From assembly GCA_963663965.2 (NCBI GenBank), contig CAXXFK010000015.1, forward strand, positions 96,001-160,000: a stretch of DNA of 64,000 bases, given 5' to 3'. How positions within the stretch are numbered: position 1 is the stretch's first letter; each line of letters begins with the position of its first letter. Source of the stretch: Sedimentisphaerales bacterium (lineage in GTDB: Bacteria > Planctomycetota > Phycisphaerae > Sedimentisphaerales > SM23-30). The notes beneath the pieces were generated by a model. It ran no database searches and was not told where the DNA came from. It worked only from the letters and a program-made list of their open reading frames with translations. Of the stretch, positions 1 through 64,000 are shown piece by piece. Made by a program: the position numbers and the translations under genes.

Positions 1-106
1 CAACTATCTCTTCACCGGTATTGGTAACCGTGATCCGCTTTGAGCCACACCCCGACAATGCAATGAAGCAGGCAATTACGATTATAATAAAGCGAAACGG
101 CTTCAT
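1..106 (-). CDS. 5' part of a putative lipoprotein (runs off the window edge)
   Basis: Hand translation from ATG at 106: MKPFRFIIIVIACFIALSGCGSKRITVTNTGEEIV; basic N-terminus, hydrophobic stretch, lipobox LSGC; purine-rich AAAGGGG upstream. Confidence 0.7.
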   Translation of the reverse strand, partial: MKPFRFIIIVIACFIALSGCGSKRITVTNTGEEIV

Positions 107-503
107 AGCCACCCCTTTCGAATGTTAAATGTACTGCATAATCAAGAAATGTCACACTGATAAAAGCGTATGTTATGCTATTTTGTTACAGGGATTTCCA
201 ACCCAAACGCCAACCAAATCACGGCAAGCACTTTCATCGCATGAATCTGTACCCAGCATCATCAAGTCAATTCAGAACTATCCGAAAATAATAAGCAAAA
301 CGATTTGGCTGTCAGCCAATAATAATACACCCTGTCAAACCTGCCATCGCGATGAGAATTAACGCCAATCCAAGCATGCGACAAATAACCATAACGTACT
401 CCTTCTATAATAAGTTACGATAAAATATCATTGTATTATTATTGTACAAGACGCATCACAGCAAGCAATCTTACATAAATTTCATGTAAATTCCAATATT
501 TTA

Positions 504-2627
504 TCAAAGCATCTCGCCCAACCGTCCGGGTTCCGTAACAGGTTGGTTACATTTATAATTCGAACAGACCCAGGCGGTCGCCTTGGTATCCACCGGATGA
601 TAATCTTTAAGGGCCGGAACCAGATCGGCAATCGGTATGGCATCGTTTTTCCGGCCCGGTACCTGTAAAATGACCTGGTCAGGCCGGTAACCCTGGTTAA
701 TCACTTTAAGAAGCGCCAGCGTATCATGAGCCTGATACGGTCCAGCCACTACAATTTCACAGGAAGGTCCATTCAGATAATCCACTGTCTGGAGCATTTG
801 CATGAATCCATTAGGGTGAGGTAAAATCTGACTGCCAAACGCCCGCACGGTTTCCCAGGCAAGAGCTTCCAACTTCAGGTCACCAGTAAGGCGTCCCAAC
901 CGGGCCAGGTTCATCGCCATAATGGAATTCCCGGATGGAATGGCATTGTCATACGCATTTTTTGAACGAATAATCAATTTTTCCGCCATGGCGCCGGTAT
1001 GATAAAAACCACCATTGCGCTTGTCTCCGAACTGCCTGATGACAAACCGTGACAGACACAATGCACGCTCAAGGTACTGTGCATCAAATACTGTCTGGTA
1101 TAACTCGATTAAACCCCATATCAAAAACGCATAATCTTCCAGGAATCCGTTAATCTCTGCTTCACCCTGTCTGAAACGGCGCCATAAACGACAATCAGAG
1201 TCAATCATTTTCTCAATAACAAACTGAGTGGCTTGCTCTGCCATGGCAATAGAACCAGGATCATCCAGACTCCGGCCGGCGCGTGCCAGGGCCGCAATCA
1301 TTAATCCATTCCAGTCTGTTAAGATTTTGTCATCCTTAAACGGATGAGGACGCTGATTTCTTCGTTCCAGTAAAACCTTACGAATCCCTGACCATATCCT
1401 GTTATCTTCCTCAGACCAGGCCTGCGCCGGATCATCTATCCGGTCTAAATAGAGTATGTTTAATCCGGTTTTCTTTCTGGATGCTTCATCTTCATAATTA
1501 CCTGACGTCTCCAAATGGAACTTATCGATCATCCATTCAGTTTCATCCGGCGCCAGTATATCGCGTATACTTTTAACCGACCAAAGATAATACGCGCCCT
1601 CATAACCATCGCTGTCAGCATCTTCCGCGGAATAGAATCCACCCTCCCTGCCAGTCATATCGCGCCTGACATATTCGATTATTTCTTTTACCGTATTTAG
1701 ATAACATTGACGACCGGTGGCCTGCCAGGCTTCCAAATAGGCCAAGGTAAGCATCGCCTGGTCATAAAGCATCTTTTCGAAATGGGGCAATCTCCATTTC
1801 GCATCGGTAGCGTAACGATGAAAACCAAATCCAATATGATCATAAATTCCACCCGCACGCATATTACGCAAAGTCAATTCACCCATATTAAGCGGCTGGA
1901 TATTGCCGGAACGCTTCCATTGCCGTAATAAAAATGTCAGATTATGGGCAGATGGGAATTTGGGCGCGCTACCAAAACCGCCGTATGCTTTATCAAAACG
2001 ATGAGCCAAATCCTGATACGCCTGTTCGATTTGCTCTGGTCCCGGCTCGCTTTGTGAAGGCTCATTTAATCGGTTCACCATTTGCAAACGTTCATAAATC
2101 CCCTCAACCGATTGATATACTTTATCACGGTGATTTTGCCACAAATCCTCAATCCTAGCAGCCAGGTCCATCAATCCAAGGCGGCCATGCCGACTGACAG
2201 CGGGAAGATACGTAGCGGCAAAGAAGGGTTTTTTATCGGGGGTCATCAGAACAGTCAAAGGCCATCCTCCCCCACCGGTCATCATCTGGCATACTGTCAT
2301 ATACACCTCATCAAGGTCGGGGCGTTCTTCCCGGTCCACTTTAATACAGATAAAGCGCTCATTTAATACTTCAGCCACTTGAGGATTTTCAAAAGACTCA
2401 CGCTCCATAACATGACACCAGTGACAGGTAGAATAGCCAATTGACAGAAAAACAGGTCTGTCCAGTGTTTTTGCCTGCATAAAGGCCTCTTCAGACCAAG
2501 GGAACCAATCAACCGGGTTGCCGGCATGCATTTGCAAATAGGGACTGGATTCACTCCTGAGACGATTACCTGAGGATTTTGATCTATAAGAGTCTTTATT
2601 TTCGTTGTTTATAGATTTATTTGTCAT
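504..2627 (-). CDS. YyaL/SPATA20-like thioredoxin-domain protein (DUF255 plus alpha/alpha-barrel)
   Basis: [55 protein letters not shown]; start trimmed to MTNKS. Confidence 0.92.
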
Positions 2628-2836
2628 TATGATCTCTTTCTGGTCAGCCCTTATATTAAAGCTATTTTGGAAATATAAGATTCTATCATGGCAAAATCCA
2701 ATAAGTCGAGATCGTTGCGGTAATATGGAGGCGTACAATATCAAATAGTATGCAAATTTAAACTTTAAAATAACTTACAATTCGGTAAAATCATTATAAT
2801 TCAATTATGGCCACCCCTTTAAAAAAGGATTTGTCT

Positions 2837-4339
2837 ATGTATTTGTTTGGTTACGATATTGGAAGTTCTTCGATCAAAGCCACCCTTCTGAACGGTGAAA
2901 CGGGTGAGGTTGTCGCAACAGCGACCTCGCCGTCGGTTGAAATGGAGATTATGGCTCAGCGTCCGGGATGGGCGGAGCAGGAACCGGAAACCTGGTGGCG
3001 CCATGTTCAAAAAGCTACTGCCCGGATTCGGGAGAAAGCACCCCAAGCGCTGGCTGATACCCGAGCTATCGGGATTTCCTATCAGATGCACGGTCTGGTC
3101 ATTGTGGACAAAAATGGCACACCGTTACGTCCATCGATTATCTGGTGCGACAGTCGCGCCGTATCGATCGGGAATGAGGCCAATATGGCCATGGGTCCCA
3201 AAACCTGTCTGAAACGATTATTAAATTCGCCCGGTAATTTTACCGCATCCAAGTTGAAATGGGTTAAAGAGCATGAGCCGGCGATTTTTTCTCAAATTCA
3301 TAAAGCCATGCTTCCCGGCGATTACATAGCCATGAAACTCACCGGATTAATCCGTACGACACCATCGGGCTTATCGGAAGGCATATTATGGGATTACGAG
3401 ACCCATGGGCCGGCCCAGATGGTTTTAGATCATTATGGCATACCCGGTGAAATGCTGGCAGAACTGTGTGATACATTCAGTATTCAAGGTGAACTTAGCA
3501 AGACGGCGGCTGAAATACTTGGGATGAAAGCGGGGATTCCCATATCGTATCGAGCCGGCGATCAGCCTAATAATGCCTTGTCACTCAATGTGCTGGAACC
3601 TGGAGAGATTGCCGCAACCGCTGGCACTTCCGGCGTCGTTTATGGCGTTGGCGATCAACCCAGTTACGATGAACAATCCCGGGTTAACAGCTTTCTACAT
3701 GTTAATCATCATGATAATGCCGCCCGGCTGGGTGTATTGCTTTGCGTATCGGGAACGGGCATATTAAACAGCTGGCTGAAACATCAGGTCGTCAGTGACA
3801 GCCTGGATTATCCAGCAATGAACGAACTGGCCGACAAGATTCCCGCGGGTTCCGATGGTCTGGTGGTGCTGCCATTTGGCAACGGAGCGGAACGCACTCT
3901 TGGCAACCAGGATATTGGTGCCCATATCAGCGGCCTTAATTTTAATATTCATACCCGCGCACATTTATTGAGGGCGGCCCAGGAAGGCATTGTATTCGCA
4001 TTGAATTATGGTCTGGATATCATGAAGGACATGGGACTCACAATCAATACGATCCGTGCGGGCCATGCCAATATGTTCCTGAGTCCTATTTTCGCCTCCA
4101 CCTTTGCTACATTAACCGGCGCGCGTATTGAATTATATAATACGGATGGATCGCAGGGCGCCGCCCGAGGCGCGGGCTTTGGCGCGGGCCTTTACGGGAC
4201 GCTGTCCGAAGCGTTTCATGGCCTGACCTCGGTAAAAACGATTGATCCGGTTTCCGCCCAGCAAACCCATTGCCTGGCCGCATACGATAAGTGGCTCATC
4301 GCCTTAAAAAACCTATTGAATAATCCTTATTCATCCTGA
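2837..4339 (+). CDS. xylB: xylulokinase (FGGY carbohydrate kinase)
   Basis: GYDIGSSSIKA, GISYQMHGLV, IIWCDSR, AGDQPNNA; AAGGA RBS before ATG 2837. Confidence 0.85.
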   Translation: MYLFGYDIGSSSIKATLLNGETGEVVATATSPSVEMEIMAQRPGWAEQEPETWWRHVQKATARIREKAPQALADTRAIGISYQMHGLVIVDKNGTPLRPSIIWCDSRAVSIGNEANMAMGPKTCLKRLLNSPGNFTASKLKWVKEHEPAIFSQIHKAMLPGDYIAMKLTGLIRTTPSGLSEGILWDYETHGPAQMVLDHYGIPGEMLAELCDTFSIQGELSKTAAEILGMKAGIPISYRAGDQPNNALSLNVLEPGEIAATAGTSGVVYGVGDQPSYDEQSRVNSFLHVNHHDNAARLGVLLCVSGTGILNSWLKHQVVSDSLDYPAMNELADKIPAGSDGLVVLPFGNGAERTLGNQDIGAHISGLNFNIHTRAHLLRAAQEGIVFALNYGLDIMKDMGLTINTIRAGHANMFLSPIFASTFATLTGARIELYNTDGSQGAARGAGFGAGLYGTLSEAFHGLTSVKTIDPVSAQQTHCLAAYDKWLIALKNLLNNPYSS

Positions 4340-4355
4340 TTTCCGGAGTTTATCC

Positions 4356-4760
4356 ATGGACGACTGCAATGCTATCGCTGAAATTACCATCCAGGACGAT
4401 GTCGTCATACTGAAACTGCTTCATGAGGAGTTGATTTCCACCGCTGATATTCAAAAACTGGAAGAGACGCTTGGCCCTTTGATTCAATTAGAGAAAAAGA
4501 TAAATTACATCATTGATTTCAGCCGGGTGAATATCCTTTCTTCCTCAGCATTGGGCTTTTTGCTGCGGACGCACAAAAAACTGACCAGTCAGGGCGGACG
4601 CCTGGTTTTATGTTGCCTCAAGCATAAATTCGCCAGTTCCCCCAATGACACGTATGTCTATGAGTTGCTTAAAGTGGTTGAACTGGATGGCTATTTTGAA
4701 ATTACCGAGACCCTGAAAGAGGCCCTGGAACGGATTCATGCCCCCCTGCCTCCATCTTAA
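4356..4760 (+). CDS. STAS-domain anti-sigma factor antagonist
   Basis: IIDFSRVNILSSSALGFLL, GGRLVLC, YELLKVVELDGYFEI..EAL. Confidence 0.85.
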   Translation: MDDCNAIAEITIQDDVVILKLLHEELISTADIQKLEETLGPLIQLEKKINYIIDFSRVNILSSSALGFLLRTHKKLTSQGGRLVLCCLKHKFASSPNDTYVYELLKVVELDGYFEITETLKEALERIHAPLPPS

Positions 4761-4770
4761 GGTCAAGCTA

Positions 4771-5145
4771 TCATAAAGCGAATCCATTTCCTTTTATGCT
4801 GTTTTTATGGCTGGTATCTGCCAGATCCCAGCCGTTATCAATATGTTTTTCATGGGTACATAGACAGACTCTGGACTCATCCGGCGTCGTTGCAGTATTG
4901 AAAGGCATGTTTGGCTTCGGCCGGTCATATTTGTCCCCGTAGACATCGATATAGGCCGCAATATCACCCTCACCTTCATAGCTGACCTATTGTAAATTTT
5001 CAGCATAACTCACAAAAACAAATGGCCGGGTAAAATGCCCAACCCGGGTAAACTTCGCGTCGCCATTACCCGCTTCTCCGCATGCCAGCATAGAACCAAT
5101 GCAGACCAGAATCATAATACTAAAAGAGACTGTAACTGCTTTCAT
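4771..5145 (-). pseudogene. possible lipoprotein gene interrupted by an in-frame TAG
   Basis: Signal peptide-like MKAVTVSFSIMILVCIGSMLAC; TAG at 4987-4989; the same frame then continues open (VSYEGEGDIAAYIDVYGDKYDRPKP...) to TGA at 4771. Confidence 0.4.
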
Positions 5146-5388
5146 ATTAGGCAAAAAAGGGACAGTAAACATTTTATGCACCACTTTCTTTAGTTTTATT
5201 CTTCTTCGGCCAGCCGGCCTCGCCATCCTATCCCGGGCACCTTCAAGCGCAGCAAAGCGAAGCGTGTGGGTGCCTGACACGTCATTTCCAATCATAATAC
5301 CATCTCTATTAAAAAACAAAACATCACACGCAATGCCACCCTCCCCCATTTTGCATTCTGCATTTTACATTTTCAATTCCTTTTCTCC

Positions 5389-5490
5389 ATCCTGTCAATC
5401 AGCTGAAAGTCCCGATCGTTCGGGATGATCCTGTCTAAATGGCTGTTAATCTTTGTGGCATGGTGGCTTCGTGTGAAACCGGCTGTTAAC
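5389..5490 (+). repeat. dispersed repeat module shared with the 57.26-57.32 kb region
   Basis: ATCCTGTCAAT..GCTGAAAGTCCC..CGGGAT.ATCCTGTCTAAA.GGCTGTTA here and at about 57262-57321; followed by AAACCGGCTGTTA. Confidence 0.85.
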
Positions 5491-5496
5491 GGCAAT

Positions 5497-5730
5497 TCAC
5501 CTCCGCCGCATAAATCGCCAGTAAATCAAAACAAACACCCCACCCTGTACCAAAGCGGCTAATCCAAGCACAAGACCATAAACATAAAATTTCTGCGTTG
5601 CCAATGTATCATCAGAACCCGGATGCGCGTTCATCCAGACACTCCAGGCTATCCAATAAAACAGCACCCCATCCACAATCAAAGAAATCACCGCCCATAA
5701 ACTCACAATAGTACCCACAGATATTTTCAT
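5497..5730 (-). CDS. small membrane protein with two predicted TM helices
   Basis: Two hydrophobic segments and a basic C-terminus (WRFMRRR); GGGGA upstream. Confidence 0.6.
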   Translation of the reverse strand: MKISVGTIVSLWAVISLIVDGVLFYWIAWSVWMNAHPGSDDTLATQKFYVYGLVLGLAALVQGGVFVLIYWRFMRRR

Positions 5731-5951
5731 CAGCAAAATCCCCTATAAATCCAAACTGGTAAAAAATATCCCGATCAATCCATCATCCGCAATCACCATC
5801 GCCAAAGCCCTTTCCATAAACATCAAATCCTCAATAACATTCTGAAAATCAACTCTACCGCCCACCCCCGCAATATTCAACCACAAATCAATAAAATTTG
5901 ATCCCATCCCCGGCCCTGCCAGTTTTATCAAAATAATATATAATAATACAT

Positions 5952-5980
5952 TTGACATATTTCAAACACAACACTATAAT
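5952..5980 (+). promoter_or_regulatory. consensus sigma70-type promoter
   Basis: TTGACA (5952-5957), 17 bp spacer, TATAAT (5975-5980). Confidence 0.75.
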
Positions 5981-6122
5981 ATCCCAGATCGGTTGCGTTC
6001 CCAGAAACTAACAAGAACCAAAAACAAAAACAGCCCCATAATCTCGCTCTTTAAAAATTAAATAATCCTAACATCTGGGCCGCCCATCTAGCGCTGCACC
6101 CCTGGCCGGCCAACCACCAACT

Positions 6123-6366
6123 CCAAACGAACCCAATCCACCTTTTTAAGCCTTAACTATCTATAATAAAACATATTACATCATTTTTCCCGTATCAGAA
6201 TTTTCCCCCTATGTTCCCACACCTATCCATCACTCCCGCCTTAACAAAACCGGCTATTACCCCAACCCGAAACCACCCCACCCGCTGCCATAGCCCAGCC
6301 ACCCCCAATCCAAACGAACCCAACACCTCCAAAAACCATCATAACTACCCATATATAAATATCTTA
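6123..6366 (+). repeat. two copies of bipartite motif CCAAACGAACCCAA-N17/18-TAAC-N18-TTA
   Basis: Copies at 6123-6178 and 6310-6366; a lone CAAAACGAACCCAA also at 6562-6575. Confidence 0.85.
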
Positions 6367-6593
6367 TCACGCATATCTTTTATCAGTGTCTATTCGTGTG
6401 AATTCGTGGTTCACTTCTCGCCCCCGTTACTACCAATCTGACTGTATCTCTTCATAGCTTCGTGCCTTCGTGTGAAATCTTTTTCTTCGGTTGCGTTTCG
6501 ACCGCCCGCGTGGTTAATCTTGATTTTCCACCAGAAATCGCTATCATAAACCTTTTTACCTCAAAACGAACCCAACCCCAAGCGAGAGTACCC

Positions 6594-9131
6594 ATGACCA
6601 GCGAACCGACCGGCAGTTACAACTTCAACCAGATCGAAAAGAAATGGCAGACCTTCTGGGAAACCAACAAAACCTTCCAGGCCCTCGACAACTGCGATAA
6701 ACCCAAATATTACGTGCTGGATATGTTCCCCTATCCCTCCGGCGAAGGCCTCCACGTCGGCCACCCCGAAGGTTACACCGCCAGCGATATCGTCGCCCGC
6801 TACAAACGCATGAAAGGCTTTAACGTCCTGCACCCCATGGGTTACGATGCCTTCGGCCTGCCCGCCGAACAGTTCGCCGTCAAAACCGGCACCCATCCCG
6901 CCATCACTACCGAAAAAAACATCAACCGCATCCGCGAACAGATCAAGAGCCTCGGCTTCAGCTACGATTGGGACCGCGAGGTTGACACCACCAGACCCGA
7001 CTACTTCCGCTGGACCCAGTGGATCTTCCTCAAACTCTACAACAGCTGGTACGACCCCGAACTCCAAAAAGCCCGTCCCATCGCCGAACTGCCCATCCCC
7101 ACCGGCCTCACCGAAAAAGAAAAACAAGACTATATCGCCAATAAACGCCTCGCCTACGAAGCCGAAACCCCCGTCAACTGGTGCCCCGAACTCGGAACCG
7201 TGCTGGCCAACGAAGAAGTCATCGGCGGCGTCAGCGAACGCGGCGGCCACCCCGTCATCCGCAAACCCATGCGTCAATGGATGTTGCGTATCACCGCCTA
7301 CGCCGAACGCCTGATTGATGACCTCGCCGACCTCGACTGGTCCGATGGCATCAAAAAGCTCCAGACCGACTGGGTCGGTAAAAGCATCGGCGCCGAAGTC
7401 GATTTCGCCCTCGATGGCTACGACGAGATCATCACCGTCTTCACTACCCGCCCCGACACCCTGTTCGGCGCCACCTACATGGTATTATCACCCGAACATC
7501 CGCTGGTTGATAAAATCACCACCCCCGATCAACTCCAAGCCGTCAAAGCGTATCAGGTGGAAGCCTCCCACAAAAGCGACCTCGACCGCACCGACCTGGC
7601 CAAAGACAAAACCGGCGTCTTCACCGGCGCCTATGCCATCAACCCGGTAAACGGCAACAAGATCCCCATCTGGATCAGCGATTACGTCCTGATCAGCTAC
7701 GGTACCGGCGCGATCATGAGCGTCCCGGCCCACGATGAACGCGATTTCGAATTCGCCACCAAGTTCAACCTGCCTATCATCCAGGTCGTTCAGCCGCCGG
7801 CCGAAACCAACTTTGAAGGCGAATGCTTTACCGGAAACGGTACCGCCATCAACTCCGGCGAATTCAACGGCTTATCCACCCCGGAATTCAAAAAGAAAAT
7901 CACCGCCTGGCTCACCGAAAACAAACTCGGATACGAAGCCATCAACTACAAACTCCGCGACTGGCTCTTCAGCCGCCAACGCTACTGGGGCGAACCCTTC
8001 CCCATCGTCCATGCCGAAGATGGCGAAGTCATCGCCCTGGATGAATCCGATCTGCCCGTCACCCTGCCCGAAGTCGAAAATTACAAACCCAGCGGCACCG
8101 GCGAATCCCCCCTGGCCAACATCCCAGAGTGGCTCTACTTCGAATACCAGGGCCGCAAGGTACGCCGCGAAACCAATACCATGCCCCAATGGGCCGGCAG
8201 TTGCTGGTACTACCTGCGTTATATCGATGCCCATAACAATACCGCCCCATTCGACGCCAAAAAAGAACAATACTGGATGCCGGTCGACCTCTACATCGGC
8301 GGCGCCGAACATGCCGTCCTGCACCTGCTCTATTCCCGTTTCTGGCACAAAGTCCTGTTCGATCTCGGTATCGTCAGCACCCGCGAACCCTTCCAGAAAC
8401 TGGTCAACCAGGGCATGATCCTCGGCAGCGACGGCCAGAAAATGAGCAAAAGCCGCGGCAATGTGGTCAACCCCGACCATGTCATCAACTCATACGGCGC
8501 CGATTCCATGCGGCTCTACGAAATGTTCATGGGCCCGCTCTCCGCCAACAAACCCTGGAGCATGCAGGGGGTCGAAGGGGTGCACCGCTTCCTCCAGCGC
8601 GCCTGGCGCCTCATCGTCGACGAAGAAGGCAATCGCCTTCCCGCCGTACAGGATGTCGAACCCAATGATCCCGAACTGCGCGTCCTGCACAAAACCATCA
8701 AAAAAGTCTCAGAAGACATCGAAAATTTCGGTTTCAATACCGCAATCTCGCAAATGATGATCTTCGTCAATGAATACATGAAACTCACGGTTCGCCCCCA
8801 AAAACCGTTGGAACAATTTGTCCTGCTGCTGGCGCCCTTTGCCCCGCATATCGCCGAGGAACTCTGGCAGTATCTGGGTCATTCCAATACCCTCGCCTAC
8901 GAACCCTGGCCGCAATACGACCCGGCCCTGACCATTGATCCGGAAATCGAAATCGTCATCCAGATCAATGGCAAAGTTCGTGACAAATTCATGGTCCCCG
9001 CCGACGCCACCGAAGAAGTGATCAAAGAAAACGCGCTTAATAGCGAAAAAATCACCTCCCTGCTCGAAGGCAAAACCATCCGCAAAGTTATCGTAATCAA
9101 AGGCCGCCTGGTTAATATCGTGGCCAATTAA
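6594..9131 (+). CDS. leuS: leucine--tRNA ligase
   Basis: [16 protein letters not shown] (HIGH motif), [10 protein letters not shown] editing domain, [16 protein letters not shown]; start trimmed to MTSEP. Confidence 0.98.
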
Positions 9132-9172
9132 GTTTTAAATATCGCAACCCATTGAATAGAATGGAGTAAAGT

Positions 9173-10417
9173 ATGTCGCTGTCATCTCTTGATCAACAAA
9201 TGATCGACAAGTTAAAATCGTTGGCCGGCCAGAAAGGCCTGGATATATCAGGCGGTACCGTCCGACGCAGTTCATCCCGGTTCTGTTTCGGAGTGGAGCA
9301 CGGAGACTATAACGGAACGGAACTTTTCGGTGTAGGGACCGACCGCTTCATCTGGATGGGATACAAACCCAACGGCACCAATCGCGTTCGACTGTACAGC
9401 GACAATTTCCCCAAAGATGGCATCGTTGAATTTGAAATCGGCAATGTCCCCGCCCCCCAATCTCCCGAAACCGCCGATACCTGGGCGCGTTTTCCCTACG
9501 GCGTTGATTATATCCTTCGGGAAGAAGGCTACACCCTCAACGCCGGCTTCGATGCCGTCCTCTACGGCAATATTCCCGGCGGCGGCATGAGCCGCAGCGC
9601 CTCACTGGCTCTCAACCTGATCCTGACCGTCATGGAAGTGAACAACATCAAGCCCAAAAACGATTTCGATGTGGTACTCCTGGCCCAGAAAGTCGAAAAC
9701 ATCTATATCGGTTCACCCTGCGGCCTGCTCGATCAAATTATGATCATGTTCGCGCGCGAAGGTATGGGCACCCATTACGATCCGCAAACCAATGATATCA
9801 AATACGTTCCATTGGGCAGCGGCGCCGAAGATTTCCGCATCGTCGTCATGGATACCGGCACCGTTCGTCCCGGTCTCGAAAAATCAACTTACAAAATCCG
9901 CCGCACCGAATGCGACAGCTTTGCCGAACAGCTCAGTAAAGACACTAACGGCAAAATCAGTAAATTGGCCCACATTCGCGATGAAGCCACCTATAACGAA
10001 ATCATGGCAAAATACGCCGACAAACCCGAATGGTGCGACCGGTTAAAATATATCTTCGGGGCCCAGACCCGTTTCTATCAGATGCTCGATGCCTGGAAAG
10101 CCGGCAATATCGCCACCGTAGGCAAAATTTTCCGCCAGGACGGCATTGGCCTGCGGGATGACTACGTAATTTCCGGTCCTGAACTCGAAACCATGTGCGA
10201 CCTGGTTCGAACGGTACCCGGCACATTAGGCGAACGTATGTTGGGAGGTGGCGACAAAGGAGCCGCCGGAGCGTTAGTCAAGGCGGATAGTGTTGAGGCC
10301 GTCAAAAATGCCGTGGAAACCGGCTACCCGGCCAGCCGGCCCGATTACGCTGATAAATACGCCGTCCATGTCTGCAAAATTGTGGATGGTATCATAACCT
10401 TCGAAAACAGCCTGTAA
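9173..10417 (+). CDS. divergent galactokinase-family (GHMP) sugar kinase
   Basis: EHGDYNG, GNIPGGGMSRSASL, CGLLDQ, LRDDYVISGPELE, GERMLGGG. Confidence 0.8.
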   Translation: MSLSSLDQQMIDKLKSLAGQKGLDISGGTVRRSSSRFCFGVEHGDYNGTELFGVGTDRFIWMGYKPNGTNRVRLYSDNFPKDGIVEFEIGNVPAPQSPETADTWARFPYGVDYILREEGYTLNAGFDAVLYGNIPGGGMSRSASLALNLILTVMEVNNIKPKNDFDVVLLAQKVENIYIGSPCGLLDQIMIMFAREGMGTHYDPQTNDIKYVPLGSGAEDFRIVVMDTGTVRPGLEKSTYKIRRTECDSFAEQLSKDTNGKISKLAHIRDEATYNEIMAKYADKPEWCDRLKYIFGAQTRFYQMLDAWKAGNIATVGKIFRQDGIGLRDDYVISGPELETMCDLVRTVPGTLGERMLGGGDKGAAGALVKADSVEAVKNAVETGYPASRPDYADKYAVHVCKIVDGIITFENSL

Positions 10418-10440
10418 TCATCGTAATTATAGAAATACTT

Positions 10441-10473
10441 AAAGGCCCGGATGATATTATCCGGGTCTTTTTT
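10441..10473. terminator. intrinsic terminator between convergent genes
   Basis: AAAGGCCCGGAT-GATATT-ATCCGGGTCTTTTTT. Confidence 0.75.
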
Positions 10474-12298
10474 AATCGGTCTTCTCAACCACTTCAATTT
10501 CAAAAGTCGCATCACCCATAACCACCCATTCCGCCCCAACATCCGAACGAAGCAGGGAACGATGCGGATACGACTCAATTTGACGCCGGTCATCTTCCAA
10601 TAAAGCAATCTTGCTCTCCGGCAATCCCGGCAAAGGCTCACCTTCCGGCGCGATACTGTTATCGTTCAAAGCAAGCATCATATACAAACGGTCACGCCGA
10701 AGATTCTGCCTGACCTGCAACGTTTTCATAATTGCCTTGGCGTTTAATGGATTATTCAGCCAGGGCCAGGCTTGCGCGATCATTTGCATGCAAGCCTCAC
10801 GCCCCCCCACCCTGATCTGATATTTACCGGGCTTAATATTCGATGGCAACGCTAAAGAACACGCCACCCGTTTACTGGAGCCATAATCCGGCTCCAATTC
10901 CACAACAGCATGAGCTTCCTCGCCCGGTTTAAAGACCAGTTTATTCAAATCAGCCGCGAGCATATAACCAACACTGTCTTTATCGTCAATCGCCATATCC
11001 AGCGACATCCGCTTCAATTCAACCCGTTGCCAGGGATTATTTAATATTGTCATCACAATCATCATCGTATCTTCAAAAAGATCGTTGCTCGATCGTCCGG
11101 AACTGACATTCTCGAAATCAAGCTTCCCTGACGTCCCAAAGTCCATTTCAATGCGATATTTAAGCGTTACTTCATCTGGCAATGCCCCGGAATATTCCGT
11201 TGCGGCAATCGCGCCAAGCCCGGCAAGTATTGGCGTCAATTGCGGATCACGCACCACTTGCGCATGAAATTCCCGACTGCGCTGATTATATTTCCACAAC
11301 GTTTTTAAATCGATATCTGCCAACTCAATTTTTTGATCAAGCGTGCCATAGACTGCCGCCGCTTCATCCGCCCGTAACACCCCTTTAACTTCCAGAAGCG
11401 AGCCCAGTTTAAACGACATATTCTTACTGTTCACAAAGGTATGGATCGTTCCAGTCCCCATCGGATACCAGACCTGCCCGTTGCCATTCCAGGAATGCCC
11501 GAATCCCCATACCGAATCCCCTCTCACTTCGGTTACAGTCCCCAGCAATGTAGTATTGATATCTCCAATGGATAAAGGGATCACCAAAGCGGATCCGGGT
11601 TCCAGTTTTGACGAACCATCGCCATGGACCAAACCGCCGGTAATACCCTGTAAGTTTATACCCGGCAGCCATTCAGACAGTTTACGAATCGTGTTTTCAT
11701 TAACGCCCCCCACACTCACCGCCAGGGGTAAATTAAACGAACCCGCCATCTGGCTTGGCCGCCCCAATCCACTATCTTGAACAATTCGAGCCAATGTCTC
11801 CCGATCTGCCAGAGTCGATCGCATTAAATTAACGTAAAACGGCTTACCCACTACCGGCGACGCCGATGCCACCTGATGTTTACGGGGTAGATCACCTGTT
11901 TCTTTTACGTCAAGCATCTCCCTGATGGGTGTCACTCCATATAAAGGCTCCTCTCCAAATGCCCAGCCAAAGGACATCGCTCCGGCTAACCGGCCCTCAA
12001 AATAAACCGGCGAGCCACTCACCCCCTGGGTACCCCGGGCCAGATCGAATCGGGGATCTTGACACATCACCAGAAAGGCGTCCCGCCCCGGATCAAATCG
12101 TTTGACCACCGAAACCAGTTCCACATCAAACTTTTCAATCTGTGTCCCTTTGAATATGGTCAGCCCATACCCTTTCATGCCGGGTTTTAGTTCTTCCAGG
12201 TCAATATACCGTTCTGAATCCCAGAATGATCCCGCTGCCTGACACGAAATCGTAATACTCAGGCAAACCAGAACAAAATAAATGCTTCGCTTGCTCAT
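10472..12298 (-). CDS. secreted SpoIVB peptidase S55-domain protein
   Basis: Signal peptide; KPGMKGYGLTIFKG, QGVSGSPVYFEGRLAGAMSFGW, GVTPIREML, GFGHS. Confidence 0.88.
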   Translation of the reverse strand: MSKRSIYFVLVCLSITISCQAAGSFWDSERYIDLEELKPGMKGYGLTIFKGTQIEKFDVELVSVVKRFDPGRDAFLVMCQDPRFDLARGTQGVSGSPVYFEGRLAGAMSFGWAFGEEPLYGVTPIREMLDVKETGDLPRKHQVASASPVVGKPFYVNLMRSTLADRETLARIVQDSGLGRPSQMAGSFNLPLAVSVGGVNENTIRKLSEWLPGINLQGITGGLVHGDGSSKLEPGSALVIPLSIGDINTTLLGTVTEVRGDSVWGFGHSWNGNGQVWYPMGTGTIHTFVNSKNMSFKLGSLLEVKGVLRADEAAAVYGTLDQKIELADIDLKTLWKYNQRSREFHAQVVRDPQLTPILAGLGAIAATEYSGALPDEVTLKYRIEMDFGTSGKLDFENVSSGRSSNDLFEDTMMIVMTILNNPWQRVELKRMSLDMAIDDKDSVGYMLAADLNKLVFKPGEEAHAVVELEPDYGSSKRVACSLALPSNIKPGKYQIRVGGREACMQMIAQAWPWLNNPLNAKAIMKTLQVRQNLRRDRLYMMLALNDNSIAPEGEPLPGLPESKIALLEDDRRQIESYPHRSLLRSDVGAEWVVMGDATFEIEVVEKTD

Positions 12299-12461
12299 AT
12301 AAAACCTTAAACATGGGATATTATAGTTATAACTCTTTTACTCATCGGCTTTCTGGAAAATTCTATCCTGTTTTCCAGTTTTTTTCCATCAAACCTTCTT
12401 TTATCTTTCCAGCTCATGAAGTACCAGCCACTAATATGAAGAGTACCACTAATCGACCAAC

Positions 12462-12485
12462 AAAAAAACCGCCCTTAGGCGGTTT
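12462..12485 (-). terminator. intrinsic terminator
   Basis: AAACCGCC-CTTA-GGCGGTTT stem with an A-run on the plus strand (U-run on minus), downstream of the 12522-12965 gene. Confidence 0.7.
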
Positions 12486-12521
12486 AAAAGCTCATTGGTT
12501 AATACCTGGAAGTAACTTGTT

Positions 12522-12965
12522 TTAATACCAGATCGATACGATCAGATGAGGCTCATTTTTCTTACCTTCAACAATACCAACGGTCGTATTGGTGAATTTA
12601 ATGTTAATTTCCGGATGTTTGTCCAGCCATTCATTGATTTGTTCATCCATATATTCAATCGCTTTATCGCTCAAACGAGCATGAAAAGTCCGTATCCGAT
12701 TGGCAAATGGTGAATCCGGCATCAAAGAACGCTTGAATTTACTGTCTTGAACCTCTTCCTTTTTGGTATCCTGAGGAAAAAGCGTAATCGGGGTGTTATC
12801 TTCTTCTTCAAGATAAAATCCATCTACTGCGATGGAATCTGGCGCCGGTTCCTGATCAGGTATTATTTCAGGAAACTTGCAGGTTGGACATTGCAACCGG
12901 TCTCCAACCATCGATGTCGGGGCTTCCAAGTCTTCGTTACATTTGCTACACTTGAATTTTATCAT
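12522..12965 (-). CDS. hypothetical protein with N-terminal zinc ribbon
   Basis: CSKC...CPTC; acidic linker; C-terminal RIRTFHARLS..MDEQINEWLD domain. Confidence 0.8.
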   Translation of the reverse strand: MIKFKCSKCNEDLEAPTSMVGDRLQCPTCKFPEIIPDQEPAPDSIAVDGFYLEEEDNTPITLFPQDTKKEEVQDSKFKRSLMPDSPFANRIRTFHARLSDKAIEYMDEQINEWLDKHPEINIKFTNTTVGIVEGKKNEPHLIVSIWY

Positions 12966-13179
12966 GCCTGTTACCTCACAAACGGTGACCCATAACTACC
13001 TGTTTACAAACCATTAATATAATACCATCAAATATTATTATAACGGAATGCAAAATGACAACAACTACAAAATTTAACAAATATCTAAATCCCCCAAAAA
13101 GCTTTTTCAAATGCCGGTAATTAGGCTATAATCCCCATGAGAAATTAATTAACGCTAAACGGATGTAAATTTAGTTAAA

Positions 13180-15138
13180 ATGCCTGAAATAAATATCTTA
13201 TCAACTAATTTAATCAATAAAATTGCCGCCGGTGAAGTCGTAGAACGCCCTGCCAGCGTAGTTAAAGAATTACTGGAAAACAGTCTGGATGCCGGCAGCT
13301 CTTCGATTTCCCTTGAAATTGAAGATGGTGGTAAAAAATTAATTCGAATCAGTGACGATGGATCTGGTATGGACCAGGCTGACTTGGCGCTGGCCATTCA
13401 TCCGCACGCAACCAGTAAGCTATCATGTGAAGAGGATTTATACCATATCATGACCATGGGATTTCGTGGGGAAGCCCTGGCCAGTATCGCCTCCATCAGC
13501 CAGATGGAAATCATCAGCCGCACCCGTGATAATCATGAAGGGTACCGGCTTGAAGTTAACGGTGGCGAAATGGGCGAAACCGTTCCTGTAGCCGCTTCAC
13601 CGGGAACAACGATCACTATTCGTAATCTTTTTTTTAATACCCCTGCCCGGCGAAAATTCCTGAGAACAACCAATACGGAAATGAGCCATATCACTGAAGA
13701 TATGGGGCGGATTGCCCTGGCTCATTGTGATATCCAGTTTACCCTTAAACATAATGCCAGAACAATCTTCGATTTCCCGGCGGGCCAATCCCTTCGAGAT
13801 CGCCTTCGACTGCTGTTCTCAGCCGAACTGGCAAATGATTTGCTTTCTATCGAACGGAATGATCGGGGAGTCCATATTCATGGCCTGATTGCGCCGCCGG
13901 CGCAAAGTAAAAATGCGGCAAAATGGCAATATATTTTCCTTAATGGCCGCGCAATTAGAGATAAATTTATCAGTCACGCCATGAAAGAAGCTTATCGGGG
14001 CCTGATAGAACCCAGTCGCTATCCCGTAGCTTTCTTGTTTATCGATATCGATCCCGGCCAGGTTGACGTGAATGTCCATCCCACCAAAATGGAAGTTCGC
14101 TTTGCCGAGTCGAACCTGATCCATTCCCAGGTGCTGGCGGCCATGCGTGATAAATTATTAAGCACCGACCTGACCCGTGTGGTTCGCAGTGATGAAATCG
14201 GACCGGATCATCAAACGGACAACTCAAACAATAACCAGCTTGATGATCCAACCCAAAAGCGCCGCGAAGATATCCGGGCCGCCATGGCGGACTTTTTTAA
14301 GAACCGACCACCACAGGCGCCATCAAGCGCTAGCCCCCAAACATCTTCTTATAATGCGGCCGCAGGGCTATCCCAGCACCATTTAACCTCTCAACAGTCA
14401 GATAAACTCAGTAAAGGCATTGATCCTCTGATTGATAGTTCTAACTCCAATTTGTCAGAACAACCAGCTGATTCAACAATCGAATCATCGATAGAACACC
14501 ACAATGATCTCCCCATAAACTACAATACCATTGAGGAAATTCCGTCAAATCCGTCTTCCTGCAACGGCCCTTGTTCCTTTGTTCAGGTTCATAACTCCTA
14601 TATTGTTCAGCAAAGCAACGATGGCCTGGTGATTGTTGACCAGCACGCTCTGCATGAACGCATTCTGTACGAAAAATTGAATCGTCAGCTTGCCCAGGGC
14701 AAACTCGCCAGTCAGCGGCTGCTCTTACCGGAAATCATCGAAGTAACACCCGCCCAGATGGCCGCCGCTGAAAACAATGAAATGATCCTGAACGAGTTGG
14801 GCATTACTGCCGAACCTTTCGGACCACGCTCTCTGGCAATTCAGTCATTCCCGGTATTATTGGAAAAACTGGATATGAGAACCTTCGTTTTGGACTTGCT
14901 GGATTTGCTGACTGAACGCGCCGGCCATGTCAGTCGTGAAGAGATGACCCATGTAATCATCGATATGATGGCCTGTAAGGCCGCTATCAAAGCCGGTGAT
15001 CCCCTCTCCTCCGATGAAATTCGCGAACTCATGGCCAAGCGTCAGGATGTGGAACGCATCAGTAACTGCCCGCATGGCCGCCCCACCACCGTTCGCTTAA
15101 CCCTGCGCGAACTCGAAAAACTATTTAAACGGACCTGA
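13180..15138 (+). CDS. mutL: DNA mismatch repair endonuclease MutL
   Basis: IAAGEVVERPASVVKELLENSLDA, GFRGEAL, DQHALHERILYE, ACKAAIK, CPHGRP. Confidence 0.98.
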   Translation: MPEINILSTNLINKIAAGEVVERPASVVKELLENSLDAGSSSISLEIEDGGKKLIRISDDGSGMDQADLALAIHPHATSKLSCEEDLYHIMTMGFRGEALASIASISQMEIISRTRDNHEGYRLEVNGGEMGETVPVAASPGTTITIRNLFFNTPARRKFLRTTNTEMSHITEDMGRIALAHCDIQFTLKHNARTIFDFPAGQSLRDRLRLLFSAELANDLLSIERNDRGVHIHGLIAPPAQSKNAAKWQYIFLNGRAIRDKFISHAMKEAYRGLIEPSRYPVAFLFIDIDPGQVDVNVHPTKMEVRFAESNLIHSQVLAAMRDKLLSTDLTRVVRSDEIGPDHQTDNSNNNQLDDPTQKRREDIRAAMADFFKNRPPQAPSSASPQTSSYNAAAGLSQHHLTSQQSDKLSKGIDPLIDSSNSNLSEQPADSTIESSIEHHNDLPINYNTIEEIPSNPSSCNGPCSFVQVHNSYIVQQSNDGLVIVDQHALHERILYEKLNRQLAQGKLASQRLLLPEIIEVTPAQMAAAENNEMILNELGITAEPFGPRSLAIQSFPVLLEKLDMRTFVLDLLDLLTERAGHVSREEMTHVIIDMMACKAAIKAGDPLSSDEIRELMAKRQDVERISNCPHGRPTTVRLTLRELEKLFKRT

Positions 15139-15156
15139 TAGAAAGCCTGGAATTTT

Positions 15157-16125
15157 ATGGATATCCTAGAAATCTTCAATCTGGCTTTCCAGGCCAATTT
15201 TATCGCGGTTCTGAAAGTCTTTTTGATCGCGGCCCTGGCAGCAACTCTGGTACGGGTAAAAATTATCAACAGTGACCAGATTAAAGCCCTGACTACCGTC
15301 ACCGTTAATGTCCTGCTGCCGGCGATGATTTTTGCCAATATCACCCGCAATTTTCATCCTGAAAACAATCCCATCTGGTGGATATTACCCATTACCGCAT
15401 TGGCAACCATTTCTTTCAGCATCCTGTTGGCTCGTCTGTTTTTCTGGAAAGAAATCCCCGCCAAAAAAAATATGCTGGGAATTGCCGGGATCCAGAACGC
15501 CGCCTATTTGGTGTTACCAGTAGGTAAGAATTTATTTCCAGACCAATTCGCTGAATTCTCCAGCCTGTGCTTTCTTTACGTTCTGGGTATGAACTACATG
15601 CTCTGGTCCGTAGGCAAGTATCTGACCACGTCCGCCGAACATGAAAAGCTCAAGCTTAGCAATGCCATCACCCCCCCGTTCGTAGCCTGCTTACTATCCA
15701 TCACACTGGTCCTCTTAAACCTGCGCCCTTATGTGCCTGCTCTCATTCTCGATCCTGTCGACCTCCTGGGCCAGGCAACCGTACCACTGGCAACGTTTAT
15801 CCTCGGCGGCGTTCTGGGTAGTATACATCTGCGTATCCGTCCCTATCTCTGGGACACCGCCCGGGTCGTCTCAGTCAAATTAATTATCACACCGCTGATT
15901 ACGATCTTTGTCTTGTATTGGCTGCGCGACCGGATCGATCTGTTAACCTCAAAACTGCTGGTATTGGAAGCCGCCGTAGCGCCCGCCACCGGATTAATTC
16001 TGCAAGTGCGTAATTACGGAGGTGATGTCCAGAAAGTCAGCAGTGTTATGTTAGTCAACTATCTGCTTTGTCTGATAACCATGCCGATCTGGATGGCCGT
16101 CTGGGAAGTCTGCCTCAACCTCTAA
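15157..16125 (+). CDS. AEC (auxin efflux carrier)-family transporter
   Basis: About 10 hydrophobic segments; LLPAMIF, NAAYLVLP, LGQATVPLATFILG. Confidence 0.85.
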   Translation: MDILEIFNLAFQANFIAVLKVFLIAALAATLVRVKIINSDQIKALTTVTVNVLLPAMIFANITRNFHPENNPIWWILPITALATISFSILLARLFFWKEIPAKKNMLGIAGIQNAAYLVLPVGKNLFPDQFAEFSSLCFLYVLGMNYMLWSVGKYLTTSAEHEKLKLSNAITPPFVACLLSITLVLLNLRPYVPALILDPVDLLGQATVPLATFILGGVLGSIHLRIRPYLWDTARVVSVKLIITPLITIFVLYWLRDRIDLLTSKLLVLEAAVAPATGLILQVRNYGGDVQKVSSVMLVNYLLCLITMPIWMAVWEVCLNL

Positions 16126-17186
16126 TCGATCCCATCCAGCACTCCCTTCATGTATCCCAGCGCATGGGCCATCCCGGCATGCCAGGACGCCGAACAGGTC
16201 ATTTGTGGTGCGTGGTCCGGGATCAAAACACCGCGATAATCGTTGTGTTTCAATATCATCAGTACGCGTTTGATATCAATATCCCCTTCATCGATAAACG
16301 TTTCATGGTATTCCGGTGCTTTCCCCCGTACATTTCGCAAATGGATATAAGCCACCCGGCCCTGACGGGTATAGTGCTCCAGCGCCTGGTAAATGTCTCC
16401 CTCACTCATTTCTGCCAGTGTTCCCAGGCATAATTCAAACTGATTATTGGGACTGCCATTCAACGTAATCACGCGCTGATACATATCCGGTTGATAGACC
16501 AGCCTGGGCTGGCAGCGCATGATGGGAATGGGAGGATCGTCCGGATGTAAAGCCAGGCGAACCCCTGCTTCTTCCGCAACTGGCAGCAACTCATTTAAAA
16601 ATTCGCCATATCGCCGCCACAAAGCCTCATGATCAATTTCCGGCAAGAATCCCGGTTCAGCCTGCTCATTATAGACCATATTCCAGACCATCCCATTGGG
16701 AATCGGCGATTGATCACCCCCATCCATGCCGACCGACACCGCACCGCCTCTGGCAAAAGGGCCGGTGATCCGGCCACACACCCCGGCAATACTGAAATTA
16801 TAACCAATGATGGGAATCCCCGCTTTGCCAACCGTTCGCACCATTTTTTTAAGGTGCGCCATCTGCACCGCTCTGAGTGGCCCATCCAGAAGCACATCGT
16901 GCCAGTGAGCCGGATCGAAATTCTCTATCGCTTCCAGCGCCAACCCGGCGTCCTCTATCTCCCGCTTGATAGTCCTTAATTCCTCCAGATTCCAGAGTTT
17001 GTCCGGGTCGCCGGCCCGGCCCCATCCCCGGCTTGTTCCGGTTGGTTGATTATTATCCGGATTATCCGCTGCTTGTCTGAAATAATCCACCAGATGAATC
17101 ACAACATGAGTCGCGCCACATTGCCGGGCAAACGCGTAATTTTCGGGTGTCAGCATATGTCGATACAATCCGAGTCCCAGGTGCAT
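16122..17186 (-). CDS. uxuA: mannonate dehydratase
   Basis: LPVAEEAGVRLALHPDDPP, YIHLRNVRG, ETFIDEGD, IPDHAP; start trimmed to MHLGLGLY. Confidence 0.9.
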   Translation of the reverse strand: MHLGLGLYRHMLTPENYAFARQCGATHVVIHLVDYFRQAADNPDNNQPTGTSRGWGRAGDPDKLWNLEELRTIKREIEDAGLALEAIENFDPAHWHDVLLDGPLRAVQMAHLKKMVRTVGKAGIPIIGYNFSIAGVCGRITGPFARGGAVSVGMDGGDQSPIPNGMVWNMVYNEQAEPGFLPEIDHEALWRRYGEFLNELLPVAEEAGVRLALHPDDPPIPIMRCQPRLVYQPDMYQRVITLNGSPNNQFELCLGTLAEMSEGDIYQALEHYTRQGRVAYIHLRNVRGKAPEYHETFIDEGDIDIKRVLMILKHNDYRGVLIPDHAPQMTCSASWHAGMAHALGYMKGVLDGID

Positions 17187-17197
17187 ACCGATTCCTT

Positions 17198-17983
17198 TCA
17201 AAAACCAATACTGATACCACCATCGACAATTAATTGATGACCGGTGACAAACCGTGCGGCCGGAGAACTCAGATAAACGGCCGCCCATCCAATATCATCC
17301 GGATCACCCAATTCTCCCAATGGAGTCCTGGATAGAATTCGCCGTTTACGCTCCGGATCATCTTCCAGGGCCTTGCTGGACATATCACTTTTTATCCATC
17401 CCGGAGCAATGGCATTGACCCGAATCCCTTTGGGTGACCATTCGGTTGCCAGAGAACGCACCAATCCTAACTGGGCGGATTTAGCCGCTGCATATGCCGA
17501 AACCTGCGGAATCCCAAACACCGCGGCCATCGAAGTAATGAACAGGATATGACCATGACCTTGTTCGATCATACCGGGAATAACCGCCCGGGCCATGGCA
17601 TAGCTCCCCATCAAATGCACTTGCAGGATATCCATCAGTTCTGCGTCTGAAGTCTCTGCCGCCATCTTTTTCAAATGATTACCGGCATTATTGACCAGGA
17701 TCGTAGGATCTCCAAAGTTTTTTCTAACCTCAGTAACTAAGGTTTCTGATTCTCCAGTCTGGGTAACATCATATACAAGCATATCCGTCCGGGGCCCCAG
17801 GTCAGCACAGGTCTGCTCCAGAACATCCCGGCGTCGACCGGCCAGCACCACCCTGGCCCCAGCTTTAACCATACACGTTGCAATACTTTTACCGATTCCT
17901 GTACCGCCCCCGGTAATAAGCGCCAGTTCATTTTGTAAACTGAATGTTTCCAAATTCAATTTTTCTTCATTTCTAATATCCAT
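17198..17983 (-). CDS. SDR oxidoreductase, gluconate 5-dehydrogenase/KduD-like
   Basis: TGGGTGIG, NNAG, YAAAK, VNAIAPGW, VDGG; directly upstream of uxuA. Confidence 0.88.
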   Translation of the reverse strand: MDIRNEEKLNLETFSLQNELALITGGGTGIGKSIATCMVKAGARVVLAGRRRDVLEQTCADLGPRTDMLVYDVTQTGESETLVTEVRKNFGDPTILVNNAGNHLKKMAAETSDAELMDILQVHLMGSYAMARAVIPGMIEQGHGHILFITSMAAVFGIPQVSAYAAAKSAQLGLVRSLATEWSPKGIRVNAIAPGWIKSDMSSKALEDDPERKRRILSRTPLGELGDPDDIGWAAVYLSSPAARFVTGHQLIVDGGISIGF

Positions 17984-18176
17984 TATCTGATTATATACCA
18001 ACCAATATGTGATATACATCACGCAATTAATTTTAATAACTCAAATTAAGGATTAGCAATTACCTGAACTTCCGTACATTAGATGTTGTCTTGCTTATAA
18101 TTCGAAAACAATAATGATGTCATAATTATATTATTAAAAATAAGTTACGAAATAACATACAATCATCACATTAATA

Positions 18177-18198
18177 TTATTCAAATCATTTTGAATAA
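18177..18198. promoter_or_regulatory. palindromic candidate operator
   Basis: TTATTCAAA-TCAT-TTTGAATAA perfect 9-bp inverted repeat between divergent genes. Confidence 0.5.
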
Positions 18199-18266
18199 AA
18201 TTAAACTTTTAATTTGCTTTAACTTTATTTAAGTGTATATTAATAATATGAAAGCGAGTAAATAAC

Positions 18267-18575
18267 ATGAACGCGACAATACCTAAATGGATAACAGAAC
18301 TATCTGAAGAAGACTGGCATTTTATCAAACGCCTGATCCTGGCCTCAGGTTCACTTAAGGATGTTGCCAGAGATTATAACATATCGTACCCCACCGTTAG
18401 AATTCGTCTCAACCGCTTAATCGGAAAAATTCAATTGCTGGATTCGGACAAACCTCGTTCCGAATTTCACCGGAAAATTCAGATTATGGTGGCTGAGGGT
18501 CTTTTGGATTTAGGGTTGGCAAAATCAATTATTAAAGCACATGAAACCGATTTAAACGAAAGGATAGAATCATGA
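18267..18575 (+). CDS. DUF2089-family HTH protein
   Basis: LSEEDWHFIKRLILASGSLKDVARDYNISYPTVRIRLNRLI. Confidence 0.88.
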   Translation: MNATIPKWITELSEEDWHFIKRLILASGSLKDVARDYNISYPTVRIRLNRLIGKIQLLDSDKPRSEFHRKIQIMVAEGLLDLGLAKSIIKAHETDLNERIES

Positions 18576-18913
18576 CACCCTGGTTTGATGACATGACCAT
18601 GAATAGAATTGGTGGCTTTATTGGGTCCGCAATAGGAATTTTAGGCGGCACTTTAGGAGCGACTGCCATAATTTTTATTCGTAAAGGTTGGCGAAAAATC
18701 TATTTCACATTATACACATCAATAATCCTGGTTGGCCTGAGCCTGGCAATTACAGGTCTGATCGCAATCTTTATGAAACAACCTTTTATCGTATGGTATG
18801 GTTTTTTACTACCGGGCGCTATTACCACAATCCTTCTTTTATCATTGCTACCCGTCATCAATAAACGGTTTACCGACTTTGAAATACTGCAAATGAAATC
18901 GCACGACCTGTGA
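18572..18913 (+). CDS. three-TM membrane protein coupled to the DUF2089 gene
   Basis: ATGA overlap with the upstream stop; three hydrophobic segments. Confidence 0.75.
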   Translation: MTPWFDDMTMNRIGGFIGSAIGILGGTLGATAIIFIRKGWRKIYFTLYTSIILVGLSLAITGLIAIFMKQPFIVWYGFLLPGAITTILLLSLLPVINKRFTDFEILQMKSHDL

Positions 18914-18918
18914 TCATG

Positions 18919-21900
18919 TTAATCAATTTCATATGCTTGATTCAACGCCAGAAAATACAATATCTGACCTATCACCGGTCGCTTTAAAATCTCCGTCACT
19001 GCCTGGCAATACATCTGCATTTGCAGGCGATATGATTCAGCCCGCTGCGGCAATCTTTCCAGCTCGATCTGATCGGTTTTATAATCCAGAATAATATAAC
19101 CCTCGGGGGTCTCGATCAGGCAGTCTATAATGCCCCGCAATAACACGCCCTGATCACAATCGGTCCCGGGCCAGATCTCCCGCACCGGTAACTGCAATGC
19201 AAATGGCCATTCCCGATACACTTTACCTGGTGCCCGGGTCAACAACCGCCCGGTCCCCCCGGCAAAAAAGTTGACCAGATTGCTGATGTTAACCTGTTCC
19301 GCTTCAGCGATGGTCATCTGCTTGAGTGTTACCAGTCGGGCCACCTGACTGCGTACATCGGCGTCGTCCAACCGGCCGGTCAGTTCAAGACGCTGCAACA
19401 CCAGATGGGTAGCGCTGCCGATCTGAGCTGCGCTCAGTCCCGGCTGCGACTCGGCCATAAAACGGGGTATGATATCAAAGAGTTCCGGTTCCATCGCAGG
19501 GACCTTACCAGTTATACCTACAGGCACAGCATAATCATCCGGATCGGCCGGCAGACGAGAACGCTTGAGTGAGGTAACGCTGGCAGTTGCGACCAGTTGG
19601 GTGAGCGGTTCGCAGGGGTATCGCCAGCTGAGACGCTCGATGATCCGGTCCGCCTGCCCGACCGCTTCCGCGTCACCCGCAGTAAGACAACGCGCGATAT
19701 CCCAGACTGGTTTGAAACGCTGTTTATTCTGACCGGCCCGGTTCATCATGGCGGTCAGATCGCCGACATCATAGCGAAATAACGAGAACCGGGCCGGAGC
19801 CTCCTGATCGGTGATAACTTCACAACCCGGTTCACCGGCAAAAGCCTGCATCGACGGATGGGTCGCCAGCGCGGGCATCAGCCAGTCCAGGGCGCAACGG
19901 GCGCCGTCGAGGATAAAATCCTGCAAGGTCTCGCCCGGCAAATCGCGGCAAAACCGCATAACATCCCGTATCTTATCCAGGGAACCGGTTCCCGTCAGTA
20001 TCAGATGTTCCCGGGCGCGGGTCATGCCGACATACAAGATACGCATTTCTTCAGCCAGTTTCCGGCGGCGTTGCTGATCGGTGATAATCTTATAAGAGAG
20101 CTGTGGCCAGGAATCGCGGCTGACCGGATCGATCAGGCGCATGCCGATCCCGCCCCGGTCGGCACGATCATAAACAAACGACCCCGATCCCCCCTGCAAG
20201 TTGAATTGTTTGCCCAGGTCGGCCAGTATAACCACGGGAAATTCCAATCCTTTGCTCTTATGAATCGTCATAATCCGGACCACATCGTCAGCGTCGGTCA
20301 ATACCGGGGCCGGGCCAAAATCGCCCTCTTCCTGACGAACCTTGTCGATAAAATGCAAAAAACGCGCCAGGCCCTGGCTGGTAAACCGGTCAAACCGGCA
20401 GGCTTGTTCATAGAACGCCAGTAGATTGGAATAACGCTGACGCCCTTCGTGCATACCCGCCATCCAGGCCGGCAGGTTGGTCTCATGATATATTCGCCAG
20501 ACCAGATCGCCCAGATGACCCTGGCGAGCCGCCGTCCGCCAGTCCTCCAGTTGCTCAAAGAACCGGTTCAATTTCTCCACCACCGGATTTTCTTTATCAG
20601 CCCAATGACGGGCCTTCTGACAGGCGTCAAAAAATTCCTCTCCCAGGGCTGCCTGATGGATGGCCGCCAGCTGGGATTCATCCAGCCCCACGATCGGACT
20701 GCGCAGCGCCGCGGCTAACGGAATATCCTGACGCGGATTGTCCAGCAGCTTCATGAGATGGATCATGTCCTGAATCTCAACGGCCGTGAAAAAACCGCTG
20801 CTCAATTCGGCGTGAACCGGTACCCCCATCCGATGAAAAACTTCGCAATACAACTCGGCGCGCATCTTCATCGAACGCATCAGTACGACAATGTCCCGGC
20901 ATCGAACCGGCCGGCTGGCGCCCAGTCTGGCGTCATAAACCTCCATGCCCGGACCGCCTTCCAATCCCAGCAATTCCCGGATCCGTAACGCCGCCAGCGT
21001 CGCCTCGCGCCGGGTACGATCCAACAGATCGATATCGGATTCCGAATCGTCCCCGCCGCCGGATTCGACGCTGTCAGGATCATCACCCTCAGCCGGCGCC
21101 ACGTCTGATCTGGCATCCTTTTCCAACAGATGAACCTCTATGACCCCCGGCGGCTGGCTCGACTCTGTTTCATAATAAGCCGCACCATAAATCAACTGTT
21201 CGCGGCCGCCATAATCGATACCGCAAAACGATTCCGTCATACACCGCGAAAAGATCGTGTTAATGCCCTCGATAATATGTCGGCGCGACCGGAAGTTTTC
21301 GTTCAATCGAAGATTCACTGCTCCTTGGGCCAATTGGTCCGGCTCCAGCGTTGAAAACCGCCGTGCTTTATCCTGAATGATCTCCGGATCGGCCTGCCGA
21401 AAGCTGTAGATACTCTGTTTCACATCCCCCACCATAAACACATTCCCACCACGACCCGAATGAGTCGTTCGGCAAATAGCCCGGATAATCGCTTCCTGGA
21501 CCGGGGAAATATCCTGATATTCATCCACCAGAATATGGCGATACCGGTGACGCAACTGTTCCGCCGCTTCGGAAGGTTGCCCGGTATCATCCAGTAATAG
21601 CGCCAGGATTTTATGCTCCAGATCGGAAAAATCCAGTGCGTTGCGAGTCTGTTTCAAGGCTTCATAGCGTTGCCGGTACCGATCCTGCAACTCAAGAAAT
21701 ACCTCAAGACAATCAGCGCCCGCCACCTGCTGACGCAGGATAGTCTGGCGGCTCAGGGCATAATGCTCGGCTATCTGCTGATACTGTTTTTTCACGGCAT
21801 CGATCTGCTTGAACACAAATTCGCTCCCCGGAGTTTTATCCTTGATACCGGGTTTGCGTGGAAATGCAAAGAGATGAATCCTGTCGATCGTCGTTTCAAT

Positions 21901-22731
21901 CAGGCCTTGATCCAATGCCCACGCCATACCCATTAACTCCGGCAGAATTTCATGAGTCAGGTAGGATTCATATTTGTCCAAACCCGCCTGTTCCCGGCAG
22001 TATTGGATCAGTGATTGCAAACGCTGAATCACCTGCCCCAACCGGTCATTCAGCATCCATCCTTGCAACGCAATCAATCTTAACTGATCAACCTGGCCTG
22101 CTTTGGCATAATTTAATTCATCCTGGCAGGCCAGACGCCAGCCCTGCGGATCAACCAGCGTTTGCATAAATCGATCCAGGTCCAGGATCATATCGACTAC
22201 GATACGATCCGATTGCACCCCATAGGTTCGGATAAAACGGGCAAATTTCCTGGAAAATGTTTGCGTTGGATCGGATTCATAAACCTCATAAGCATCCTCC
22301 AGCACCTCTTCAGCCGTTTGCAGGCGAATCAATTCGGCATCGTATTCGTCCAGAACTTCATAATCCGGATCGATGCCGGCCAGATAAAAATACTCGCGTA
22401 AAATGCTGCTGCAAAACGAATGAATCGTCGAGATCGTTGCCTTATCCAGTAAAACCAGCTGACGGCGAATCCGGTCGTCACGATACTGAGCAACCCTTTC
22501 CATTAAAACCCGGGCTATTCGTGTCCGCATCTCAGCAGCCGCATCTTCAGCAAACGTCATCACCAGCAATTCATCGATATCACAGGGTTGCAGCGCTTCC
22601 GTCAGCAGATAGACGCAGCGTTGAGACAGGACGGCTGTCTTGCCCGAGCCGGCCGAAGCGGTCAGCAACAGATCGTCACCCAGGGTGTGGATCGCCAGTT
22701 TCTGATGCGCAGTCCAATTGGGATTAGCCAC
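18919..22731 (-). CDS. addA: helicase-exonuclease AddAB subunit AddA
   Basis: ASAGSGKT, LVDEYQD, VGDVKQSIYSFR, TIHKSKGLEF, LYVGMTRA, GIIDCL..LDYKT nuclease; GTG start at 22731 with GAGGAGG RBS. Confidence 0.95.
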   Translation of the reverse strand: MANPNWTAHQKLAIHTLGDDLLLTASAGSGKTAVLSQRCVYLLTEALQPCDIDELLVMTFAEDAAAEMRTRIARVLMERVAQYRDDRIRRQLVLLDKATISTIHSFCSSILREYFYLAGIDPDYEVLDEYDAELIRLQTAEEVLEDAYEVYESDPTQTFSRKFARFIRTYGVQSDRIVVDMILDLDRFMQTLVDPQGWRLACQDELNYAKAGQVDQLRLIALQGWMLNDRLGQVIQRLQSLIQYCREQAGLDKYESYLTHEILPELMGMAWALDQGLIETTIDRIHLFAFPRKPGIKDKTPGSEFVFKQIDAVKKQYQQIAEHYALSRQTILRQQVAGADCLEVFLELQDRYRQRYEALKQTRNALDFSDLEHKILALLLDDTGQPSEAAEQLRHRYRHILVDEYQDISPVQEAIIRAICRTTHSGRGGNVFMVGDVKQSIYSFRQADPEIIQDKARRFSTLEPDQLAQGAVNLRLNENFRSRRHIIEGINTIFSRCMTESFCGIDYGGREQLIYGAAYYETESSQPPGVIEVHLLEKDARSDVAPAEGDDPDSVESGGGDDSESDIDLLDRTRREATLAALRIRELLGLEGGPGMEVYDARLGASRPVRCRDIVVLMRSMKMRAELYCEVFHRMGVPVHAELSSGFFTAVEIQDMIHLMKLLDNPRQDIPLAAALRSPIVGLDESQLAAIHQAALGEEFFDACQKARHWADKENPVVEKLNRFFEQLEDWRTAARQGHLGDLVWRIYHETNLPAWMAGMHEGRQRYSNLLAFYEQACRFDRFTSQGLARFLHFIDKVRQEEGDFGPAPVLTDADDVVRIMTIHKSKGLEFPVVILADLGKQFNLQGGSGSFVYDRADRGGIGMRLIDPVSRDSWPQLSYKIITDQQRRRKLAEEMRILYVGMTRAREHLILTGTGSLDKIRDVMRFCRDLPGETLQDFILDGARCALDWLMPALATHPSMQAFAGEPGCEVITDQEAPARFSLFRYDVGDLTAMMNRAGQNKQRFKPVWDIARCLTAGDAEAVGQADRIIERLSWRYPCEPLTQLVATASVTSLKRSRLPADPDDYAVPVGITGKVPAMEPELFDIIPRFMAESQPGLSAAQIGSATHLVLQRLELTGRLDDADVRSQVARLVTLKQMTIAEAEQVNISNLVNFFAGGTGRLLTRAPGKVYREWPFALQLPVREIWPGTDCDQGVLLRGIIDCLIETPEGYIILDYKTDQIELERLPQRAESYRLQMQMYCQAVTEILKRPVIGQILYFLALNQAYEID

Positions 22732-25700
22732 CGAACACCTCCTCATGCCCCATGCGTTCAAGCAGTGTTTCCCGGTCGACTGTCGGCAAATGGCGGTAAG
22801 TATCAATCGCCGGATCGAATCGACACACCCCGCGATAATGGCACCAGGTACAGGGTGTATGCTGTTCACGATAGCGGTACGGTTTTATCTCGATATTGCC
22901 ATCGGCAATCCCCTGACCCAATTTCTCCAGCATTTGCCGGCAATATCCGACCATGGCGGCTAAGTGGTCTTCAGAAACCACACTCGTCGTTTTCCCGGGA
23001 GTACCATCTTTCTTAATGTAAAAGTCGTAATAAAATGAAGCCCCGCTGCTCAAGGTGTCCAATACGGATACATAACTGCTGTTAATAATGCCTTTGGCTT
23101 TATGACGGGCCGGAGTCGGAGTCCCGGCCGCATCTAACACCTCATCCGGCGGCGAACTGTTATGTGATTTCCCTTTGCGATTGATAGGCATGTACAAGGC
23201 CCCTGCCGGCCGGCAGGCTCTCTTTAGTCCCGGTATACCCGATTGCAGTAATACCAGCAGATAGGTCATCAATTGGATTTCTAGACCATAATAAAAACGG
23301 GCTATGTCCCAATCGGATCGGGAGGATTTAAAATCGTAAACTACAAATGCCGGCGGTAGCCCTTCCGGTTGATAGCTGTCAACCCGGTCAATCAATCCAC
23401 TTAACCTTAGTTCAATTTGATCGTTTAATGACAGGCTTAACGGCGGCAATACACCCTGTTCGCCAAAATAAAGCTCGGCATAACATTGTTCAAAACGCCC
23501 CGCCCGGGCCATTTCCGCCAGCGATCCACATAGTCGCGTAATCTGCGTGACCGCCATGTCGAATAAAAACCGGTTCCGGGCCGATTGGGTTAACAATCCC
23601 GCCAGTTGGGGATCGTCCTGTTTTAATTGACTGGCTACCCGGGCGATTAATGCTGGAAATTCGTCCGGATTGTAATCTTTCCAATTGCTGTCCTGACGCT
23701 TCAGGGCATGATAGGTTTCCTCCAATATCGCATGATACAAACGCCCCAGATCGATCGGTTTTAATGTTAATAATTCACGTTCTTTCAACCCCAGGTTGTA
23801 ATGGCAATAATACTGAAATGGACATGCGGCAAAACTCTCCAATTGAGTGACGCTCATTGTGGTTCGGTCCGAACGAACCAGGGCGGCAATCTCAGCATCA
23901 AGAACGGCCTGGTTCTGCCAGGTGACTCCTGCCAGACTGGATGTCAATATCGGCGCCAGCGACTTGGACACCTTCGACTGTCGATAAAGTTCAGACCAGA
24001 TCGGTGAAATGGTCTGATTCCCGCCGCCATGGCATTCTGCCAGGGCGCCGGCCAGTTGAACTGTTAGATGACCTTTAATGGCAATCCGGTCGGGATCGGC
24101 CTGGCTGCGGCTGTCCGGCAAACTGACAATTCGCCCCCCATCGACACATTGGCAGAGTTCGCCAATAAATGGGGAAGGTGTGAGTAACTGACCACCCCGG
24201 TCTGCCAGTGGGTAACTCACCCATAAATATTCCGAAGGCCGGGTAAAGGCGATATACCCCAGATACCGTTCCCGTATCAATCGTTCGGCATCCGGCGCCG
24301 CCATCTCAAAATGATCCAGCACAAATCGGTTTCGCTGCTGGTCGGTAAACAAACCTGTCGGTTTGATCCGCAATGGGAAATGACCCTCATTGACTCCCAG
24401 AACAAATGCTGCCCGGATAAAGGGCTGGCGGGATCGCTCAATGGCGCCAACCAATACCTGGTCGATGGCCGGGGGTATCAACGGCAATGTCATCTGACTC
24501 AATGCCGAACCAAGTATATCGGCATATTCTGTCACATCCATGGGCTGTTCCCCCAGGGCCTCAACCAGCTCATCAAAAACATCCATCAATTGCCGGTATA
24601 TCTGACGGTGAATCTGAGCCCGGTCCAGAATCCCCTGTTTTTCATCCTCCTGACACCACTGACTCAGCCGATTCGGAATGTCAAGATCGAAGAAAAAATG
24701 TACCAGTCCGGTGCTGATCGCGCAGGCAGTCAACCCGCTTTCGTGGCGCAACCGGGCAAACTCGCGGCTTAAACGCAGCAACGGGCCTAGAGCTTGCCGA
24801 CGAATCGCGTCAATTGAAGCCTCTTGGGACCACACCTCATCCCGCATCCACAACCCACCCCGAATATCGTGTGCCAGACAATAATTTTCCAACCGGTCGG
24901 CTTCTTCTCTCGATACCGGCGCCAGATCGCTCTTGAGATAGTCCATCATATGTTCAAGCCGGAAATCATCCCCAAGAATGGCCGGCGCTGCGCGGACCAG
25001 CTTGATCATGGGATGATGACCCACTCCCCGGCGCACATCGCAGAAAAATGGAATGCCATGCTCCTTGAATACCGTTTCAATTAATTCCTGATAACCTTCC
25101 AGCGATCGTAAGATCACTGCGATTTCTCCATAACGATAACCTTTCTCGCGACATAACGCCAGAATTTGATACGCAACGGCATTTACCTCATCACGTTGAC
25201 TGGCTGTCGCGATCAGATGGACATCATCCGGGCAATTGCCCTCTGGATTCCCGGCCTGCCCGGTCAGAAAACGTTTTTCGATCTGGAGGATTCCTGGTGC
25301 CTCTTTGAATCGGGGCATCACCTTTCCCATCGGCAAACAGTATGGGGCGCCAACCGGACAGGCGCACTCCTCAGCCAGATTCATCAGGCGTTGACAGGTA
25401 TCCAGTACCGGATAAAAAACATCCAGTTCATTCAAACGCCCATCGGGAGTCTGGGCCAGGGCAAACTGCCTGCTGGCGGGATCCAGGCACAAACTGATGG
25501 TCACCTGATCGCTGTGAATCACCAGTGAACGAATCACTTCATACTGCTGGGGGGTAAACCCGGCAAATCCATCAATCCAGACTTGAGCGCCGGTCAGATA
25601 GTCCCCTAAATCGCAACGACTACATAACCAATCCAGATAGTCATCCGGATCGATATAACGACCATCAATGTAATTTTGATAGGCTTCCAGCAAAATTGCC

Positions 25701-26195
25701 AGGTCATCCAGCTTATTCGCCAGGCCGTCACCAGACGTTTTTACCGGCTCGAATTCCATCCGCGTAATCCCGCAACATGGCCGGCGTTTTTCGATACTGG
25801 CGGAGTTCGCGGATCGTACGGCTCAATTCGACAATGAAACCGTTCCGCCGGACCGTGCGGCCGAATAACGTCATCTGATCACCCGCCTGCCAGATAATTC
25901 GCCGCAGGATCAATTGACGTCCCAGTTCACTCAAGGGCCTGAACCCGCCGGCCAAAGTGTCATCGATCATCCGCCGGGCCAGCCTCTGAAAACTGCATAT
26001 CTCTACCCGATGATAACCCATCAAACCGCTCTGCGGATCGGGCAGGGCTTGCTCCATTTGAAAGGTCGCCTGCTCCGGTACCAGCAAAATCAGCGGCGGC
26101 CCCAATGGGGCACGCTGCAATTCTGATCGAATCTGCTCCAGGCAGACATGCGTTTTACCGCTGCCGCTACGTCCGGCTACCAGTTGCACTGTCAT
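22724..26195 (-). pseudogene. addB: AddB split into two frames by a single frameshift near 25738-25742
   Basis: N-part 25728-26195 (GRSGSGKT, LVPEQATFQME) and C-part 22724-25759 (IDGFAGFT, LESFAACPF, GLIDRVD, DFKS, CTWCHYRGVC); may be an assembly error rather than a true pseudogene. Confidence 0.9.
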
Positions 26196-26250
26196 GCCAT
26201 GACTTCCTTATATTGGACGCCTGATTCCGATGATTCTCCCCGCTAAAGCC

Positions 26251-27003
26251 TCAACGACTCTGATTATTCCACTGACGGACCAGATCGGGCAATTCCGCAA
26301 TGCGATCGATAACAGGGATATTTCCCGGAACTTTCTTTTCTCGATTCACTTCTCCCCGTTTAAATACGCCGCGAATGCCCAACTGCTCCGGGCCGCGCAC
26401 ATCTTCCTTAAGACGATCTCCTACCATAACAGCTTGTCCCGGTTCCACACCCAGATGTTCCAACGCCATTTGATAGATCCGGTTGTGGGGTTTTCGCCAC
26501 AGGGTCTCGGAAGAGTATAAACGCAGACAAAAATGATCTATTAAGCCAAATTCTTCCAATTGCCGCTCATGAATAAAAGCGGGTAAAAAGGTATTGGAAA
26601 TAATAGCCAGTTGGATAGCCATGGCCTTAAGTTCCTCCAGCGTTTCCAGGAGATTATCTTCTATCTGGGCAAATTGTTCGGCGTTCTGAAACCACAGGCG
26701 GGTGAGTTCCGCCTTTTGTTGATCATTCAAATCAATCCCCATCGTTTTGACTCGACCTGCCATCAAGTCCATGAAGCTGAATTCCTTCAAGGTGATGATG
26801 GACATTAAATACTGGAACCGGACGGAAAGCCAGTTGCCCCAGTGATAGCGCCAGAAAGGGGGCAAACATACCCTGTTCCCGGAAATATCGCGAAGAAATT
26901 GATAGGTGGCTTCAGCGCCTTCTTTAAACGCCTGATTGACGTTGACCCGGCCAAAATTCAGCAGGGTTTCTCCCATATCGAAAATTATTAATTTTATATC
27001 CAT
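26251..27003 (-). CDS. HAD-superfamily hydrolase
   Basis: IIFDMGETL, IISNT, RKP, MVGDRLKED. Confidence 0.9.
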   Translation of the reverse strand: MDIKLIIFDMGETLLNFGRVNVNQAFKEGAEATYQFLRDISGNRVCLPPFWRYHWGNWLSVRFQYLMSIITLKEFSFMDLMAGRVKTMGIDLNDQQKAELTRLWFQNAEQFAQIEDNLLETLEELKAMAIQLAIISNTFLPAFIHERQLEEFGLIDHFCLRLYSSETLWRKPHNRIYQMALEHLGVEPGQAVMVGDRLKEDVRGPEQLGIRGVFKRGEVNREKKVPGNIPVIDRIAELPDLVRQWNNQSR

Positions 27004-27234
27004 GTTGACGCATAACTTAGCAAAAAGACATCATTTATGCAACCCATACTATGACATTCCTGTCCTTTTTTGGAAATATCTGCCTGTCGTGACAGCCGGC
27101 TTTGCGGCACAGACCTTCACTTTGTTGCCATTTTTTAGCATACTATTCGCCATATGAAACCTAACTCATTATTATACAAATTCTTACAACCTTACCCCTC
27201 ATCTGCCCCCTGTCGGTTTACCCAGACTATTCCA

Positions 27235-27262
27235 TTGACATGACAGCTTTTCATATTATAAT
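27235..27262 (+). promoter_or_regulatory. sigma70-type promoter for the arginine decarboxylase-agmatinase operon
   Basis: TTGACA, 16 bp spacer, TATAAT. Confidence 0.65.
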
Positions 27263-27365
27263 TTTGCATTTGGCTTTGTCCTTTTGCATTACGTTATCAG
27301 GGGCGTTCATCCCAAAAAGTCCCGGATTACGTTTCGTTCCATAATACCTCGTTCAAGGAGACTCG

Positions 27366-27923
27366 ATGGAAAGCCCAAATTTAGTTCCAAAATATATGTT
27401 TCTCACCAAAGGTGTTGGCAAACACAAAACCAAACTTCAAAGTTTCGAATTGGCATTGCGTCATGCCGGTATCGAAAAATGCAATCTGGTTTCTGTTTCC
27501 AGCATTATGCCTCCCCGTTGCACAATGATTACTCGGTCACAAGGCCTGGATCGCCTTCATGCCGGCGAGATTACCTTTGTCGTTCTGGCGCGTGAATCCA
27601 CTAATGAGCCCTCCCGCCTGGTTGGAGCAGGGGTTGGCCTGGCACGCCCGGCTGATGGTGATCAATACGGCTATATCAGTGAACATCATGGCTTTGGTGA
27701 AAAAAAATCACAAATTGCCGATTTAGTTGAAGATATGGCGGCAACCATGCTGGCGACGACTTTGGGTATCGAGTTTGATCCCGAAACCGCTTATGATGAA
27801 CGTAAGGAAATCTACCGTATGTCAGGTAAAATTGTAAATACCCAATCATGCGTTCAAACCGCCGAAGGTGACAAAAATGGACTATGGACTACGGTTATTT
27901 CCGCTGCTGTTTTTATTATGTAA
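27366..27923 (+). CDS. pdaD: pyruvoyl-dependent arginine decarboxylase
   Basis: [25 protein letters not shown] (Ser-Ser self-cleavage site), [18 protein letters not shown]; next to agmatinase. Confidence 0.92.
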
Positions 27924-27950
27924 TTGACGTCCAAACTTCCAATAACACTT

Positions 27951-27985
27951 AAGGATCGGCATCCCTGGGATTGCCGGTCTTTTTT
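27951..27985 (+). terminator. intergenic hairpin with U-tract between pdaD and speB
   Basis: AAGGATCGGCATCCCTGGGATTGCCGGTCTTTTTT. Confidence 0.55.
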
Positions 27986-27998
27986 ATTGAGGTGTATT

Positions 27999-28853
27999 AT
28001 GACCAGACATTTTGGTGACTTCGATCCGCAATTCCTTGATCCGGCCACCGCGGCTATCCATATCTTGCCGGTTCCCTATGATGGCACCAGTACCTGGATC
28101 AAAGGCGCTGACCGGGGACCGGATGCCCTGCTGGATGCTTCCTATAATCTGGAATTCTACGACCTCGAATACGAATCAGAAGTCTTCCAACGCGGCATTT
28201 ATACCTCCCCGGCTCTGGACTGCCCTCCTGACCCGGAAACGCTATCCCGTCAAGTTCGCCAACAATCCGAAGCCCTCTTGAGTGCGGGTCGGTTCCCGGT
28301 GATTATTGGCGGAGAACATTCCGTTAGTATCGGCGCCATTCAAGCCCATGCCCACCATTATTCTGATCTGACCGTTTTACAATTCGATGCCCATTCCGAT
28401 CTGCGTGATTCATATCACGATTCCAGATATAACCACGCCTGTGTCATGGCCCGCGCCCGGGAATGTGCCCGGATCGTGCAAGTAGGCATTCGCAGTACTG
28501 ACACCTGTGAACTGCGGAATATGGACAAAAACCGTGTCTTTTTTGCCCACGATATCTGTGCCGGCCAGAATCCTCAATGGATGGAGCAGGCCTTGGAATT
28601 GTTAACCCGACATGTGTACATTACCATTGATCTGGATGTATTTGATCCGGCTTATGTCCCCGGCACGGGCACACCTGAACCGGGTGGTATGAACTGGTAT
28701 CAGATCATTAACTTCCTGAAACTTGTTTTTGCCCATCGTCAGGTAACCGGTTTTGATATCGTTGAACTTTGTCCGCTGCCCGACAATAAAGTTTCCGATT
28801 TTCTGGCCGCCAAACTGCTGTATAAAATGCTGACCTGCAAATTCAATGACTAA
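27999..28853 (+). CDS. speB: agmatinase
   Basis: GGEHS, DAHSD, DLDVFDP, PGTGTPEPGG; start MTRHFG after GAGGTG. Confidence 0.95.
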   Translation: MTRHFGDFDPQFLDPATAAIHILPVPYDGTSTWIKGADRGPDALLDASYNLEFYDLEYESEVFQRGIYTSPALDCPPDPETLSRQVRQQSEALLSAGRFPVIIGGEHSVSIGAIQAHAHHYSDLTVLQFDAHSDLRDSYHDSRYNHACVMARARECARIVQVGIRSTDTCELRNMDKNRVFFAHDICAGQNPQWMEQALELLTRHVYITIDLDVFDPAYVPGTGTPEPGGMNWYQIINFLKLVFAHRQVTGFDIVELCPLPDNKVSDFLAAKLLYKMLTCKFND

Positions 28854-28859
28854 TTGTCG

Positions 28860-29630
28860 TTATTGGATCACAAACATCCGGCTTCCACCGTCTCGGCGTG
28901 CCAGATGGATGGGGATATCGGTCCCCAGGATGGTCTCTGCGATCTGACGCGCCAGCGCCGGCCGGTTGTTATGTTCGCTCAGATGCGACAGGATCAATAC
29001 CTGCAAGTTATCACAACTGTCACGCACGGTTTCCATGGCTTCCTGATTGGATAAATGCCCGCCTGCTCCGGTAATTCGCCGCTGCAGCCAGTATGGGTAA
29101 GGACCATTAGCCAGCATATCCGGATCGTAATTACTTTCAATATACAAACCATCCAGATCGCTTAACCATTGATCCAGACCATCAAATCGATGCCCAAGAT
29201 CAGTAAACACGCCCAGTTTTTTATTGCAATAACACACCACAAATGCCACACCGGCTATGCCGTCATGCGGCGTTGGAATGGTATAGACCTGAGTTTCATT
29301 GAATCGAAGAACCTGCCCCGGTTCAAAACAGTTCAATCCGTTGTTTCGTAACTGTCCCAAACGTCCACGTGCCGCCTGCCAGGTGCCATGCGTCATATAG
29401 AGGGGCACCGACAACTTGCGTTGCAACACCCCGGCATGACTGACATGATCCGCATGATTATGGCTGATCAAAACCGCGTCGACATCCCATATTTGACGAT
29501 CGTTCTCTGACAACCGGGTTTGCGCCTGACGGCCGCTGATTCCGGCATCGATAATCAAACGGGTATCGCCGGTTTCAACATAGAAACAATTGCCATTCGA
29601 TCCGCTTTGTAATGCACAGGTGTGTATCAT
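28860..29630 (-). CDS. MBL-fold metallohydrolase (YycJ/WalJ-like)
   Basis: SGSNGN, SHNHADH, PHD, ESNYD, GHLSN, HLSEHNN. Confidence 0.9.
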   Translation of the reverse strand: MIHTCALQSGSNGNCFYVETGDTRLIIDAGISGRQAQTRLSENDRQIWDVDAVLISHNHADHVSHAGVLQRKLSVPLYMTHGTWQAARGRLGQLRNNGLNCFEPGQVLRFNETQVYTIPTPHDGIAGVAFVVCYCNKKLGVFTDLGHRFDGLDQWLSDLDGLYIESNYDPDMLANGPYPYWLQRRITGAGGHLSNQEAMETVRDSCDNLQVLILSHLSEHNNRPALARQIAETILGTDIPIHLARRDGGSRMFVIQ

Positions 29631-30053
29631 TTAGGTCTCCCGACCTGAATTACAGGCACATGGCTTAAACGTCGGGATAGCAGCCGGTTTCCCGTGGTCA
29701 TCAATTCGAACCATCACCACGCTGCCATCATAACACAAACGCCGGCTCTCACAACCGGAATCGCATACCGTCACCTGTACCCGGACTTCACAACTGGTGT
29801 TGCCCACCCGCTCGACATGAGCGACGGTTTCCAGAATATGGCCTAAACGCGCCGGAGCATGAAATTCCACATTTTTAATTGCCCGCGTGACAAAATTGCT
29901 ATCCGGCCACGTCCGCACACAGGCGACATACGCCATTTCATCAATAATCGCGAGCAGATGGCCTCCAAATAAATTGCCATATTTATTCAGATGCTCATGA
30001 CGAACAACACAATAATGTTCAAAATGTTTATAAGGTGTATGCGGCTCTGTCAT
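29631..30053 (-). CDS. hotdog-fold acyl-CoA thioesterase
   Basis: HLNKYGNLFGGHLLAIIDE, VGNTSCEV. Confidence 0.88.
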   Translation of the reverse strand: MTEPHTPYKHFEHYCVVRHEHLNKYGNLFGGHLLAIIDEMAYVACVRTWPDSNFVTRAIKNVEFHAPARLGHILETVAHVERVGNTSCEVRVQVTVCDSGCESRRLCYDGSVVMVRIDDHGKPAAIPTFKPCACNSGRET

Positions 30054-30799
30054 TCTTCCTCAAGTTTCTGCATGATCTCATCGGGAATATCGAAATTGGC
30101 ATAAGCATTCTGGACATCGTCATGATCTTCCAGGTCTTCCATCAGCCCCATTATCTTACGCGCCCCATTCTCATCCATCTGAACGGTATTGGAGGGGATC
30201 TGCATAATCTCAGACGCCTTGATCGCAATGCCGTTCGATTCCAGCGCCGCCTTCACCTCGGCAAAGACATCCACCGTCGTCGTGATCTGATAATCGCCGC
30301 TTTCCACCTGAAAATCTTCCGCCCCGGCTTCCAGCGCCAGCTCCATAACCTTCTCTTCATCGGCGCCGCCATCCACGGCAATAATCCCCTTTTTGCTGAA
30401 CAGCCACGCCACACATCCGGTGGCGCCCAACGCGCCCCCTTTCATGTTGAATATCTTGCGCAGCTCCGATGCGGTCCGGTTGCGATTGTCTGTCAGCACC
30501 TCGCACATCACCGCCACACCATCGTTGCCATACCCTTCATACAGCACTTCCTCATAATTAGCGCCGTCCAGTTCGCCCGAGCCTTTCTTGATCGCCTTCT
30601 CAATCGTATCCTTCGGCATGTTGGCGTCTTTGGCCTTGTCGATCGCATAACGTAAGGCCAGATTGGACTCGGGGCTGCCGCCCCCGCTCCGGGCCGCCAC
30701 AATAATTAAACGAGCGATTTTGCTCCACAGCTTGCCTCGCTTCGCGTCCAGCGCCGCCTTCTTGTGCTTGATGCCGGCCCAATGGGAATGTCCTGACAT
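30050..30799 (-). CDS. yebC: YebC/PmpR-family protein
   Basis: MSGHSHWAGIKHKK, YEGYG, TDNRNRT, LEDHDDVQNAYAN. Confidence 0.96.
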   Translation of the reverse strand: MSGHSHWAGIKHKKAALDAKRGKLWSKIARLIIVAARSGGGSPESNLALRYAIDKAKDANMPKDTIEKAIKKGSGELDGANYEEVLYEGYGNDGVAVMCEVLTDNRNRTASELRKIFNMKGGALGATGCVAWLFSKKGIIAVDGGADEEKVMELALEAGAEDFQVESGDYQITTTVDVFAEVKAALESNGIAIKASEIMQIPSNTVQMDENGARKIMGLMEDLEDHDDVQNAYANFDIPDEIMQKLEEE

Positions 30800-30905
30800 A
30801 TAAAAAAACTCCAAATAAAATCTGATTTAACTTAAAAAACTATTGTTCACAATTAAACCCGGTATTTTATCCTGTATTCTTAAATTTGCCACTATAAATT
30901 CCTGC

Positions 30906-33900
30906 TTATCGTTCATCTTCATGATGAAATAGCAACGCTGGTATGGGATCATCATGACGGTTAAGCGCTTCTATCTTACCATTTATCAACGCTTTACGGT
31001 TTTTTTCTCTGTGATCCAGGCTGGTCCGTCGGGCCAGATTTTCCAAAGCCAGTTGCCAGTAATGCAAGGCCCGGTCACGCTCACCCAGGCGCCAGACCAC
31101 ATCTCCCAGATGATCCAGTACCTCAAGATCCATACTCCCCACATAGGCGGCCCCCTGACAGATCAGGTCGTAGGCCTGTTTAAAATCACCCATTTTGTAA
31201 TAATACCACCCCAGGCTGTCAAGGGTCGCACCTGAATCCGGATCTTTCTCCAGTGACAGACGAATCAATGCGACTGCCCGTTCCGGTTCACGGTGGCTTT
31301 CAATCAGGCTATAACCCAGATTATTGGTCACCAAAGGATCATTCGGGCGCAACGTTAACAGATTTTCCAATACCGCCAGACTCTGATCCACCTGGCCGGC
31401 CTTGTCATAAATCACACTCAGGGTAATATTACGGGCGTAATCGTCCGGATGCTCCGCCACCAGTTTTTTCTGCCGATCGATGGCCTCCTGGTATTCTCCG
31501 GCCATGACCAGAATCGAAATCCGGTTTCGCTCGATCAATTCAGCGTTCACCCCACGCAATTCGTCCAGTCGCGAAAAGGCTTTCTGCCAGCTTCCCAGTG
31601 CAATATCCAGTTGGATTCGAGCCTCCAACCAGTACGGCAAGACCTCCTGATCGCCGGCCAGTTCATTCAGCGTCAATCCGGCGTCATCAGTACGTTTGGC
31701 CAGTGTATAAAAATTCGCCAGTCGGATTTTTAAATCAGAGTTGGATTCATCCTGTTTCAATAACTCAAGGATTAAATCGATGGCTGCTTGATAATCGCCT
31801 GCCGCTCGGTATACATAGAGCAGTATACTGCGTCGCATGACCTGCCCGGGTGCCTCTTCCAGCCATTTTCGGGCCTCATCAACAGCGCGTTGTTTATGAC
31901 CGGCATCGATTAATACCTGATAATAGACCGTGTGCGGCGTCAATTCCTCTGGAAAGGCATCCATACACAAACCGGCTAACTCCAGGGCAAGGTCATATTC
32001 ATTTCGGGCCGCCAGATAACGAACCGCCCAGAGTTCACGAAAAATCTCTTCCCCTTTGATCACACTGAGTCGCTTCTTGATCAAGTTGGCCAGGCTGTCA
32101 TATTGTCCGCTTAAAACCCCCGACCAGATCAACTCCTCCAGGATATCCGGATAATACTTATCTTTGCGTTGCGACTGTTCGCTTTCAATATAACTGCCCA
32201 GCCAGCGCTGGTAATACGTCCAGGCCTGTTCATAAGCCCGGGTGATATGAAACAACCAACGGGCCTCTTTATCCATGACTTCAAACAGGGTGCTATTCGA
32301 CCTGTCTGTCCGTTCAGACTGTTCCAGTAAAAGCGCAAACGTTTCCTCAATCGCCCCGGCTTCGCGCCCGGTCTCAAGGACTTGCTTGAATAGATCATTA
32401 TCCGCCGTATTTTGCCGCCACAATGTCAATTGGCTTTCATAGGCATTTTGATAGCGTTTCTGAAACAAATAAACGGCAATGGCCTGCTGGAGAACGCGTA
32501 CCTCATTGGGATAGCGGGCGGATTCTGTCTCCACCAATCTGGCCGCCTGATCGGCGTCTCCCTGCTTGAGAGACAACTCGCTGGCATAAAGACGCGCCAG
32601 ATAGCCGGCAGGCTCGCCCGCAATCATTCGGTCCAACTCAGCAAGTGTCTCTTGATGGGCTTGCGCCACCGTTTCCGTGTCAGTTTCCCGATAAAACAAC
32701 AGATAACGATCCAGCATTTTCCTGGCCGCCTGATCGCATTGCCGCCGGAATGCCGCGATTAAATTTGGGCGATCCCCCCAATTCACATATAATAAAAACA
32801 ATTTATGACATACTTCACGATTCGCGGGCCAGTTGAATCGAATCCCTAACAGGGTTTGCTCTGCCTGAACCAGATCGCCTCGTCGCATTTGGATATCACC
32901 CACGATCAATCGGCTCTGGATATCCTGCGGGTGATTCGCCGCCAGCCTGGCGTAAAACGCTTCGGCCTGGTCCAATTCTCCCAGTTTCAGATAGGCCTCT
33001 CCGGCGGCTTGAAGCAGACGCTCATCGGATGGATTTTGACCCAGCCAGGCCAGCACTTCATCATAGCGTTTCTGTCGCAGCATCAAACGCGCCAGTCCGC
33101 TGCGAGCGGTATCGTGTAACATGGGCGACTCGATGGCGCGACGATATAAATCTTCAGCATAATCATCCATCCTGGCCTGTTCGCACAATCCTGCTAATAA
33201 AAAGCTGCAACCCGGGCTGGCCAGGATTTCTTCTCTCGCCATCCCGCGACGGATCACCTCTTGCGGATCGCTGATGACACGGATCTGTTCTTCTACTTCA
33301 AGCCACAGTTGGACCGCCAGGTCTGATTTCAGATCGATAATCTGTCCATACACATGAATCATATCAAGCCATTGTCCCAGTTCCCCATAGAAACCTCCTA
33401 ACCTCCGCAAAGCATCTATAACCTCCGTACGTTTAAAACGATTATCCCGCAGGGCTTTTTCCAATGCTTCGATGGCCGCTTGCGGCCGGTCTGCCAGATA
33501 TAATCCCAGACTGTACAATCGGGCGTCGAACCAGGGCTCCGTATTGTACCATTGGGTGATCTGCTCCAGAAATGGTTCATAATACGCCATTTCCTGGCAG
33601 GCGGCATAAAAATACCTCAATACCTCATTTTGCCTCAAACCGCGCGCCAGCAAATACCGGCAAACCATGCGAACCCGATCAAAACGATCCTGTATCGGCG
33701 CCTTCTGTTCAGCCAGCGACTGGATAAACACGTCCATTAAATCCCGGTTGAATTGAATTTCCTCCTGGGCCGATTCCAGTAAATTGACAACCTGGGCGAT
33801 GTCCCCCATTTTCATTGCCAGATCAGCCATTAATAACAACGGAACCTGCTCATTATAGACCAGTTTCGCCGCTTCCGGATTCACCTGATGGGTGCCTTGC

Positions 33901-34709
33901 TGCCGGCGAATCAATTCAAGGGCACGCTGGTACGCGTCAATCGCGGCCTGATAATATCCCGCTTGGGTCAGCGATGAGGCGCACTGCATGTAAAGGACCA
34001 ATGTTGTTGAGTTCAAATCTTTCGCCATGGGCGACAATAACGCGCGCTGATAACAACTTCGGGCCTGGTCAAATTCACCCTTGGTGATATGATACGCGCC
34101 GAGGATCTGCCAGCTGGACAGGTTATGCGGATCCAGTTCCAGAGCCTTCAGTGCATGATAAATACCCCGCTGATTCTGCGCCAGGCTCAAATAAGCTTCT
34201 GCCGCCAATTCATGCAACCTGACCATGTTCGGATCGTGATTTAATCCCTCCCGGCATAACTCAATGATACGCTTGAAAGCATCCTCCCGTCGAGCATTCA
34301 AACGTTCCGCTATCCGCGACAATCGTCGCGCTTCCAGAGCATTTTTCACTGCCAGGCGTGGATCGGGAACAAAATCGGCGGATACCGCCTGATCGGCTTC
34401 CGGTTTTTCTTTATTTGGATAACCGTCATCCATCCTTTCCAGGCTATATTCCCCTGGCGGCAATTCATCCAGCGGGATGAACATCTTATCGACCGAAACG
34501 CCATTGCCCGGATCAACCTGACCGGGTGCAACCACACCATAATCGGCTTCCTCATGGGCCCCTTTTTCCACCCGCGGTTGACATCCCGTCACCACCACCA
34601 GACCAATCAACCCGAAATACCACCCCAATTGCTTATTTTTTTTTAACAGTATTTGCTCCGCCAGGTATGCAGCAACTTCTAACAGAATGGACTTTATTTT
34701 ACACTTCAT
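30906..34709 (-). CDS. large tetratricopeptide-repeat (lipo)protein
   Basis: VTGC lipobox-like site; many TPR-like helices; C-terminal NNLGYSL..LDSLGWYYY..DHLGDV. Confidence 0.85.
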   Translation of the reverse strand: MKCKIKSILLEVAAYLAEQILLKKNKQLGWYFGLIGLVVVTGCQPRVEKGAHEEADYGVVAPGQVDPGNGVSVDKMFIPLDELPPGEYSLERMDDGYPNKEKPEADQAVSADFVPDPRLAVKNALEARRLSRIAERLNARREDAFKRIIELCREGLNHDPNMVRLHELAAEAYLSLAQNQRGIYHALKALELDPHNLSSWQILGAYHITKGEFDQARSCYQRALLSPMAKDLNSTTLVLYMQCASSLTQAGYYQAAIDAYQRALELIRRQQGTHQVNPEAAKLVYNEQVPLLLMADLAMKMGDIAQVVNLLESAQEEIQFNRDLMDVFIQSLAEQKAPIQDRFDRVRMVCRYLLARGLRQNEVLRYFYAACQEMAYYEPFLEQITQWYNTEPWFDARLYSLGLYLADRPQAAIEALEKALRDNRFKRTEVIDALRRLGGFYGELGQWLDMIHVYGQIIDLKSDLAVQLWLEVEEQIRVISDPQEVIRRGMAREEILASPGCSFLLAGLCEQARMDDYAEDLYRRAIESPMLHDTARSGLARLMLRQKRYDEVLAWLGQNPSDERLLQAAGEAYLKLGELDQAEAFYARLAANHPQDIQSRLIVGDIQMRRGDLVQAEQTLLGIRFNWPANREVCHKLFLLYVNWGDRPNLIAAFRRQCDQAARKMLDRYLLFYRETDTETVAQAHQETLAELDRMIAGEPAGYLARLYASELSLKQGDADQAARLVETESARYPNEVRVLQQAIAVYLFQKRYQNAYESQLTLWRQNTADNDLFKQVLETGREAGAIEETFALLLEQSERTDRSNSTLFEVMDKEARWLFHITRAYEQAWTYYQRWLGSYIESEQSQRKDKYYPDILEELIWSGVLSGQYDSLANLIKKRLSVIKGEEIFRELWAVRYLAARNEYDLALELAGLCMDAFPEELTPHTVYYQVLIDAGHKQRAVDEARKWLEEAPGQVMRRSILLYVYRAAGDYQAAIDLILELLKQDESNSDLKIRLANFYTLAKRTDDAGLTLNELAGDQEVLPYWLEARIQLDIALGSWQKAFSRLDELRGVNAELIERNRISILVMAGEYQEAIDRQKKLVAEHPDDYARNITLSVIYDKAGQVDQSLAVLENLLTLRPNDPLVTNNLGYSLIESHREPERAVALIRLSLEKDPDSGATLDSLGWYYYKMGDFKQAYDLICQGAAYVGSMDLEVLDHLGDVVWRLGERDRALHYWQLALENLARRTSLDHREKNRKALINGKIEALNRHDDPIPALLFHHEDER

Positions 34710-34845
34710 GATTTCTGTCCGGGGGGCCGGTCTTGTCACACTTCATAATACAATAGCATGCCATTCTATCAACCCGGCTGGAATCATACAGAAAAAAATC
34801 AGTTTCGTCCCGTTTGCGGATAATTCATATTAGCGTGCCGAGATA

Positions 34846-35877
34846 TCAAAACCGTACTGGATCCATTTCATATCCAGATACGTCCGCCCCGCATCCCATG
34901 CACTTCCCTTTAAGTATCTGGAAATCTTGGATTTGGTAGCCCTGTCGGCGGATCAGGACATGCCCGCATTGATAACAGAGAGTATTTTCATAACCACATC
35001 CGGGCAGGTTGCCAATATAAATATACCGTAATCCAGCCTTCTGGCCGGCCTCCCAGGCCCGCATGAGGGTTTGAGCCGGAGTTGGCGGATTTTCCTGCCG
35101 GTGATACATGGGATGATAACGACTGATGTGCCAGGGAATATGGACGCCCAGTTCTTCCGCGATAAAACCGGCTATTTGTCCCAGTTCATCATCAGAATCG
35201 TTTAAACCCGGTATGATCAACGTGGTTACTTCCAACCAGATATGGGTTTGCTGGGCGACATGGCGCAAGGTCTTCAGCACCCCTTCCAGGGTCGCCTTGC
35301 AATAGGTTCGATAAAACTCTTCCGTAAAAGCCTTTAAATCGATGTTCATCCCATCCAGAAATCCGCTGGCATATTCCAGCGCTTCTTCGGTCATATACCC
35401 ATTGCTGACAAACACATTCGCCAGCCCCTCCTGACGTGCCAACCGGCCGCAATCAGCCGCTAATTCCATAAAAATCGTCGGTTCTGAATAAGTATAGGCT
35501 ATATTGCTGCAGTGATGCTCCAACGCCGATCGGACAATCTGTTCCGGGGTATAGGGTCGGCCTTCAATCCGCTTTTCCGATCGGGGAGCCTGACTGATTT
35601 GCCAGTTCTGACAAAAATCACACTGAAAATTACATCCCATCGTCGCGATGGAAAAGCTTTTACGTCCCGGCTGAAAATGAAACAGGGGTTTTTTCTCCAC
35701 CGGATCCACTCCCATCGAACAGACCGAATCATAATTCAATGAATAAAGGGTGCCGCCAATATTTTGCCTGACCTGACAGACTCCCTTCTGGTCGGGTCGA
35801 ATCCGGCAACGGTGATGACACAGACCGCATAAGCATTCCTCATTTTCTCCGGTTTGCCATAATAACGCTTTGTGCAT
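34846..35877 (-). CDS. amrS: AmmeMemoRadiSam system radical SAM enzyme
   Basis: CGLCHHRC..C, DPVEKKPLFHF, GCNFQCDFCQNWQISQ, YTYSEP, IYIGN. Confidence 0.92.
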   Translation of the reverse strand: MHKALLWQTGENEECLCGLCHHRCRIRPDQKGVCQVRQNIGGTLYSLNYDSVCSMGVDPVEKKPLFHFQPGRKSFSIATMGCNFQCDFCQNWQISQAPRSEKRIEGRPYTPEQIVRSALEHHCSNIAYTYSEPTIFMELAADCGRLARQEGLANVFVSNGYMTEEALEYASGFLDGMNIDLKAFTEEFYRTYCKATLEGVLKTLRHVAQQTHIWLEVTTLIIPGLNDSDDELGQIAGFIAEELGVHIPWHISRYHPMYHRQENPPTPAQTLMRAWEAGQKAGLRYIYIGNLPGCGYENTLCYQCGHVLIRRQGYQIQDFQILKGKCMGCGADVSGYEMDPVRF

Positions 35878-35951
35878 GCTTAGACCTCTGATTGGCTGAC
35901 TATATCCCGGTACGATTCATCACCGCTAAATTCCCTTAACCCGATATGTCA

Positions 35952-37007
35952 TCAACCCGACAGCCGCTTTCGAATCAACTCAGCCCGATAAATATCCCGC
36001 TCTCTGGGTTCCATTTGCTTGCCATACCGCTTTTGCAGATGGGCCGGTTGAAGATAAAGAAACAACTCACTTAACGTTTGAAGACCAATATCCTTGATCC
36101 GGCCCAGATGCACTCCCAAACGGACCATACTCAGCATATACAGCGCTTCTTCAGTAGTGATCAGGCGAGAATGCTTCAGCAAACCGTATGCCCGGAAAAC
36201 CTTGTCGTCCAGTTCTATCTGTTTCTCGGTCAGCATTTTTTCCCGGGCCTGGCGCTCATATCCGATAATGGGGGTTACGGCCTGTTCCAGTACTAATTCC
36301 AGTATCTGCTCTTCCGAGCGTCCCAGTGTGGTCTGATTGGACACCTGATACAAATCGCCAATGGGTTCGGTCCCCTCACCATACAATCCCCGGATAGCCA
36401 GTCGCATGTCTTTCGCGGCACGGAAGACTTTTTCGATATGCCCCGTCATTTTCAATGCCGGCAGATGCATCATCACGGAAACCCGGATACCCGTTCCCAG
36501 GTTGGTCGGGCAGGCGGTCAGATAGCCGTAATGGGATGAAAACGAAAAAGCCAGTTGCTGTTCAATAATATCCTGCACCCGGTTGATCCGTTCATAACCA
36601 TCCTTCAGATTCAAACCACCCGTCAAAACCTGAATTCGCAGATGATCTTCTTCATTGATCATCAGCACCAGACCCTCATCCCGCGAGATCGCCGCCCCAC
36701 AATACCCTTTATTCTCCAGCAGCTTACGGGATACCAGTTGCTTCTCATTCAACATGGCCCGATCCAGGGCGGCCATCTGGTCCATCCGCACAAATTGCAA
36801 CTCATGACGCAATTCAGTTTCCATGATTCGGCTCTGGATCAAATGATAAATCTGGCTTTGCTGGTCGTAATCGGCCTTGCCAAAAAATACATAACCGGCT
36901 ATATTCCTGGCCAGTCGAATCCGCGAAGACACTACCACATCCTGCTCACTGCCCGGCATGGTCATCCACCCGGCTAAGCGTGTCTCTCTGCTTGTGTTAT
37001 CGTCCAT
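35952..37007 (-). CDS. mcsB: protein arginine kinase McsB
   Basis: SSRIRLARN, INEEDHLRIQ, GYLTACPTNLGTG, QVSNQTTLG. Confidence 0.95.
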   Translation of the reverse strand: MDDNTSRETRLAGWMTMPGSEQDVVVSSRIRLARNIAGYVFFGKADYDQQSQIYHLIQSRIMETELRHELQFVRMDQMAALDRAMLNEKQLVSRKLLENKGYCGAAISRDEGLVLMINEEDHLRIQVLTGGLNLKDGYERINRVQDIIEQQLAFSFSSHYGYLTACPTNLGTGIRVSVMMHLPALKMTGHIEKVFRAAKDMRLAIRGLYGEGTEPIGDLYQVSNQTTLGRSEEQILELVLEQAVTPIIGYERQAREKMLTEKQIELDDKVFRAYGLLKHSRLITTEEALYMLSMVRLGVHLGRIKDIGLQTLSELFLYLQPAHLQKRYGKQMEPRERDIYRAELIRKRLSG

Positions 37008-37092
37008 GGTTGTTCTCGTATAGACCAGCCTGCTTGATCAGGCATTCGAATGGGTCGTCTTGTTTTGATATAAATTGACTATCAAATATCGA

Positions 37093-37581
37093 TCAATAAG
37101 GGCGTCCCAACTGCTCGATCTCATCTCGTAATTGCGCGGCTCTCTCATAATCTTCAGCTTCAATTGCCGACTGCAATTCTTTACGCAGTCTCATGATTTC
37201 AAGCGGACTTTCTGCTGGATGGCCGGATTTGACCTGGGGTATCCTGCCTACATGATACAACGCTCCTTCATGAGATTTTTCAATTATCTTATGGAGTAAA
37301 TTTTCAAATACTACATAATCATTTGGGCAGCCCATCAAGCCGCTGCTCCTGAAATCGTTCCAGGTCGTATTACACTGTGGGCAATGAATCTCGGTCACTT
37401 TCTGACTATCTTTGTATGATTGATTCAAATTATTCAAAATCTGGCTGATGGGGACTTGATTTTTGACGGTAACCCCTTCTTCACAAGCACAGCGCTCGCA
37501 TAGATGCCGCTCAACTTTTTTACCGTTAACGATCTCGGTCAGGTGGACGGTTGCCTGTTTGTCACATAATTCACAATGCAT
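37093..37581 (-). CDS. mcsA: McsA protein-arginine kinase activator
   Basis: CxxC motifs and C-terminal UVR domain EDYERAAQLRDEI. Confidence 0.93.
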   Translation of the reverse strand: MHCELCDKQATVHLTEIVNGKKVERHLCERCACEEGVTVKNQVPISQILNNLNQSYKDSQKVTEIHCPQCNTTWNDFRSSGLMGCPNDYVVFENLLHKIIEKSHEGALYHVGRIPQVKSGHPAESPLEIMRLRKELQSAIEAEDYERAAQLRDEIEQLGRPY

Positions 37582-37699
37582 AGTCTCTTAATATCCTCTA
37601 TTTTTTTATTGTATTAACCTGTTATTTAATTATAGGGCTTGCTTTTCATCCATGTCAACCTTTCGTATTTACCCCAGATTACCCGTTTTTACATCCTTT

Positions 37700-38071
37700 C
37701 TATTTATTCGTATAGATTGCCCGGCAACCCGGGGTTTCATGTACCTCTATCGATATTATTTTAAGTCCATCATATAAAAGAGGTAATAACTGGTCATAAA
37801 TATATATCGAAATATTCTCAGCTGTTGGATTAATATCTTTGAATGAACTTAACTCATTTATCATCGGTTTTTCACATAAGGGTTGTGTGATTTGTTTTAG
37901 CCACCGTTGAACCTTGTGAAAATCGACGACAAACCCACAATTATCCAGGGTGGACCGGCCAATTTCAGCCCAGACATGCCATTCATGATGATGGGCGTCC
38001 TCTAGTTCCCCGTTGGGCAATCGGACGCAGTGACCGGCTTTGAAGCGATGCTCTACTTTCACGGTATACAT
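37700..38071 (-). CDS. 6-pyruvoyl-tetrahydropterin synthase/QueD-family protein
   Basis: FKAGH, EDAHHHEW, VVDF, NPTAENI, ETP. Confidence 0.85.
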   Translation of the reverse strand: MYTVKVEHRFKAGHCVRLPNGELEDAHHHEWHVWAEIGRSTLDNCGFVVDFHKVQRWLKQITQPLCEKPMINELSSFKDINPTAENISIYIYDQLLPLLYDGLKIISIEVHETPGCRAIYTNK

Positions 38072-38151
38072 AATCTGCTCCCTGAATCTTAATTGTTATT
38101 ATCCAGAACGATTCTCTTGAATCCGGCTCAACGTTTTCCCCGCTTGAAGGA

Positions 38152-38646
38152 TCACGCTATCCCGAATCGGTTTTTCAATCGAATATGAACATTCGCCGGA
38201 ACCAGTTTCGAGACATCCCCCTGATACCTGACTACTTCACGGATCAATGTTGATGATGTAAATCCATATTGCTCGGCGGTCATGATAAATACCGTCTCGA
38301 TATTTCCGATGGATCGATTGGTCAGTGCCAGCTGAAATTCATACTGCACATCGGTCAGATTTCGTAATCCCCTTAAAATCACCTGGGCATCAACCTCCCG
38401 GGCGCATTCTACGGTTAAATTGGTAAATCGTTTAACCAGTACCCCCGGCATATCACAAACCAGTTCTTCGATCATCTCCATCCGCTCATCTCCGGTGAAC
38501 AGATAGTCTTTTTGTGGACTGTCACCTACGGCGACGATCACTTCATCGAACATCCGGATTGCCCGGCGGATGACGTCCAGATGGCCATTGGTAATGGGAT
38601 CGAACGATCCCGGAAACAGTGCCCTGACAAATTTATTTTGCCCCAT
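38152..38646 (-). CDS. coaD: phosphopantetheine adenylyltransferase
   Basis: FPGSFDPITNGHLD, RGLR, SSTLIRE. Confidence 0.97.
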   Translation of the reverse strand: MGQNKFVRALFPGSFDPITNGHLDVIRRAIRMFDEVIVAVGDSPQKDYLFTGDERMEMIEELVCDMPGVLVKRFTNLTVECAREVDAQVILRGLRNLTDVQYEFQLALTNRSIGNIETVFIMTAEQYGFTSSTLIREVVRYQGDVSKLVPANVHIRLKNRFGIA

Positions 38647-38669
38647 GGTGTATCCTGTTTATTATTCCC

Positions 38670-39161
38670 TCATAAAGGAATTATCTCATAGCTCATGGTG
38701 TCGGTCTCCAGCAGGATAATATGCCCCTGACCGGACAGCCAGTCCGTGGACTCCCCTGGATTGATGACCATGGTCCTGCCTTCGGTTCGAATATCCCGTT
38801 TATGAGTATGTCCGTAAATGACCAGATCATATTTCTGACTGCTCACGATCTCCTCGATATTATGATGGGTATGAGTCATATAGACTCTTTTACCATCGAT
38901 CTCGCCCTTATAACAATATTCATGAATCTCGCCGCCAAACATTTCGATGGTATTCTTCAGAAAAATCTTTTCCCCATCATTATTGCCATAGACCGCTATG
39001 AAATGACTGCTTTCGAGTTCCCTGAAAATCTTGGCGCTGAATGGAGACACGATGTCTCCCGCGTGAAGGACATAATCGACGCCCAAGGATTGAAAGATCT
39101 TCACCGCACTCATCATATTACTATGATGATCGTGACTATCGCTGATAATCCCTATTTTCAT
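38670..39161 (-). CDS. YfcE/MJ0936-type metallophosphoesterase
   Basis: SDSH, HAGD, GNND, GHTH, NPG. Confidence 0.92.
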   Translation of the reverse strand: MKIGIISDSHDHHSNMMSAVKIFQSLGVDYVLHAGDIVSPFSAKIFRELESSHFIAVYGNNDGEKIFLKNTIEMFGGEIHEYCYKGEIDGKRVYMTHTHHNIEEIVSSQKYDLVIYGHTHKRDIRTEGRTMVINPGESTDWLSGQGHIILLETDTMSYEIIPL

Positions 39162-39886
39162 ACTTTCTCCGAATAGTTGATAACTTATTTCTTGACGACC
39201 GTTTACCGCGTTTTAACGAATTGGGGGCCTTACGGTCTGTTTGTATGATTGTATGTTCTGCTCGCTAAAAAGTCATTATAAATTTATACCACCAGCAATT
39301 GACCTTGCCCGCTTGCAGCCCTGAATGGATTATTAGAGGATCCCTGCTATGGAATTTAACTTGCGCGCGATCGGACATTACCATACCCGATGGGGATAAA
39401 ACCCTTGGGCCGACCTGAACGATACTGATAATGGGATCCGCCAAAATGATCCAAAAGGTGACAACGAAAAGGTTTTTGGCACGTAGCCCATAGCGAACAC
39501 TGTTTTCACCGCACGCCAAATACCTGCTCGCATCCCGAGAACGGATTTAGTGATGCTCTGAATTGTTAAACGGTCTCTACCAGTACCGTTCCACAAAATT
39601 CCTTATTTTCGCCTTGATTAAAGGTCAGGTTACAGGACCTGAATTGCCCGTTCTGCCGAATTAATTGGATATTATCGACATTTCACCACAGGCGCCCCTA
39701 CCGGCTAACCGATCCGTGATCGCTATAAACCTTTATATGATTTGATATTATCAAAATGTCTTTCTGGCAGTTTCCCCAAATAGCCATTTTATCGATTATA
39801 CCGTTAATGGATTATTAAACCGACTTTCTCTTCCAGTCGATACCAATCGTACAGACAGAGAGTTTCAAATTCGTGGAGACAAATAA

Positions 39887-40222
39887 ATGTCAGTGAGTTA
39901 TGAACAGCGACAAGCGAAACGCACCAAGATGAACTGGCCGGTGAGTGTTTGGCATCCCCAGGCCTCACGGTTTTATCATGCCAGAAGCGTGGATGTATCC
40001 AGCAATGGTGTTTTACTATCTATGCCTATGAAAGCTCCGATCCGCGAGGGGCAGGATCTGGAAATTAATTTTCCACGCAAAGAGCTGCTGGCTCGTGAAA
40101 AGGGCAACTATGCCCGAATCAAACCGGCACGCGTGGTTCGCATCGACCGTACCGATGCCGTAAATACAGCTCAGGTTAAAGTTGGGCTGCAATTTACTAA
40201 CGGAGAAGAAAAAATGGTTTGA
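39887..40222 (+). CDS. stand-alone PilZ-domain protein
   Basis: RQAKR (RxxxR) and DVSSNG (DxSxxG) c-di-GMP motifs. Confidence 0.85.
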   Translation: MSVSYEQRQAKRTKMNWPVSVWHPQASRFYHARSVDVSSNGVLLSMPMKAPIREGQDLEINFPRKELLAREKGNYARIKPARVVRIDRTDAVNTAQVKVGLQFTNGEEKMV

Positions 40223-40250
40223 GGGTCCGGATAAAGGTGGAAAGGCTGGA

Positions 40251-40287
40251 AAAGGCCGCCGGCATATTTGCCTCGCGGTCTTTTTTT
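40251..40287 (+). terminator. intrinsic terminator
   Basis: AAAGGCCGCCGGCA-TATT-TGCCTCGCGGTCTTTTTTT. Confidence 0.6.
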
Positions 40288-41239
40288 ATGCGCCCTCTTT
40301 CTCTTTAGTAAGAAAAGAACGCGCGTAATTCCGCAAGATTATCGATTCAAGCTTGTCATCGGCGATGGAATGCAATAAACGAAGAGTCGAGCCGTTTTTA
40401 GGATCGGATTCACGGACAATCGTCTCTAAAATCGTATGGCGGGCGTCAAGCATCCGGGCGCGCGGATAGGATTCGATTAAACGCTGCAAGCGCTGCGCGG
40501 GAGTCTCGTTCTGACGCAAGGCAACGACCGGGCCGGGCCGATCGATCTCTTCGAGAACCACACCCTCGCCTTCGATCGCCTGCTCGATATCGCGATAATG
40601 CTGTTCCAATCCTAATGAAGGGGCTTTATCAATCGGAAACTCATGGACCATTTCCACGCCATAGCGATCACGATTACGGCTATCGCGCGTATGTTCATAG
40701 ACCAGGGTCAGCTCGATGCCTTTGGGAAACCGGATCCGGCCGGTATCACTATCGATTGTCATCTGGGCAAAACAATCCTCACCACTCCGTTCAATCAGAT
40801 AATTGCGAATCCGTTCGAAATTCTTAAAATAGCGATAACGATTATCGCTGTCAATGACCGTCGCCACCCGGCGCGATGACTCCAGCAGATTGTAACAACT
40901 CTGATAGTCCTCCGTCGCCAGCCCGTTGAAAAAAATGGTTGCGGTTTCCTGACGGGTCAGCGGAAACGGGTGCCCCGGATCAAGACTGTCTATGAATTTT
41001 CGCACCCCCACCCAGATCCCCCATCCTAGTCCGGCTACCACGGCGATAATAATAACTTTCGACACAATGGACGCCAACCGCTCTTGCAGGGCTCCCGAAA
41101 CATCGCCTCGGGCGCCGGATGGCCGCGTTCGGGCTGGCGCTGCCGCGGAACTCACTTCGAAGCGGTAACCGCATCCACCGCAACGTTTCGACGACGCCTC
41201 AATCTGGATATTGCATCTGGGACATTGTTTGGTTGACAC
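40286..41239 (-). CDS. hypothetical membrane-anchored protein with N-terminal zinc ribbon
   Basis: CPRC...CGGC, one TM helix, soluble C-terminal domain. Confidence 0.75.
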   Translation of the reverse strand: MSTKQCPRCNIQIEASSKRCGGCGYRFEVSSAAAPARTRPSGARGDVSGALQERLASIVSKVIIIAVVAGLGWGIWVGVRKFIDSLDPGHPFPLTRQETATIFFNGLATEDYQSCYNLLESSRRVATVIDSDNRYRYFKNFERIRNYLIERSGEDCFAQMTIDSDTGRIRFPKGIELTLVYEHTRDSRNRDRYGVEMVHEFPIDKAPSLGLEQHYRDIEQAIEGEGVVLEEIDRPGPVVALRQNETPAQRLQRLIESYPRARMLDARHTILETIVRESDPKNGSTLRLLHSIADDKLESIILRNYARSFLTKEKEGA

Positions 41240-41249
41240 GGGTTTATAC

Positions 41250-43670
41250 TCAACTATTGCTGGGTGGATTCTTCACGGTCATGGCATGGTGAATATTTTG
41301 CAAAAATACAATACGTTCGTCCACGGTTCCATTGGCTGGAAATTTCACAAAACGCTCGTCAAATACTTTCATCAACTCGATAATTCGAGGGTCGTGATTT
41401 TTGGTCTGTGTCAGCATGAGCTCCTGGTGATTCAAAAGCTCCACCAGAAGCTTGTGGGTCATCTCAGACCATTGTTTTTTCAGGGCCTCATCCGGATACT
41501 GGGTTAGCGGCGTGATAAAATCCGCTACCATCCGTGCCCGACGATAGAGCGAGTCAGCCTGGTCGTTGGACAGGCCGGCCAGTTTATCCAGAACAACTTT
41601 ATGGCTGGCCGCTGATTGCGATAACAGGATCAGAGTTTCCGGTCGCGCCAGTGTGATGTTTTTATCATTACCGTTGTCCAGCAGATTACTCAGAACTAAC
41701 TGTCGGTATTGATTTTTCTCTTCCTCGGACGCGGCTATTTTTATCAGACGCAAATACGAAGTCACCAGGATATCATTCGCCTGTTGCCGTTTGGCCAATT
41801 GGATCTGAAGTTTTAAAATGCCCGTTTCCAGATCCGCGGGAATCGCCTTGTTCTCTGTCTGCAGCGATTCCAGCCGGCGGACCATGCTGCCAACGAGCCT
41901 TTCTTGCAATGGTAGTAAACTGTCATCGGCAAATAACGGGGTGGACCAGTTATAAACTTCATTCAGGGACATCCCCGATAGAATTTTGGTAAGAGTATCC
42001 AGAAAATGCTTTTTGATATCGATATCCGTCTCGGCGAGATAACGATCTTTGAGCAGGCTTAAATGCGTGCTGTCACCGTATGCGTCAAACGCGGTCAGGA
42101 GTGCAAACCGGACGGTTGGATCCGGATCTTCAAAGAGCCTCGCTTCAAGCAAAATGCTTAAACAATCTTTCTTGGCCAGTTTTATCAAGGTATAGATCGC
42201 GTGCGAACGAACATCCGACCCACTGTCCTTGAGCGAACGATTGAGCAGTTCACCAAATAGTTTGGTCATCATTTCCCGGTTCTGTGGATTATCCGCCAGA
42301 ATCTCGATCGTCAAAATCAGTTCCCGTCTGGGTTCGAGCCACTGGATTTTCGCCGGGTAATACTTCGCCAGACTTTGAATCACTGTTTCCGTCTGTTGTC
42401 GGTCCAGGGCCGGCAGCAAACGGCCCATTGTCTTCACCGCGGCGGCGGAAACCAGTTTGTTCTCGCTTCGCTCCCAATAGGTCAGCGCGGGCTCGAGTGC
42501 CTGGACATATTCCATGGCGCCTAATGTGTTCAACAAGGTTGTTTGCACTTCAGGAATCTGTTCCGTCTCCAGCAGCTTCAATAATTGAACACCGTAAGGA
42601 CGCACCAACTCAATATCGAAGGTCGTCAGGGATTCCACGGCCAACTGCCTTACCCGTGATACGGGGTCGCTTAGTTCCGGCTCTATCAACTTAAGTATCT
42701 GAGCCGGACTCTTTTCTTCGATCGGTAGCGTGGATTTATTCCATTGTATAATACGCTGAATAGCCCAGAGCCGAAATGCTTCTTCAGTGTTATTGGACAG
42801 GTAAGTCGTCAACATCGCCAGACGTTCTTTGATTTTCAAAGTTTCAAACTTATCCGTCTCGCCGGCCAGATATGTTTTTCGCCACTTCTCTGCCTCTTGT
42901 TGTAACTTGATATTACTGGACTCATATTGCATGATCTGTTTTTGACGCAGTTCAAGTAACCACATCAAAAAAGTCTGTTGTTTGAGTTTCAGTAAACCCG
43001 GAAGTACATTTTCATCAAACTCCTTTATGTTCAATGGCTTACGCAAATACAACATCTCACAGATACTATCGGAAGCCATTTGACGAACGGTCGCCTGGTC
43101 ATCGGTTAGAAGTTTTGCCAACGCCTGCACAGACTCCTGTGAAGGGACCAGTTTCAATGCCGTTATCCCTGCCAAACGCGCACGCTCCGGTTCATCGCTG
43201 TTTTGAACCAGCATCGCCAGTTCGTGAACAACCCCATTACTGCATTTTAATACCGCCCGGGCCGCCCAGTTGTTAGTCTCGGTATCATCTATTCTCATTA
43301 GATCCAGTAGCGGATTGATAAATTCCTTAGGCAACAGCGGACTATCGGTAAAATCAAGATAACTTCCGGTCAATTGCGAGATACTCTGACAGAGAATTTT
43401 CTTGGTGGTATGATTATTGGAACTCTTTAATATATCGATCAGGGCCGGATAAGCCTCTGGATTCTTCAATAATGCAGCAGCATATTCCTGCCTTAAAGCC
43501 AGTTCCGTCGATTCCGACAGCATCCCCTTGACCATTAACTCCACTGGCGATGGCGATGCCGGTGCCTCTGGTGTTTGTCCCTGCACCAGTGGCGCCCAGA
43601 AAAAAAGCCCGAGCCATAATATCAGGATAAAGGCGGGCTTGGGTCTGGTTGCGAACATCGTCAACTCCAT
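41250..43670 (-). CDS. secreted HEAT-repeat protein
   Basis: Signal peptide; repeated LxD.....VR..A helical motifs. Confidence 0.8.
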   Translation of the reverse strand: MELTMFATRPKPAFILILWLGLFFWAPLVQGQTPEAPASPSPVELMVKGMLSESTELALRQEYAAALLKNPEAYPALIDILKSSNNHTTKKILCQSISQLTGSYLDFTDSPLLPKEFINPLLDLMRIDDTETNNWAARAVLKCSNGVVHELAMLVQNSDEPERARLAGITALKLVPSQESVQALAKLLTDDQATVRQMASDSICEMLYLRKPLNIKEFDENVLPGLLKLKQQTFLMWLLELRQKQIMQYESSNIKLQQEAEKWRKTYLAGETDKFETLKIKERLAMLTTYLSNNTEEAFRLWAIQRIIQWNKSTLPIEEKSPAQILKLIEPELSDPVSRVRQLAVESLTTFDIELVRPYGVQLLKLLETEQIPEVQTTLLNTLGAMEYVQALEPALTYWERSENKLVSAAAVKTMGRLLPALDRQQTETVIQSLAKYYPAKIQWLEPRRELILTIEILADNPQNREMMTKLFGELLNRSLKDSGSDVRSHAIYTLIKLAKKDCLSILLEARLFEDPDPTVRFALLTAFDAYGDSTHLSLLKDRYLAETDIDIKKHFLDTLTKILSGMSLNEVYNWSTPLFADDSLLPLQERLVGSMVRRLESLQTENKAIPADLETGILKLQIQLAKRQQANDILVTSYLRLIKIAASEEEKNQYRQLVLSNLLDNGNDKNITLARPETLILLSQSAASHKVVLDKLAGLSNDQADSLYRRARMVADFITPLTQYPDEALKKQWSEMTHKLLVELLNHQELMLTQTKNHDPRIIELMKVFDERFVKFPANGTVDERIVFLQNIHHAMTVKNPPSNS

Positions 43671-43876
43671 GCATTTTAGACAGTTTAATTGTTCATATAC
43701 TTAAAGAATACAAAACCAGGGCGGTCCTGTCAACGAAACTGATAGAAAATTCGGTCTTTCTTATTGAATTTTATTCATTTATGATCAATGATATTTGTTT
43801 TATACGATGTTTACCTGTATCGGTTCTGGCGATTACGTATCGCCAGTTATTAAACGAATAATGAACAGGATAAATT

Positions 43877-44929
43877 TTGAAAAAGAATCGTAAAAATTGG
43901 CTGTGGCTGATTGTCGCTCTGGCAGCGTTGGGGTTGCTAATCAAAAACGTTGATCCGGATAAACTCAAAGAGGCGGTCAGCCAGATGAACTGGTCTAAAG
44001 GACTCTGGGCGCTGCTCATCTATTTTGCTTCGCAAACCCTGATGGCGGTTCGCTGGCAGGCGCTGTTGCAGGTACAGGGTATCCGGGTTGGCCTCTTCCA
44101 GACCATACGCCTGGTCTGGATGGGTTTATTTTTCAATAATATGATGCCCGGCGCCGTCGGCGGTGATCTGCTCAAAGCATGGTATATTACCCACCATGGG
44201 GGTGAAAACGATAAAGTCGCCGCCATAACCACCGTTTTTGTCGACAGGATCGCGGGACTTGCCGGCATGATCGCTATCGGACTGATCGCGGAACGACTCT
44301 CGACTGAAATTTTAATGGTTCCCTTCATGGGTCACGAAATTCCGGTGCGGTATATTATCTGGACACTTATGGCCCTGTTTGTTATCGGAAGCGTGATCAT
44401 TTTAAGCAAACGCATCCGCAAATTCATCCTGCCGCCCACTGCTCTGGAAAAACTCCCCTTCGGCCATGCCATCAAAAAAGCCGACGCCGCGGTGCAACTC
44501 TATCGCTCTCACCCGATCAGTATAACGATCGCGGTCTGCTTAACCATTGTCATCCAGTGTATGGGAGTGGCGGCAACCTGGCAACTTGCCTGGGCGCTCG
44601 GTCTCACTCAGATTACCTTTATCCAGTGCCTCTCAGTGCTCCCGATTATCTGGTTAATCAGCGCGGCGGTTCCGGTGCCAGGTGGCCTGGGCGTCATGGA
44701 ATATCTGTTTATCCCGTTTTTCTGCAGGGCAATCATACCCGGTGTCGAGGCTGGCAGCGAAATGTGGGACGCGGCCGAATCACAGGCGCTGGCGCTGGCT
44801 TTCATGAACCGCCTGATGATTTGCGGTGCATCCTTGCCAGGTGGCCTGGTTCCGGTGCTGGGTGGGCACTTACCACCCCAGACCGAGATGCAAAATGAAA
44901 TGGAACAGATGGAAGCACAGGAAAACTAA
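43877..44929 (+). CDS. lysylphosphatidylglycerol-synthase TM domain (flippase-like, UPF0104) protein
   Basis: RWQALL, FFNNMMPGAVGGD, DRIAG, PGGLGVME. Confidence 0.88.
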   Translation: MKKNRKNWLWLIVALAALGLLIKNVDPDKLKEAVSQMNWSKGLWALLIYFASQTLMAVRWQALLQVQGIRVGLFQTIRLVWMGLFFNNMMPGAVGGDLLKAWYITHHGGENDKVAAITTVFVDRIAGLAGMIAIGLIAERLSTEILMVPFMGHEIPVRYIIWTLMALFVIGSVIILSKRIRKFILPPTALEKLPFGHAIKKADAAVQLYRSHPISITIAVCLTIVIQCMGVAATWQLAWALGLTQITFIQCLSVLPIIWLISAAVPVPGGLGVMEYLFIPFFCRAIIPGVEAGSEMWDAAESQALALAFMNRLMICGASLPGGLVPVLGGHLPPQTEMQNEMEQMEAQEN

Positions 44930-44932
44930 CCG

Positions 44933-45619
44933 ATGCAAGCATTAATCGTTTATCTCCTATTCCCATTGACAGGGTATCTGCTGGGCGCGATCCCGTTCGG
45001 TTTAATCATCGGCCTCAGCCGCGGCATCGATATTCGCCAACATGGCAGCGGTAACATCGGCAGTACCAACACCGTACGGATCCTCGGCAAAAAATTAGGT
45101 TATCTCTGTTTCCTACTCGATGTCCTCAAAGGACTGCTGCCCACCTCTCTGGTTGCCATCTATCTGCACACCCGTTTAGAAACCACCCCAATGACATCGG
45201 GCGATCATCTGGCGCTTTTACTGACTGGTGGCGCCTGTGTAGCCGGTCACATCTTCCCGGTCTATTTGAAATTTAAAGGCGGCAAAGGCGTCGCCACGTC
45301 TCTGGGTATGGTCCTGGGAATCTGGCCCTGGTTTACCCTCAGCGGTCTGGCCGCGTTCCTCATCTGGGTCATCGTCTGGCAAACCTGGCGCTATGTCTCG
45401 CTGGCTTCTATCGTGGCCGCGATTACCTTTCCTGTCATATTATTTTTATGGATTCTCATGCGGCCGGACTGGTCGCTGGACCAATTATGGCTCCTGCAAC
45501 TGTTTGCCGTAATCATGGCAACTCTGGTAGTCATCAAACATAAAAGCAATGTTACCAGACTGCTTAACGGCACCGAAAGCGGCGGCCGAAAAGCAAAAGA
45601 CACCCAAGTCTCTAAATAA
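44933..45619 (+). CDS. plsY: glycerol-3-phosphate acyltransferase
   Basis: YLLGAIPFG, GSGNIGSTN, GHIFP..FKGGKGVAT, HKSN..RL. Confidence 0.96.
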   Translation: MQALIVYLLFPLTGYLLGAIPFGLIIGLSRGIDIRQHGSGNIGSTNTVRILGKKLGYLCFLLDVLKGLLPTSLVAIYLHTRLETTPMTSGDHLALLLTGGACVAGHIFPVYLKFKGGKGVATSLGMVLGIWPWFTLSGLAAFLIWVIVWQTWRYVSLASIVAAITFPVILFLWILMRPDWSLDQLWLLQLFAVIMATLVVIKHKSNVTRLLNGTESGGRKAKDTQVSK

Positions 45620-45643
45620 CAAATACTAATGGAGGCAATAATC

Positions 45644-45913
45644 ATGATTGCCAGACATGCCTGCTTTTCCGGCCGGGTACAGGGAGTGGGTTTCCGTTAT
45701 ACCGCTCGCAGAATAGCATCGAACTATTCAGTCACCGGGTACGTAAAGAATCTAGCCGATGGCCGCGTAGAGATCCTGGCTGAAGGCGATAAAGAGGAAG
45801 TGGATGCTTACCTGGAAGAACTGCGAGAAGAGATGAGTGCTTATATTCGTAACGCGGCCATTGACCTATGGCCCTACAGTGGCCGTTACGGCTCCTTCCA
45901 GATCGCCTATTAA
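45644..45913 (+). CDS. acyP: acylphosphatase
   Basis: [29 protein letters not shown]. Confidence 0.95.
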
Positions 45914-45925
45914 GAGAGAGTAACG

Positions 45926-46768
45926 ATGCTGAGATTAATAAACAACCTGAAAACCGCCCTGTTACTGGGCTCATTAATGGGATTATTTCTGTTTGCCGGC
46001 GTTATGATCGGCGGCCAGCAAGGGCTGATCGTCGCCTTTATCCTCGGCGGCATGACCAATATTTTCGCTTACTTTTTTTCCGACAAACTTGCCCTGGCCA
46101 CCATGCGCGCCCGCCAGGTCACCGAACACGAAGCCCCCGGCCTGATCCGCCTGGTTCGCGAATTATCCCAGCGAGCCGGTCTGCCCATGCCCCGCGTCTA
46201 TATCTGCCCGCACCAGGCCCCCAACGCCTTTGCCACCGGCCGCAATCCGCGTAACGCGGCCATTGCGGTCACCGAAGGTCTGCTCAGGCTGGTCGACAAT
46301 CAAGAACTGGCCGGTGTCATCGGCCACGAACTGGCCCATGTCAAACATCGAGATATCCTCATCAGCAGTATCGCCGCCACTATCGCCGGTGCGATCAGCG
46401 CCCTGGGTTACCTGTTCTATTTCATCCCAATGGGTGGCGACAACCGTCGCGGTGGTAATCCTCTCGCCGCGTTGCTCATGATTATCCTGGCCCCCTTAGC
46501 CGCCATGCTCATTCAGGCCGCCATCAGCCGCAAGCGGGAATTCAACGCCGACAACTACGGCGCCGAACTGTGCGGCAACCCCAACTATCTGGCCAGCGCC
46601 CTCATCAAACTCCACAACTACAGTCAGCGTATCCCCATGGCCGTCCCCCTCGACAGCCAGCGAAATATGTTTATCGTCGAGCCCTTCACCAGCAAAGAAG
46701 CCCTCAGCCTGTTCGATACCCATCCAAAACTGGAAGCACGCTTACAGGCATTGAACAATATGTCATAA
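45926..46768 (+). CDS. htpX: zinc metalloprotease HtpX (M48)
   Basis: PNAFATGR, HELAH, SRKREFNAD, THP. Confidence 0.95.
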   Translation: MLRLINNLKTALLLGSLMGLFLFAGVMIGGQQGLIVAFILGGMTNIFAYFFSDKLALATMRARQVTEHEAPGLIRLVRELSQRAGLPMPRVYICPHQAPNAFATGRNPRNAAIAVTEGLLRLVDNQELAGVIGHELAHVKHRDILISSIAATIAGAISALGYLFYFIPMGGDNRRGGNPLAALLMIILAPLAAMLIQAAISRKREFNADNYGAELCGNPNYLASALIKLHNYSQRIPMAVPLDSQRNMFIVEPFTSKEALSLFDTHPKLEARLQALNNMS

Positions 46769-46773
46769 TAACG

Positions 46774-49611
46774 TTAGTGTATCTGCCAGAGAACCACATC
46801 TCCCCGGCGCGATGCGGGCACAACCTCCAGATCGACCAGTTCCCCGTTACGGATCTGCCCGCTGACTGTGGTCTTCCTGGGCGCGTGCAGTTTAAAGTCC
46901 GCGTTCCATTCCCCAGGCCAGGCCGGCATCAGGTAGATCGTATCACCCTCAGTCTGCATCAGCATCACCTGCAAGATCCGCATCAATACCCCGCCGTGGT
47001 CCTGATCCGGCACCCAGTCATAATTGGGCCCCCAGAACGCCGGAAACCGTGATTCTTTATGCCAGTTTTTCGCGCGTTTAACCAGCAACTCCCGCGCCTC
47101 ATCCGCCAGGCCAAGCGATGCCATAAACAACTCATCCTGACGCCACCCCTGGTTGCCCCGGTCCCAGCGATGCTGCAAAGCCTCAATCCCCAACTGGACC
47201 GTCGGCTTGGCAAAACTAACCAGCTTGAATGGAAATACCGCATAGAGTTCAGGATTCTCGATATTCCGCTTCATATCAAACAACTCTGCCGGCGCCAGCA
47301 TGGTTTTGCCATCCTGACTGCGCAAAGGTAAATCCGGTATCTTCGCCAGCAAAGTCTGCCAGCGTTGACGCTGCTCCGGCTTTGCCAATCCCTCCGGCAA
47401 ACGCAGCAGACTCTCCAGCACCGCCCGCAACCCGGCCACTTCCGGCATCGGATTTGTACACCGCCACCAGGTTTCCAACGCCTGCGATGGACTCATCACC
47501 AACTTGCCCTCCGGCCCGGTCGGATAGAAATGATTGAAAAACTGGGTCACCTCATCGGCCACCGGAATCACCTTATCTTTAAGAAACGCCACATCCCGGG
47601 TATGCTCAAAATAATCCAGCATCATCCAGGCCAGTTCCAATCCCCCCACCCATTCCCATTTATGCCAGCCGCTTTCCTGCAGCTTATCATCCCGCTCATC
47701 AAAAGGCGTCCAGCCGTACGACTCACTGAACACCGCTCCCCAGAAATAGATACACTCCGGATAATAAGCCCCGCCATGCCTGAAATATCGCCGGGTTCGA
47801 TAGCGGCACACCTCAAATACATCACCGGCATACATATCGAACAACGGTTTCATCATCTCAAAATCGCCCGAAGCACACATACTCAGATACGGCAGCCGGG
47901 TATTCTGCCACCAGTAGCCCGGTCCCCAGCGCCGGTAATCGGCGTCACCCGGCGCGCCGGCATGCGACACAGTAAAAATCGAACCATTAAATTTAATCGG
48001 ATACCGCCCTCGTCCCGCGCAGGCTGTCACAAATCGTTGCAGAATATAACCCCGCGTCACCGCAACCCCATCCCGTTCCACAGACCCAATCTCCTCCGCC
48101 ACCTTCTGGCCGTTATGGAACATGGCAATCCGACCAGACTGCCGGTCAATCACCGCCGCTACATGATGCCATTGCCCCGCCTCCAGCAAATCGGCCCGGC
48201 TCAGAGTCCCGGCCTGGGTAATCAATCGCAGACTATTACCCGGATACGTATCCAGCAGAAAGCCATCATCCCCCCCCGGTGTGGTTTTATCGACAATCCG
48301 CCCGCCGCCTCGCCCCATTTTTTCCGGCCGAACCCACGCCTCCAGACTCAGCTGCTCCAATTCATCCACCTCCCGGAGCGCCTCCAATTCCAATCCAATA
48401 GCCACCGCCGTCTGACAGTCCAGAACCCCCTTCTTGCTTGTCAGATTCTGACGCCGATCACCCGCCAGCGCCTTAATCTCCTCATCGGTCAATGCACCCT
48501 TAAACAGCGTCACCCGGCCGATCTGTCCGGCAAAACGCTCTCCCCCATGCTGACTCAAACCGATTCGCACCGCATGCTCACTGGGCCGCATCAGGGCCGG
48601 CGGCAACGACGTCCCACCTGATTCCACATAGATCCAGCTCCGATCCCAGAAATCCGACCACCATTGCCGATGTCGACGCCAACGCCCCTCATACGGAATC
48701 GCCTCAACTTCAGCAATAATAGCCTCCAGTTCCTTCTGCCAACCCTCCGGCTTACTGGGATGACTCGTCAGCACATAAACCGACAACTGCTGCCTCCGGG
48801 CCGGCTCCACGCGTAACGTACGATCATCCACCCTTTCGCCCGCATTGCCGCTGGTCACCATCGCCCCAAAAATCCGATCCAGCAGCGGATCTGTCATCTG
48901 ATAACCGGCCAAACCCTGTATCCCCATCGTCAATTCCGGGCCCACTGATTTCGTATTATGATGATACCAGCCGATCCGCCCTTTCTGCCCGCTCATCACC
49001 CTGTCCGGCTCAACCACCGTCGGCCCATGCACTCCCTCCGGCCGGCTGCGATCCAGCATCACATCGCTCACCTCCACGGATGGCAATAACATCGGCTCAT
49101 TCCGCCACAACTCGATCCGGGCTGTCACTTCCAAAGGCTCATTGCTCTCACAATCCACACACACCACCGGATGATTCGCGTCAACCCACACCATCAATTT
49201 AACCCGGCTCTCACCACTCCCATAATCAACCTCAACAGCCCCCGTCTTCAGATTCAATCGCTGCTGAAACGCTGTCATCGGCGGCGCCGGACTCAAACTC
49301 ACTCGCAATCGCCCCACCTTCAACAACCGCCCGTTATCACCCCAGCTATCCGTTTTTGAAATATAAAACAACAGATCGCCATTGGGTTCTGTCCACACAT
49401 TCAGCCCGATATCACCATTCCCCAACGGCATGGAATCATCCACCCCTTCTCCCGGACTGTCCCATACCACATCGTAACTGGACAACCGGTTAAATGCCCC
49501 AGCGCCCCAGACATCCGTTTCCAGCAACAAACGCCCCGGCCCGCCGATTGCCAATAGAACCACACCGGCCCAAAACCAACCCCAAACAGACTTAATCTTC
49601 ATCAATTGCAT
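46774..49611 (-). CDS. secreted DUF5703/GH95-like glycoside hydrolase with an inserted LamG-like domain
   Basis: SMPLGNGDIG, PIKFNGSIF, WWQNTR, ENPELYAVFP, PDQDHGG, LMPAWP. Confidence 0.8.
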   Translation of the reverse strand: MQLMKIKSVWGWFWAGVVLLAIGGPGRLLLETDVWGAGAFNRLSSYDVVWDSPGEGVDDSMPLGNGDIGLNVWTEPNGDLLFYISKTDSWGDNGRLLKVGRLRVSLSPAPPMTAFQQRLNLKTGAVEVDYGSGESRVKLMVWVDANHPVVCVDCESNEPLEVTARIELWRNEPMLLPSVEVSDVMLDRSRPEGVHGPTVVEPDRVMSGQKGRIGWYHHNTKSVGPELTMGIQGLAGYQMTDPLLDRIFGAMVTSGNAGERVDDRTLRVEPARRQQLSVYVLTSHPSKPEGWQKELEAIIAEVEAIPYEGRWRRHRQWWSDFWDRSWIYVESGGTSLPPALMRPSEHAVRIGLSQHGGERFAGQIGRVTLFKGALTDEEIKALAGDRRQNLTSKKGVLDCQTAVAIGLELEALREVDELEQLSLEAWVRPEKMGRGGGRIVDKTTPGGDDGFLLDTYPGNSLRLITQAGTLSRADLLEAGQWHHVAAVIDRQSGRIAMFHNGQKVAEEIGSVERDGVAVTRGYILQRFVTACAGRGRYPIKFNGSIFTVSHAGAPGDADYRRWGPGYWWQNTRLPYLSMCASGDFEMMKPLFDMYAGDVFEVCRYRTRRYFRHGGAYYPECIYFWGAVFSESYGWTPFDERDDKLQESGWHKWEWVGGLELAWMMLDYFEHTRDVAFLKDKVIPVADEVTQFFNHFYPTGPEGKLVMSPSQALETWWRCTNPMPEVAGLRAVLESLLRLPEGLAKPEQRQRWQTLLAKIPDLPLRSQDGKTMLAPAELFDMKRNIENPELYAVFPFKLVSFAKPTVQLGIEALQHRWDRGNQGWRQDELFMASLGLADEARELLVKRAKNWHKESRFPAFWGPNYDWVPDQDHGGVLMRILQVMLMQTEGDTIYLMPAWPGEWNADFKLHAPRKTTVSGQIRNGELVDLEVVPASRRGDVVLWQIH

Positions 49612-49751
49612 GGCTATTCTCCATTTACTGGTCAGGTAGTCAATTTCCGTACCCTGACTGTCATCGGCTTATTAGATTAACACCCAATAGTAACCCAACA
49701 GGCAACTTGTGGCAAACTAAAAGCGTCTGACCATTATGAGAATAACCGGCC

Positions 49752-52700
49752 TTAAAGCGACGTGTTAAGCCAGTTCGTTATCATAGCATCCACATCAGTC
49801 CACTGAAAGGCCGCCAGCCAGCTCTCGCTCAATTTCTCCCAGTCAGGCAGATTCACCCAGCCATCGATATTGATATCGCCCCGATAATAAAACGCGGCCG
49901 CCTCCTGCGATGCCTCCGACTCATTCCAGGCGGTATCCAGCGCGCGAACAATGTAGTAGTAATTTTGACCGGCCATCGTCTCGGTATCCCGATAGGAACT
50001 GTCCGTAACCTGAGCGGCAATCAGACTGGGCAAAACGCTGCCCGGAGTCTCCGTTCGATAAACGTTATACCCCGCGATATCGCCTTCCGGATTATTATCC
50101 CAGTCCAGCTCGATTGCCCCACCCGCCGGCGCCGCCGACAGATTGCCCGGCGCCCGCAAAGGTGTCCGGTCACGATACAGTACCGCAGCAGGAATCGCCT
50201 GCCTGGCAATCCCCGGTCCCGACCACTGCAATGTCAGCATCGGTTCGGCCCGCCCGCTGCGATAATACAGCCGGAAGGGATGCAACCCGGCCGCCAGCTT
50301 GATCATACCGGCCACTTCCACCCCTGTATGATTAAAATCATCATCGATCACCTGCGAATCATGAATCCTCAGATGAGCGCCCGTATCACAACTCAGATAA
50401 AAATTCCAGTCCCCATCCGCCGGGATATCGATATAACCACACACCAGCAAGCCGGCATCGGTTGGACAGGTTAAATGCTCCAGTCCGATCGCCGCGTCAC
50501 TCCCCGTGGCCACCGGTGTCATATCCCGAAACTCCGGCACCCACGGCCACAATCCCTCATAAGCCTGCCAGACAATCCCCCGCTCCACCGGCACAGTAAC
50601 CGGTGTGACCAGCGCCGAATCATACGGCCGGCTCGCCGTTGAATTGATCTGACGGATTCTCAGCACCTGATCCTTCATCTTCTGCTGCAAGCCGACAAAA
50701 TAAGAGGAGGTCCCCGCCAGGTTGGTCAACTCCCGCGGATCGTTGTTGACATCATAAATACGGAACAAATCATCATGACTCTGGATATTGTATCGCACCC
50801 CCTTATAGCCCTCCTGAAAGATCACTTGCATCTGGTTCCGCTTCAAACCGATATGCGACGCATCAAAATCACTATAACTGGGAGTCGATCCATTATTGTA
50901 ATATTCCACATACACCAGCCCGTCTTTCTGCGCACCTGCCCCCGTCAACGTCGGCCTCAGAGACACACCATCCGAGCGGCACGGTGCCGTCCACCCCGCC
51001 AGTTCCGCAAAGGTCGCCATCCAATCCTGAAACTGCGATGGCTGGTTACTGATCCGATTCCCCCCAATCGTACCCTGCCAGCGCACCAGCGTCGGCATAC
51101 GAACGCCGCCTTCCCACGTATCCCGCTTAATCCCGTCAAATGGACCATACGACTTAAACGCCGTCGGCTCATAATTCACCCCGCTCAGATAAGCCTCCGT
51201 ATGCGGCCCGTTATCCGATGAAAAGACAATCAGCGTTTTTTCATCGATATCCAGATCCTTCAGCGTCTGGATCAGATCGCCCACACAGTCATCCAGCCGC
51301 CGCACCGAGGTCGCGAACCGCACATCCTTATCCGGCCACCCCTTGCCGACATAATCCGGATGCCGCCACGAATCGATAGTGCCCGAGGCCGTATTGATCA
51401 TCGCCCCCGGCGTCCCATTCCATTGCAGTCCGCCCGTCAATCCCCGTCCGTCAGGATACGCCTGCGTCGGTAGCTGCAACGCCGCGTGCGGTGTATCGTA
51501 AGCCAGATAAATAAAGAACGGCTGATTCGGATTCGCCTGCCGATGTTCGGTTATCAGCTTCTTGGCCCGTGCGGTAAACAGATCCGCCGTATAACACTTA
51601 TCCAGCTGCCCGGATATCTCCGTATCGTTGTCCCATAGCTCCTTTTTCGACCGATGGGCCGCACTGTCACCCAGATCCCACGTATTTCCCGGATAATGCT
51701 GGTGACCATCACTATGCCGGACATAACCGAAGAAGAAATCGAATCCCCGTTTGGTGGGATAGGCCGGCCATTCGCTCGGATTACTGCCGCTGCCCTCCAG
51801 GCCATACTTACCGATCAACGAGGTATAATAGCCCGCCGATTTCAGCGTACTGGCCAGCGTAAAGTTATTCTCCAGCGCCTTATCGAACTGGTTGTCGCGC
51901 ACATTGGCATGACCCTGATGCACTCCCAGCAATAGCGAGGCCCGCGACGGCGCGCAGACCGGGGCCGGGCAATAATGCCGGTTCATAATAATGCCGCTCT
52001 GCGCCATCGTATCCAGGTGAGGAGTAAAATGTTTCTTGGTCCCCGGTATCTGGTTCTGAAACAATACCCCCAGGTCGCCATAACCCAGGTCATCACACAA
52101 AATGAAGATAATATTCGGCCGCTCTAGCTTTTCATTCGGATTTTTCGGATCCAGTTGCTTCGATACTTCCATCCCATCCGGCGTTCCATCCCCATCGGTA
52201 TCCGCCTTTTCCGGATCCGTCTTATAAATCTCAAGCTCATCTTTATCGGTCAGCAGATCATGATCGCTGTCAACCGTCGGATCGGCGTCCAGTATCGTAT
52301 CCGAAACCGTTCCCACTACAAAGAACCGCAAATCATCTTTCAACTCATTCGAAGAATTCACATCCGTCCGCTGCGCGATCAGGTTAAAGCCGCCCGGATA
52401 AGTATTCCCCGGACTCAACCGATAGACATCGATCCGCAGATCCTCACCCGCACTCGAATAGTCATCGAAGGATAACAGAAAACCGTATGCCTGGTTCTCT
52501 TTCATCAACAACGGCTCATCAAACCGGAAATGGATGAAATCACCGGCGACACAGGCAAAATTAGCGCCCACCTCTTCACCATGAATCAGAAACTGACTGA
52601 TCCCCGTCCCGTCAAACGGATCGCCATCGGCCACCCCATCGCTGTTCACCCATTGACTGCGGTCATTCCCATCCGCGCTGGGCCATTGGAAAACCCAGAT

Positions 52701-53075
52701 CTTCAACTTCGCATCCGGCCGGGCCGTAAAATCACGCGCGTCATCCGCCACCACCGTAATCTCCCTAACCGCCCAGCCATTTTTCAACCCGGCAATTTCC
52801 GGCATGGTAAACGTCTGACCCCGGTCCGCGTCGGCATTGGAATTCGTGGAATCCGGATCGAACACCGTCGTATACGAATTATCCTGGTTCTGCTCAATAA
52901 TCACATCCCCACTCGGCACAACCCGATCCTTCACCAGCGTCACCTCACCCACCACCACCCCGTTAAACAACAGCCCCAACAGCAACCCAGCAATCATCCA
53001 ACCCCGGCCGCCCCCATTGGTACGCCCAACTTCCGTCCGATATCCAGCATCAAGTTCACAGCTTCGTAACAACAT
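49752..53075 (-). CDS. modular secreted sulfatase (acidic Ca-binding repeats, S1 sulfatase, PA14, FN3, dockerin-like tail)
   Basis: PNIIFILCDDLG, CAPSR formylglycine motif, GKYGL, SDNG; DTDGDG repeat; C-terminal GDINIDGWVNLPDW. Confidence 0.9.
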   Translation of the reverse strand: MLLRSCELDAGYRTEVGRTNGGGRGWMIAGLLLGLLFNGVVVGEVTLVKDRVVPSGDVIIEQNQDNSYTTVFDPDSTNSNADADRGQTFTMPEIAGLKNGWAVREITVVADDARDFTARPDAKLKIWVFQWPSADGNDRSQWVNSDGVADGDPFDGTGISQFLIHGEEVGANFACVAGDFIHFRFDEPLLMKENQAYGFLLSFDDYSSAGEDLRIDVYRLSPGNTYPGGFNLIAQRTDVNSSNELKDDLRFFVVGTVSDTILDADPTVDSDHDLLTDKDELEIYKTDPEKADTDGDGTPDGMEVSKQLDPKNPNEKLERPNIIFILCDDLGYGDLGVLFQNQIPGTKKHFTPHLDTMAQSGIIMNRHYCPAPVCAPSRASLLLGVHQGHANVRDNQFDKALENNFTLASTLKSAGYYTSLIGKYGLEGSGSNPSEWPAYPTKRGFDFFFGYVRHSDGHQHYPGNTWDLGDSAAHRSKKELWDNDTEISGQLDKCYTADLFTARAKKLITEHRQANPNQPFFIYLAYDTPHAALQLPTQAYPDGRGLTGGLQWNGTPGAMINTASGTIDSWRHPDYVGKGWPDKDVRFATSVRRLDDCVGDLIQTLKDLDIDEKTLIVFSSDNGPHTEAYLSGVNYEPTAFKSYGPFDGIKRDTWEGGVRMPTLVRWQGTIGGNRISNQPSQFQDWMATFAELAGWTAPCRSDGVSLRPTLTGAGAQKDGLVYVEYYNNGSTPSYSDFDASHIGLKRNQMQVIFQEGYKGVRYNIQSHDDLFRIYDVNNDPRELTNLAGTSSYFVGLQQKMKDQVLRIRQINSTASRPYDSALVTPVTVPVERGIVWQAYEGLWPWVPEFRDMTPVATGSDAAIGLEHLTCPTDAGLLVCGYIDIPADGDWNFYLSCDTGAHLRIHDSQVIDDDFNHTGVEVAGMIKLAAGLHPFRLYYRSGRAEPMLTLQWSGPGIARQAIPAAVLYRDRTPLRAPGNLSAAPAGGAIELDWDNNPEGDIAGYNVYRTETPGSVLPSLIAAQVTDSSYRDTETMAGQNYYYIVRALDTAWNESEASQEAAAFYYRGDINIDGWVNLPDWEKLSESWLAAFQWTDVDAMITNWLNTSL

Positions 53076-53185
53076 GATCTCTCCAGTTGTGTGAGTGGTA
53101 TATATTTATCTAGATGGTTTCTACTCCTTTATATATCTTCTACCACCCGATCAGGTAACAAAAAACCCAATAATCCCAACATCCC

Positions 53186-53208
53186 GTAGCACGGGCATCC
53201 TGCCCGTG
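53186..53208 (+). repeat. GTAG-type REP-like palindrome
   Basis: GTAG followed by CACGGGCA-TCC-TGCCCGTG. Confidence 0.75.
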
Positions 53209-53299
53209 ATTCCCCCCCCTTCTCTCCTTCCACACCCATCCTGCCCGCGATTTTCTTCAATTCAGGCCAGCCAACCCGCATTTTCCTCTTCCCCACACT

Positions 53300-53324
53300 G
53301 TAGAGACGCAATGCTTGCGTCTCT
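53300..53324 (+). repeat. GTAG-type REP-like palindrome
   Basis: GT-AGAGACGCAA-TGC-TTGCGTCTCT. Confidence 0.75.
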
Positions 53325-53361
53325 GATGCATTCGTTTCATTTCAACTTTCGTATATTCAGT

Positions 53362-53898
53362 CTAAACCAACCTGTTCCGGTCAATCACAAAGCTGACGGC
53401 CCATTTTTTATTATTCGATTTATCCCATTCTTTATAACTGATCCCCTCTGATTTTACCATCCAGGTTTCCAAACCGTTTAAATTGCTGCCGGCAATGATA
53501 GATGCTGCTTCACTTGGACTGTTAAATAATGTATTTTCATTTAAATACCAAACATCGTTGCGTTCGCAGTCAACAAGTTTGCCTTCCTTTATCAAACCAT
53601 TACGAACTTCAATGCGACCTTTCTGCATGGAGGGATTTTGCTTTTTCAAGAACTCAGAACCCTGATAGACGATGAATTTACCGGGTTTATAGCAACCTCT
53701 GAATTCTCTGGCAATGGCCCATACTCCGTTATAATTCATTATAAGCAAAGGAGTAACTAACAATTCGGTTAGAATTTCACCTTTTGCTTTTTTAGGTAAA
53801 ACGCCTCTTCTAATTTCTTTTTCACTCCATGCAATATCAAAGCTGGTATTGCAATAATCAATAATATTTCCCAATAAATTGTTAAGAAGTTTTTTCAT
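53362..53898 (-). CDS. DUF4357-domain protein
   Basis: FIVYQGS...FNSPSEAASIIAGSNLNGLETW; AT-rich. Confidence 0.8.
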   Translation of the reverse strand: MKKLLNNLLGNIIDYCNTSFDIAWSEKEIRRGVLPKKAKGEILTELLVTPLLIMNYNGVWAIAREFRGCYKPGKFIVYQGSEFLKKQNPSMQKGRIEVRNGLIKEGKLVDCERNDVWYLNENTLFNSPSEAASIIAGSNLNGLETWMVKSEGISYKEWDKSNNKKWAVSFVIDRNRLV

Positions 53899-53923
53899 TT
53901 TAACTCACCGTTTTAATTTTGAT

Positions 53924-54160
53924 CTAAAGTTTTTTCTTTATTTTCCAGACGCCACTGCCTAATTTTACTGGCTCAAAACAGTCATGGCCTTTACCTCTTG
54001 AATTTTGCTGTAGCGCATTGCGAACCCATTCCTCATAATTATCGCCAAGCGTATCATTTCTAGATTTTCTCAATTTATATACTTCAGGGTAAATTTTAGA
54101 TAGATGAGCTTTGCCATTAAGCAGGGCTAATGCATTATAAACATCTTGATACCATTTCAT
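53924..54160 (-). CDS. small winged-helix-like protein
   Basis: W...V..AL..LNGKAHLSKIY..V...VRNALQ.NS...F....GSGVWK, resembling N-terminal wHTH domains of restriction nucleases. Confidence 0.65.
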   Translation of the reverse strand: MKWYQDVYNALALLNGKAHLSKIYPEVYKLRKSRNDTLGDNYEEWVRNALQQNSRGKGHDCFEPVKLGSGVWKIKKKL

Positions 54161-54224
54161 ATATATCACTTTTCATACTTATACTGTAGCATATCAACAT
54201 CTATGATGAACCAAATTTAAATAA

Positions 54225-54440
54225 TTAGGTTAACTCAGCTTTGGCTTTTTTTAGAATCGCATCAAGATTCTTCTTTAACTCGTTTACTTGATATTCAAGT
54301 TCATTATATATTACACATTCGGGTGTTATAAATCTAAATTCACCAACGCTAGAACTAGACTGAATGTATATTTGGGCGGATTTTTGACAAGGTAATTCCA
54401 GTCCTGTGCAGTCCTTATATTTGATATCGAATACTTTCAT
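54225..54440 (-). CDS. small hypothetical protein
   Basis: 71 aa ORF with GGAG RBS and a C-terminal amphipathic helix; AT-rich. Confidence 0.6.
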   Translation of the reverse strand: MKVFDIKYKDCTGLELPCQKSAQIYIQSSSSVGEFRFITPECVIYNELEYQVNELKKNLDAILKKAKAELT

Positions 54441-54583
54441 TTTGATTCTCCAAAATCTAAGTAATAATTTAAATAAGATTGTTAGATTAACACTCTTATA
54501 TAGTTATATATAATTGCAAGAAAACAAATGTAAATCAGATAACATTTATTTAACAGATAAAAAACAGTAACACAACATACAAC

Positions 54584-57103
54584 TCAACGGCAGACTCGAA
54601 ATCCTATGGCGTCGTGTCTGAATTCTGGGGCGTTGTAGCCCCTGTTCGATACCGTACAGTTGCTGACTTTGCTGAACCAACATCCGCCTCGGACCAAGCA
54701 AGTGTCGGAACTTACCATGCTTGTCCACTCTAGAACATTCCCTGCCATATCCGCAACCCCATAGCCATATACCCCAAAAGCTCCCACAGGGGTTGTGCCA
54801 TACGGATGAACTGAATCAAAATAGTTAGCAAGACTATTATTAATTGTCAAACCGCACCCATAGACGTAGTTACCATCATAGTCCGCAACTGCCTGCCATT
54901 CCCACTCAGTTGGCAAGCGCCAACCATAATAACTCGCAAAAGCCGCTGCGCCATACCAGCTCACATAAGTTACTGGATGATTCTCAAAACCACTATCTAC
55001 AATGAACTGTCCTCCACTGTTTTTAATCCTCGAAGCACCACCACTAGTAGCTCCATTATACGATTCGCCTGAACCCACAAGATTGTAATAAGATTGATCA
55101 ATGAAATCCTCTCCGGAGTTGGAACCATTGGCTCCCTTAATATCATTGCCATCAATTGCTATATCACCAGAAACAAGAGCAGCATTGAGGAACTGACAAT
55201 ATTGGGAATTAGTCGTTTCGAATTTGCTCATTTCTCCGATAAAACTTTTGCCAGATACTCCAGGATCTTCGATATTTATCCAAACAAATCCATCGGGTTC
55301 AGATGACGCTATCGATAAATTAACACTACTATTTAGATTTACAATACTTTCCGCCACAGGGTTCGATGAAAGCACTGTCCCTGCTGGTATTTCTAGACTA
55401 TTGATATTGGTTATTGTACCTACAATCAGATGCGCAGCCTCAAGTGTAAAAAAAGCATCCTGAATTGTCATTCCTATTACATCTGGCACAATCGTTTCCC
55501 AACCTTTGGATATCATTAGATCCACTTCAGAATTAACCGCGACAATCGTATCTGCCGGCGGTACTGACCGGATCACCATGCCGATGGGAACCGTTGGATG
55601 GTATTCATGGGAAACAGTTCTGATCTGAAGGGCAGCTTCGAGGATTAAGGCTTCAGCTTCCGATTGAGTCAGGCCGGTGACATCCGGCACTGTCGTTTCG
55701 TAGCCTTTGGAAATGACCAGATTTACCACCGCACCCACCGTTACAATGCTTCCATTGGCAGGCTCGGTGGCGACGGTCTGGCCTTCCGGAATTGTTTCGT
55801 GGAATATTGATATTATGGTACCAACTGTCAGTGATGCGGCCTCTATTTGAGCAGTTGCATCATTTTGAGACAGGCCGGTGACATCCGGAACCGTCGTTTC
55901 ATAGCCTTTGGAAATGATCAGCGTGACCGGTGTGCCCACCGGGACGGTCGTGCCTGTTTCGGGTTCAATTCCTGCCACAAAACCCAGCAGTATATCAGGA
56001 TTAAAAACATAGTTGACCGTTTCAACTGTCATCCCTTCGGATTCAATTTTATCAACGGCCTCTGTTTCTGTTAAGCCCGTCAGATCCGGGACGGTCGTTT
56101 CATAGCCTTTAGATACCGACAAGTTGACTGAGGAGCCCATTGGCACCTTAAATCCAACTGACGGTTCTGAACTGATAACAGCACCCAACGGTACTGTAGG
56201 ATGGAAAACATGAGTAACCGCTCCAATTGTCAGTGAAGCCTCTTCAAGACTGGCGATGGCTTCGGACACAGTCAGAATATTGACTTCCGGCACAGTGGCT
56301 TCCATCCAGTGGCGGGTGAAGAAAGCGAAATCTTCGGCATCCACTTTACCGTCACCATTCAAGTCTGGATGTACATAGATTGTATATCCGTTTCGGAAGG
56401 GTGCGATTTCTCCATCAATATTATCGGTGACATGCACATCCCATTTACCCGGTTGGGCATTATCCGGGATAACAAAAGTCGCCTGCAGGGTAGCGGCATC
56501 TATACCTGAAAATTCTCTGGCATGAATAGTATCCTCACCCTTCGACAGCCAGACGCCGGTTATCGTTGAACTTTCATCAAAAAAAGTGGTAGCAAAGCCC
56601 TTGATAGTAATTTGGGTCCGCCAGCCCTGGGGACAGATATTGGGTGTGACCGATATGATTTCAAATGGAACCGCTGACACCGAAACAAAATACTCATCGA
56701 TCACCGCCTTAACATTAAATTCCCGGATCGAAACATAATAACTACCGCCCGGCAGAATGGTTTGGATGCGCGAAAAGGAATCTGAACCGCCATCGTCATC
56801 CGACATTAACTCATTATTTTGGCTGTCAAACAGGCTGATTACGGTATCGCCCTCAACGCCGCTGGTTTCGATTATTGCTTCTGCAGCGGAATCCAGCGTA
56901 AAAGTTATCCAGTCAATATCAGCGGCAGGGTAAATAGAGTAACTTTGCATCTGGCCGTCTGTGCTTATAGCGCCCGCATTCGAAAAGTCATCATCCGGTT
57001 CATGACCATCGATCTCCTGAGCAACCGCCGGCATCCCGATGCAGATCAAACAAAAACTGACCAACATAACTTTTAAGCCATGACCTGACAAATACTTAAA
57101 CAT
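54584..57103 (-). CDS. secreted PPC-like, dockerin-like, 5x PASTA, FGE-sulfatase (C-lectin fold) protein
   Basis: Signal peptide; DDDGGSDSFSRI; DLNGDGKVDAEDF; five VP(D/E)..SKG repeats; HPVTYVSW, RLPTEWEW, DMAGNVLEW, RGG.W..GFR. Confidence 0.9.
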   Translation of the reverse strand: MFKYLSGHGLKVMLVSFCLICIGMPAVAQEIDGHEPDDDFSNAGAISTDGQMQSYSIYPAADIDWITFTLDSAAEAIIETSGVEGDTVISLFDSQNNELMSDDDGGSDSFSRIQTILPGGSYYVSIREFNVKAVIDEYFVSVSAVPFEIISVTPNICPQGWRTQITIKGFATTFFDESSTITGVWLSKGEDTIHAREFSGIDAATLQATFVIPDNAQPGKWDVHVTDNIDGEIAPFRNGYTIYVHPDLNGDGKVDAEDFAFFTRHWMEATVPEVNILTVSEAIASLEEASLTIGAVTHVFHPTVPLGAVISSEPSVGFKVPMGSSVNLSVSKGYETTVPDLTGLTETEAVDKIESEGMTVETVNYVFNPDILLGFVAGIEPETGTTVPVGTPVTLIISKGYETTVPDVTGLSQNDATAQIEAASLTVGTIISIFHETIPEGQTVATEPANGSIVTVGAVVNLVISKGYETTVPDVTGLTQSEAEALILEAALQIRTVSHEYHPTVPIGMVIRSVPPADTIVAVNSEVDLMISKGWETIVPDVIGMTIQDAFFTLEAAHLIVGTITNINSLEIPAGTVLSSNPVAESIVNLNSSVNLSIASSEPDGFVWINIEDPGVSGKSFIGEMSKFETTNSQYCQFLNAALVSGDIAIDGNDIKGANGSNSGEDFIDQSYYNLVGSGESYNGATSGGASRIKNSGGQFIVDSGFENHPVTYVSWYGAAAFASYYGWRLPTEWEWQAVADYDGNYVYGCGLTINNSLANYFDSVHPYGTTPVGAFGVYGYGVADMAGNVLEWTSMVSSDTCLVRGGCWFSKVSNCTVSNRGYNAPEFRHDAIGFRVCR

Positions 57104-57249
57104 GACTATTCCCCCTCAGAGAATAATAGTTTGGTATTATAAAGCAATTGTTACATGATCTATTGTATCAAAATGTCAACTCTTCTGTCAATCGTGGTAA
57201 ATACGGTATACCTGATCAATTTTTACCGCTGTTTTATTAAATCTCAAAT

Positions 57250-58450
57250 CCCTTTTCTTAAATCCTGTCAATATGCTGAAAGTCCCTATCTGTCGGGATT
57301 ATCCTGTCTAAAAGGCTGTTATATTTTTTCATCTCCCCACCCGTTCCGGAATTTATCCCGATATTCATCGGGACTCCCTTTACTTACTACACGGTGAAAA
57401 TGCATTTCATTTTCCCCTTCCGTACTACAATCCTTCAATTCTTTGTTATTTTAGCGAAGTTTTTTTGTGTTGGAGAATAGCTGATCTTTTAAAACAAAAA
57501 CTTATATCACTTTGCGCCTTCCGTCAACTATTGTCTCTCCCAGCCGTTGCCCACCCTTTGCACCTTAGCGTCTTTGCGTTAAACCGGCTGTTTTTCTGAA
57601 GCTTGGTGTGAGCTATTTTTGGCGTTGCGGCTTGACCGCCCTAAGTCTTTCCGTGTCTTTCCGTGGTCATATCTTCTTATATTTAAATATCTTAACTAAT
57701 TTTAATCTGCGTCCATCTGAATTCATCTGCGGTTCAAACCGCTGTTATATTTTATTTGAATTCCCTCTTTCTTAAATCCTGTATATCCTGTGATCCTGTC
57801 TAAAATGCTTTATTCTTCCCTGCTCCATAATAACCCCCCGGCCATTACCCTCTATGCCCTCCCAATCTCTGTGGTAAACACCGTCTTAAAAATGTATCCC
57901 GTGGCGCAGCCACCCTTAACCTTTTTGATATACTTTCTGATCCTATCTTATTTTAAAAGCATTTTATTACTGATTTCTTCCGTGTTTTTCCGCGTTTTTC
58001 CGTGGTTATAAGTTATTCTATTATAATTACTTAAATCAGTTTTTATCTGCGTCTATCTGTCCCGATATACATCGGGATATGCGGTTGAATCGGCTGTTAT
58101 ATTTTTTCTTAACCTTCGTGAAGTGCCGCAGGTCGAAAGATCCGCCTCAGGAGGACACCCTTCGTGTAGCCGAAGGTCGAAGATCCGCCTCAGGAGGACG
58201 CTTCGTGGTTAACCCCTGCCTTTAAAAAATTTAACTCGTGGCCCCGCCACTCTTTATTTTCATCCATTTCTCAGTTCTATCTTCTTTGATTTCAACTTCT
58301 TAACCCTGATTTCTTCCGTGTGTTCCGTGTATTCATTGGTCATATCTTCTTATATTTCAATATCTTAACTAATTTTCATCTGCGTCCATCTGCGGATAAA
58401 CCGGCTGTTAATTCTTCCTTTTACCTTCATGCTCTTCATGGTGAAAATTT
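57250..58450 (+). repeat. ORF-poor array of degenerate modular repeats (period about 335 bp) made of triplet micro-repeats
   Basis: TTCCGTG-repeat / 25-bp AT box / ATCTGCG-repeat / GCTGTTA block; ATCTGCG starts at 57705, 58045 and 58378. Confidence 0.85.
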
Positions 58451-58490
58451 CTTATATTACGTATTTAATACAAATAACAAAAATTTTTGT

Positions 58491-58519
58491 TTGACTATTA
58501 TTGAAATATGATCTATAAT
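58491..58519 (+). promoter_or_regulatory. sigma70-type promoter
   Basis: TTGACT, 17 bp spacer, TATAAT. Confidence 0.7.
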
Positions 58520-58592
58520 CCCAACAGTCGGCCAGCAACGGTCAAACTCAGAATGTTTTTTTAATTTGTTCTACAGAATAAGAGGTGAATCC

Positions 58593-59378
58593 ATGAATCG
58601 TTCCATGCAAATTCTCGCCCGCGCCCAATACTACCACCGCCCCGAAATCAACAACCTGTTCCTCGCCACCATCAACACCACCCGCCGCCAGCATCAATAT
58701 ATCATCGACACCCACTCCTACCACTGCGAACTGGCCGGCCTCATCGCATACGACCGCCGCGACTACAAACTCCGCGCCACCCGCGCCGGCCACCAGGCCC
58801 TCCAGCGCCTCGTCGTCCAGTCCCGCTCCGACAACAACGTCACCGCCCGCCGCGCCACCGCCCAACTCATCCAGCAATTCATCACCGTTTCCAACTCCTT
58901 CAAAGATTGCCTCCCCGATGGCCCGCCCACCGACCTGGAATACCAGCAGATCATCCAGCAATCCAAAGAAATCCTCTTCGAAGCCGGCTACCAGATCACC
59001 CCCGCCATCCAATGCGACCCCAACGCCACCCCCGAACCAGATCAACAACCCGAAACCCCGCCAATACCAAACGAACCCAAAGTCGGCAAATTCAACCATA
59101 ACACAAACAATAACAAAAACTTAGAAACAAACAATCCAACCCATAACAACCACCGCAACCCCAACTCCCAGTCCAATAATACCCAATCCGATCCACAGAA
59201 CCAAACACCCCATCAATACAACCCCAACCACTCCAACTACCCCCCAGCGCCAAACGAAGCCAATCCCAACAATTACAACTATAACGTCAATTTTAACAAT
59301 AATTTACCACCATACACCCCAACAGAACCATCCCTGGATGACTCAACCAGCACCACCCTCCAATGCCGCAATTACTGA
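58593..59378 (+). CDS. hypothetical protein with helical N-terminal domain and N/P/Q-rich tail (PNEPK, PNEAN)
   Basis: Promoter and AGAGGTG RBS; first about 135 aa of ordinary complexity, tail low complexity. Confidence 0.7.
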   Translation: MNRSMQILARAQYYHRPEINNLFLATINTTRRQHQYIIDTHSYHCELAGLIAYDRRDYKLRATRAGHQALQRLVVQSRSDNNVTARRATAQLIQQFITVSNSFKDCLPDGPPTDLEYQQIIQQSKEILFEAGYQITPAIQCDPNATPEPDQQPETPPIPNEPKVGKFNHNTNNNKNLETNNPTHNNHRNPNSQSNNTQSDPQNQTPHQYNPNHSNYPPAPNEANPNNYNYNVNFNNNLPPYTPTEPSLDDSTSTTLQCRNY

Positions 59379-59419
59379 CATCCCCCAACCACCCGAATCC
59401 CGATGCAAAACGAACCCAA
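59067..59419 (+). repeat. bipartite motif CCAAACGAA(C/G)CCAA-N18-TAAC-N18-TTA, two full copies and one partial
   Basis: 59067-59123, 59250-59306 and CAAAACGAACCCAA at 59406-59419. Confidence 0.85.
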
Positions 59420-59557
59420 CGATAAAAAATAAGGTAACGCCAACCACCACAACCTGACAATCTAACCGCCGTCTTGACCCAGAATTCAAGTCGGCCCGGA
59501 TTATGTGTGCATTGAACTCCTCAAATACGAATTTTATTGAGGGTTTATGTTACCCAT

Positions 59558-59953
59558 TCACAAGACCGCATCCAGAACATGCTCCGCCACGAACACCGGG
59601 CACTGATGAAAGATACTCAAAGCGATCGCGTCGCTGGGCCGGCTATCCACCACGATAATCTCACCTTCCCGATTCAGGATCAACTGGGCGTAAAAGGTAT
59701 GCTCCCGCAAATCGTTAACAATCACTTGCTCCAGCCGGACACGCAATGCCTGTAAAATCCCCGTTATCAGATCATGTGTCAACGGCCGCGGCGGCACATA
59801 TTGATTCACATAGCGGTTTATCGTCACCGCCTCATAAGAGCCGATCACAACCGGCAAAGCCCTCTCACCCCCCTTTTCCTTCAATACGATGATCTGTTCG
59901 TCACTGGTCTCGCGAATAATTATTTTTGCCAGTTCCATCTCAATGTTCATCAT
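59558..59953 (-). CDS. bifunctional nuclease family protein (DUF151)
   Basis: LPVVIGSYEA, PRPLTHDL, TFYAQL, DSRPSDAIAL. Confidence 0.93.
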   Translation of the reverse strand: MMNIEMELAKIIIRETSDEQIIVLKEKGGERALPVVIGSYEAVTINRYVNQYVPPRPLTHDLITGILQALRVRLEQVIVNDLREHTFYAQLILNREGEIIVVDSRPSDAIALSIFHQCPVFVAEHVLDAVL

Positions 59954-59996
59954 AAAAGCCCTCTTATGGGTGGGCGCCGGTCTGATCGAAATTTTA

Positions 59997-62954
59997 TCAA
60001 CTGTCACTTAAATCAGACAGATTCTTTTCGATCAGCGCCAACTGTTCGCGCATCTGATCCAGCCTCTCGCGTTCTCGTTGCACAACCTCAGGATTAGCCC
60101 GGCTCACAAAATTCGGATTCGCCAGTTTGCCGCTCGCAGAACCAATCCCCTTTTCCAGTTCAATCTTGCTCTTTTCCAGCCGCTGAATTTCCGCGGTCAC
60201 ATCAACCACATCCTTGACATAGATCTCCATATCGCCCGTAACCGCGGTCGCGGCATTCTTCGGCTTCGCACAGCCGATCCCGATCTCCAACACTTCCAGG
60301 CCGGACATCAGCATGATCAAACTCCGGCCCGCTTCCAGTTGCGCGACCCGCTCCGCCTGTGTTTTAATCGCGGCCGTCACCTTGGTCTTCGGCGCCACCT
60401 GGTACTGCGTCCGGATATCACGAATTGTGCGAATAATCGATTGCAGCATTTCCATTCGCCCTTCCAATTCCCTATCCACAAACGCCTGCGAAATCTCCGG
60501 CCACTGCGCCGTGATCAGGTAAGGGCTGTCAGGCAAAGCGGCCATTTCTCCCAGCGATCGGTCCACACACAATTCGCGCAACGGCTGATAGATCCCCTCC
60601 GTAATAAATGGCAAAAACGGATGAAACAGCCGCAAACTGGCGTCGATCGTAAACGCCAGCACCTTCTGGGCCACCGGCTTTAGTTGCGCGTCCCGCATAC
60701 GCGGCTTGACAAACTCCAGATACCAGTCGCACAATTCATTCCAGAAAAATCGATACAACGTCTGGATCGGCTCGCTAAACCGAAACGCTTCCAGTTGCGC
60801 CGTGACATCACCAGACACTCGCGCCAGCCGTGACAAAATCCACCGGTCTTCCATCTGCAACTGCTCCATATCGATGGCATCAACCGGGGTATTTTCCAGA
60901 TTGCCCATCGCGAATCGGGACGCGTTCCATAGCTTGTTACAGAAATTCCGGCCAATGTCAAATTTCGGCGACGAATTCACCGTTCGGCCATCCGGCAGCG
61001 TCATCGGCTCTACCGGCATGCGGACATCCTGGGTTTGCGTCGTCATACTTGCCAGCGCGAACCGCATCGCGTCTGCACCGTGGCTGTCGATTATATCCAG
61101 CGGATCGATACCATTGCCCAGACTCTTGGACATCTTCCGCCCTTCGCCATCCTGGATCATCGCATGAATAAACACATCGCTGAAGGGGATATCACCAACG
61201 CAATATTGACCCATCATCACCATGCGCGACACCCACAGAGTGATTATCTCGCGGGCCGTACACAAAACACTGCCGGGATAATACGTCTCCAGATCCTTCG
61301 ATGGTTCCGGCCAGCCCAGCGTACTGAACGGCCACAACGCGCTGCTGAACCAGGTATCCAGAACATCATTATCGCGCACCCACCCCTCGGCTTCCATGGC
61401 TTTTTCCAGCTCATCAAAGCCCGGCTTAACGCAAAGATAAGTCACCGGTCCGCTATCGCTCTGGAAAACCTGTCGGTGCGTACCATATTCACAACGATTA
61501 GGATGCTCACCGGGTTTGGACCAGACCGGGATCCGATGCCCCCACCAGAGCTGACGACTGATGGGCCAGTCACGTAAGTTCTCCAGCCATAACTGATAGT
61601 TGCGGCGATACCGTTCCGGCGTTATCCGTAACCGCCCATCCACCAGCGGTTTCAGCGCCAGACCCGCCAGTGAATTAACTGGCACATCAGTCCCTGCGAT
61701 CAGTCCCTGACCAAATTTTTCACCAAGGCCGGTTATTGGCTCCTTCACTGCAATATACCATTGATCCGATAAATACGGCTCAATCGGCACATGACTGCGA
61801 TAACTATGACCCACCTCATGGACATGATCCCGCACATCTTCCAATAGTTTATTCTGACGAAACCACTCCACAATCGCTTCCCGGGCCTCAAAACGGTCCT
61901 TCCCCAACACCCATTCTTCCAATAATCCCCGGTGCGCCTGGTCATGCTCATCCCAGTCAATCCAGCCAAAATTCTTGCTGATACTGCCATCCGGCGCCAT
62001 GACATTCACTATCGGTAAGCCATGTCGTTGACCGATCTGATAGTCATTGGGATCATGCGCCGGAGTCACTTTCAAAAATCCCGTTGAAAACCTGGCTTTC
62101 TCATCACTGCTTTCTGGATCCGGCAGTACGACATGCTGATCGGCAACAATCGGGATCACTCGCCCCACTATTGGCAAACGCAACATCTTGCCAACCAGAA
62201 CGCCGGCCCGGGGATCAACTGGATTCATCGCCACTGCCGTATCGCCCAGCATTGTCTCAGGCCGGGTGGTCGCTACCGTTACATAGGTAATTTTCCCACC
62301 CTTAAATGCCACCGGCTCAACCAGCGGATATCGCAGATACCAGAACGCCCCCTTCACGCTTTCGTGTTCCACTTCATCATCCGCCAATACCGTCTGGGTC
62401 GCCGGATCCCAGTTCACCAGTCGTTTCCCCCGATAAATCAAACCATCGGCAAATAATTTGGAAAACGTCTCCCGCACCGCCCGCGCGCAAACCTCATCCA
62501 TGGTAAACCGCGTCCGATCCCAGTCACACGAGCACCCCATCAATTGTAACTGCTTAATGATCCGGGCCTCATAGTCATCCTTCCACGCCTGCACCCGCCC
62601 CACAAATGCGTCCCGGCTAAAATCGGTCCTCCGCTTCCCTTCATCCGCCAGCAATCGCTTCTCAACCACCGTTTGTGTCGCAATCCCGGCATGATCCGTT
62701 CCCGGCATCCATAAAGTATTATACCCCTGCATCCGCCGCCAGCGGATCAGGATATCCTGCAACGTATTATTAAGAGCATGCCCCAGGTGCAGCGCCGCCG
62801 TCACATTCGGCGGCGGGATCACAATCGTATAAACCCGCATATCCACTTCCGGCTCTTCAGGCGCCACCGCACTGAAACATTTATTGTCATTCCATAAACG
62901 TGAAGCTTCCATCTCGATCTGACTGGGCTCATACAATGTCGACATGTCTTTCAT
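59997..62954 (-). CDS. valS: valine--tRNA ligase
   Basis: PPPNVTAALHLGHA, GTDHAGIATQ, DWPISRQLWWGH, KMSKS, C-terminal coiled-coil arm. Confidence 0.98.
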   Translation of the reverse strand: MKDMSTLYEPSQIEMEASRLWNDNKCFSAVAPEEPEVDMRVYTIVIPPPNVTAALHLGHALNNTLQDILIRWRRMQGYNTLWMPGTDHAGIATQTVVEKRLLADEGKRRTDFSRDAFVGRVQAWKDDYEARIIKQLQLMGCSCDWDRTRFTMDEVCARAVRETFSKLFADGLIYRGKRLVNWDPATQTVLADDEVEHESVKGAFWYLRYPLVEPVAFKGGKITYVTVATTRPETMLGDTAVAMNPVDPRAGVLVGKMLRLPIVGRVIPIVADQHVVLPDPESSDEKARFSTGFLKVTPAHDPNDYQIGQRHGLPIVNVMAPDGSISKNFGWIDWDEHDQAHRGLLEEWVLGKDRFEAREAIVEWFRQNKLLEDVRDHVHEVGHSYRSHVPIEPYLSDQWYIAVKEPITGLGEKFGQGLIAGTDVPVNSLAGLALKPLVDGRLRITPERYRRNYQLWLENLRDWPISRQLWWGHRIPVWSKPGEHPNRCEYGTHRQVFQSDSGPVTYLCVKPGFDELEKAMEAEGWVRDNDVLDTWFSSALWPFSTLGWPEPSKDLETYYPGSVLCTAREIITLWVSRMVMMGQYCVGDIPFSDVFIHAMIQDGEGRKMSKSLGNGIDPLDIIDSHGADAMRFALASMTTQTQDVRMPVEPMTLPDGRTVNSSPKFDIGRNFCNKLWNASRFAMGNLENTPVDAIDMEQLQMEDRWILSRLARVSGDVTAQLEAFRFSEPIQTLYRFFWNELCDWYLEFVKPRMRDAQLKPVAQKVLAFTIDASLRLFHPFLPFITEGIYQPLRELCVDRSLGEMAALPDSPYLITAQWPEISQAFVDRELEGRMEMLQSIIRTIRDIRTQYQVAPKTKVTAAIKTQAERVAQLEAGRSLIMLMSGLEVLEIGIGCAKPKNAATAVTGDMEIYVKDVVDVTAEIQRLEKSKIELEKGIGSASGKLANPNFVSRANPEVVQRERERLDQMREQLALIEKNLSDLSDS

Positions 62955-63198
62955 CGGCAATTATCCCTTTTTCTGGCCGGCAATACGCAACAGCCTTTAC
63001 AACACAACTTATTGCAATAATTATAGTTACATAGACTATGAACTTTTATGAATTATAAGCGCTTAACCCTTATTGTCAACGCAATTTACTAGGTAATCAC
63101 CATTCCATGCAATTTTTTAACTTAACAATTGACCTGCAACCCCATTTCCCCTAAAATCCTGACTGAGCTTTTGCCCAAAAATGCAAATTCACATAAAC

Positions 63199-63273
63199 CG
63201 GGCTGTGGCGCAGTTTGGCTAGCGTGCTTGACTGGGGGTCAAGAGGTCGCAGGTTCAAGTCCTGTCAGCCCGA
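63199..63273 (+). tRNA. tRNA-Pro (GGG), CCA not encoded
   Basis: Acceptor stem CGGGCTG/CAGCCCG, anticodon arm CTTGA-CTGGGGG-TCAAG, T-loop TTCAAGT. Confidence 0.97.
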
Positions 63274-63280
63274 TTAATAC

Positions 63281-63318
63281 AAAAAAGGAAAGGATTTATA
63301 AAATCCTTTCCTTTTTTG
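63281..63318 (+). terminator. intrinsic terminator after the tRNA
   Basis: AAAAAAGGAAAGGATTT-ATA-AAATCCTTTCCTTTTTT. Confidence 0.85.
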
Positions 63319-64000
63319 TATGTCTATTCCGGGAGTTCTCATCAACAATTCAGCCCAAAAAGAATTGATTCATAATAAATTCTAACCCATGTTGGCTTAA
63401 TGCTTTGGGTGGCGCTGCGGCCAGATCAATTCTGGAGTGACAGTTGGTTGGATAAAATTTATTCTTGTCAAAAATTAACCCAACGGTTATCTGCAGAAAA
63501 ATGATTAAAATCGATCGGATCATTTAAAAACAATAAGGTCGAATCTACAAAAATACCTTTTATTAGTATTAATGATAAACAGTAATGGGTTCCCTGCCGT
63601 TAAACTGAATATATACCAGTCTATCTCACAATTTGGTGTATTTTGATTCCGATATTAAAAATCTGATTTTTTGACTCTAATTATAAATATTAGTAACAAA
63701 TATATGGTATGTGTTTTTTCTCTAAAGAAAAAAATCAATGGATTTTTCTGATCAGAAATTAAACCTGAATCAAGATATTCATTTGAATCCACCATTGATA
63801 GCTATACCTTTTTTTAAATAACTGCTTCAATACCCAATGATTACCCGTTTGCTGCTCTTAATAAATTATCAGAGTATATTAATATAGTATCGACGATGTT
63901 TTTTCGCCCAAATGAGAAAATAAATGAATAAATACCAGTTTCTTTTAGATATAGCTATAGTATCAATTATATTCTTATCTTCAAACAGATCATGGGGTCA

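What the first reader, a model, noticed from the sequence alone, without database searches (positions are those of the whole stretch)
5480..9900. Patchy, strong strand-composition bias near the repeat loci, independent of gene direction
Seen: the plus strand is C/A-rich and G/T-poor at about 5.5-10 kb, 46-53 kb and 58.6-63 kb (also yebC). Hand counts on chosen 60-nt lines: 7081-7140 C23/G9; 49201-49260 C26/G6; 59101-59160 only 2 G; versus xylB 3001-3060 C18/G15. leuS (plus) favours C/A-ending codons while valS, the sulfatase and the DUF5703 gene (minus) favour G/T-ending codons, which argues against translational selection. Ordinary replication skew should be roughly uniform over 64 kb. Inference: a local strand-specific mutational process, such as prolonged single-strandedness, possibly linked to the polar motifs.
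Basis: partly seen in the sequence, partly recalled or inferred. Interest (0 to 1): 0.75.

Follow-up and report, generated by a model that had tools for sequence, protein, structure and literature searches.

The report
One-way mutation trails from repeated motifs
In this bacterium, about 80 copies of a short, one-directional DNA signal each sit at the start of a trail tens of kilobases long in which one DNA strand has been pushed towards C whichever way the genes point, which suggests many extra start points for DNA copying or repair that have not been described in bacteria.

Summary
The patches are real and independent of gene direction. They belong to a genome-wide sawtooth in GC skew. A polar motif, AAACRAASCCAA (258 sites, 79 multi-copy clusters; 14), often followed by an IHF-like site, marks the steps. 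On the motif strand silent sites gain C over a long upstream tail (decay about 37 kb) and a short downstream one (about 2 kb). Upstream skew has this sign at 67 of 73 clusters. The pattern repeats in a distant genome (r 0.64 upstream, 0.09 downstream; 103), and two other repeat families orient by the same field (83 of 88; 92). Twenty-six clusters carry a gene whose N-terminus matches putative phage small terminases. Against a simple story: the model predicts this window's own contig poorly (r about 0; 65, 69), and a relative with almost no motifs also has a sawtooth. Best reading (0.45): polar start sites of secondary, repair-type forks that expose the other strand. The scan noted similar skew steps with other repeats elsewhere.

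The parts
5347..5490 (+). C/T-rich short-repeat array at the 5' side of motif cluster 1 (7-mer tandem repeats, ATCCTGTC-type repeats)
   Evidence: sequence; families D6, D8, D16
6125..6136 (+). motif core AAACGAACCCAA, copy 1, followed at +30 by the TAAC-N17-NTTA spacer element
6312..6366 (+). motif copy 2 plus IHF-like core at +42 (1 mismatch to the recalled consensus)
6564..6575 (+). motif copy 3, directly before the leuS start codon
6576..9131 (+). leuS; four-fold skew -0.61, C falling from 0.73-0.84 near the cluster to 0.62 at the 3' end
9173..10417 (+). GHMP kinase gene; skew -0.53
10472..12298 (-). peptidase S55-like gene (weak Pfam hit); skew -0.46 on the + strand
2807..4339 (+). xylB-like FGGY kinase; unskewed (-0.07); lies upstream of cluster 1 and of an opposite-pointing cluster 27 kb away (C15:75 kb)
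45926..53075 (.). M48 peptidase (+), DUF5703 gene (-), sulfatase (-): skew -0.49 to -0.58, 6-13 kb upstream of cluster 2, where the genome-wide upstream tail peaks
53185..53325 (+). two GTAG-starting REP-like palindromes at the right edge of the 46-53 kb patch (REP label recalled)
   Evidence: GTAGAGACGC lies on the motif strand in 14 of 18 cases
54584..57103 (-). PASTA/FGE-sulfatase gene, low GC4 (0.51), no skew; probably a recent arrival
57250..58450 (+). C/T-rich array of several short repeat families at the 5' side of cluster 2
58593..59378 (+). family A ORF (261 aa), 14 copies in the genome, no relative found outside it with this query; two motifs inside
59069..59419 (+). motif cluster 2 (cores at 59069, 59252, 59408); first two with a 1-mismatch IHF-like core at +42
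59468..59513 (+). terminal inverted repeat followed by GTGCA, like the 3' ends of family B elements
59997..62960 (-). valS; skew -0.55 on the + strand (G-ending codons)

Best explanation
Each multi-copy module (AAACRAASCCAA, often with an IHF-like site at fixed spacing) marks a polar start point of an occasional, secondary, repair-type replication fork on top of normal oriC replication. SHOWN: the sawtooth, its tie to motif position and orientation, the 37 kb/2 kb asymmetry with the same sign on both sides, the base shift (C gain on the motif strand, equal to G gain with A and C loss on the other strand), and co-orientation of other repeats. INFERRED: a bound protein (for instance the family B product, acting in trans) causes a nick or one-ended break at or just behind the module; the downstream end is resected by AddAB for about 2-4 kb, leaving the anti-motif strand single-stranded; that 3' end invades the sister and drives a fork upstream for tens of kb, again exposing or mis-copying the anti-motif strand (A->G, C->T). 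This one model gives both tails the same sign and different lengths.
For: Kernel -0.29 at 6-12 kb upstream falling smoothly to about -0.05 beyond 60 kb; -0.36 at 0-2 kb downstream and about 0 beyond 4 kb. R2 0.483 against 0.324 for contig only; maxima of 200 position and 200 orientation shuffles 0.381 and 0.448. 67 of 73 measurable multi-motif clusters negative upstream, in all three types (A 11/13, B 23/24, ORF-less 33/36), while B downstream averages +0.02 (9 of 23 negative). Steps over 0.5: 31 up, 2 down; 20 of 33 up-step peaks within 7.5 kb of a cluster against 14% background, 1 of 18 down-steps. 26 of 30 inter-cluster slopes negative. Replication in G031 over 1.2 Mb: r 0.64 upstream, 0.09 downstream, shuffle maximum 0.49, on genes of both strands. 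Repeats R1/R2 follow the nearest cluster they lie upstream of in 83 of 88 cases within 100 kb, against 42 of 60 for the downstream rule, and are 3.5 versus 0.78 per 100 kb at 4-15 kb upstream versus downstream. GC4 rises with the field at matched GC12 (0.69 to 0.77), so this is an added process, not only mixing of fork directions. In complete genome G004 four-fold AT skew follows two halves (-0.14, +0.17) while GC skew does not. AddAB and MutL lie in the window. Break-linked mutation in E. coli falls off to about 60 kb (PMC3607216, abstract).
Against: No break, nick, fork or single-stranded DNA was observed; no nuclease or initiator was identified (family B is all-helical with no fold match). 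G004 has 4 motif copies and no family B gene found, yet shows a clear sawtooth with steps at mobile or low-GC islands. leuS and valS orthologues in 28 and 23 relatives, most of them motif-poor, range from -0.92 to +0.73 and -0.80 to +0.66. Held-out prediction for this contig r -0.04, for the window 0.20; 13 of 33 up-steps lack a cluster within 7.5 kb. The base-shift signature is close to that of the contig background. R1/R2 were picked because they follow local skew, and protein-coding IS families show no consistent orientation. R1 folds better on the motif strand, which would fit exposure of that strand instead. The E. coli hotspots are reported as direction-independent.
Confidence: 0.45

Rival explanations
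1. The steps are made by something else at mobile-DNA hot spots (in situ replication or integration traffic of prophages and islands), and the motif elements are passengers that home to such sites in a fixed orientation.
For: G004 steps at about 715 and 800 kb lie at low-GC islands with a Zot-like ATPase, a primase-like and an integrase-like gene (labels by eye) and no shared motif was found. Low-GC4 genes are enriched 1-6 kb upstream of clusters (30% against 20%). Many repeat families pile up, co-oriented, at the clusters.
Against: It needs a second reason why the long tail is always on the motif's 5' side (67 of 73) and why ORF-less clusters behave alike; no other intergenic 11-mer away from clusters marked a step above 0.21 (1078 tested).
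Confidence: 0.25
2. The modules are pac-like (or oriT-like) sites: the family B product is an orphan small-terminase-like protein that directs helper-phage packaging or transfer of chromosomal DNA in one direction, and the footprint arises when that DNA is repaired or recombined.
For: The family B N-terminus aligns with a phage family (hhalign probability 99.1, 52 columns); 4 of 11 genes following those phage genes hit terminase large subunit PHROGs; 5 of 120 family members weakly hit three small-terminase PHROGs (E 0.002-0.006). Motifs lie in or beside the gene, with an IHF-like site, as for P1 pac inside pacA with repeats and an IHF site (PMC10028697, passages). The decay length is near the 36-45 kb length of the longer viral contigs.
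Against: No headful plateau or step; the decay is smooth. None of the 15 phage loci with the N-terminal match carries the motif. Homology covers about 45 residues only. No convincing large terminase in the genome with two queries. Packaging of double-stranded DNA gives no direct route to a strand-specific footprint.
Confidence: 0.15
3. The elements are rolling-circle (IS91/Helitron-like) units: a nick at the fixed 3' end starts strand displacement through the gene and on into upstream DNA, exposing the anti-motif strand.
For: Family B has a sharp 3' end with a variable-arm inverted repeat (20 of 25 copies z < -1) and a GYGCR-type word (15 of 25), and a ragged 5' end. Direction and strand match read-through from a 3' origin (IS91 polarity recalled).
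Against: No Y2 transposase rang (the control rang nowhere, so inconclusive). Most family A and ORF-less clusters lack the end word yet have the same tail. Skew continues 2-4 kb past the 3' end.
Confidence: 0.1
4. Ordinary causes: horizontally acquired blocks, inversions or mis-joins of a two-replichore chromosome, or translational selection.
For: Aberrant skew can come from inversions or mis-assembly at repeats (10.1101/808410, passages). The 26 family B copies are 89-96% identical and mosaic.
Against: Ramps rather than blocks (26 of 30 slopes negative); steps one-signed (31 versus 2); foreign-looking genes are the unskewed ones; a short-read contig bridges cluster 1; leuS and valS are biased in opposite coding directions; seen in three genomes.
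Confidence: 0.05

Closest known systems
Skew N-domains of the human genome (PMC3320577, passages read)
   Same: Abrupt upward skew jumps with gradual decline between them, read as a gradient of fork polarity from initiation sites.
   Different: Here a bacterium, 50-200 kb domains, each site one-sided (no sign flip at a single cluster), marked by a defined polar motif; GC content rises with the field.
Mutation hotspots at double-strand breaks in E. coli (PMC3607216, abstract and outline)
   Same: Peak within about 2 kb and decay to about 60 kb; resection and repair synthesis.
   Different: There induced, reported independent of replication direction and not a fixed compositional footprint; here one-sided, strand-specific and site-encoded.
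GRINS (PMC8256042, first fifth of the text read)
   Same: Intense skew in repeated, gene-converted DNA (family B copies: 3407 of 4465 site pairs fail the four-gamete test).
   Different: GRINS are about 1 kb duplicated stretches with correlated GC and TA skew; here the skew runs tens of kb into single-copy host genes and AT skew at four-fold sites hardly follows (r 0.15).
Phage P1 pac/PacA and lateral transduction (PMC10028697, passages; lateral transduction papers seen as search listing only)
   Same: Short direct repeats plus an IHF-type site in or near a small-terminase-like gene; one-directional effect on flanking chromosome.
   Different: No large terminase or capsid genes at the elements; no headful step; homology limited to the N-terminus.
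Replication-oriented insertion of IS608 and other IS (PMC5027513 passages; PMC3971601 abstract)
   Same: Repeats R1/R2 are oriented by the local strand field, as IS are by fork direction.
   Different: R1/R2 have no transposase identified (none of 11 Y1 transposase matches within 2 kb) and follow the motif field rather than whole replichores.

Membership tests
GRINS | skew confined to duplicated regions of about 1 kb | tested here: not met
   skew extends into single-copy genes (leuS, valS) and tens of kb upstream
GRINS | intense, correlated GC and TA skews | tested here: not met
   gene-level GC/AT correlation 0.15; AT kernel small
N-domain-type bidirectional origins | abrupt upward jumps with linear decline between | tested here: met
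N-domain-type bidirectional origins | sign inversion across each initiation site | tested here: not met
   same sign 0-4 kb downstream, then about 0; full inversions only at convergent pairs
N-domain-type bidirectional origins | measured initiation (timing, Okazaki polarity) | not testable with these tools
   only contigs available
pac site / small terminase | homology to small terminase | tested here: inconclusive
   N-terminal 52 columns match putative phage TerS; no curated family hit
pac site / small terminase | headful steps in the one-sided gradient | tested here: not met
   smooth decay in 6-kb bins, errors 0.03-0.06
pac site / small terminase | large terminase partner | tested here: inconclusive
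   two weak phrog_2 hits, none with L217 TerL; a helper phage could supply it
IS91/Helitron rolling-circle elements | HUH Y2 transposase | tested here: inconclusive
   PF04986 rang neither here nor in the controls; family B model has no beta-sheet
IS91/Helitron rolling-circle elements | fixed end with subterminal hairpin and short end word | tested here: met
   family B only; not in most other clusters
Chi-like AddAB sites | short, abundant, dispersed polar word | tested here: not met
   12-mer, 258 sites, 79 of 115 loci multi-copy, with a second element at fixed spacing; Chi properties recalled
IHF-bent nucleoprotein sites (oriT, cos, pac, iteron origins) | IHF consensus at fixed distance from the repeats | tested here: inconclusive
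   <=2 mismatches at +42 in 58 of 306 modules and at +47 in 21 of 113 from other genomes, absent in G031; only one HU/IHF-family gene found; consensus recalled
known structured RNA | Rfam match | tested here: not met
   only a tRNA in the window and four loci

The most novel reading that the evidence does not exclude
A very large uncharacterised gene family (34,694 clusters at E<=1e-10) with a small-terminase-like DNA-binding N-terminus, together with its cognate motif-plus-IHF modules, forms selfish chromosomal elements that act as dozens of unidirectional secondary origins or programmed break sites, dividing the bacterial chromosome into N-domain-like polarity domains and re-writing silent sites of core genes.
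Probability: 0.3. Interest if true: 0.92.

Novelty: categorically new. Interest (0 to 1): 0.78.

Why it matters
Bacterial chromosomes are taken to have one origin and two skew halves; departures are usually put down to inversions or assembly error. Here skew is a sawtooth anchored on defined, orientable 12-mers in two distant genomes, so the question whether bacteria use many secondary initiation or programmed break sites becomes directly testable at known coordinates. It would also explain why orthologous housekeeping genes in this lineage have opposite extreme codon biases, warn against using GC skew or codon usage to check or bin such genomes, and give a first functional handle on a huge hypothetical-protein family.

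Tried and rejected
Fold searches with the family B model: no clear match (best Z 7.0 among helical bundles; no viral hit at E<=0.001); this does not show a new fold. Pfam, NCBIfam and PHROGs gave no family for either ORF; ESM Atlas gave only unnamed clusters. Substitution spectra against close relatives: not possible, no same-genus genome; no RNA holder listed; laid contigs gave no strain polymorphism. Paralogue spectrum: rare variants in family B are mostly C>T (35 at 107 four-fold C sites), which shows decay, not the process that restores C. The orientation-shuffle control for asymmetry is uninformative, because a flipped element still gives an upward step; only its R2 was used. An IHF-like core does not separate strong from weak clusters (-0.28 versus -0.25). 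dnaA homologues on C22 and C17 show no skew flip. tRNA orientation is unrelated to local skew (26 of 51); genes lie on the G-rich strand only 54-57% of the time. No shared motif found at the G004 steps. The TTCGTG-type word shows no polarity (42 of 92). G024, G029 and G030 (motif-rich) were not profiled. Ten literature searches found no description of this motif, gene family or a motif-anchored bacterial sawtooth; none searched the motif letters themselves, and the library lacks most subscription journals; no supplements were read.
Full report
Setting. The window is G000:C15:96001-160000 of a 7.24 Mb, 42-contig genome. No call names the organism; homologue labels and gene content suggest a Phycisphaerae planctomycete (inference). 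Genes were called by my own longest-ORF script (4303 ORFs; 3752 of at least 600 nt used; 125 short ORFs at motif clusters dropped before the first fit), so gene-level figures carry some calling error.

1. Observation. Confirmed: hand counts exact, patches at the 95th-98th percentile of 4-kb windows, heterogeneity p 9e-24. At four-fold sites, after removing the average coding-strand bias, genes on both strands show the same + strand C excess of -0.46 to -0.61. yebC is unremarkable. The low-GC PASTA gene between two patches has no skew.

2. The motif. AAACGAACCCAA occurs 136 times; only two positions tolerate change (56 and 40 copies; other single variants 12 or fewer). AAACRAASCCAA: 258 sites, 115 clusters, 79 with two or more copies; reversed-pattern control 9. 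A second element, TAAC-N17-NTTA, sits at exactly +30 in 99 of 303 modules and holds an IHF-like core at +42 (58 of 306 with at most 2 mismatches; +47 in 21 of 113 modules from other genomes; none in G031; consensus recalled). 27 of 30 relatives have 13 or fewer copies; G024, G029 and G030 have 176, 36 and 17.

3. The elements. Clusters fall into three kinds: family A (261-aa ORF, 14 copies, one in the window), family B (279-aa ORF, 26 copies, 92.6% mean identity, strongly mosaic) and ORF-less clusters such as the one before leuS. Similar neighbourhoods are co-oriented with the motif in 99.6% of 6650 BLAST hits. Family B has a sharp 3' end with an inverted repeat whose arms vary together (by eye) and a ragged 5' array of other short repeats. 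Its family is huge (34,694 clusters at E<=1e-10); of the best 80 of 460 genomic loci, 38 have a same-strand motif nearby, 3 only an opposite one and 39 none, and upstream skew is -0.08 to -0.14 with the motif against about -0.02 without (confounded by taxon). Its first 45 or so residues match a phage family lying before a roughly 600-aa gene, a terminase large subunit in 4 of 11 tested; those phage loci lack the motif. The model is all-helical (pLDDT 81.9) with no fold match.

4. Skew and motif. On the motif strand, four-fold sites gain C in a long upstream tail (amplitude -0.29, decay 37 kb) and a short downstream one (decay 1.9 kb); in native-like genes the binned kernel is smooth and is about zero beyond 4 kb downstream. 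The fit beats contig-only and both shuffles; the within-contig correlation is 0.40 (shuffle maxima 0.17 and 0.30), positive in 28 of 30 contigs (parameters fitted on the same genome). 67 of 73 clusters are negative upstream; steps are one-signed and sit at clusters; 26 of 30 intervals ramp downward. The result is a sawtooth. The window's contig is one of the worst fitted (r 0.05; held out -0.04): the leuS and valS patches are longer downstream tails than average, and C15 has a motif-free patch near 175-205 kb. The 46-53 kb patch fits the upstream tail of cluster 2; xylB may be cancelled by an opposite cluster 27 kb away (inference).

5. Signature. With the field, C rises on the motif strand while A, G and T fall; at two-fold sites C/(C+T) rises from 0.34 to 0.52-0.63 on the motif strand and G/(A+G) from 0.40 to 0.48-0.63 on the other; close to the cluster G-to-A is also strong (leuS). 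This reads as A->G and, more weakly, C->T on the anti-motif strand, plus possible transversions; composition cannot give rates. GC4 rises with the field at matched GC12, which simple mixing of fork directions would not give. The signature is similar to that of the contig background apart from T.

6. A second read-out. Of 1078 intergenic 11-mers away from clusters, those of two non-coding repeat families (R1, R2) were most tied to local skew. Of 130 copies, 122 lie more than 4 kb from clusters; their orientation follows the nearest cluster they are upstream of in 83 of 88 cases within 100 kb (3 of 10 beyond), against 42 of 60 for the mirror rule, and in 7 of 7 cases where the motif field outweighs an opposite background. 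They were selected for following skew, so agreement is partly built in; the upstream/downstream contrast and the 4.5-fold density difference are less so. IS orientation is known to follow replication (PMC5027513 passages; PMC3971601 abstract), but the coding IS families here show no consistent bias.

7. Other genomes. G031 (a Phycisphaerales assembly; 1.2 of about 4 Mb read) shows the same sawtooth at amplitudes up to 0.45, with r 0.64 for the upstream and 0.09 for the downstream kernel, on genes of both strands. But the closed genome G004 (0.4 Mb contiguous plus 20 samples read), nearly motif-free and without family B in this search, also has ramps and upward jumps (7 up, 0 down), at mobile or low-GC islands, while its AT skew keeps two halves. 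leuS and valS orthologues vary widely across relatives. So the sawtooth is a lineage trait, superimposed on ordinary replication; the motif marks most steps where it is present but is not required.

8. Mechanism. A single model explains equal sign and unequal length on the two sides: a one-ended break or nick at the module, short resection downstream, and a repair fork running upstream, both exposing the anti-motif strand (0.45). Rivals: passengers at hot spots (0.25), pac- or oriT-like transfer (0.15), rolling-circle read-through (0.10), ordinary causes (0.05). Every molecular step is inferred.

9. Novelty. Ten searches (listed under Tried and rejected) found no account of this pattern. It looks like human N-domains (PMC3320577, passages) and has the length scales of break-linked hotspots (PMC3607216, abstract) but fails a defining feature of each known family tested, or could not be tested. 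Earlier unchecked notes of this scan describe polar repeats at skew steps in unrelated organisms; they are leads, not support. Papers seen: PMC8256042 first part of five; 10.1101/808410, PMC5027513, PMC3320577, PMC10028697 passages; PMC3607216, PMC3971601 abstract and outline; others as search listings only; no supplements.

Noticed in passing
window 13180-25759: mutL (13180-15138) and an addA/addB pair (18919-25759) lie between the two motif clusters.
   Followed up: no
G000, e.g. C1:117560-117740: Repeat R1, 38 copies, a long imperfect hairpin with terminal inverted repeats that folds much better on one strand (-35.5 versus -21.7 kcal/mol as DNA); no transposase found beside it.
   Followed up: partly
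G000, e.g. C40:19415-19530: Repeat R2, 92 copies of about 110 bp ending in a small palindrome, strongly oriented by local skew.
   Followed up: partly
G000:C25:99702-101292 and four more copies: A five-copy 529-aa ORF family (looks like a group II intron reverse transcriptase by eye; not scanned) always lies on the G-rich strand, 5 of 5.
   Followed up: no
G000:C22:55835 and C17:22868: Two DnaA homologues, neither at a skew inversion.
   Followed up: partly
L259 (G004:C1:704-716 kb), L263-L264 (790-803 kb): Sharp skew jumps in a closed, motif-poor genome beside a Zot-like ATPase gene and a primase/integrase-like island (labels by eye).
   Followed up: partly
L217-L231: Uncultured phages whose putative small terminase carries the same N-terminal motif as family B plus a four-cysteine segment.
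   Followed up: partly
window 55463-56142: Four 201-nt repeats: the PASTA domains of a low-GC, unskewed gene.
   Followed up: no
window 63199-63321: tRNA gene followed by a perfect 21-bp inverted repeat and a drop to 33% GC, possibly an island boundary.
   Followed up: no
G024: 176 motif copies but only 2 family B matches, with spacings of 89-103 bp and 10-11 bp multiples: suggests action in trans and helical phasing.
   Followed up: no

Follow-up and report, generated by a model that had tools for sequence, protein, structure and literature searches.

In phage lambda, the cosB site has the layout R3-I1-R2. In the accessible part of PMC9611059, cosB is described as including IHF, HNH and IHF are said to assist packaging, and the pac of phage P22 appears as an asymmetric 22-bp sequence located within terS (gene 3). 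The TerS of SaPIs redirects the TerL of a helper to its own pac, as set out in the available portion of PMC6687093. As regards GTAs, the available sections of PMC6854486 and PMC7947584 attribute to RcGTA one TerS, no known packaging start sites and no specific DNA-binding domain, and on the accepted view GTAs use no start sites and show no self-preference when they package host DNA (same sections of PMC6854486). Here we describe a short asymmetric motif found in a 64,000-nucleotide stretch of a Sedimentisphaerales bacterium genome (the window), a candidate packaging-start signal that would let its gene families load preferentially into the virus-like particles of the host.

The search of the window returned six matches to the motif versus 1.3 expected, a number reached by none of 100 shuffles (0/100). 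A first-pass annotation of the same DNA had placed four 14-mers on the plus strand (at 6123, 6310, 59067 and 59250) and these positions were borne out (Table 1); two extra copies with one mismatch and without a box (at 6562 and 59406) had been overlooked. The copy at 6562-6575 lies between a sigma70-like promoter and the start of leuS. The Rfam search of the window gave one tRNA only.

Table 1. Coordinates of the motif copies, their boxes and the features associated with the family-B gene in the window.
Feature	Position	Strand	Remarks
Core motif copy 1	6123..6136	+	Intergenic, upstream of leuS
25-bp TAA-N19-TTA box of copy 1	6154..6178	+	Offset 17
Core motif copy 2	6310..6323	+	
25-bp box of copy 2	6342..6366	+	Offset 18; right half differs from IHF consensus at one position
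Third copy, box-less	6562..6575	+	18 bp before likely leuS ATG (6594)
Mosaic of short dispersed repeats upstream of terS copy	57200..58450	.	Ragged left end of repeated unit
Sigma70-like promoter TTGACT-17-TATAAT	58491..58519	+	Common to terS paralogues; pattern only
Family-B gene, dispersed paralogue of domesticated small terminase	58593..59378	+	Core ~aa 1-145, near-neutral motif-bearing tail
Core motif copy 3	59067..59080	+	Within terS tail
25-bp box of copy 3	59099..59123	+	Offset 18
Core motif copy 4	59250..59263	+	Within terS tail
25-bp box of copy 4	59282..59306	+	Offset 18
Box-less copy	59406..59419	+	Directly past terS stop
3' end segment with short hairpin (arms near 59471, 59485)	59433..59511	+	Like family-A post-stop segments, by eye

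Our analysis of the whole genome (7.24 Mb in 42 contigs) revealed 258 copies of the 12-mer AAAC[GA]AA[CG]CCAA, versus 6.7 expected under an order-5 Markov model, and only 0-7 copies of each of four near-variants. The copies are grouped in 118 arrays, including 80 with multiple copies, all but one of which (79/80) are confined to one strand. Two gene families account for part of the arrays, 26 being located at genes of family A (STGP) and 14 at genes of family B, and the remaining 78 stand alone; 43 of the latter have no 40-bp homology to any other sequence. Most copies (190/258) are found outside long genes. The pairing at about 185 bp initially proposed did not hold as a rule, since spacings across the genome range from 27 to 931 bp and in gene-free arrays only 7/59 fall within 178-192 bp; the 183-bp pair was inherited inside one gene family.

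The motif is frequently followed by a 25-bp box of the form TAA-N19-TTA. Exact boxes at offsets 17-19 from the core were found in 43 of the 133 non-redundant copies, compared to a mean of 0.41 and a maximum of 4 in 1000 shuffles. The box is not obligatory, though (68/138 among solo copies). It begins exactly 18 bp after the core in 117/258 copies (38/133 non-redundant ones), an inner spacer of 19 is seen in 43 copies, none of the other lengths between 10 and 29 exceeding 6, and the sequence between core and box is unconstrained. The spacer of 17-18 given in the first-pass annotation is correct for the four copies listed there, with 17 for the first (6123) and 18 for the rest. Across lineages the offset varies, with 18 in the window genome and 23 in the relative G035 and some other Phycisphaerae; in G035 a symmetric arrangement of motif, box and inverted motif was also observed.

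The consensus of IHF sites is WATCAANNNNTTR. When compared to it, the box reads as two inverted, overlapping 13-bp IHF-like sites. The right half lies within two mismatches of the consensus, at one fixed position, in 24/133 copies (background about 1), and the left half matches the inverted consensus at the same tolerance in 9/133. The earlier suggestion of a polar site beside the site of a DNA-bending protein is thus retained as a pattern match to IHF-like halves. A single gene of the HU/IHF family, not typed as IHF, is present in the genome.

The proposal that constraint acts on the DNA, the encoded peptide being a by-product, is supported by the near-neutral tail of family B and by the use of all three frames. 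In the tails of 260 STGP homologues the motif was read as peptide in 52, 51 and 42 cases by frame, versus 1-2 in shuffles, and on the opposite strand in 8, 4 and 0. The roles in recombination, nicking or helicase loading suggested alongside find no support among the partners of the motif, which point to DNA packaging.

The window gene holding two of the motif copies belongs to family B, a 261-aa gene with 15 dispersed paralogues in the genome, the window ORF among them. The most diverged copy (76%) is located directly upstream of a TerL gene (PHROG 2, E 3e-12) at a syntenic locus, where relatives carry genes of about 140 aa; members of the latter match PHROG small terminases (best E 2.4e-10). 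A TerS profile built from these genes of eight relatives aligned with family B over 77 columns with no shift (hhalign E 9e-5, probability 60%), and its sole matches in the genome were 10 family-B genes including the window ORF (E 1e-4 to 2e-3). Family B itself gave no useful match in Pfam, NCBIfam or PHROG. A word-seeded search for homologues returned three matches, all in its own genome, so that a profile is needed to reach relatives. The structure model was of low confidence (pLDDT 54) and fold searches with it matched nothing, which does not imply a novel fold. Profile and synteny identify family B as the small terminase of the host.

The core of family B (residues 1-97) shows a dN/dS of 0.15, compared to 0.73 for the motif-bearing tail, in eight full-length copies (frameshifted, truncated, shortened-tail and native copies excluded); the core is under purifying selection and the tail evolves near neutrally. 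Both the native terS and its paralogues have the motif within and after the gene. In relatives, none of the 13 native terS-terL loci read, including that of the motif-rich G021, contains an exact copy, and only seven 11-mers with one mismatch were found. The motif thus does not represent the site from which the particle system ancestrally packaged.

As for that system, a TerL orthologue was detected in 33 of the 41 genomes searched and in 21/22 high-quality ones, with one full-length copy each. The terL cluster consists of a LexA/CI-like repressor, an ABC-type ATPase, a conserved unnamed gene, the gene of about 140 aa and TerL. Genes for the portal and major capsid are located 73 kb from terS-terL, the capsid being found in 32/41 genomes; TerL, portal and capsid genes are all single-copy in the window genome. 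There, the repressor-ATPase-terS-terL cluster occupies G000:C30:122206-131764 and the separate portal-capsid operon C30:195449-205173, both conserved across the order. The TerL of this host may be frameshifted at its last residues, judged by eye. The Pfam families Terminase_6N, Phage_capsid and Phage_portal missed the genes of this genome, and PHROG and SU10_MCP detected them. TerS-TerL and capsid would form a domesticated, GTA-like system conserved across the order. This survey covers 41 genomes, and the range of STGP and motif extends into further phyla. A resident prophage on the same contig as the window (G000:C15:217000-250000) has a lambda-type portal with relatives in 9/41 genomes, its own terminase and a tape measure. 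Neither the capsid locus nor this prophage holds the motif.

Family A (STGP) is the motif's older partner. It is a 279-aa gene with the N-terminus ANRRNAQKSTGP, present in 26 copies in the genome, and purifying selection acts on its core (dN/dS 0.07). Of the 18 protein families having at least four copies at 70% identity, only A (26/26) and B (15/15 ORFs) are found near motifs, i.e., within 600 bp; the others, including transposases and reverse transcriptases, have 0-2 copies there. The STGP family is very large (52,899 clusters at E 0.001). Nevertheless, a set of 120 members gave no useful match in Pfam, NCBIfam or PHROG, the profile matched none of the sequences of solved structures, and the ESM Atlas holds only unnamed clusters. 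Fold searches yielded no viral match at E 0.001, and the best result by VIA (Z 8.2) was to generic helical bundles, which does not imply a novel fold.

The association of STGP with the motif reaches beyond this genome. We examined 83 STGP loci (the best 80 of 538 genome matches plus three viral ones) from Acidobacteria, Planctomycetota, Alphaproteobacteria, Chloroflexota, Actinomycetota and others, allowing up to one mismatch to an 11-mer. In 56 loci the STGP start was followed by the motif at a distance of 350-1400 bp, and 27 had none; the density of the motif was 2.6-3.1 per kb at +400 to +800 compared to under 0.2 in distant flanks. It is on the same strand as STGP in 38 of the 56 loci, on the opposite strand in 16 and on both in 2. 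Among 40 relatives, the four motif-rich ones all carry STGP, and in three of them, G021 being the exception, arrays lie directly behind it; the other 36 have motif counts at background, and STGP occurs in 4/36. Similarly, in 110 genomes of the class, STGP was present in 6/8 motif-rich ones (at least five 13-mers) versus 6/102 others, an association whose p-value is inflated because kin are not independent. Dispersal of the motif is not general, since the exact 12-mer AAAACGAASCCA is absent from two complete alphaproteobacterial genomes bearing STGP. When viral contigs were scanned with a 16-mer, the matches were largely due to chance, with STGP in 1/80 loci read.

A number of individual loci are worth recording. 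G021 (L273-L301, odd numbers) has 85 mostly single, box-less sites of about 22 bp with unrelated flanks, the box being mostly missing in the 15 sites read; some appear to lie within long reading frames, a pattern like uptake-sequence drive. At the STGP start in L020, L029, L057, L061 and L079 the codons of the conserved QIEAN peptide nearly reproduce the motif, and the site may have originated from them. The 36-kb viral contig L017 (4857-5851) ends 54 bp past the motif cluster of its STGP gene. STGP and the motif are present even in a streamlined SAR11 genome (L071, Pelagibacter HIMB058). On a Picosynechococcus plasmid (L149), which also carries a tyrosine recombinase, STGP is located behind a primase gene.

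Concerning the relation of STGP to small terminases, a search of 50,697 phage records with an STGP homologue gave a sole match (E 0.02), to two records of Bacillus phage vB_BboS-125. The gene matched lies directly before terL and portal and itself matches three PHROG TerS families. This gene and the STGP profile share 41 columns (probability 96%, E 2.7e-9), covering the segment STGPKTPEGKA...KHG, which could be a generic DNA-binding hook. The terS region of this phage shows no such motif by eye, and comparison of STGP with the native TerS detected no relationship. The STGP model consists of an N-terminal helix-loop-helix followed by a long helical hairpin, a layout reported for TerS cores in the accessible part of PMC9611059. 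Small terminases have a helical-hairpin core that assembles into a ring of 8-12 subunits. For STGP, the prediction with four copies is a lateral packing that uses two faces of the protein, with a score of 0.76 (best control 0.00), at least 86% of contacts in agreement between runs and pLDDT of at least 70. The mark for self-association was reached by 20/30 solved homopairs and 1/23 single chains, a calibration that is rough for four copies. In profile and predicted fold, STGP appears to resemble TerS in part.

The gene neighborhoods are mixed in this respect. A comparison of 150 neighbours of STGP genes with Pfam (first 330 aa, E 1e-8) gave no terminase, portal or capsid domain, and terL was never the immediate downstream neighbour in the loci scanned. 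TerL was found within 5 kb, non-adjacent, in two viral contigs. STGP is preceded in six loci, alphaproteobacterial or viral, by an exonuclease, Gam-like or Erf/Rad52 gene with an HNH domain and then by the motif, which is located about 50 bp ahead of the STGP start. Alphaproteobacterial islands with a RecE-like exonuclease, Erf or Rad52 plus HNH, a Gam-like gene, motif and STGP are seen in L018, L019, L061, L075, L082, L092 and L197. L019 and L061 have a second motif in opposite orientation upstream of the module, and TerL is nearby in L019 and L197.

The repeated units of both families measure 1.5-2.5 kb and consist of a single gene with short repeats only. No terminal repeats or target duplications are visible; the edges fade into mosaics of short dispersed repeats and the 5' ends are ragged. 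Copies of family A end about 85 bp past the stop in a hairpin of variable sequence whose pairing is kept, as judged by eye. In the window, the segments 57200-58450, 5400-5500 and 6390-6520 are dense mosaics of other short dispersed repeats, e.g., of the ATCTGCGTCCATCTGCGG and CTTCGTG types, and small hairpins, which are common to many intergenic regions. PICI/SaPI membership is not indicated, given that no integrase partner was found among the 150 neighbours and no att, replication or repressor genes in the units, nor is membership in insertion sequences or MITEs, given the ragged ends and the lack of a match to a transposase family. Three contig sets from one study contained no joint across the element among the joints listed and were uninformative. 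The A and B genes lie on the C-rich, presumably lagging, strand in 30/40 cases, compared to 41% of host genes (p 2e-5), a bias that fits replication-coupled insertion better than transduction.

This strand bias is also among the observations that favor an alternative, according to which a replicative mobile element of one-ended, rolling-circle or single-strand type has its end or its origin at the motif and the IHF-like box, STGP being its DNA-binding protein, with the nuclease borrowed in trans and terS captured as flanking DNA. IHF sites are common beside transposon ends. The 26 and 15 dispersed copies, those of family A being 89-96% identical at the nucleotide level, the fairly sharp 3' end with its hairpin as opposed to ragged 5' ends, and the symmetric arrangement in G035 would be expected as well. 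However, there is no recurrent transposase, integrase or relaxase among the 150 neighbours (three unrelated IS-type transposases and one reverse transcriptase), the signatures of insertion mentioned above are not visible, and the 43 solo arrays devoid of shared homology are hard to accommodate. It would also be left unexplained why the single amplified host gene of about 4,700 is a small terminase. We consider this scenario rather unlikely. A regulatory role, either as an operator bound by STGP or as an opposite-strand sigma54-like promoter with an upstream IHF site, appears improbable. Read on the reverse strand, the motif is TTGGSTTCGTTTnG and the IHF-like box lies upstream of it, as in the sigma54 layout, and the abundance of copies outside long genes, the one in the leuS leader and the alphaproteobacterial one shortly before STGP would suit it; yet the GG-to-GC distance is one base below the sigma54 spacing and the C is unconserved, orientation to neighbouring genes is near background, copies lie within 3' coding tails in either orientation, and the amplification of genes would be left without a cause.

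The polar and dispersed nature of the 118 arrays, of which 85 are on the C-rich strand, might also recall a host site for chromosome organisation or segregation (KOPS-, matS- or parS-like). Nevertheless, when replichores were inferred from GC skew on the 42 contigs, as relevant to the replichore polarity that the first-pass annotation had wished to see checked, this share (72%) equalled that of shuffled words (68%, p=0.43), which speaks against a KOPS/Chi-type motif with polarity beyond composition. Regular spacing of arrays was likewise rejected, the spacing between them being random (CV 1.07). Taking into account also the background counts in 36 of the 40 relatives, such a role is very improbable. 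Finally, we give hardly any credence to the idea that the repeat has no function and was disseminated by gene conversion, or that it is the DNA reflection of a conserved peptide. The one-mismatch motif copy spelled by the QIEAN codons at the STGP start and the richness of the region in other short repeats speak for it; on the other hand, the motif occurs in every reading frame and on either strand, the exact geometry is kept around a free spacer in 133 non-redundant copies, and the motif is kept beside STGP across phyla.

The amplified host gene that bears the motif is a TerS, and STGP, with which the motif came, contains a module resembling TerS; a pac-like start bound by a TerS-type ring is therefore the simplest reading. 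That packaging starts at the motif in a pac-like manner, next to an IHF/HU bend site, and that selfish modules of terS plus site have spread it, is in our opinion about evenly balanced between true and false. A ring of STGP or TerS would bind the core and HU/IHF would bend the box; TerL would then be recruited, cut nearby and start one-directional headful packaging. DNA close to the site, delivered in excess, could enter recipient genomes by recombination, in some cases where these carry further copies of the short dispersed repeats, yielding ragged-ended copies and more sites. In the present genome the host terS may have gained the site in its 3' end and been amplified in the same way, and solo sites may be remnants or arise by drive. 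Packaging alone makes no copies at new loci, and the recombination into recipients is thus the weakest step.

In a broader and more tentative form, which we find somewhat doubtful, a selfish one-gene element consisting only of a gene of small-terminase type and its packaging site, with more than 50,000 protein clusters across bacteria, would spread by hijacking GTA or phage packaging; here its site would have turned the host terS into a second such element and seeded more than 100 packaging starts, so that GTA packaging would no longer be random. The packaging reading provides a testable function and a defined DNA site for a very large unannotated protein family, and predicts the exact positions where particle DNA begins. 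If true, the selfish terS-plus-site module would be a GTA cheater and a case of molecular drive in bacterial chromosomes. In the open-access literature no paper was found on the motif, the STGP family or this particle system. A search for HGGxSTG returned no paper, and one for AAACGAACCC nothing related by title among the matches listed. The combination of GTA, Phycisphaerae and terminase gave none, and that with Planctomycetes none on the subject by title. Queries on orphan multicopy small terminases gave nothing related, the literature found being otherwise limited to known pac, SaPI, PLE and GTA work.

With respect to the systems described at the outset, the modules resemble SaPIs and PICIs, going by the accessible part of PMC6687093, in that a TerS gene without its own capsid is tied to a cis site and would redirect the TerL of another, and in that pseudo-pac sites are scattered over the chromosome. 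They differ in having no integrase, att, replication or repressor genes and in occurring as dozens of scattered, ragged-ended copies; furthermore, the likely helper here is a domesticated host system and no phage. Like P22 pac, as far as it is described in the available text of PMC9611059, the motif at the native locus is a short asymmetric site in terS upstream of terL; unlike it, the site is unrelated in sequence, has a fixed IHF-like box, and occurs in tandem arrays and hundreds of chromosomal copies. The similarity with lambda cosB concerns a TerS-type site beside an IHF site, and in G035 inverted copies flank the box, whereas no cohesive-end nicking site was identified here and the site is away from a phage genome end. 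As in a GTA of the RcGTA type, domesticated TerS-TerL, portal and capsid genes in split loci are kept across the lineage. In contrast to RcGTA, the TerS of this genome has been amplified 15-fold together with a candidate start site.
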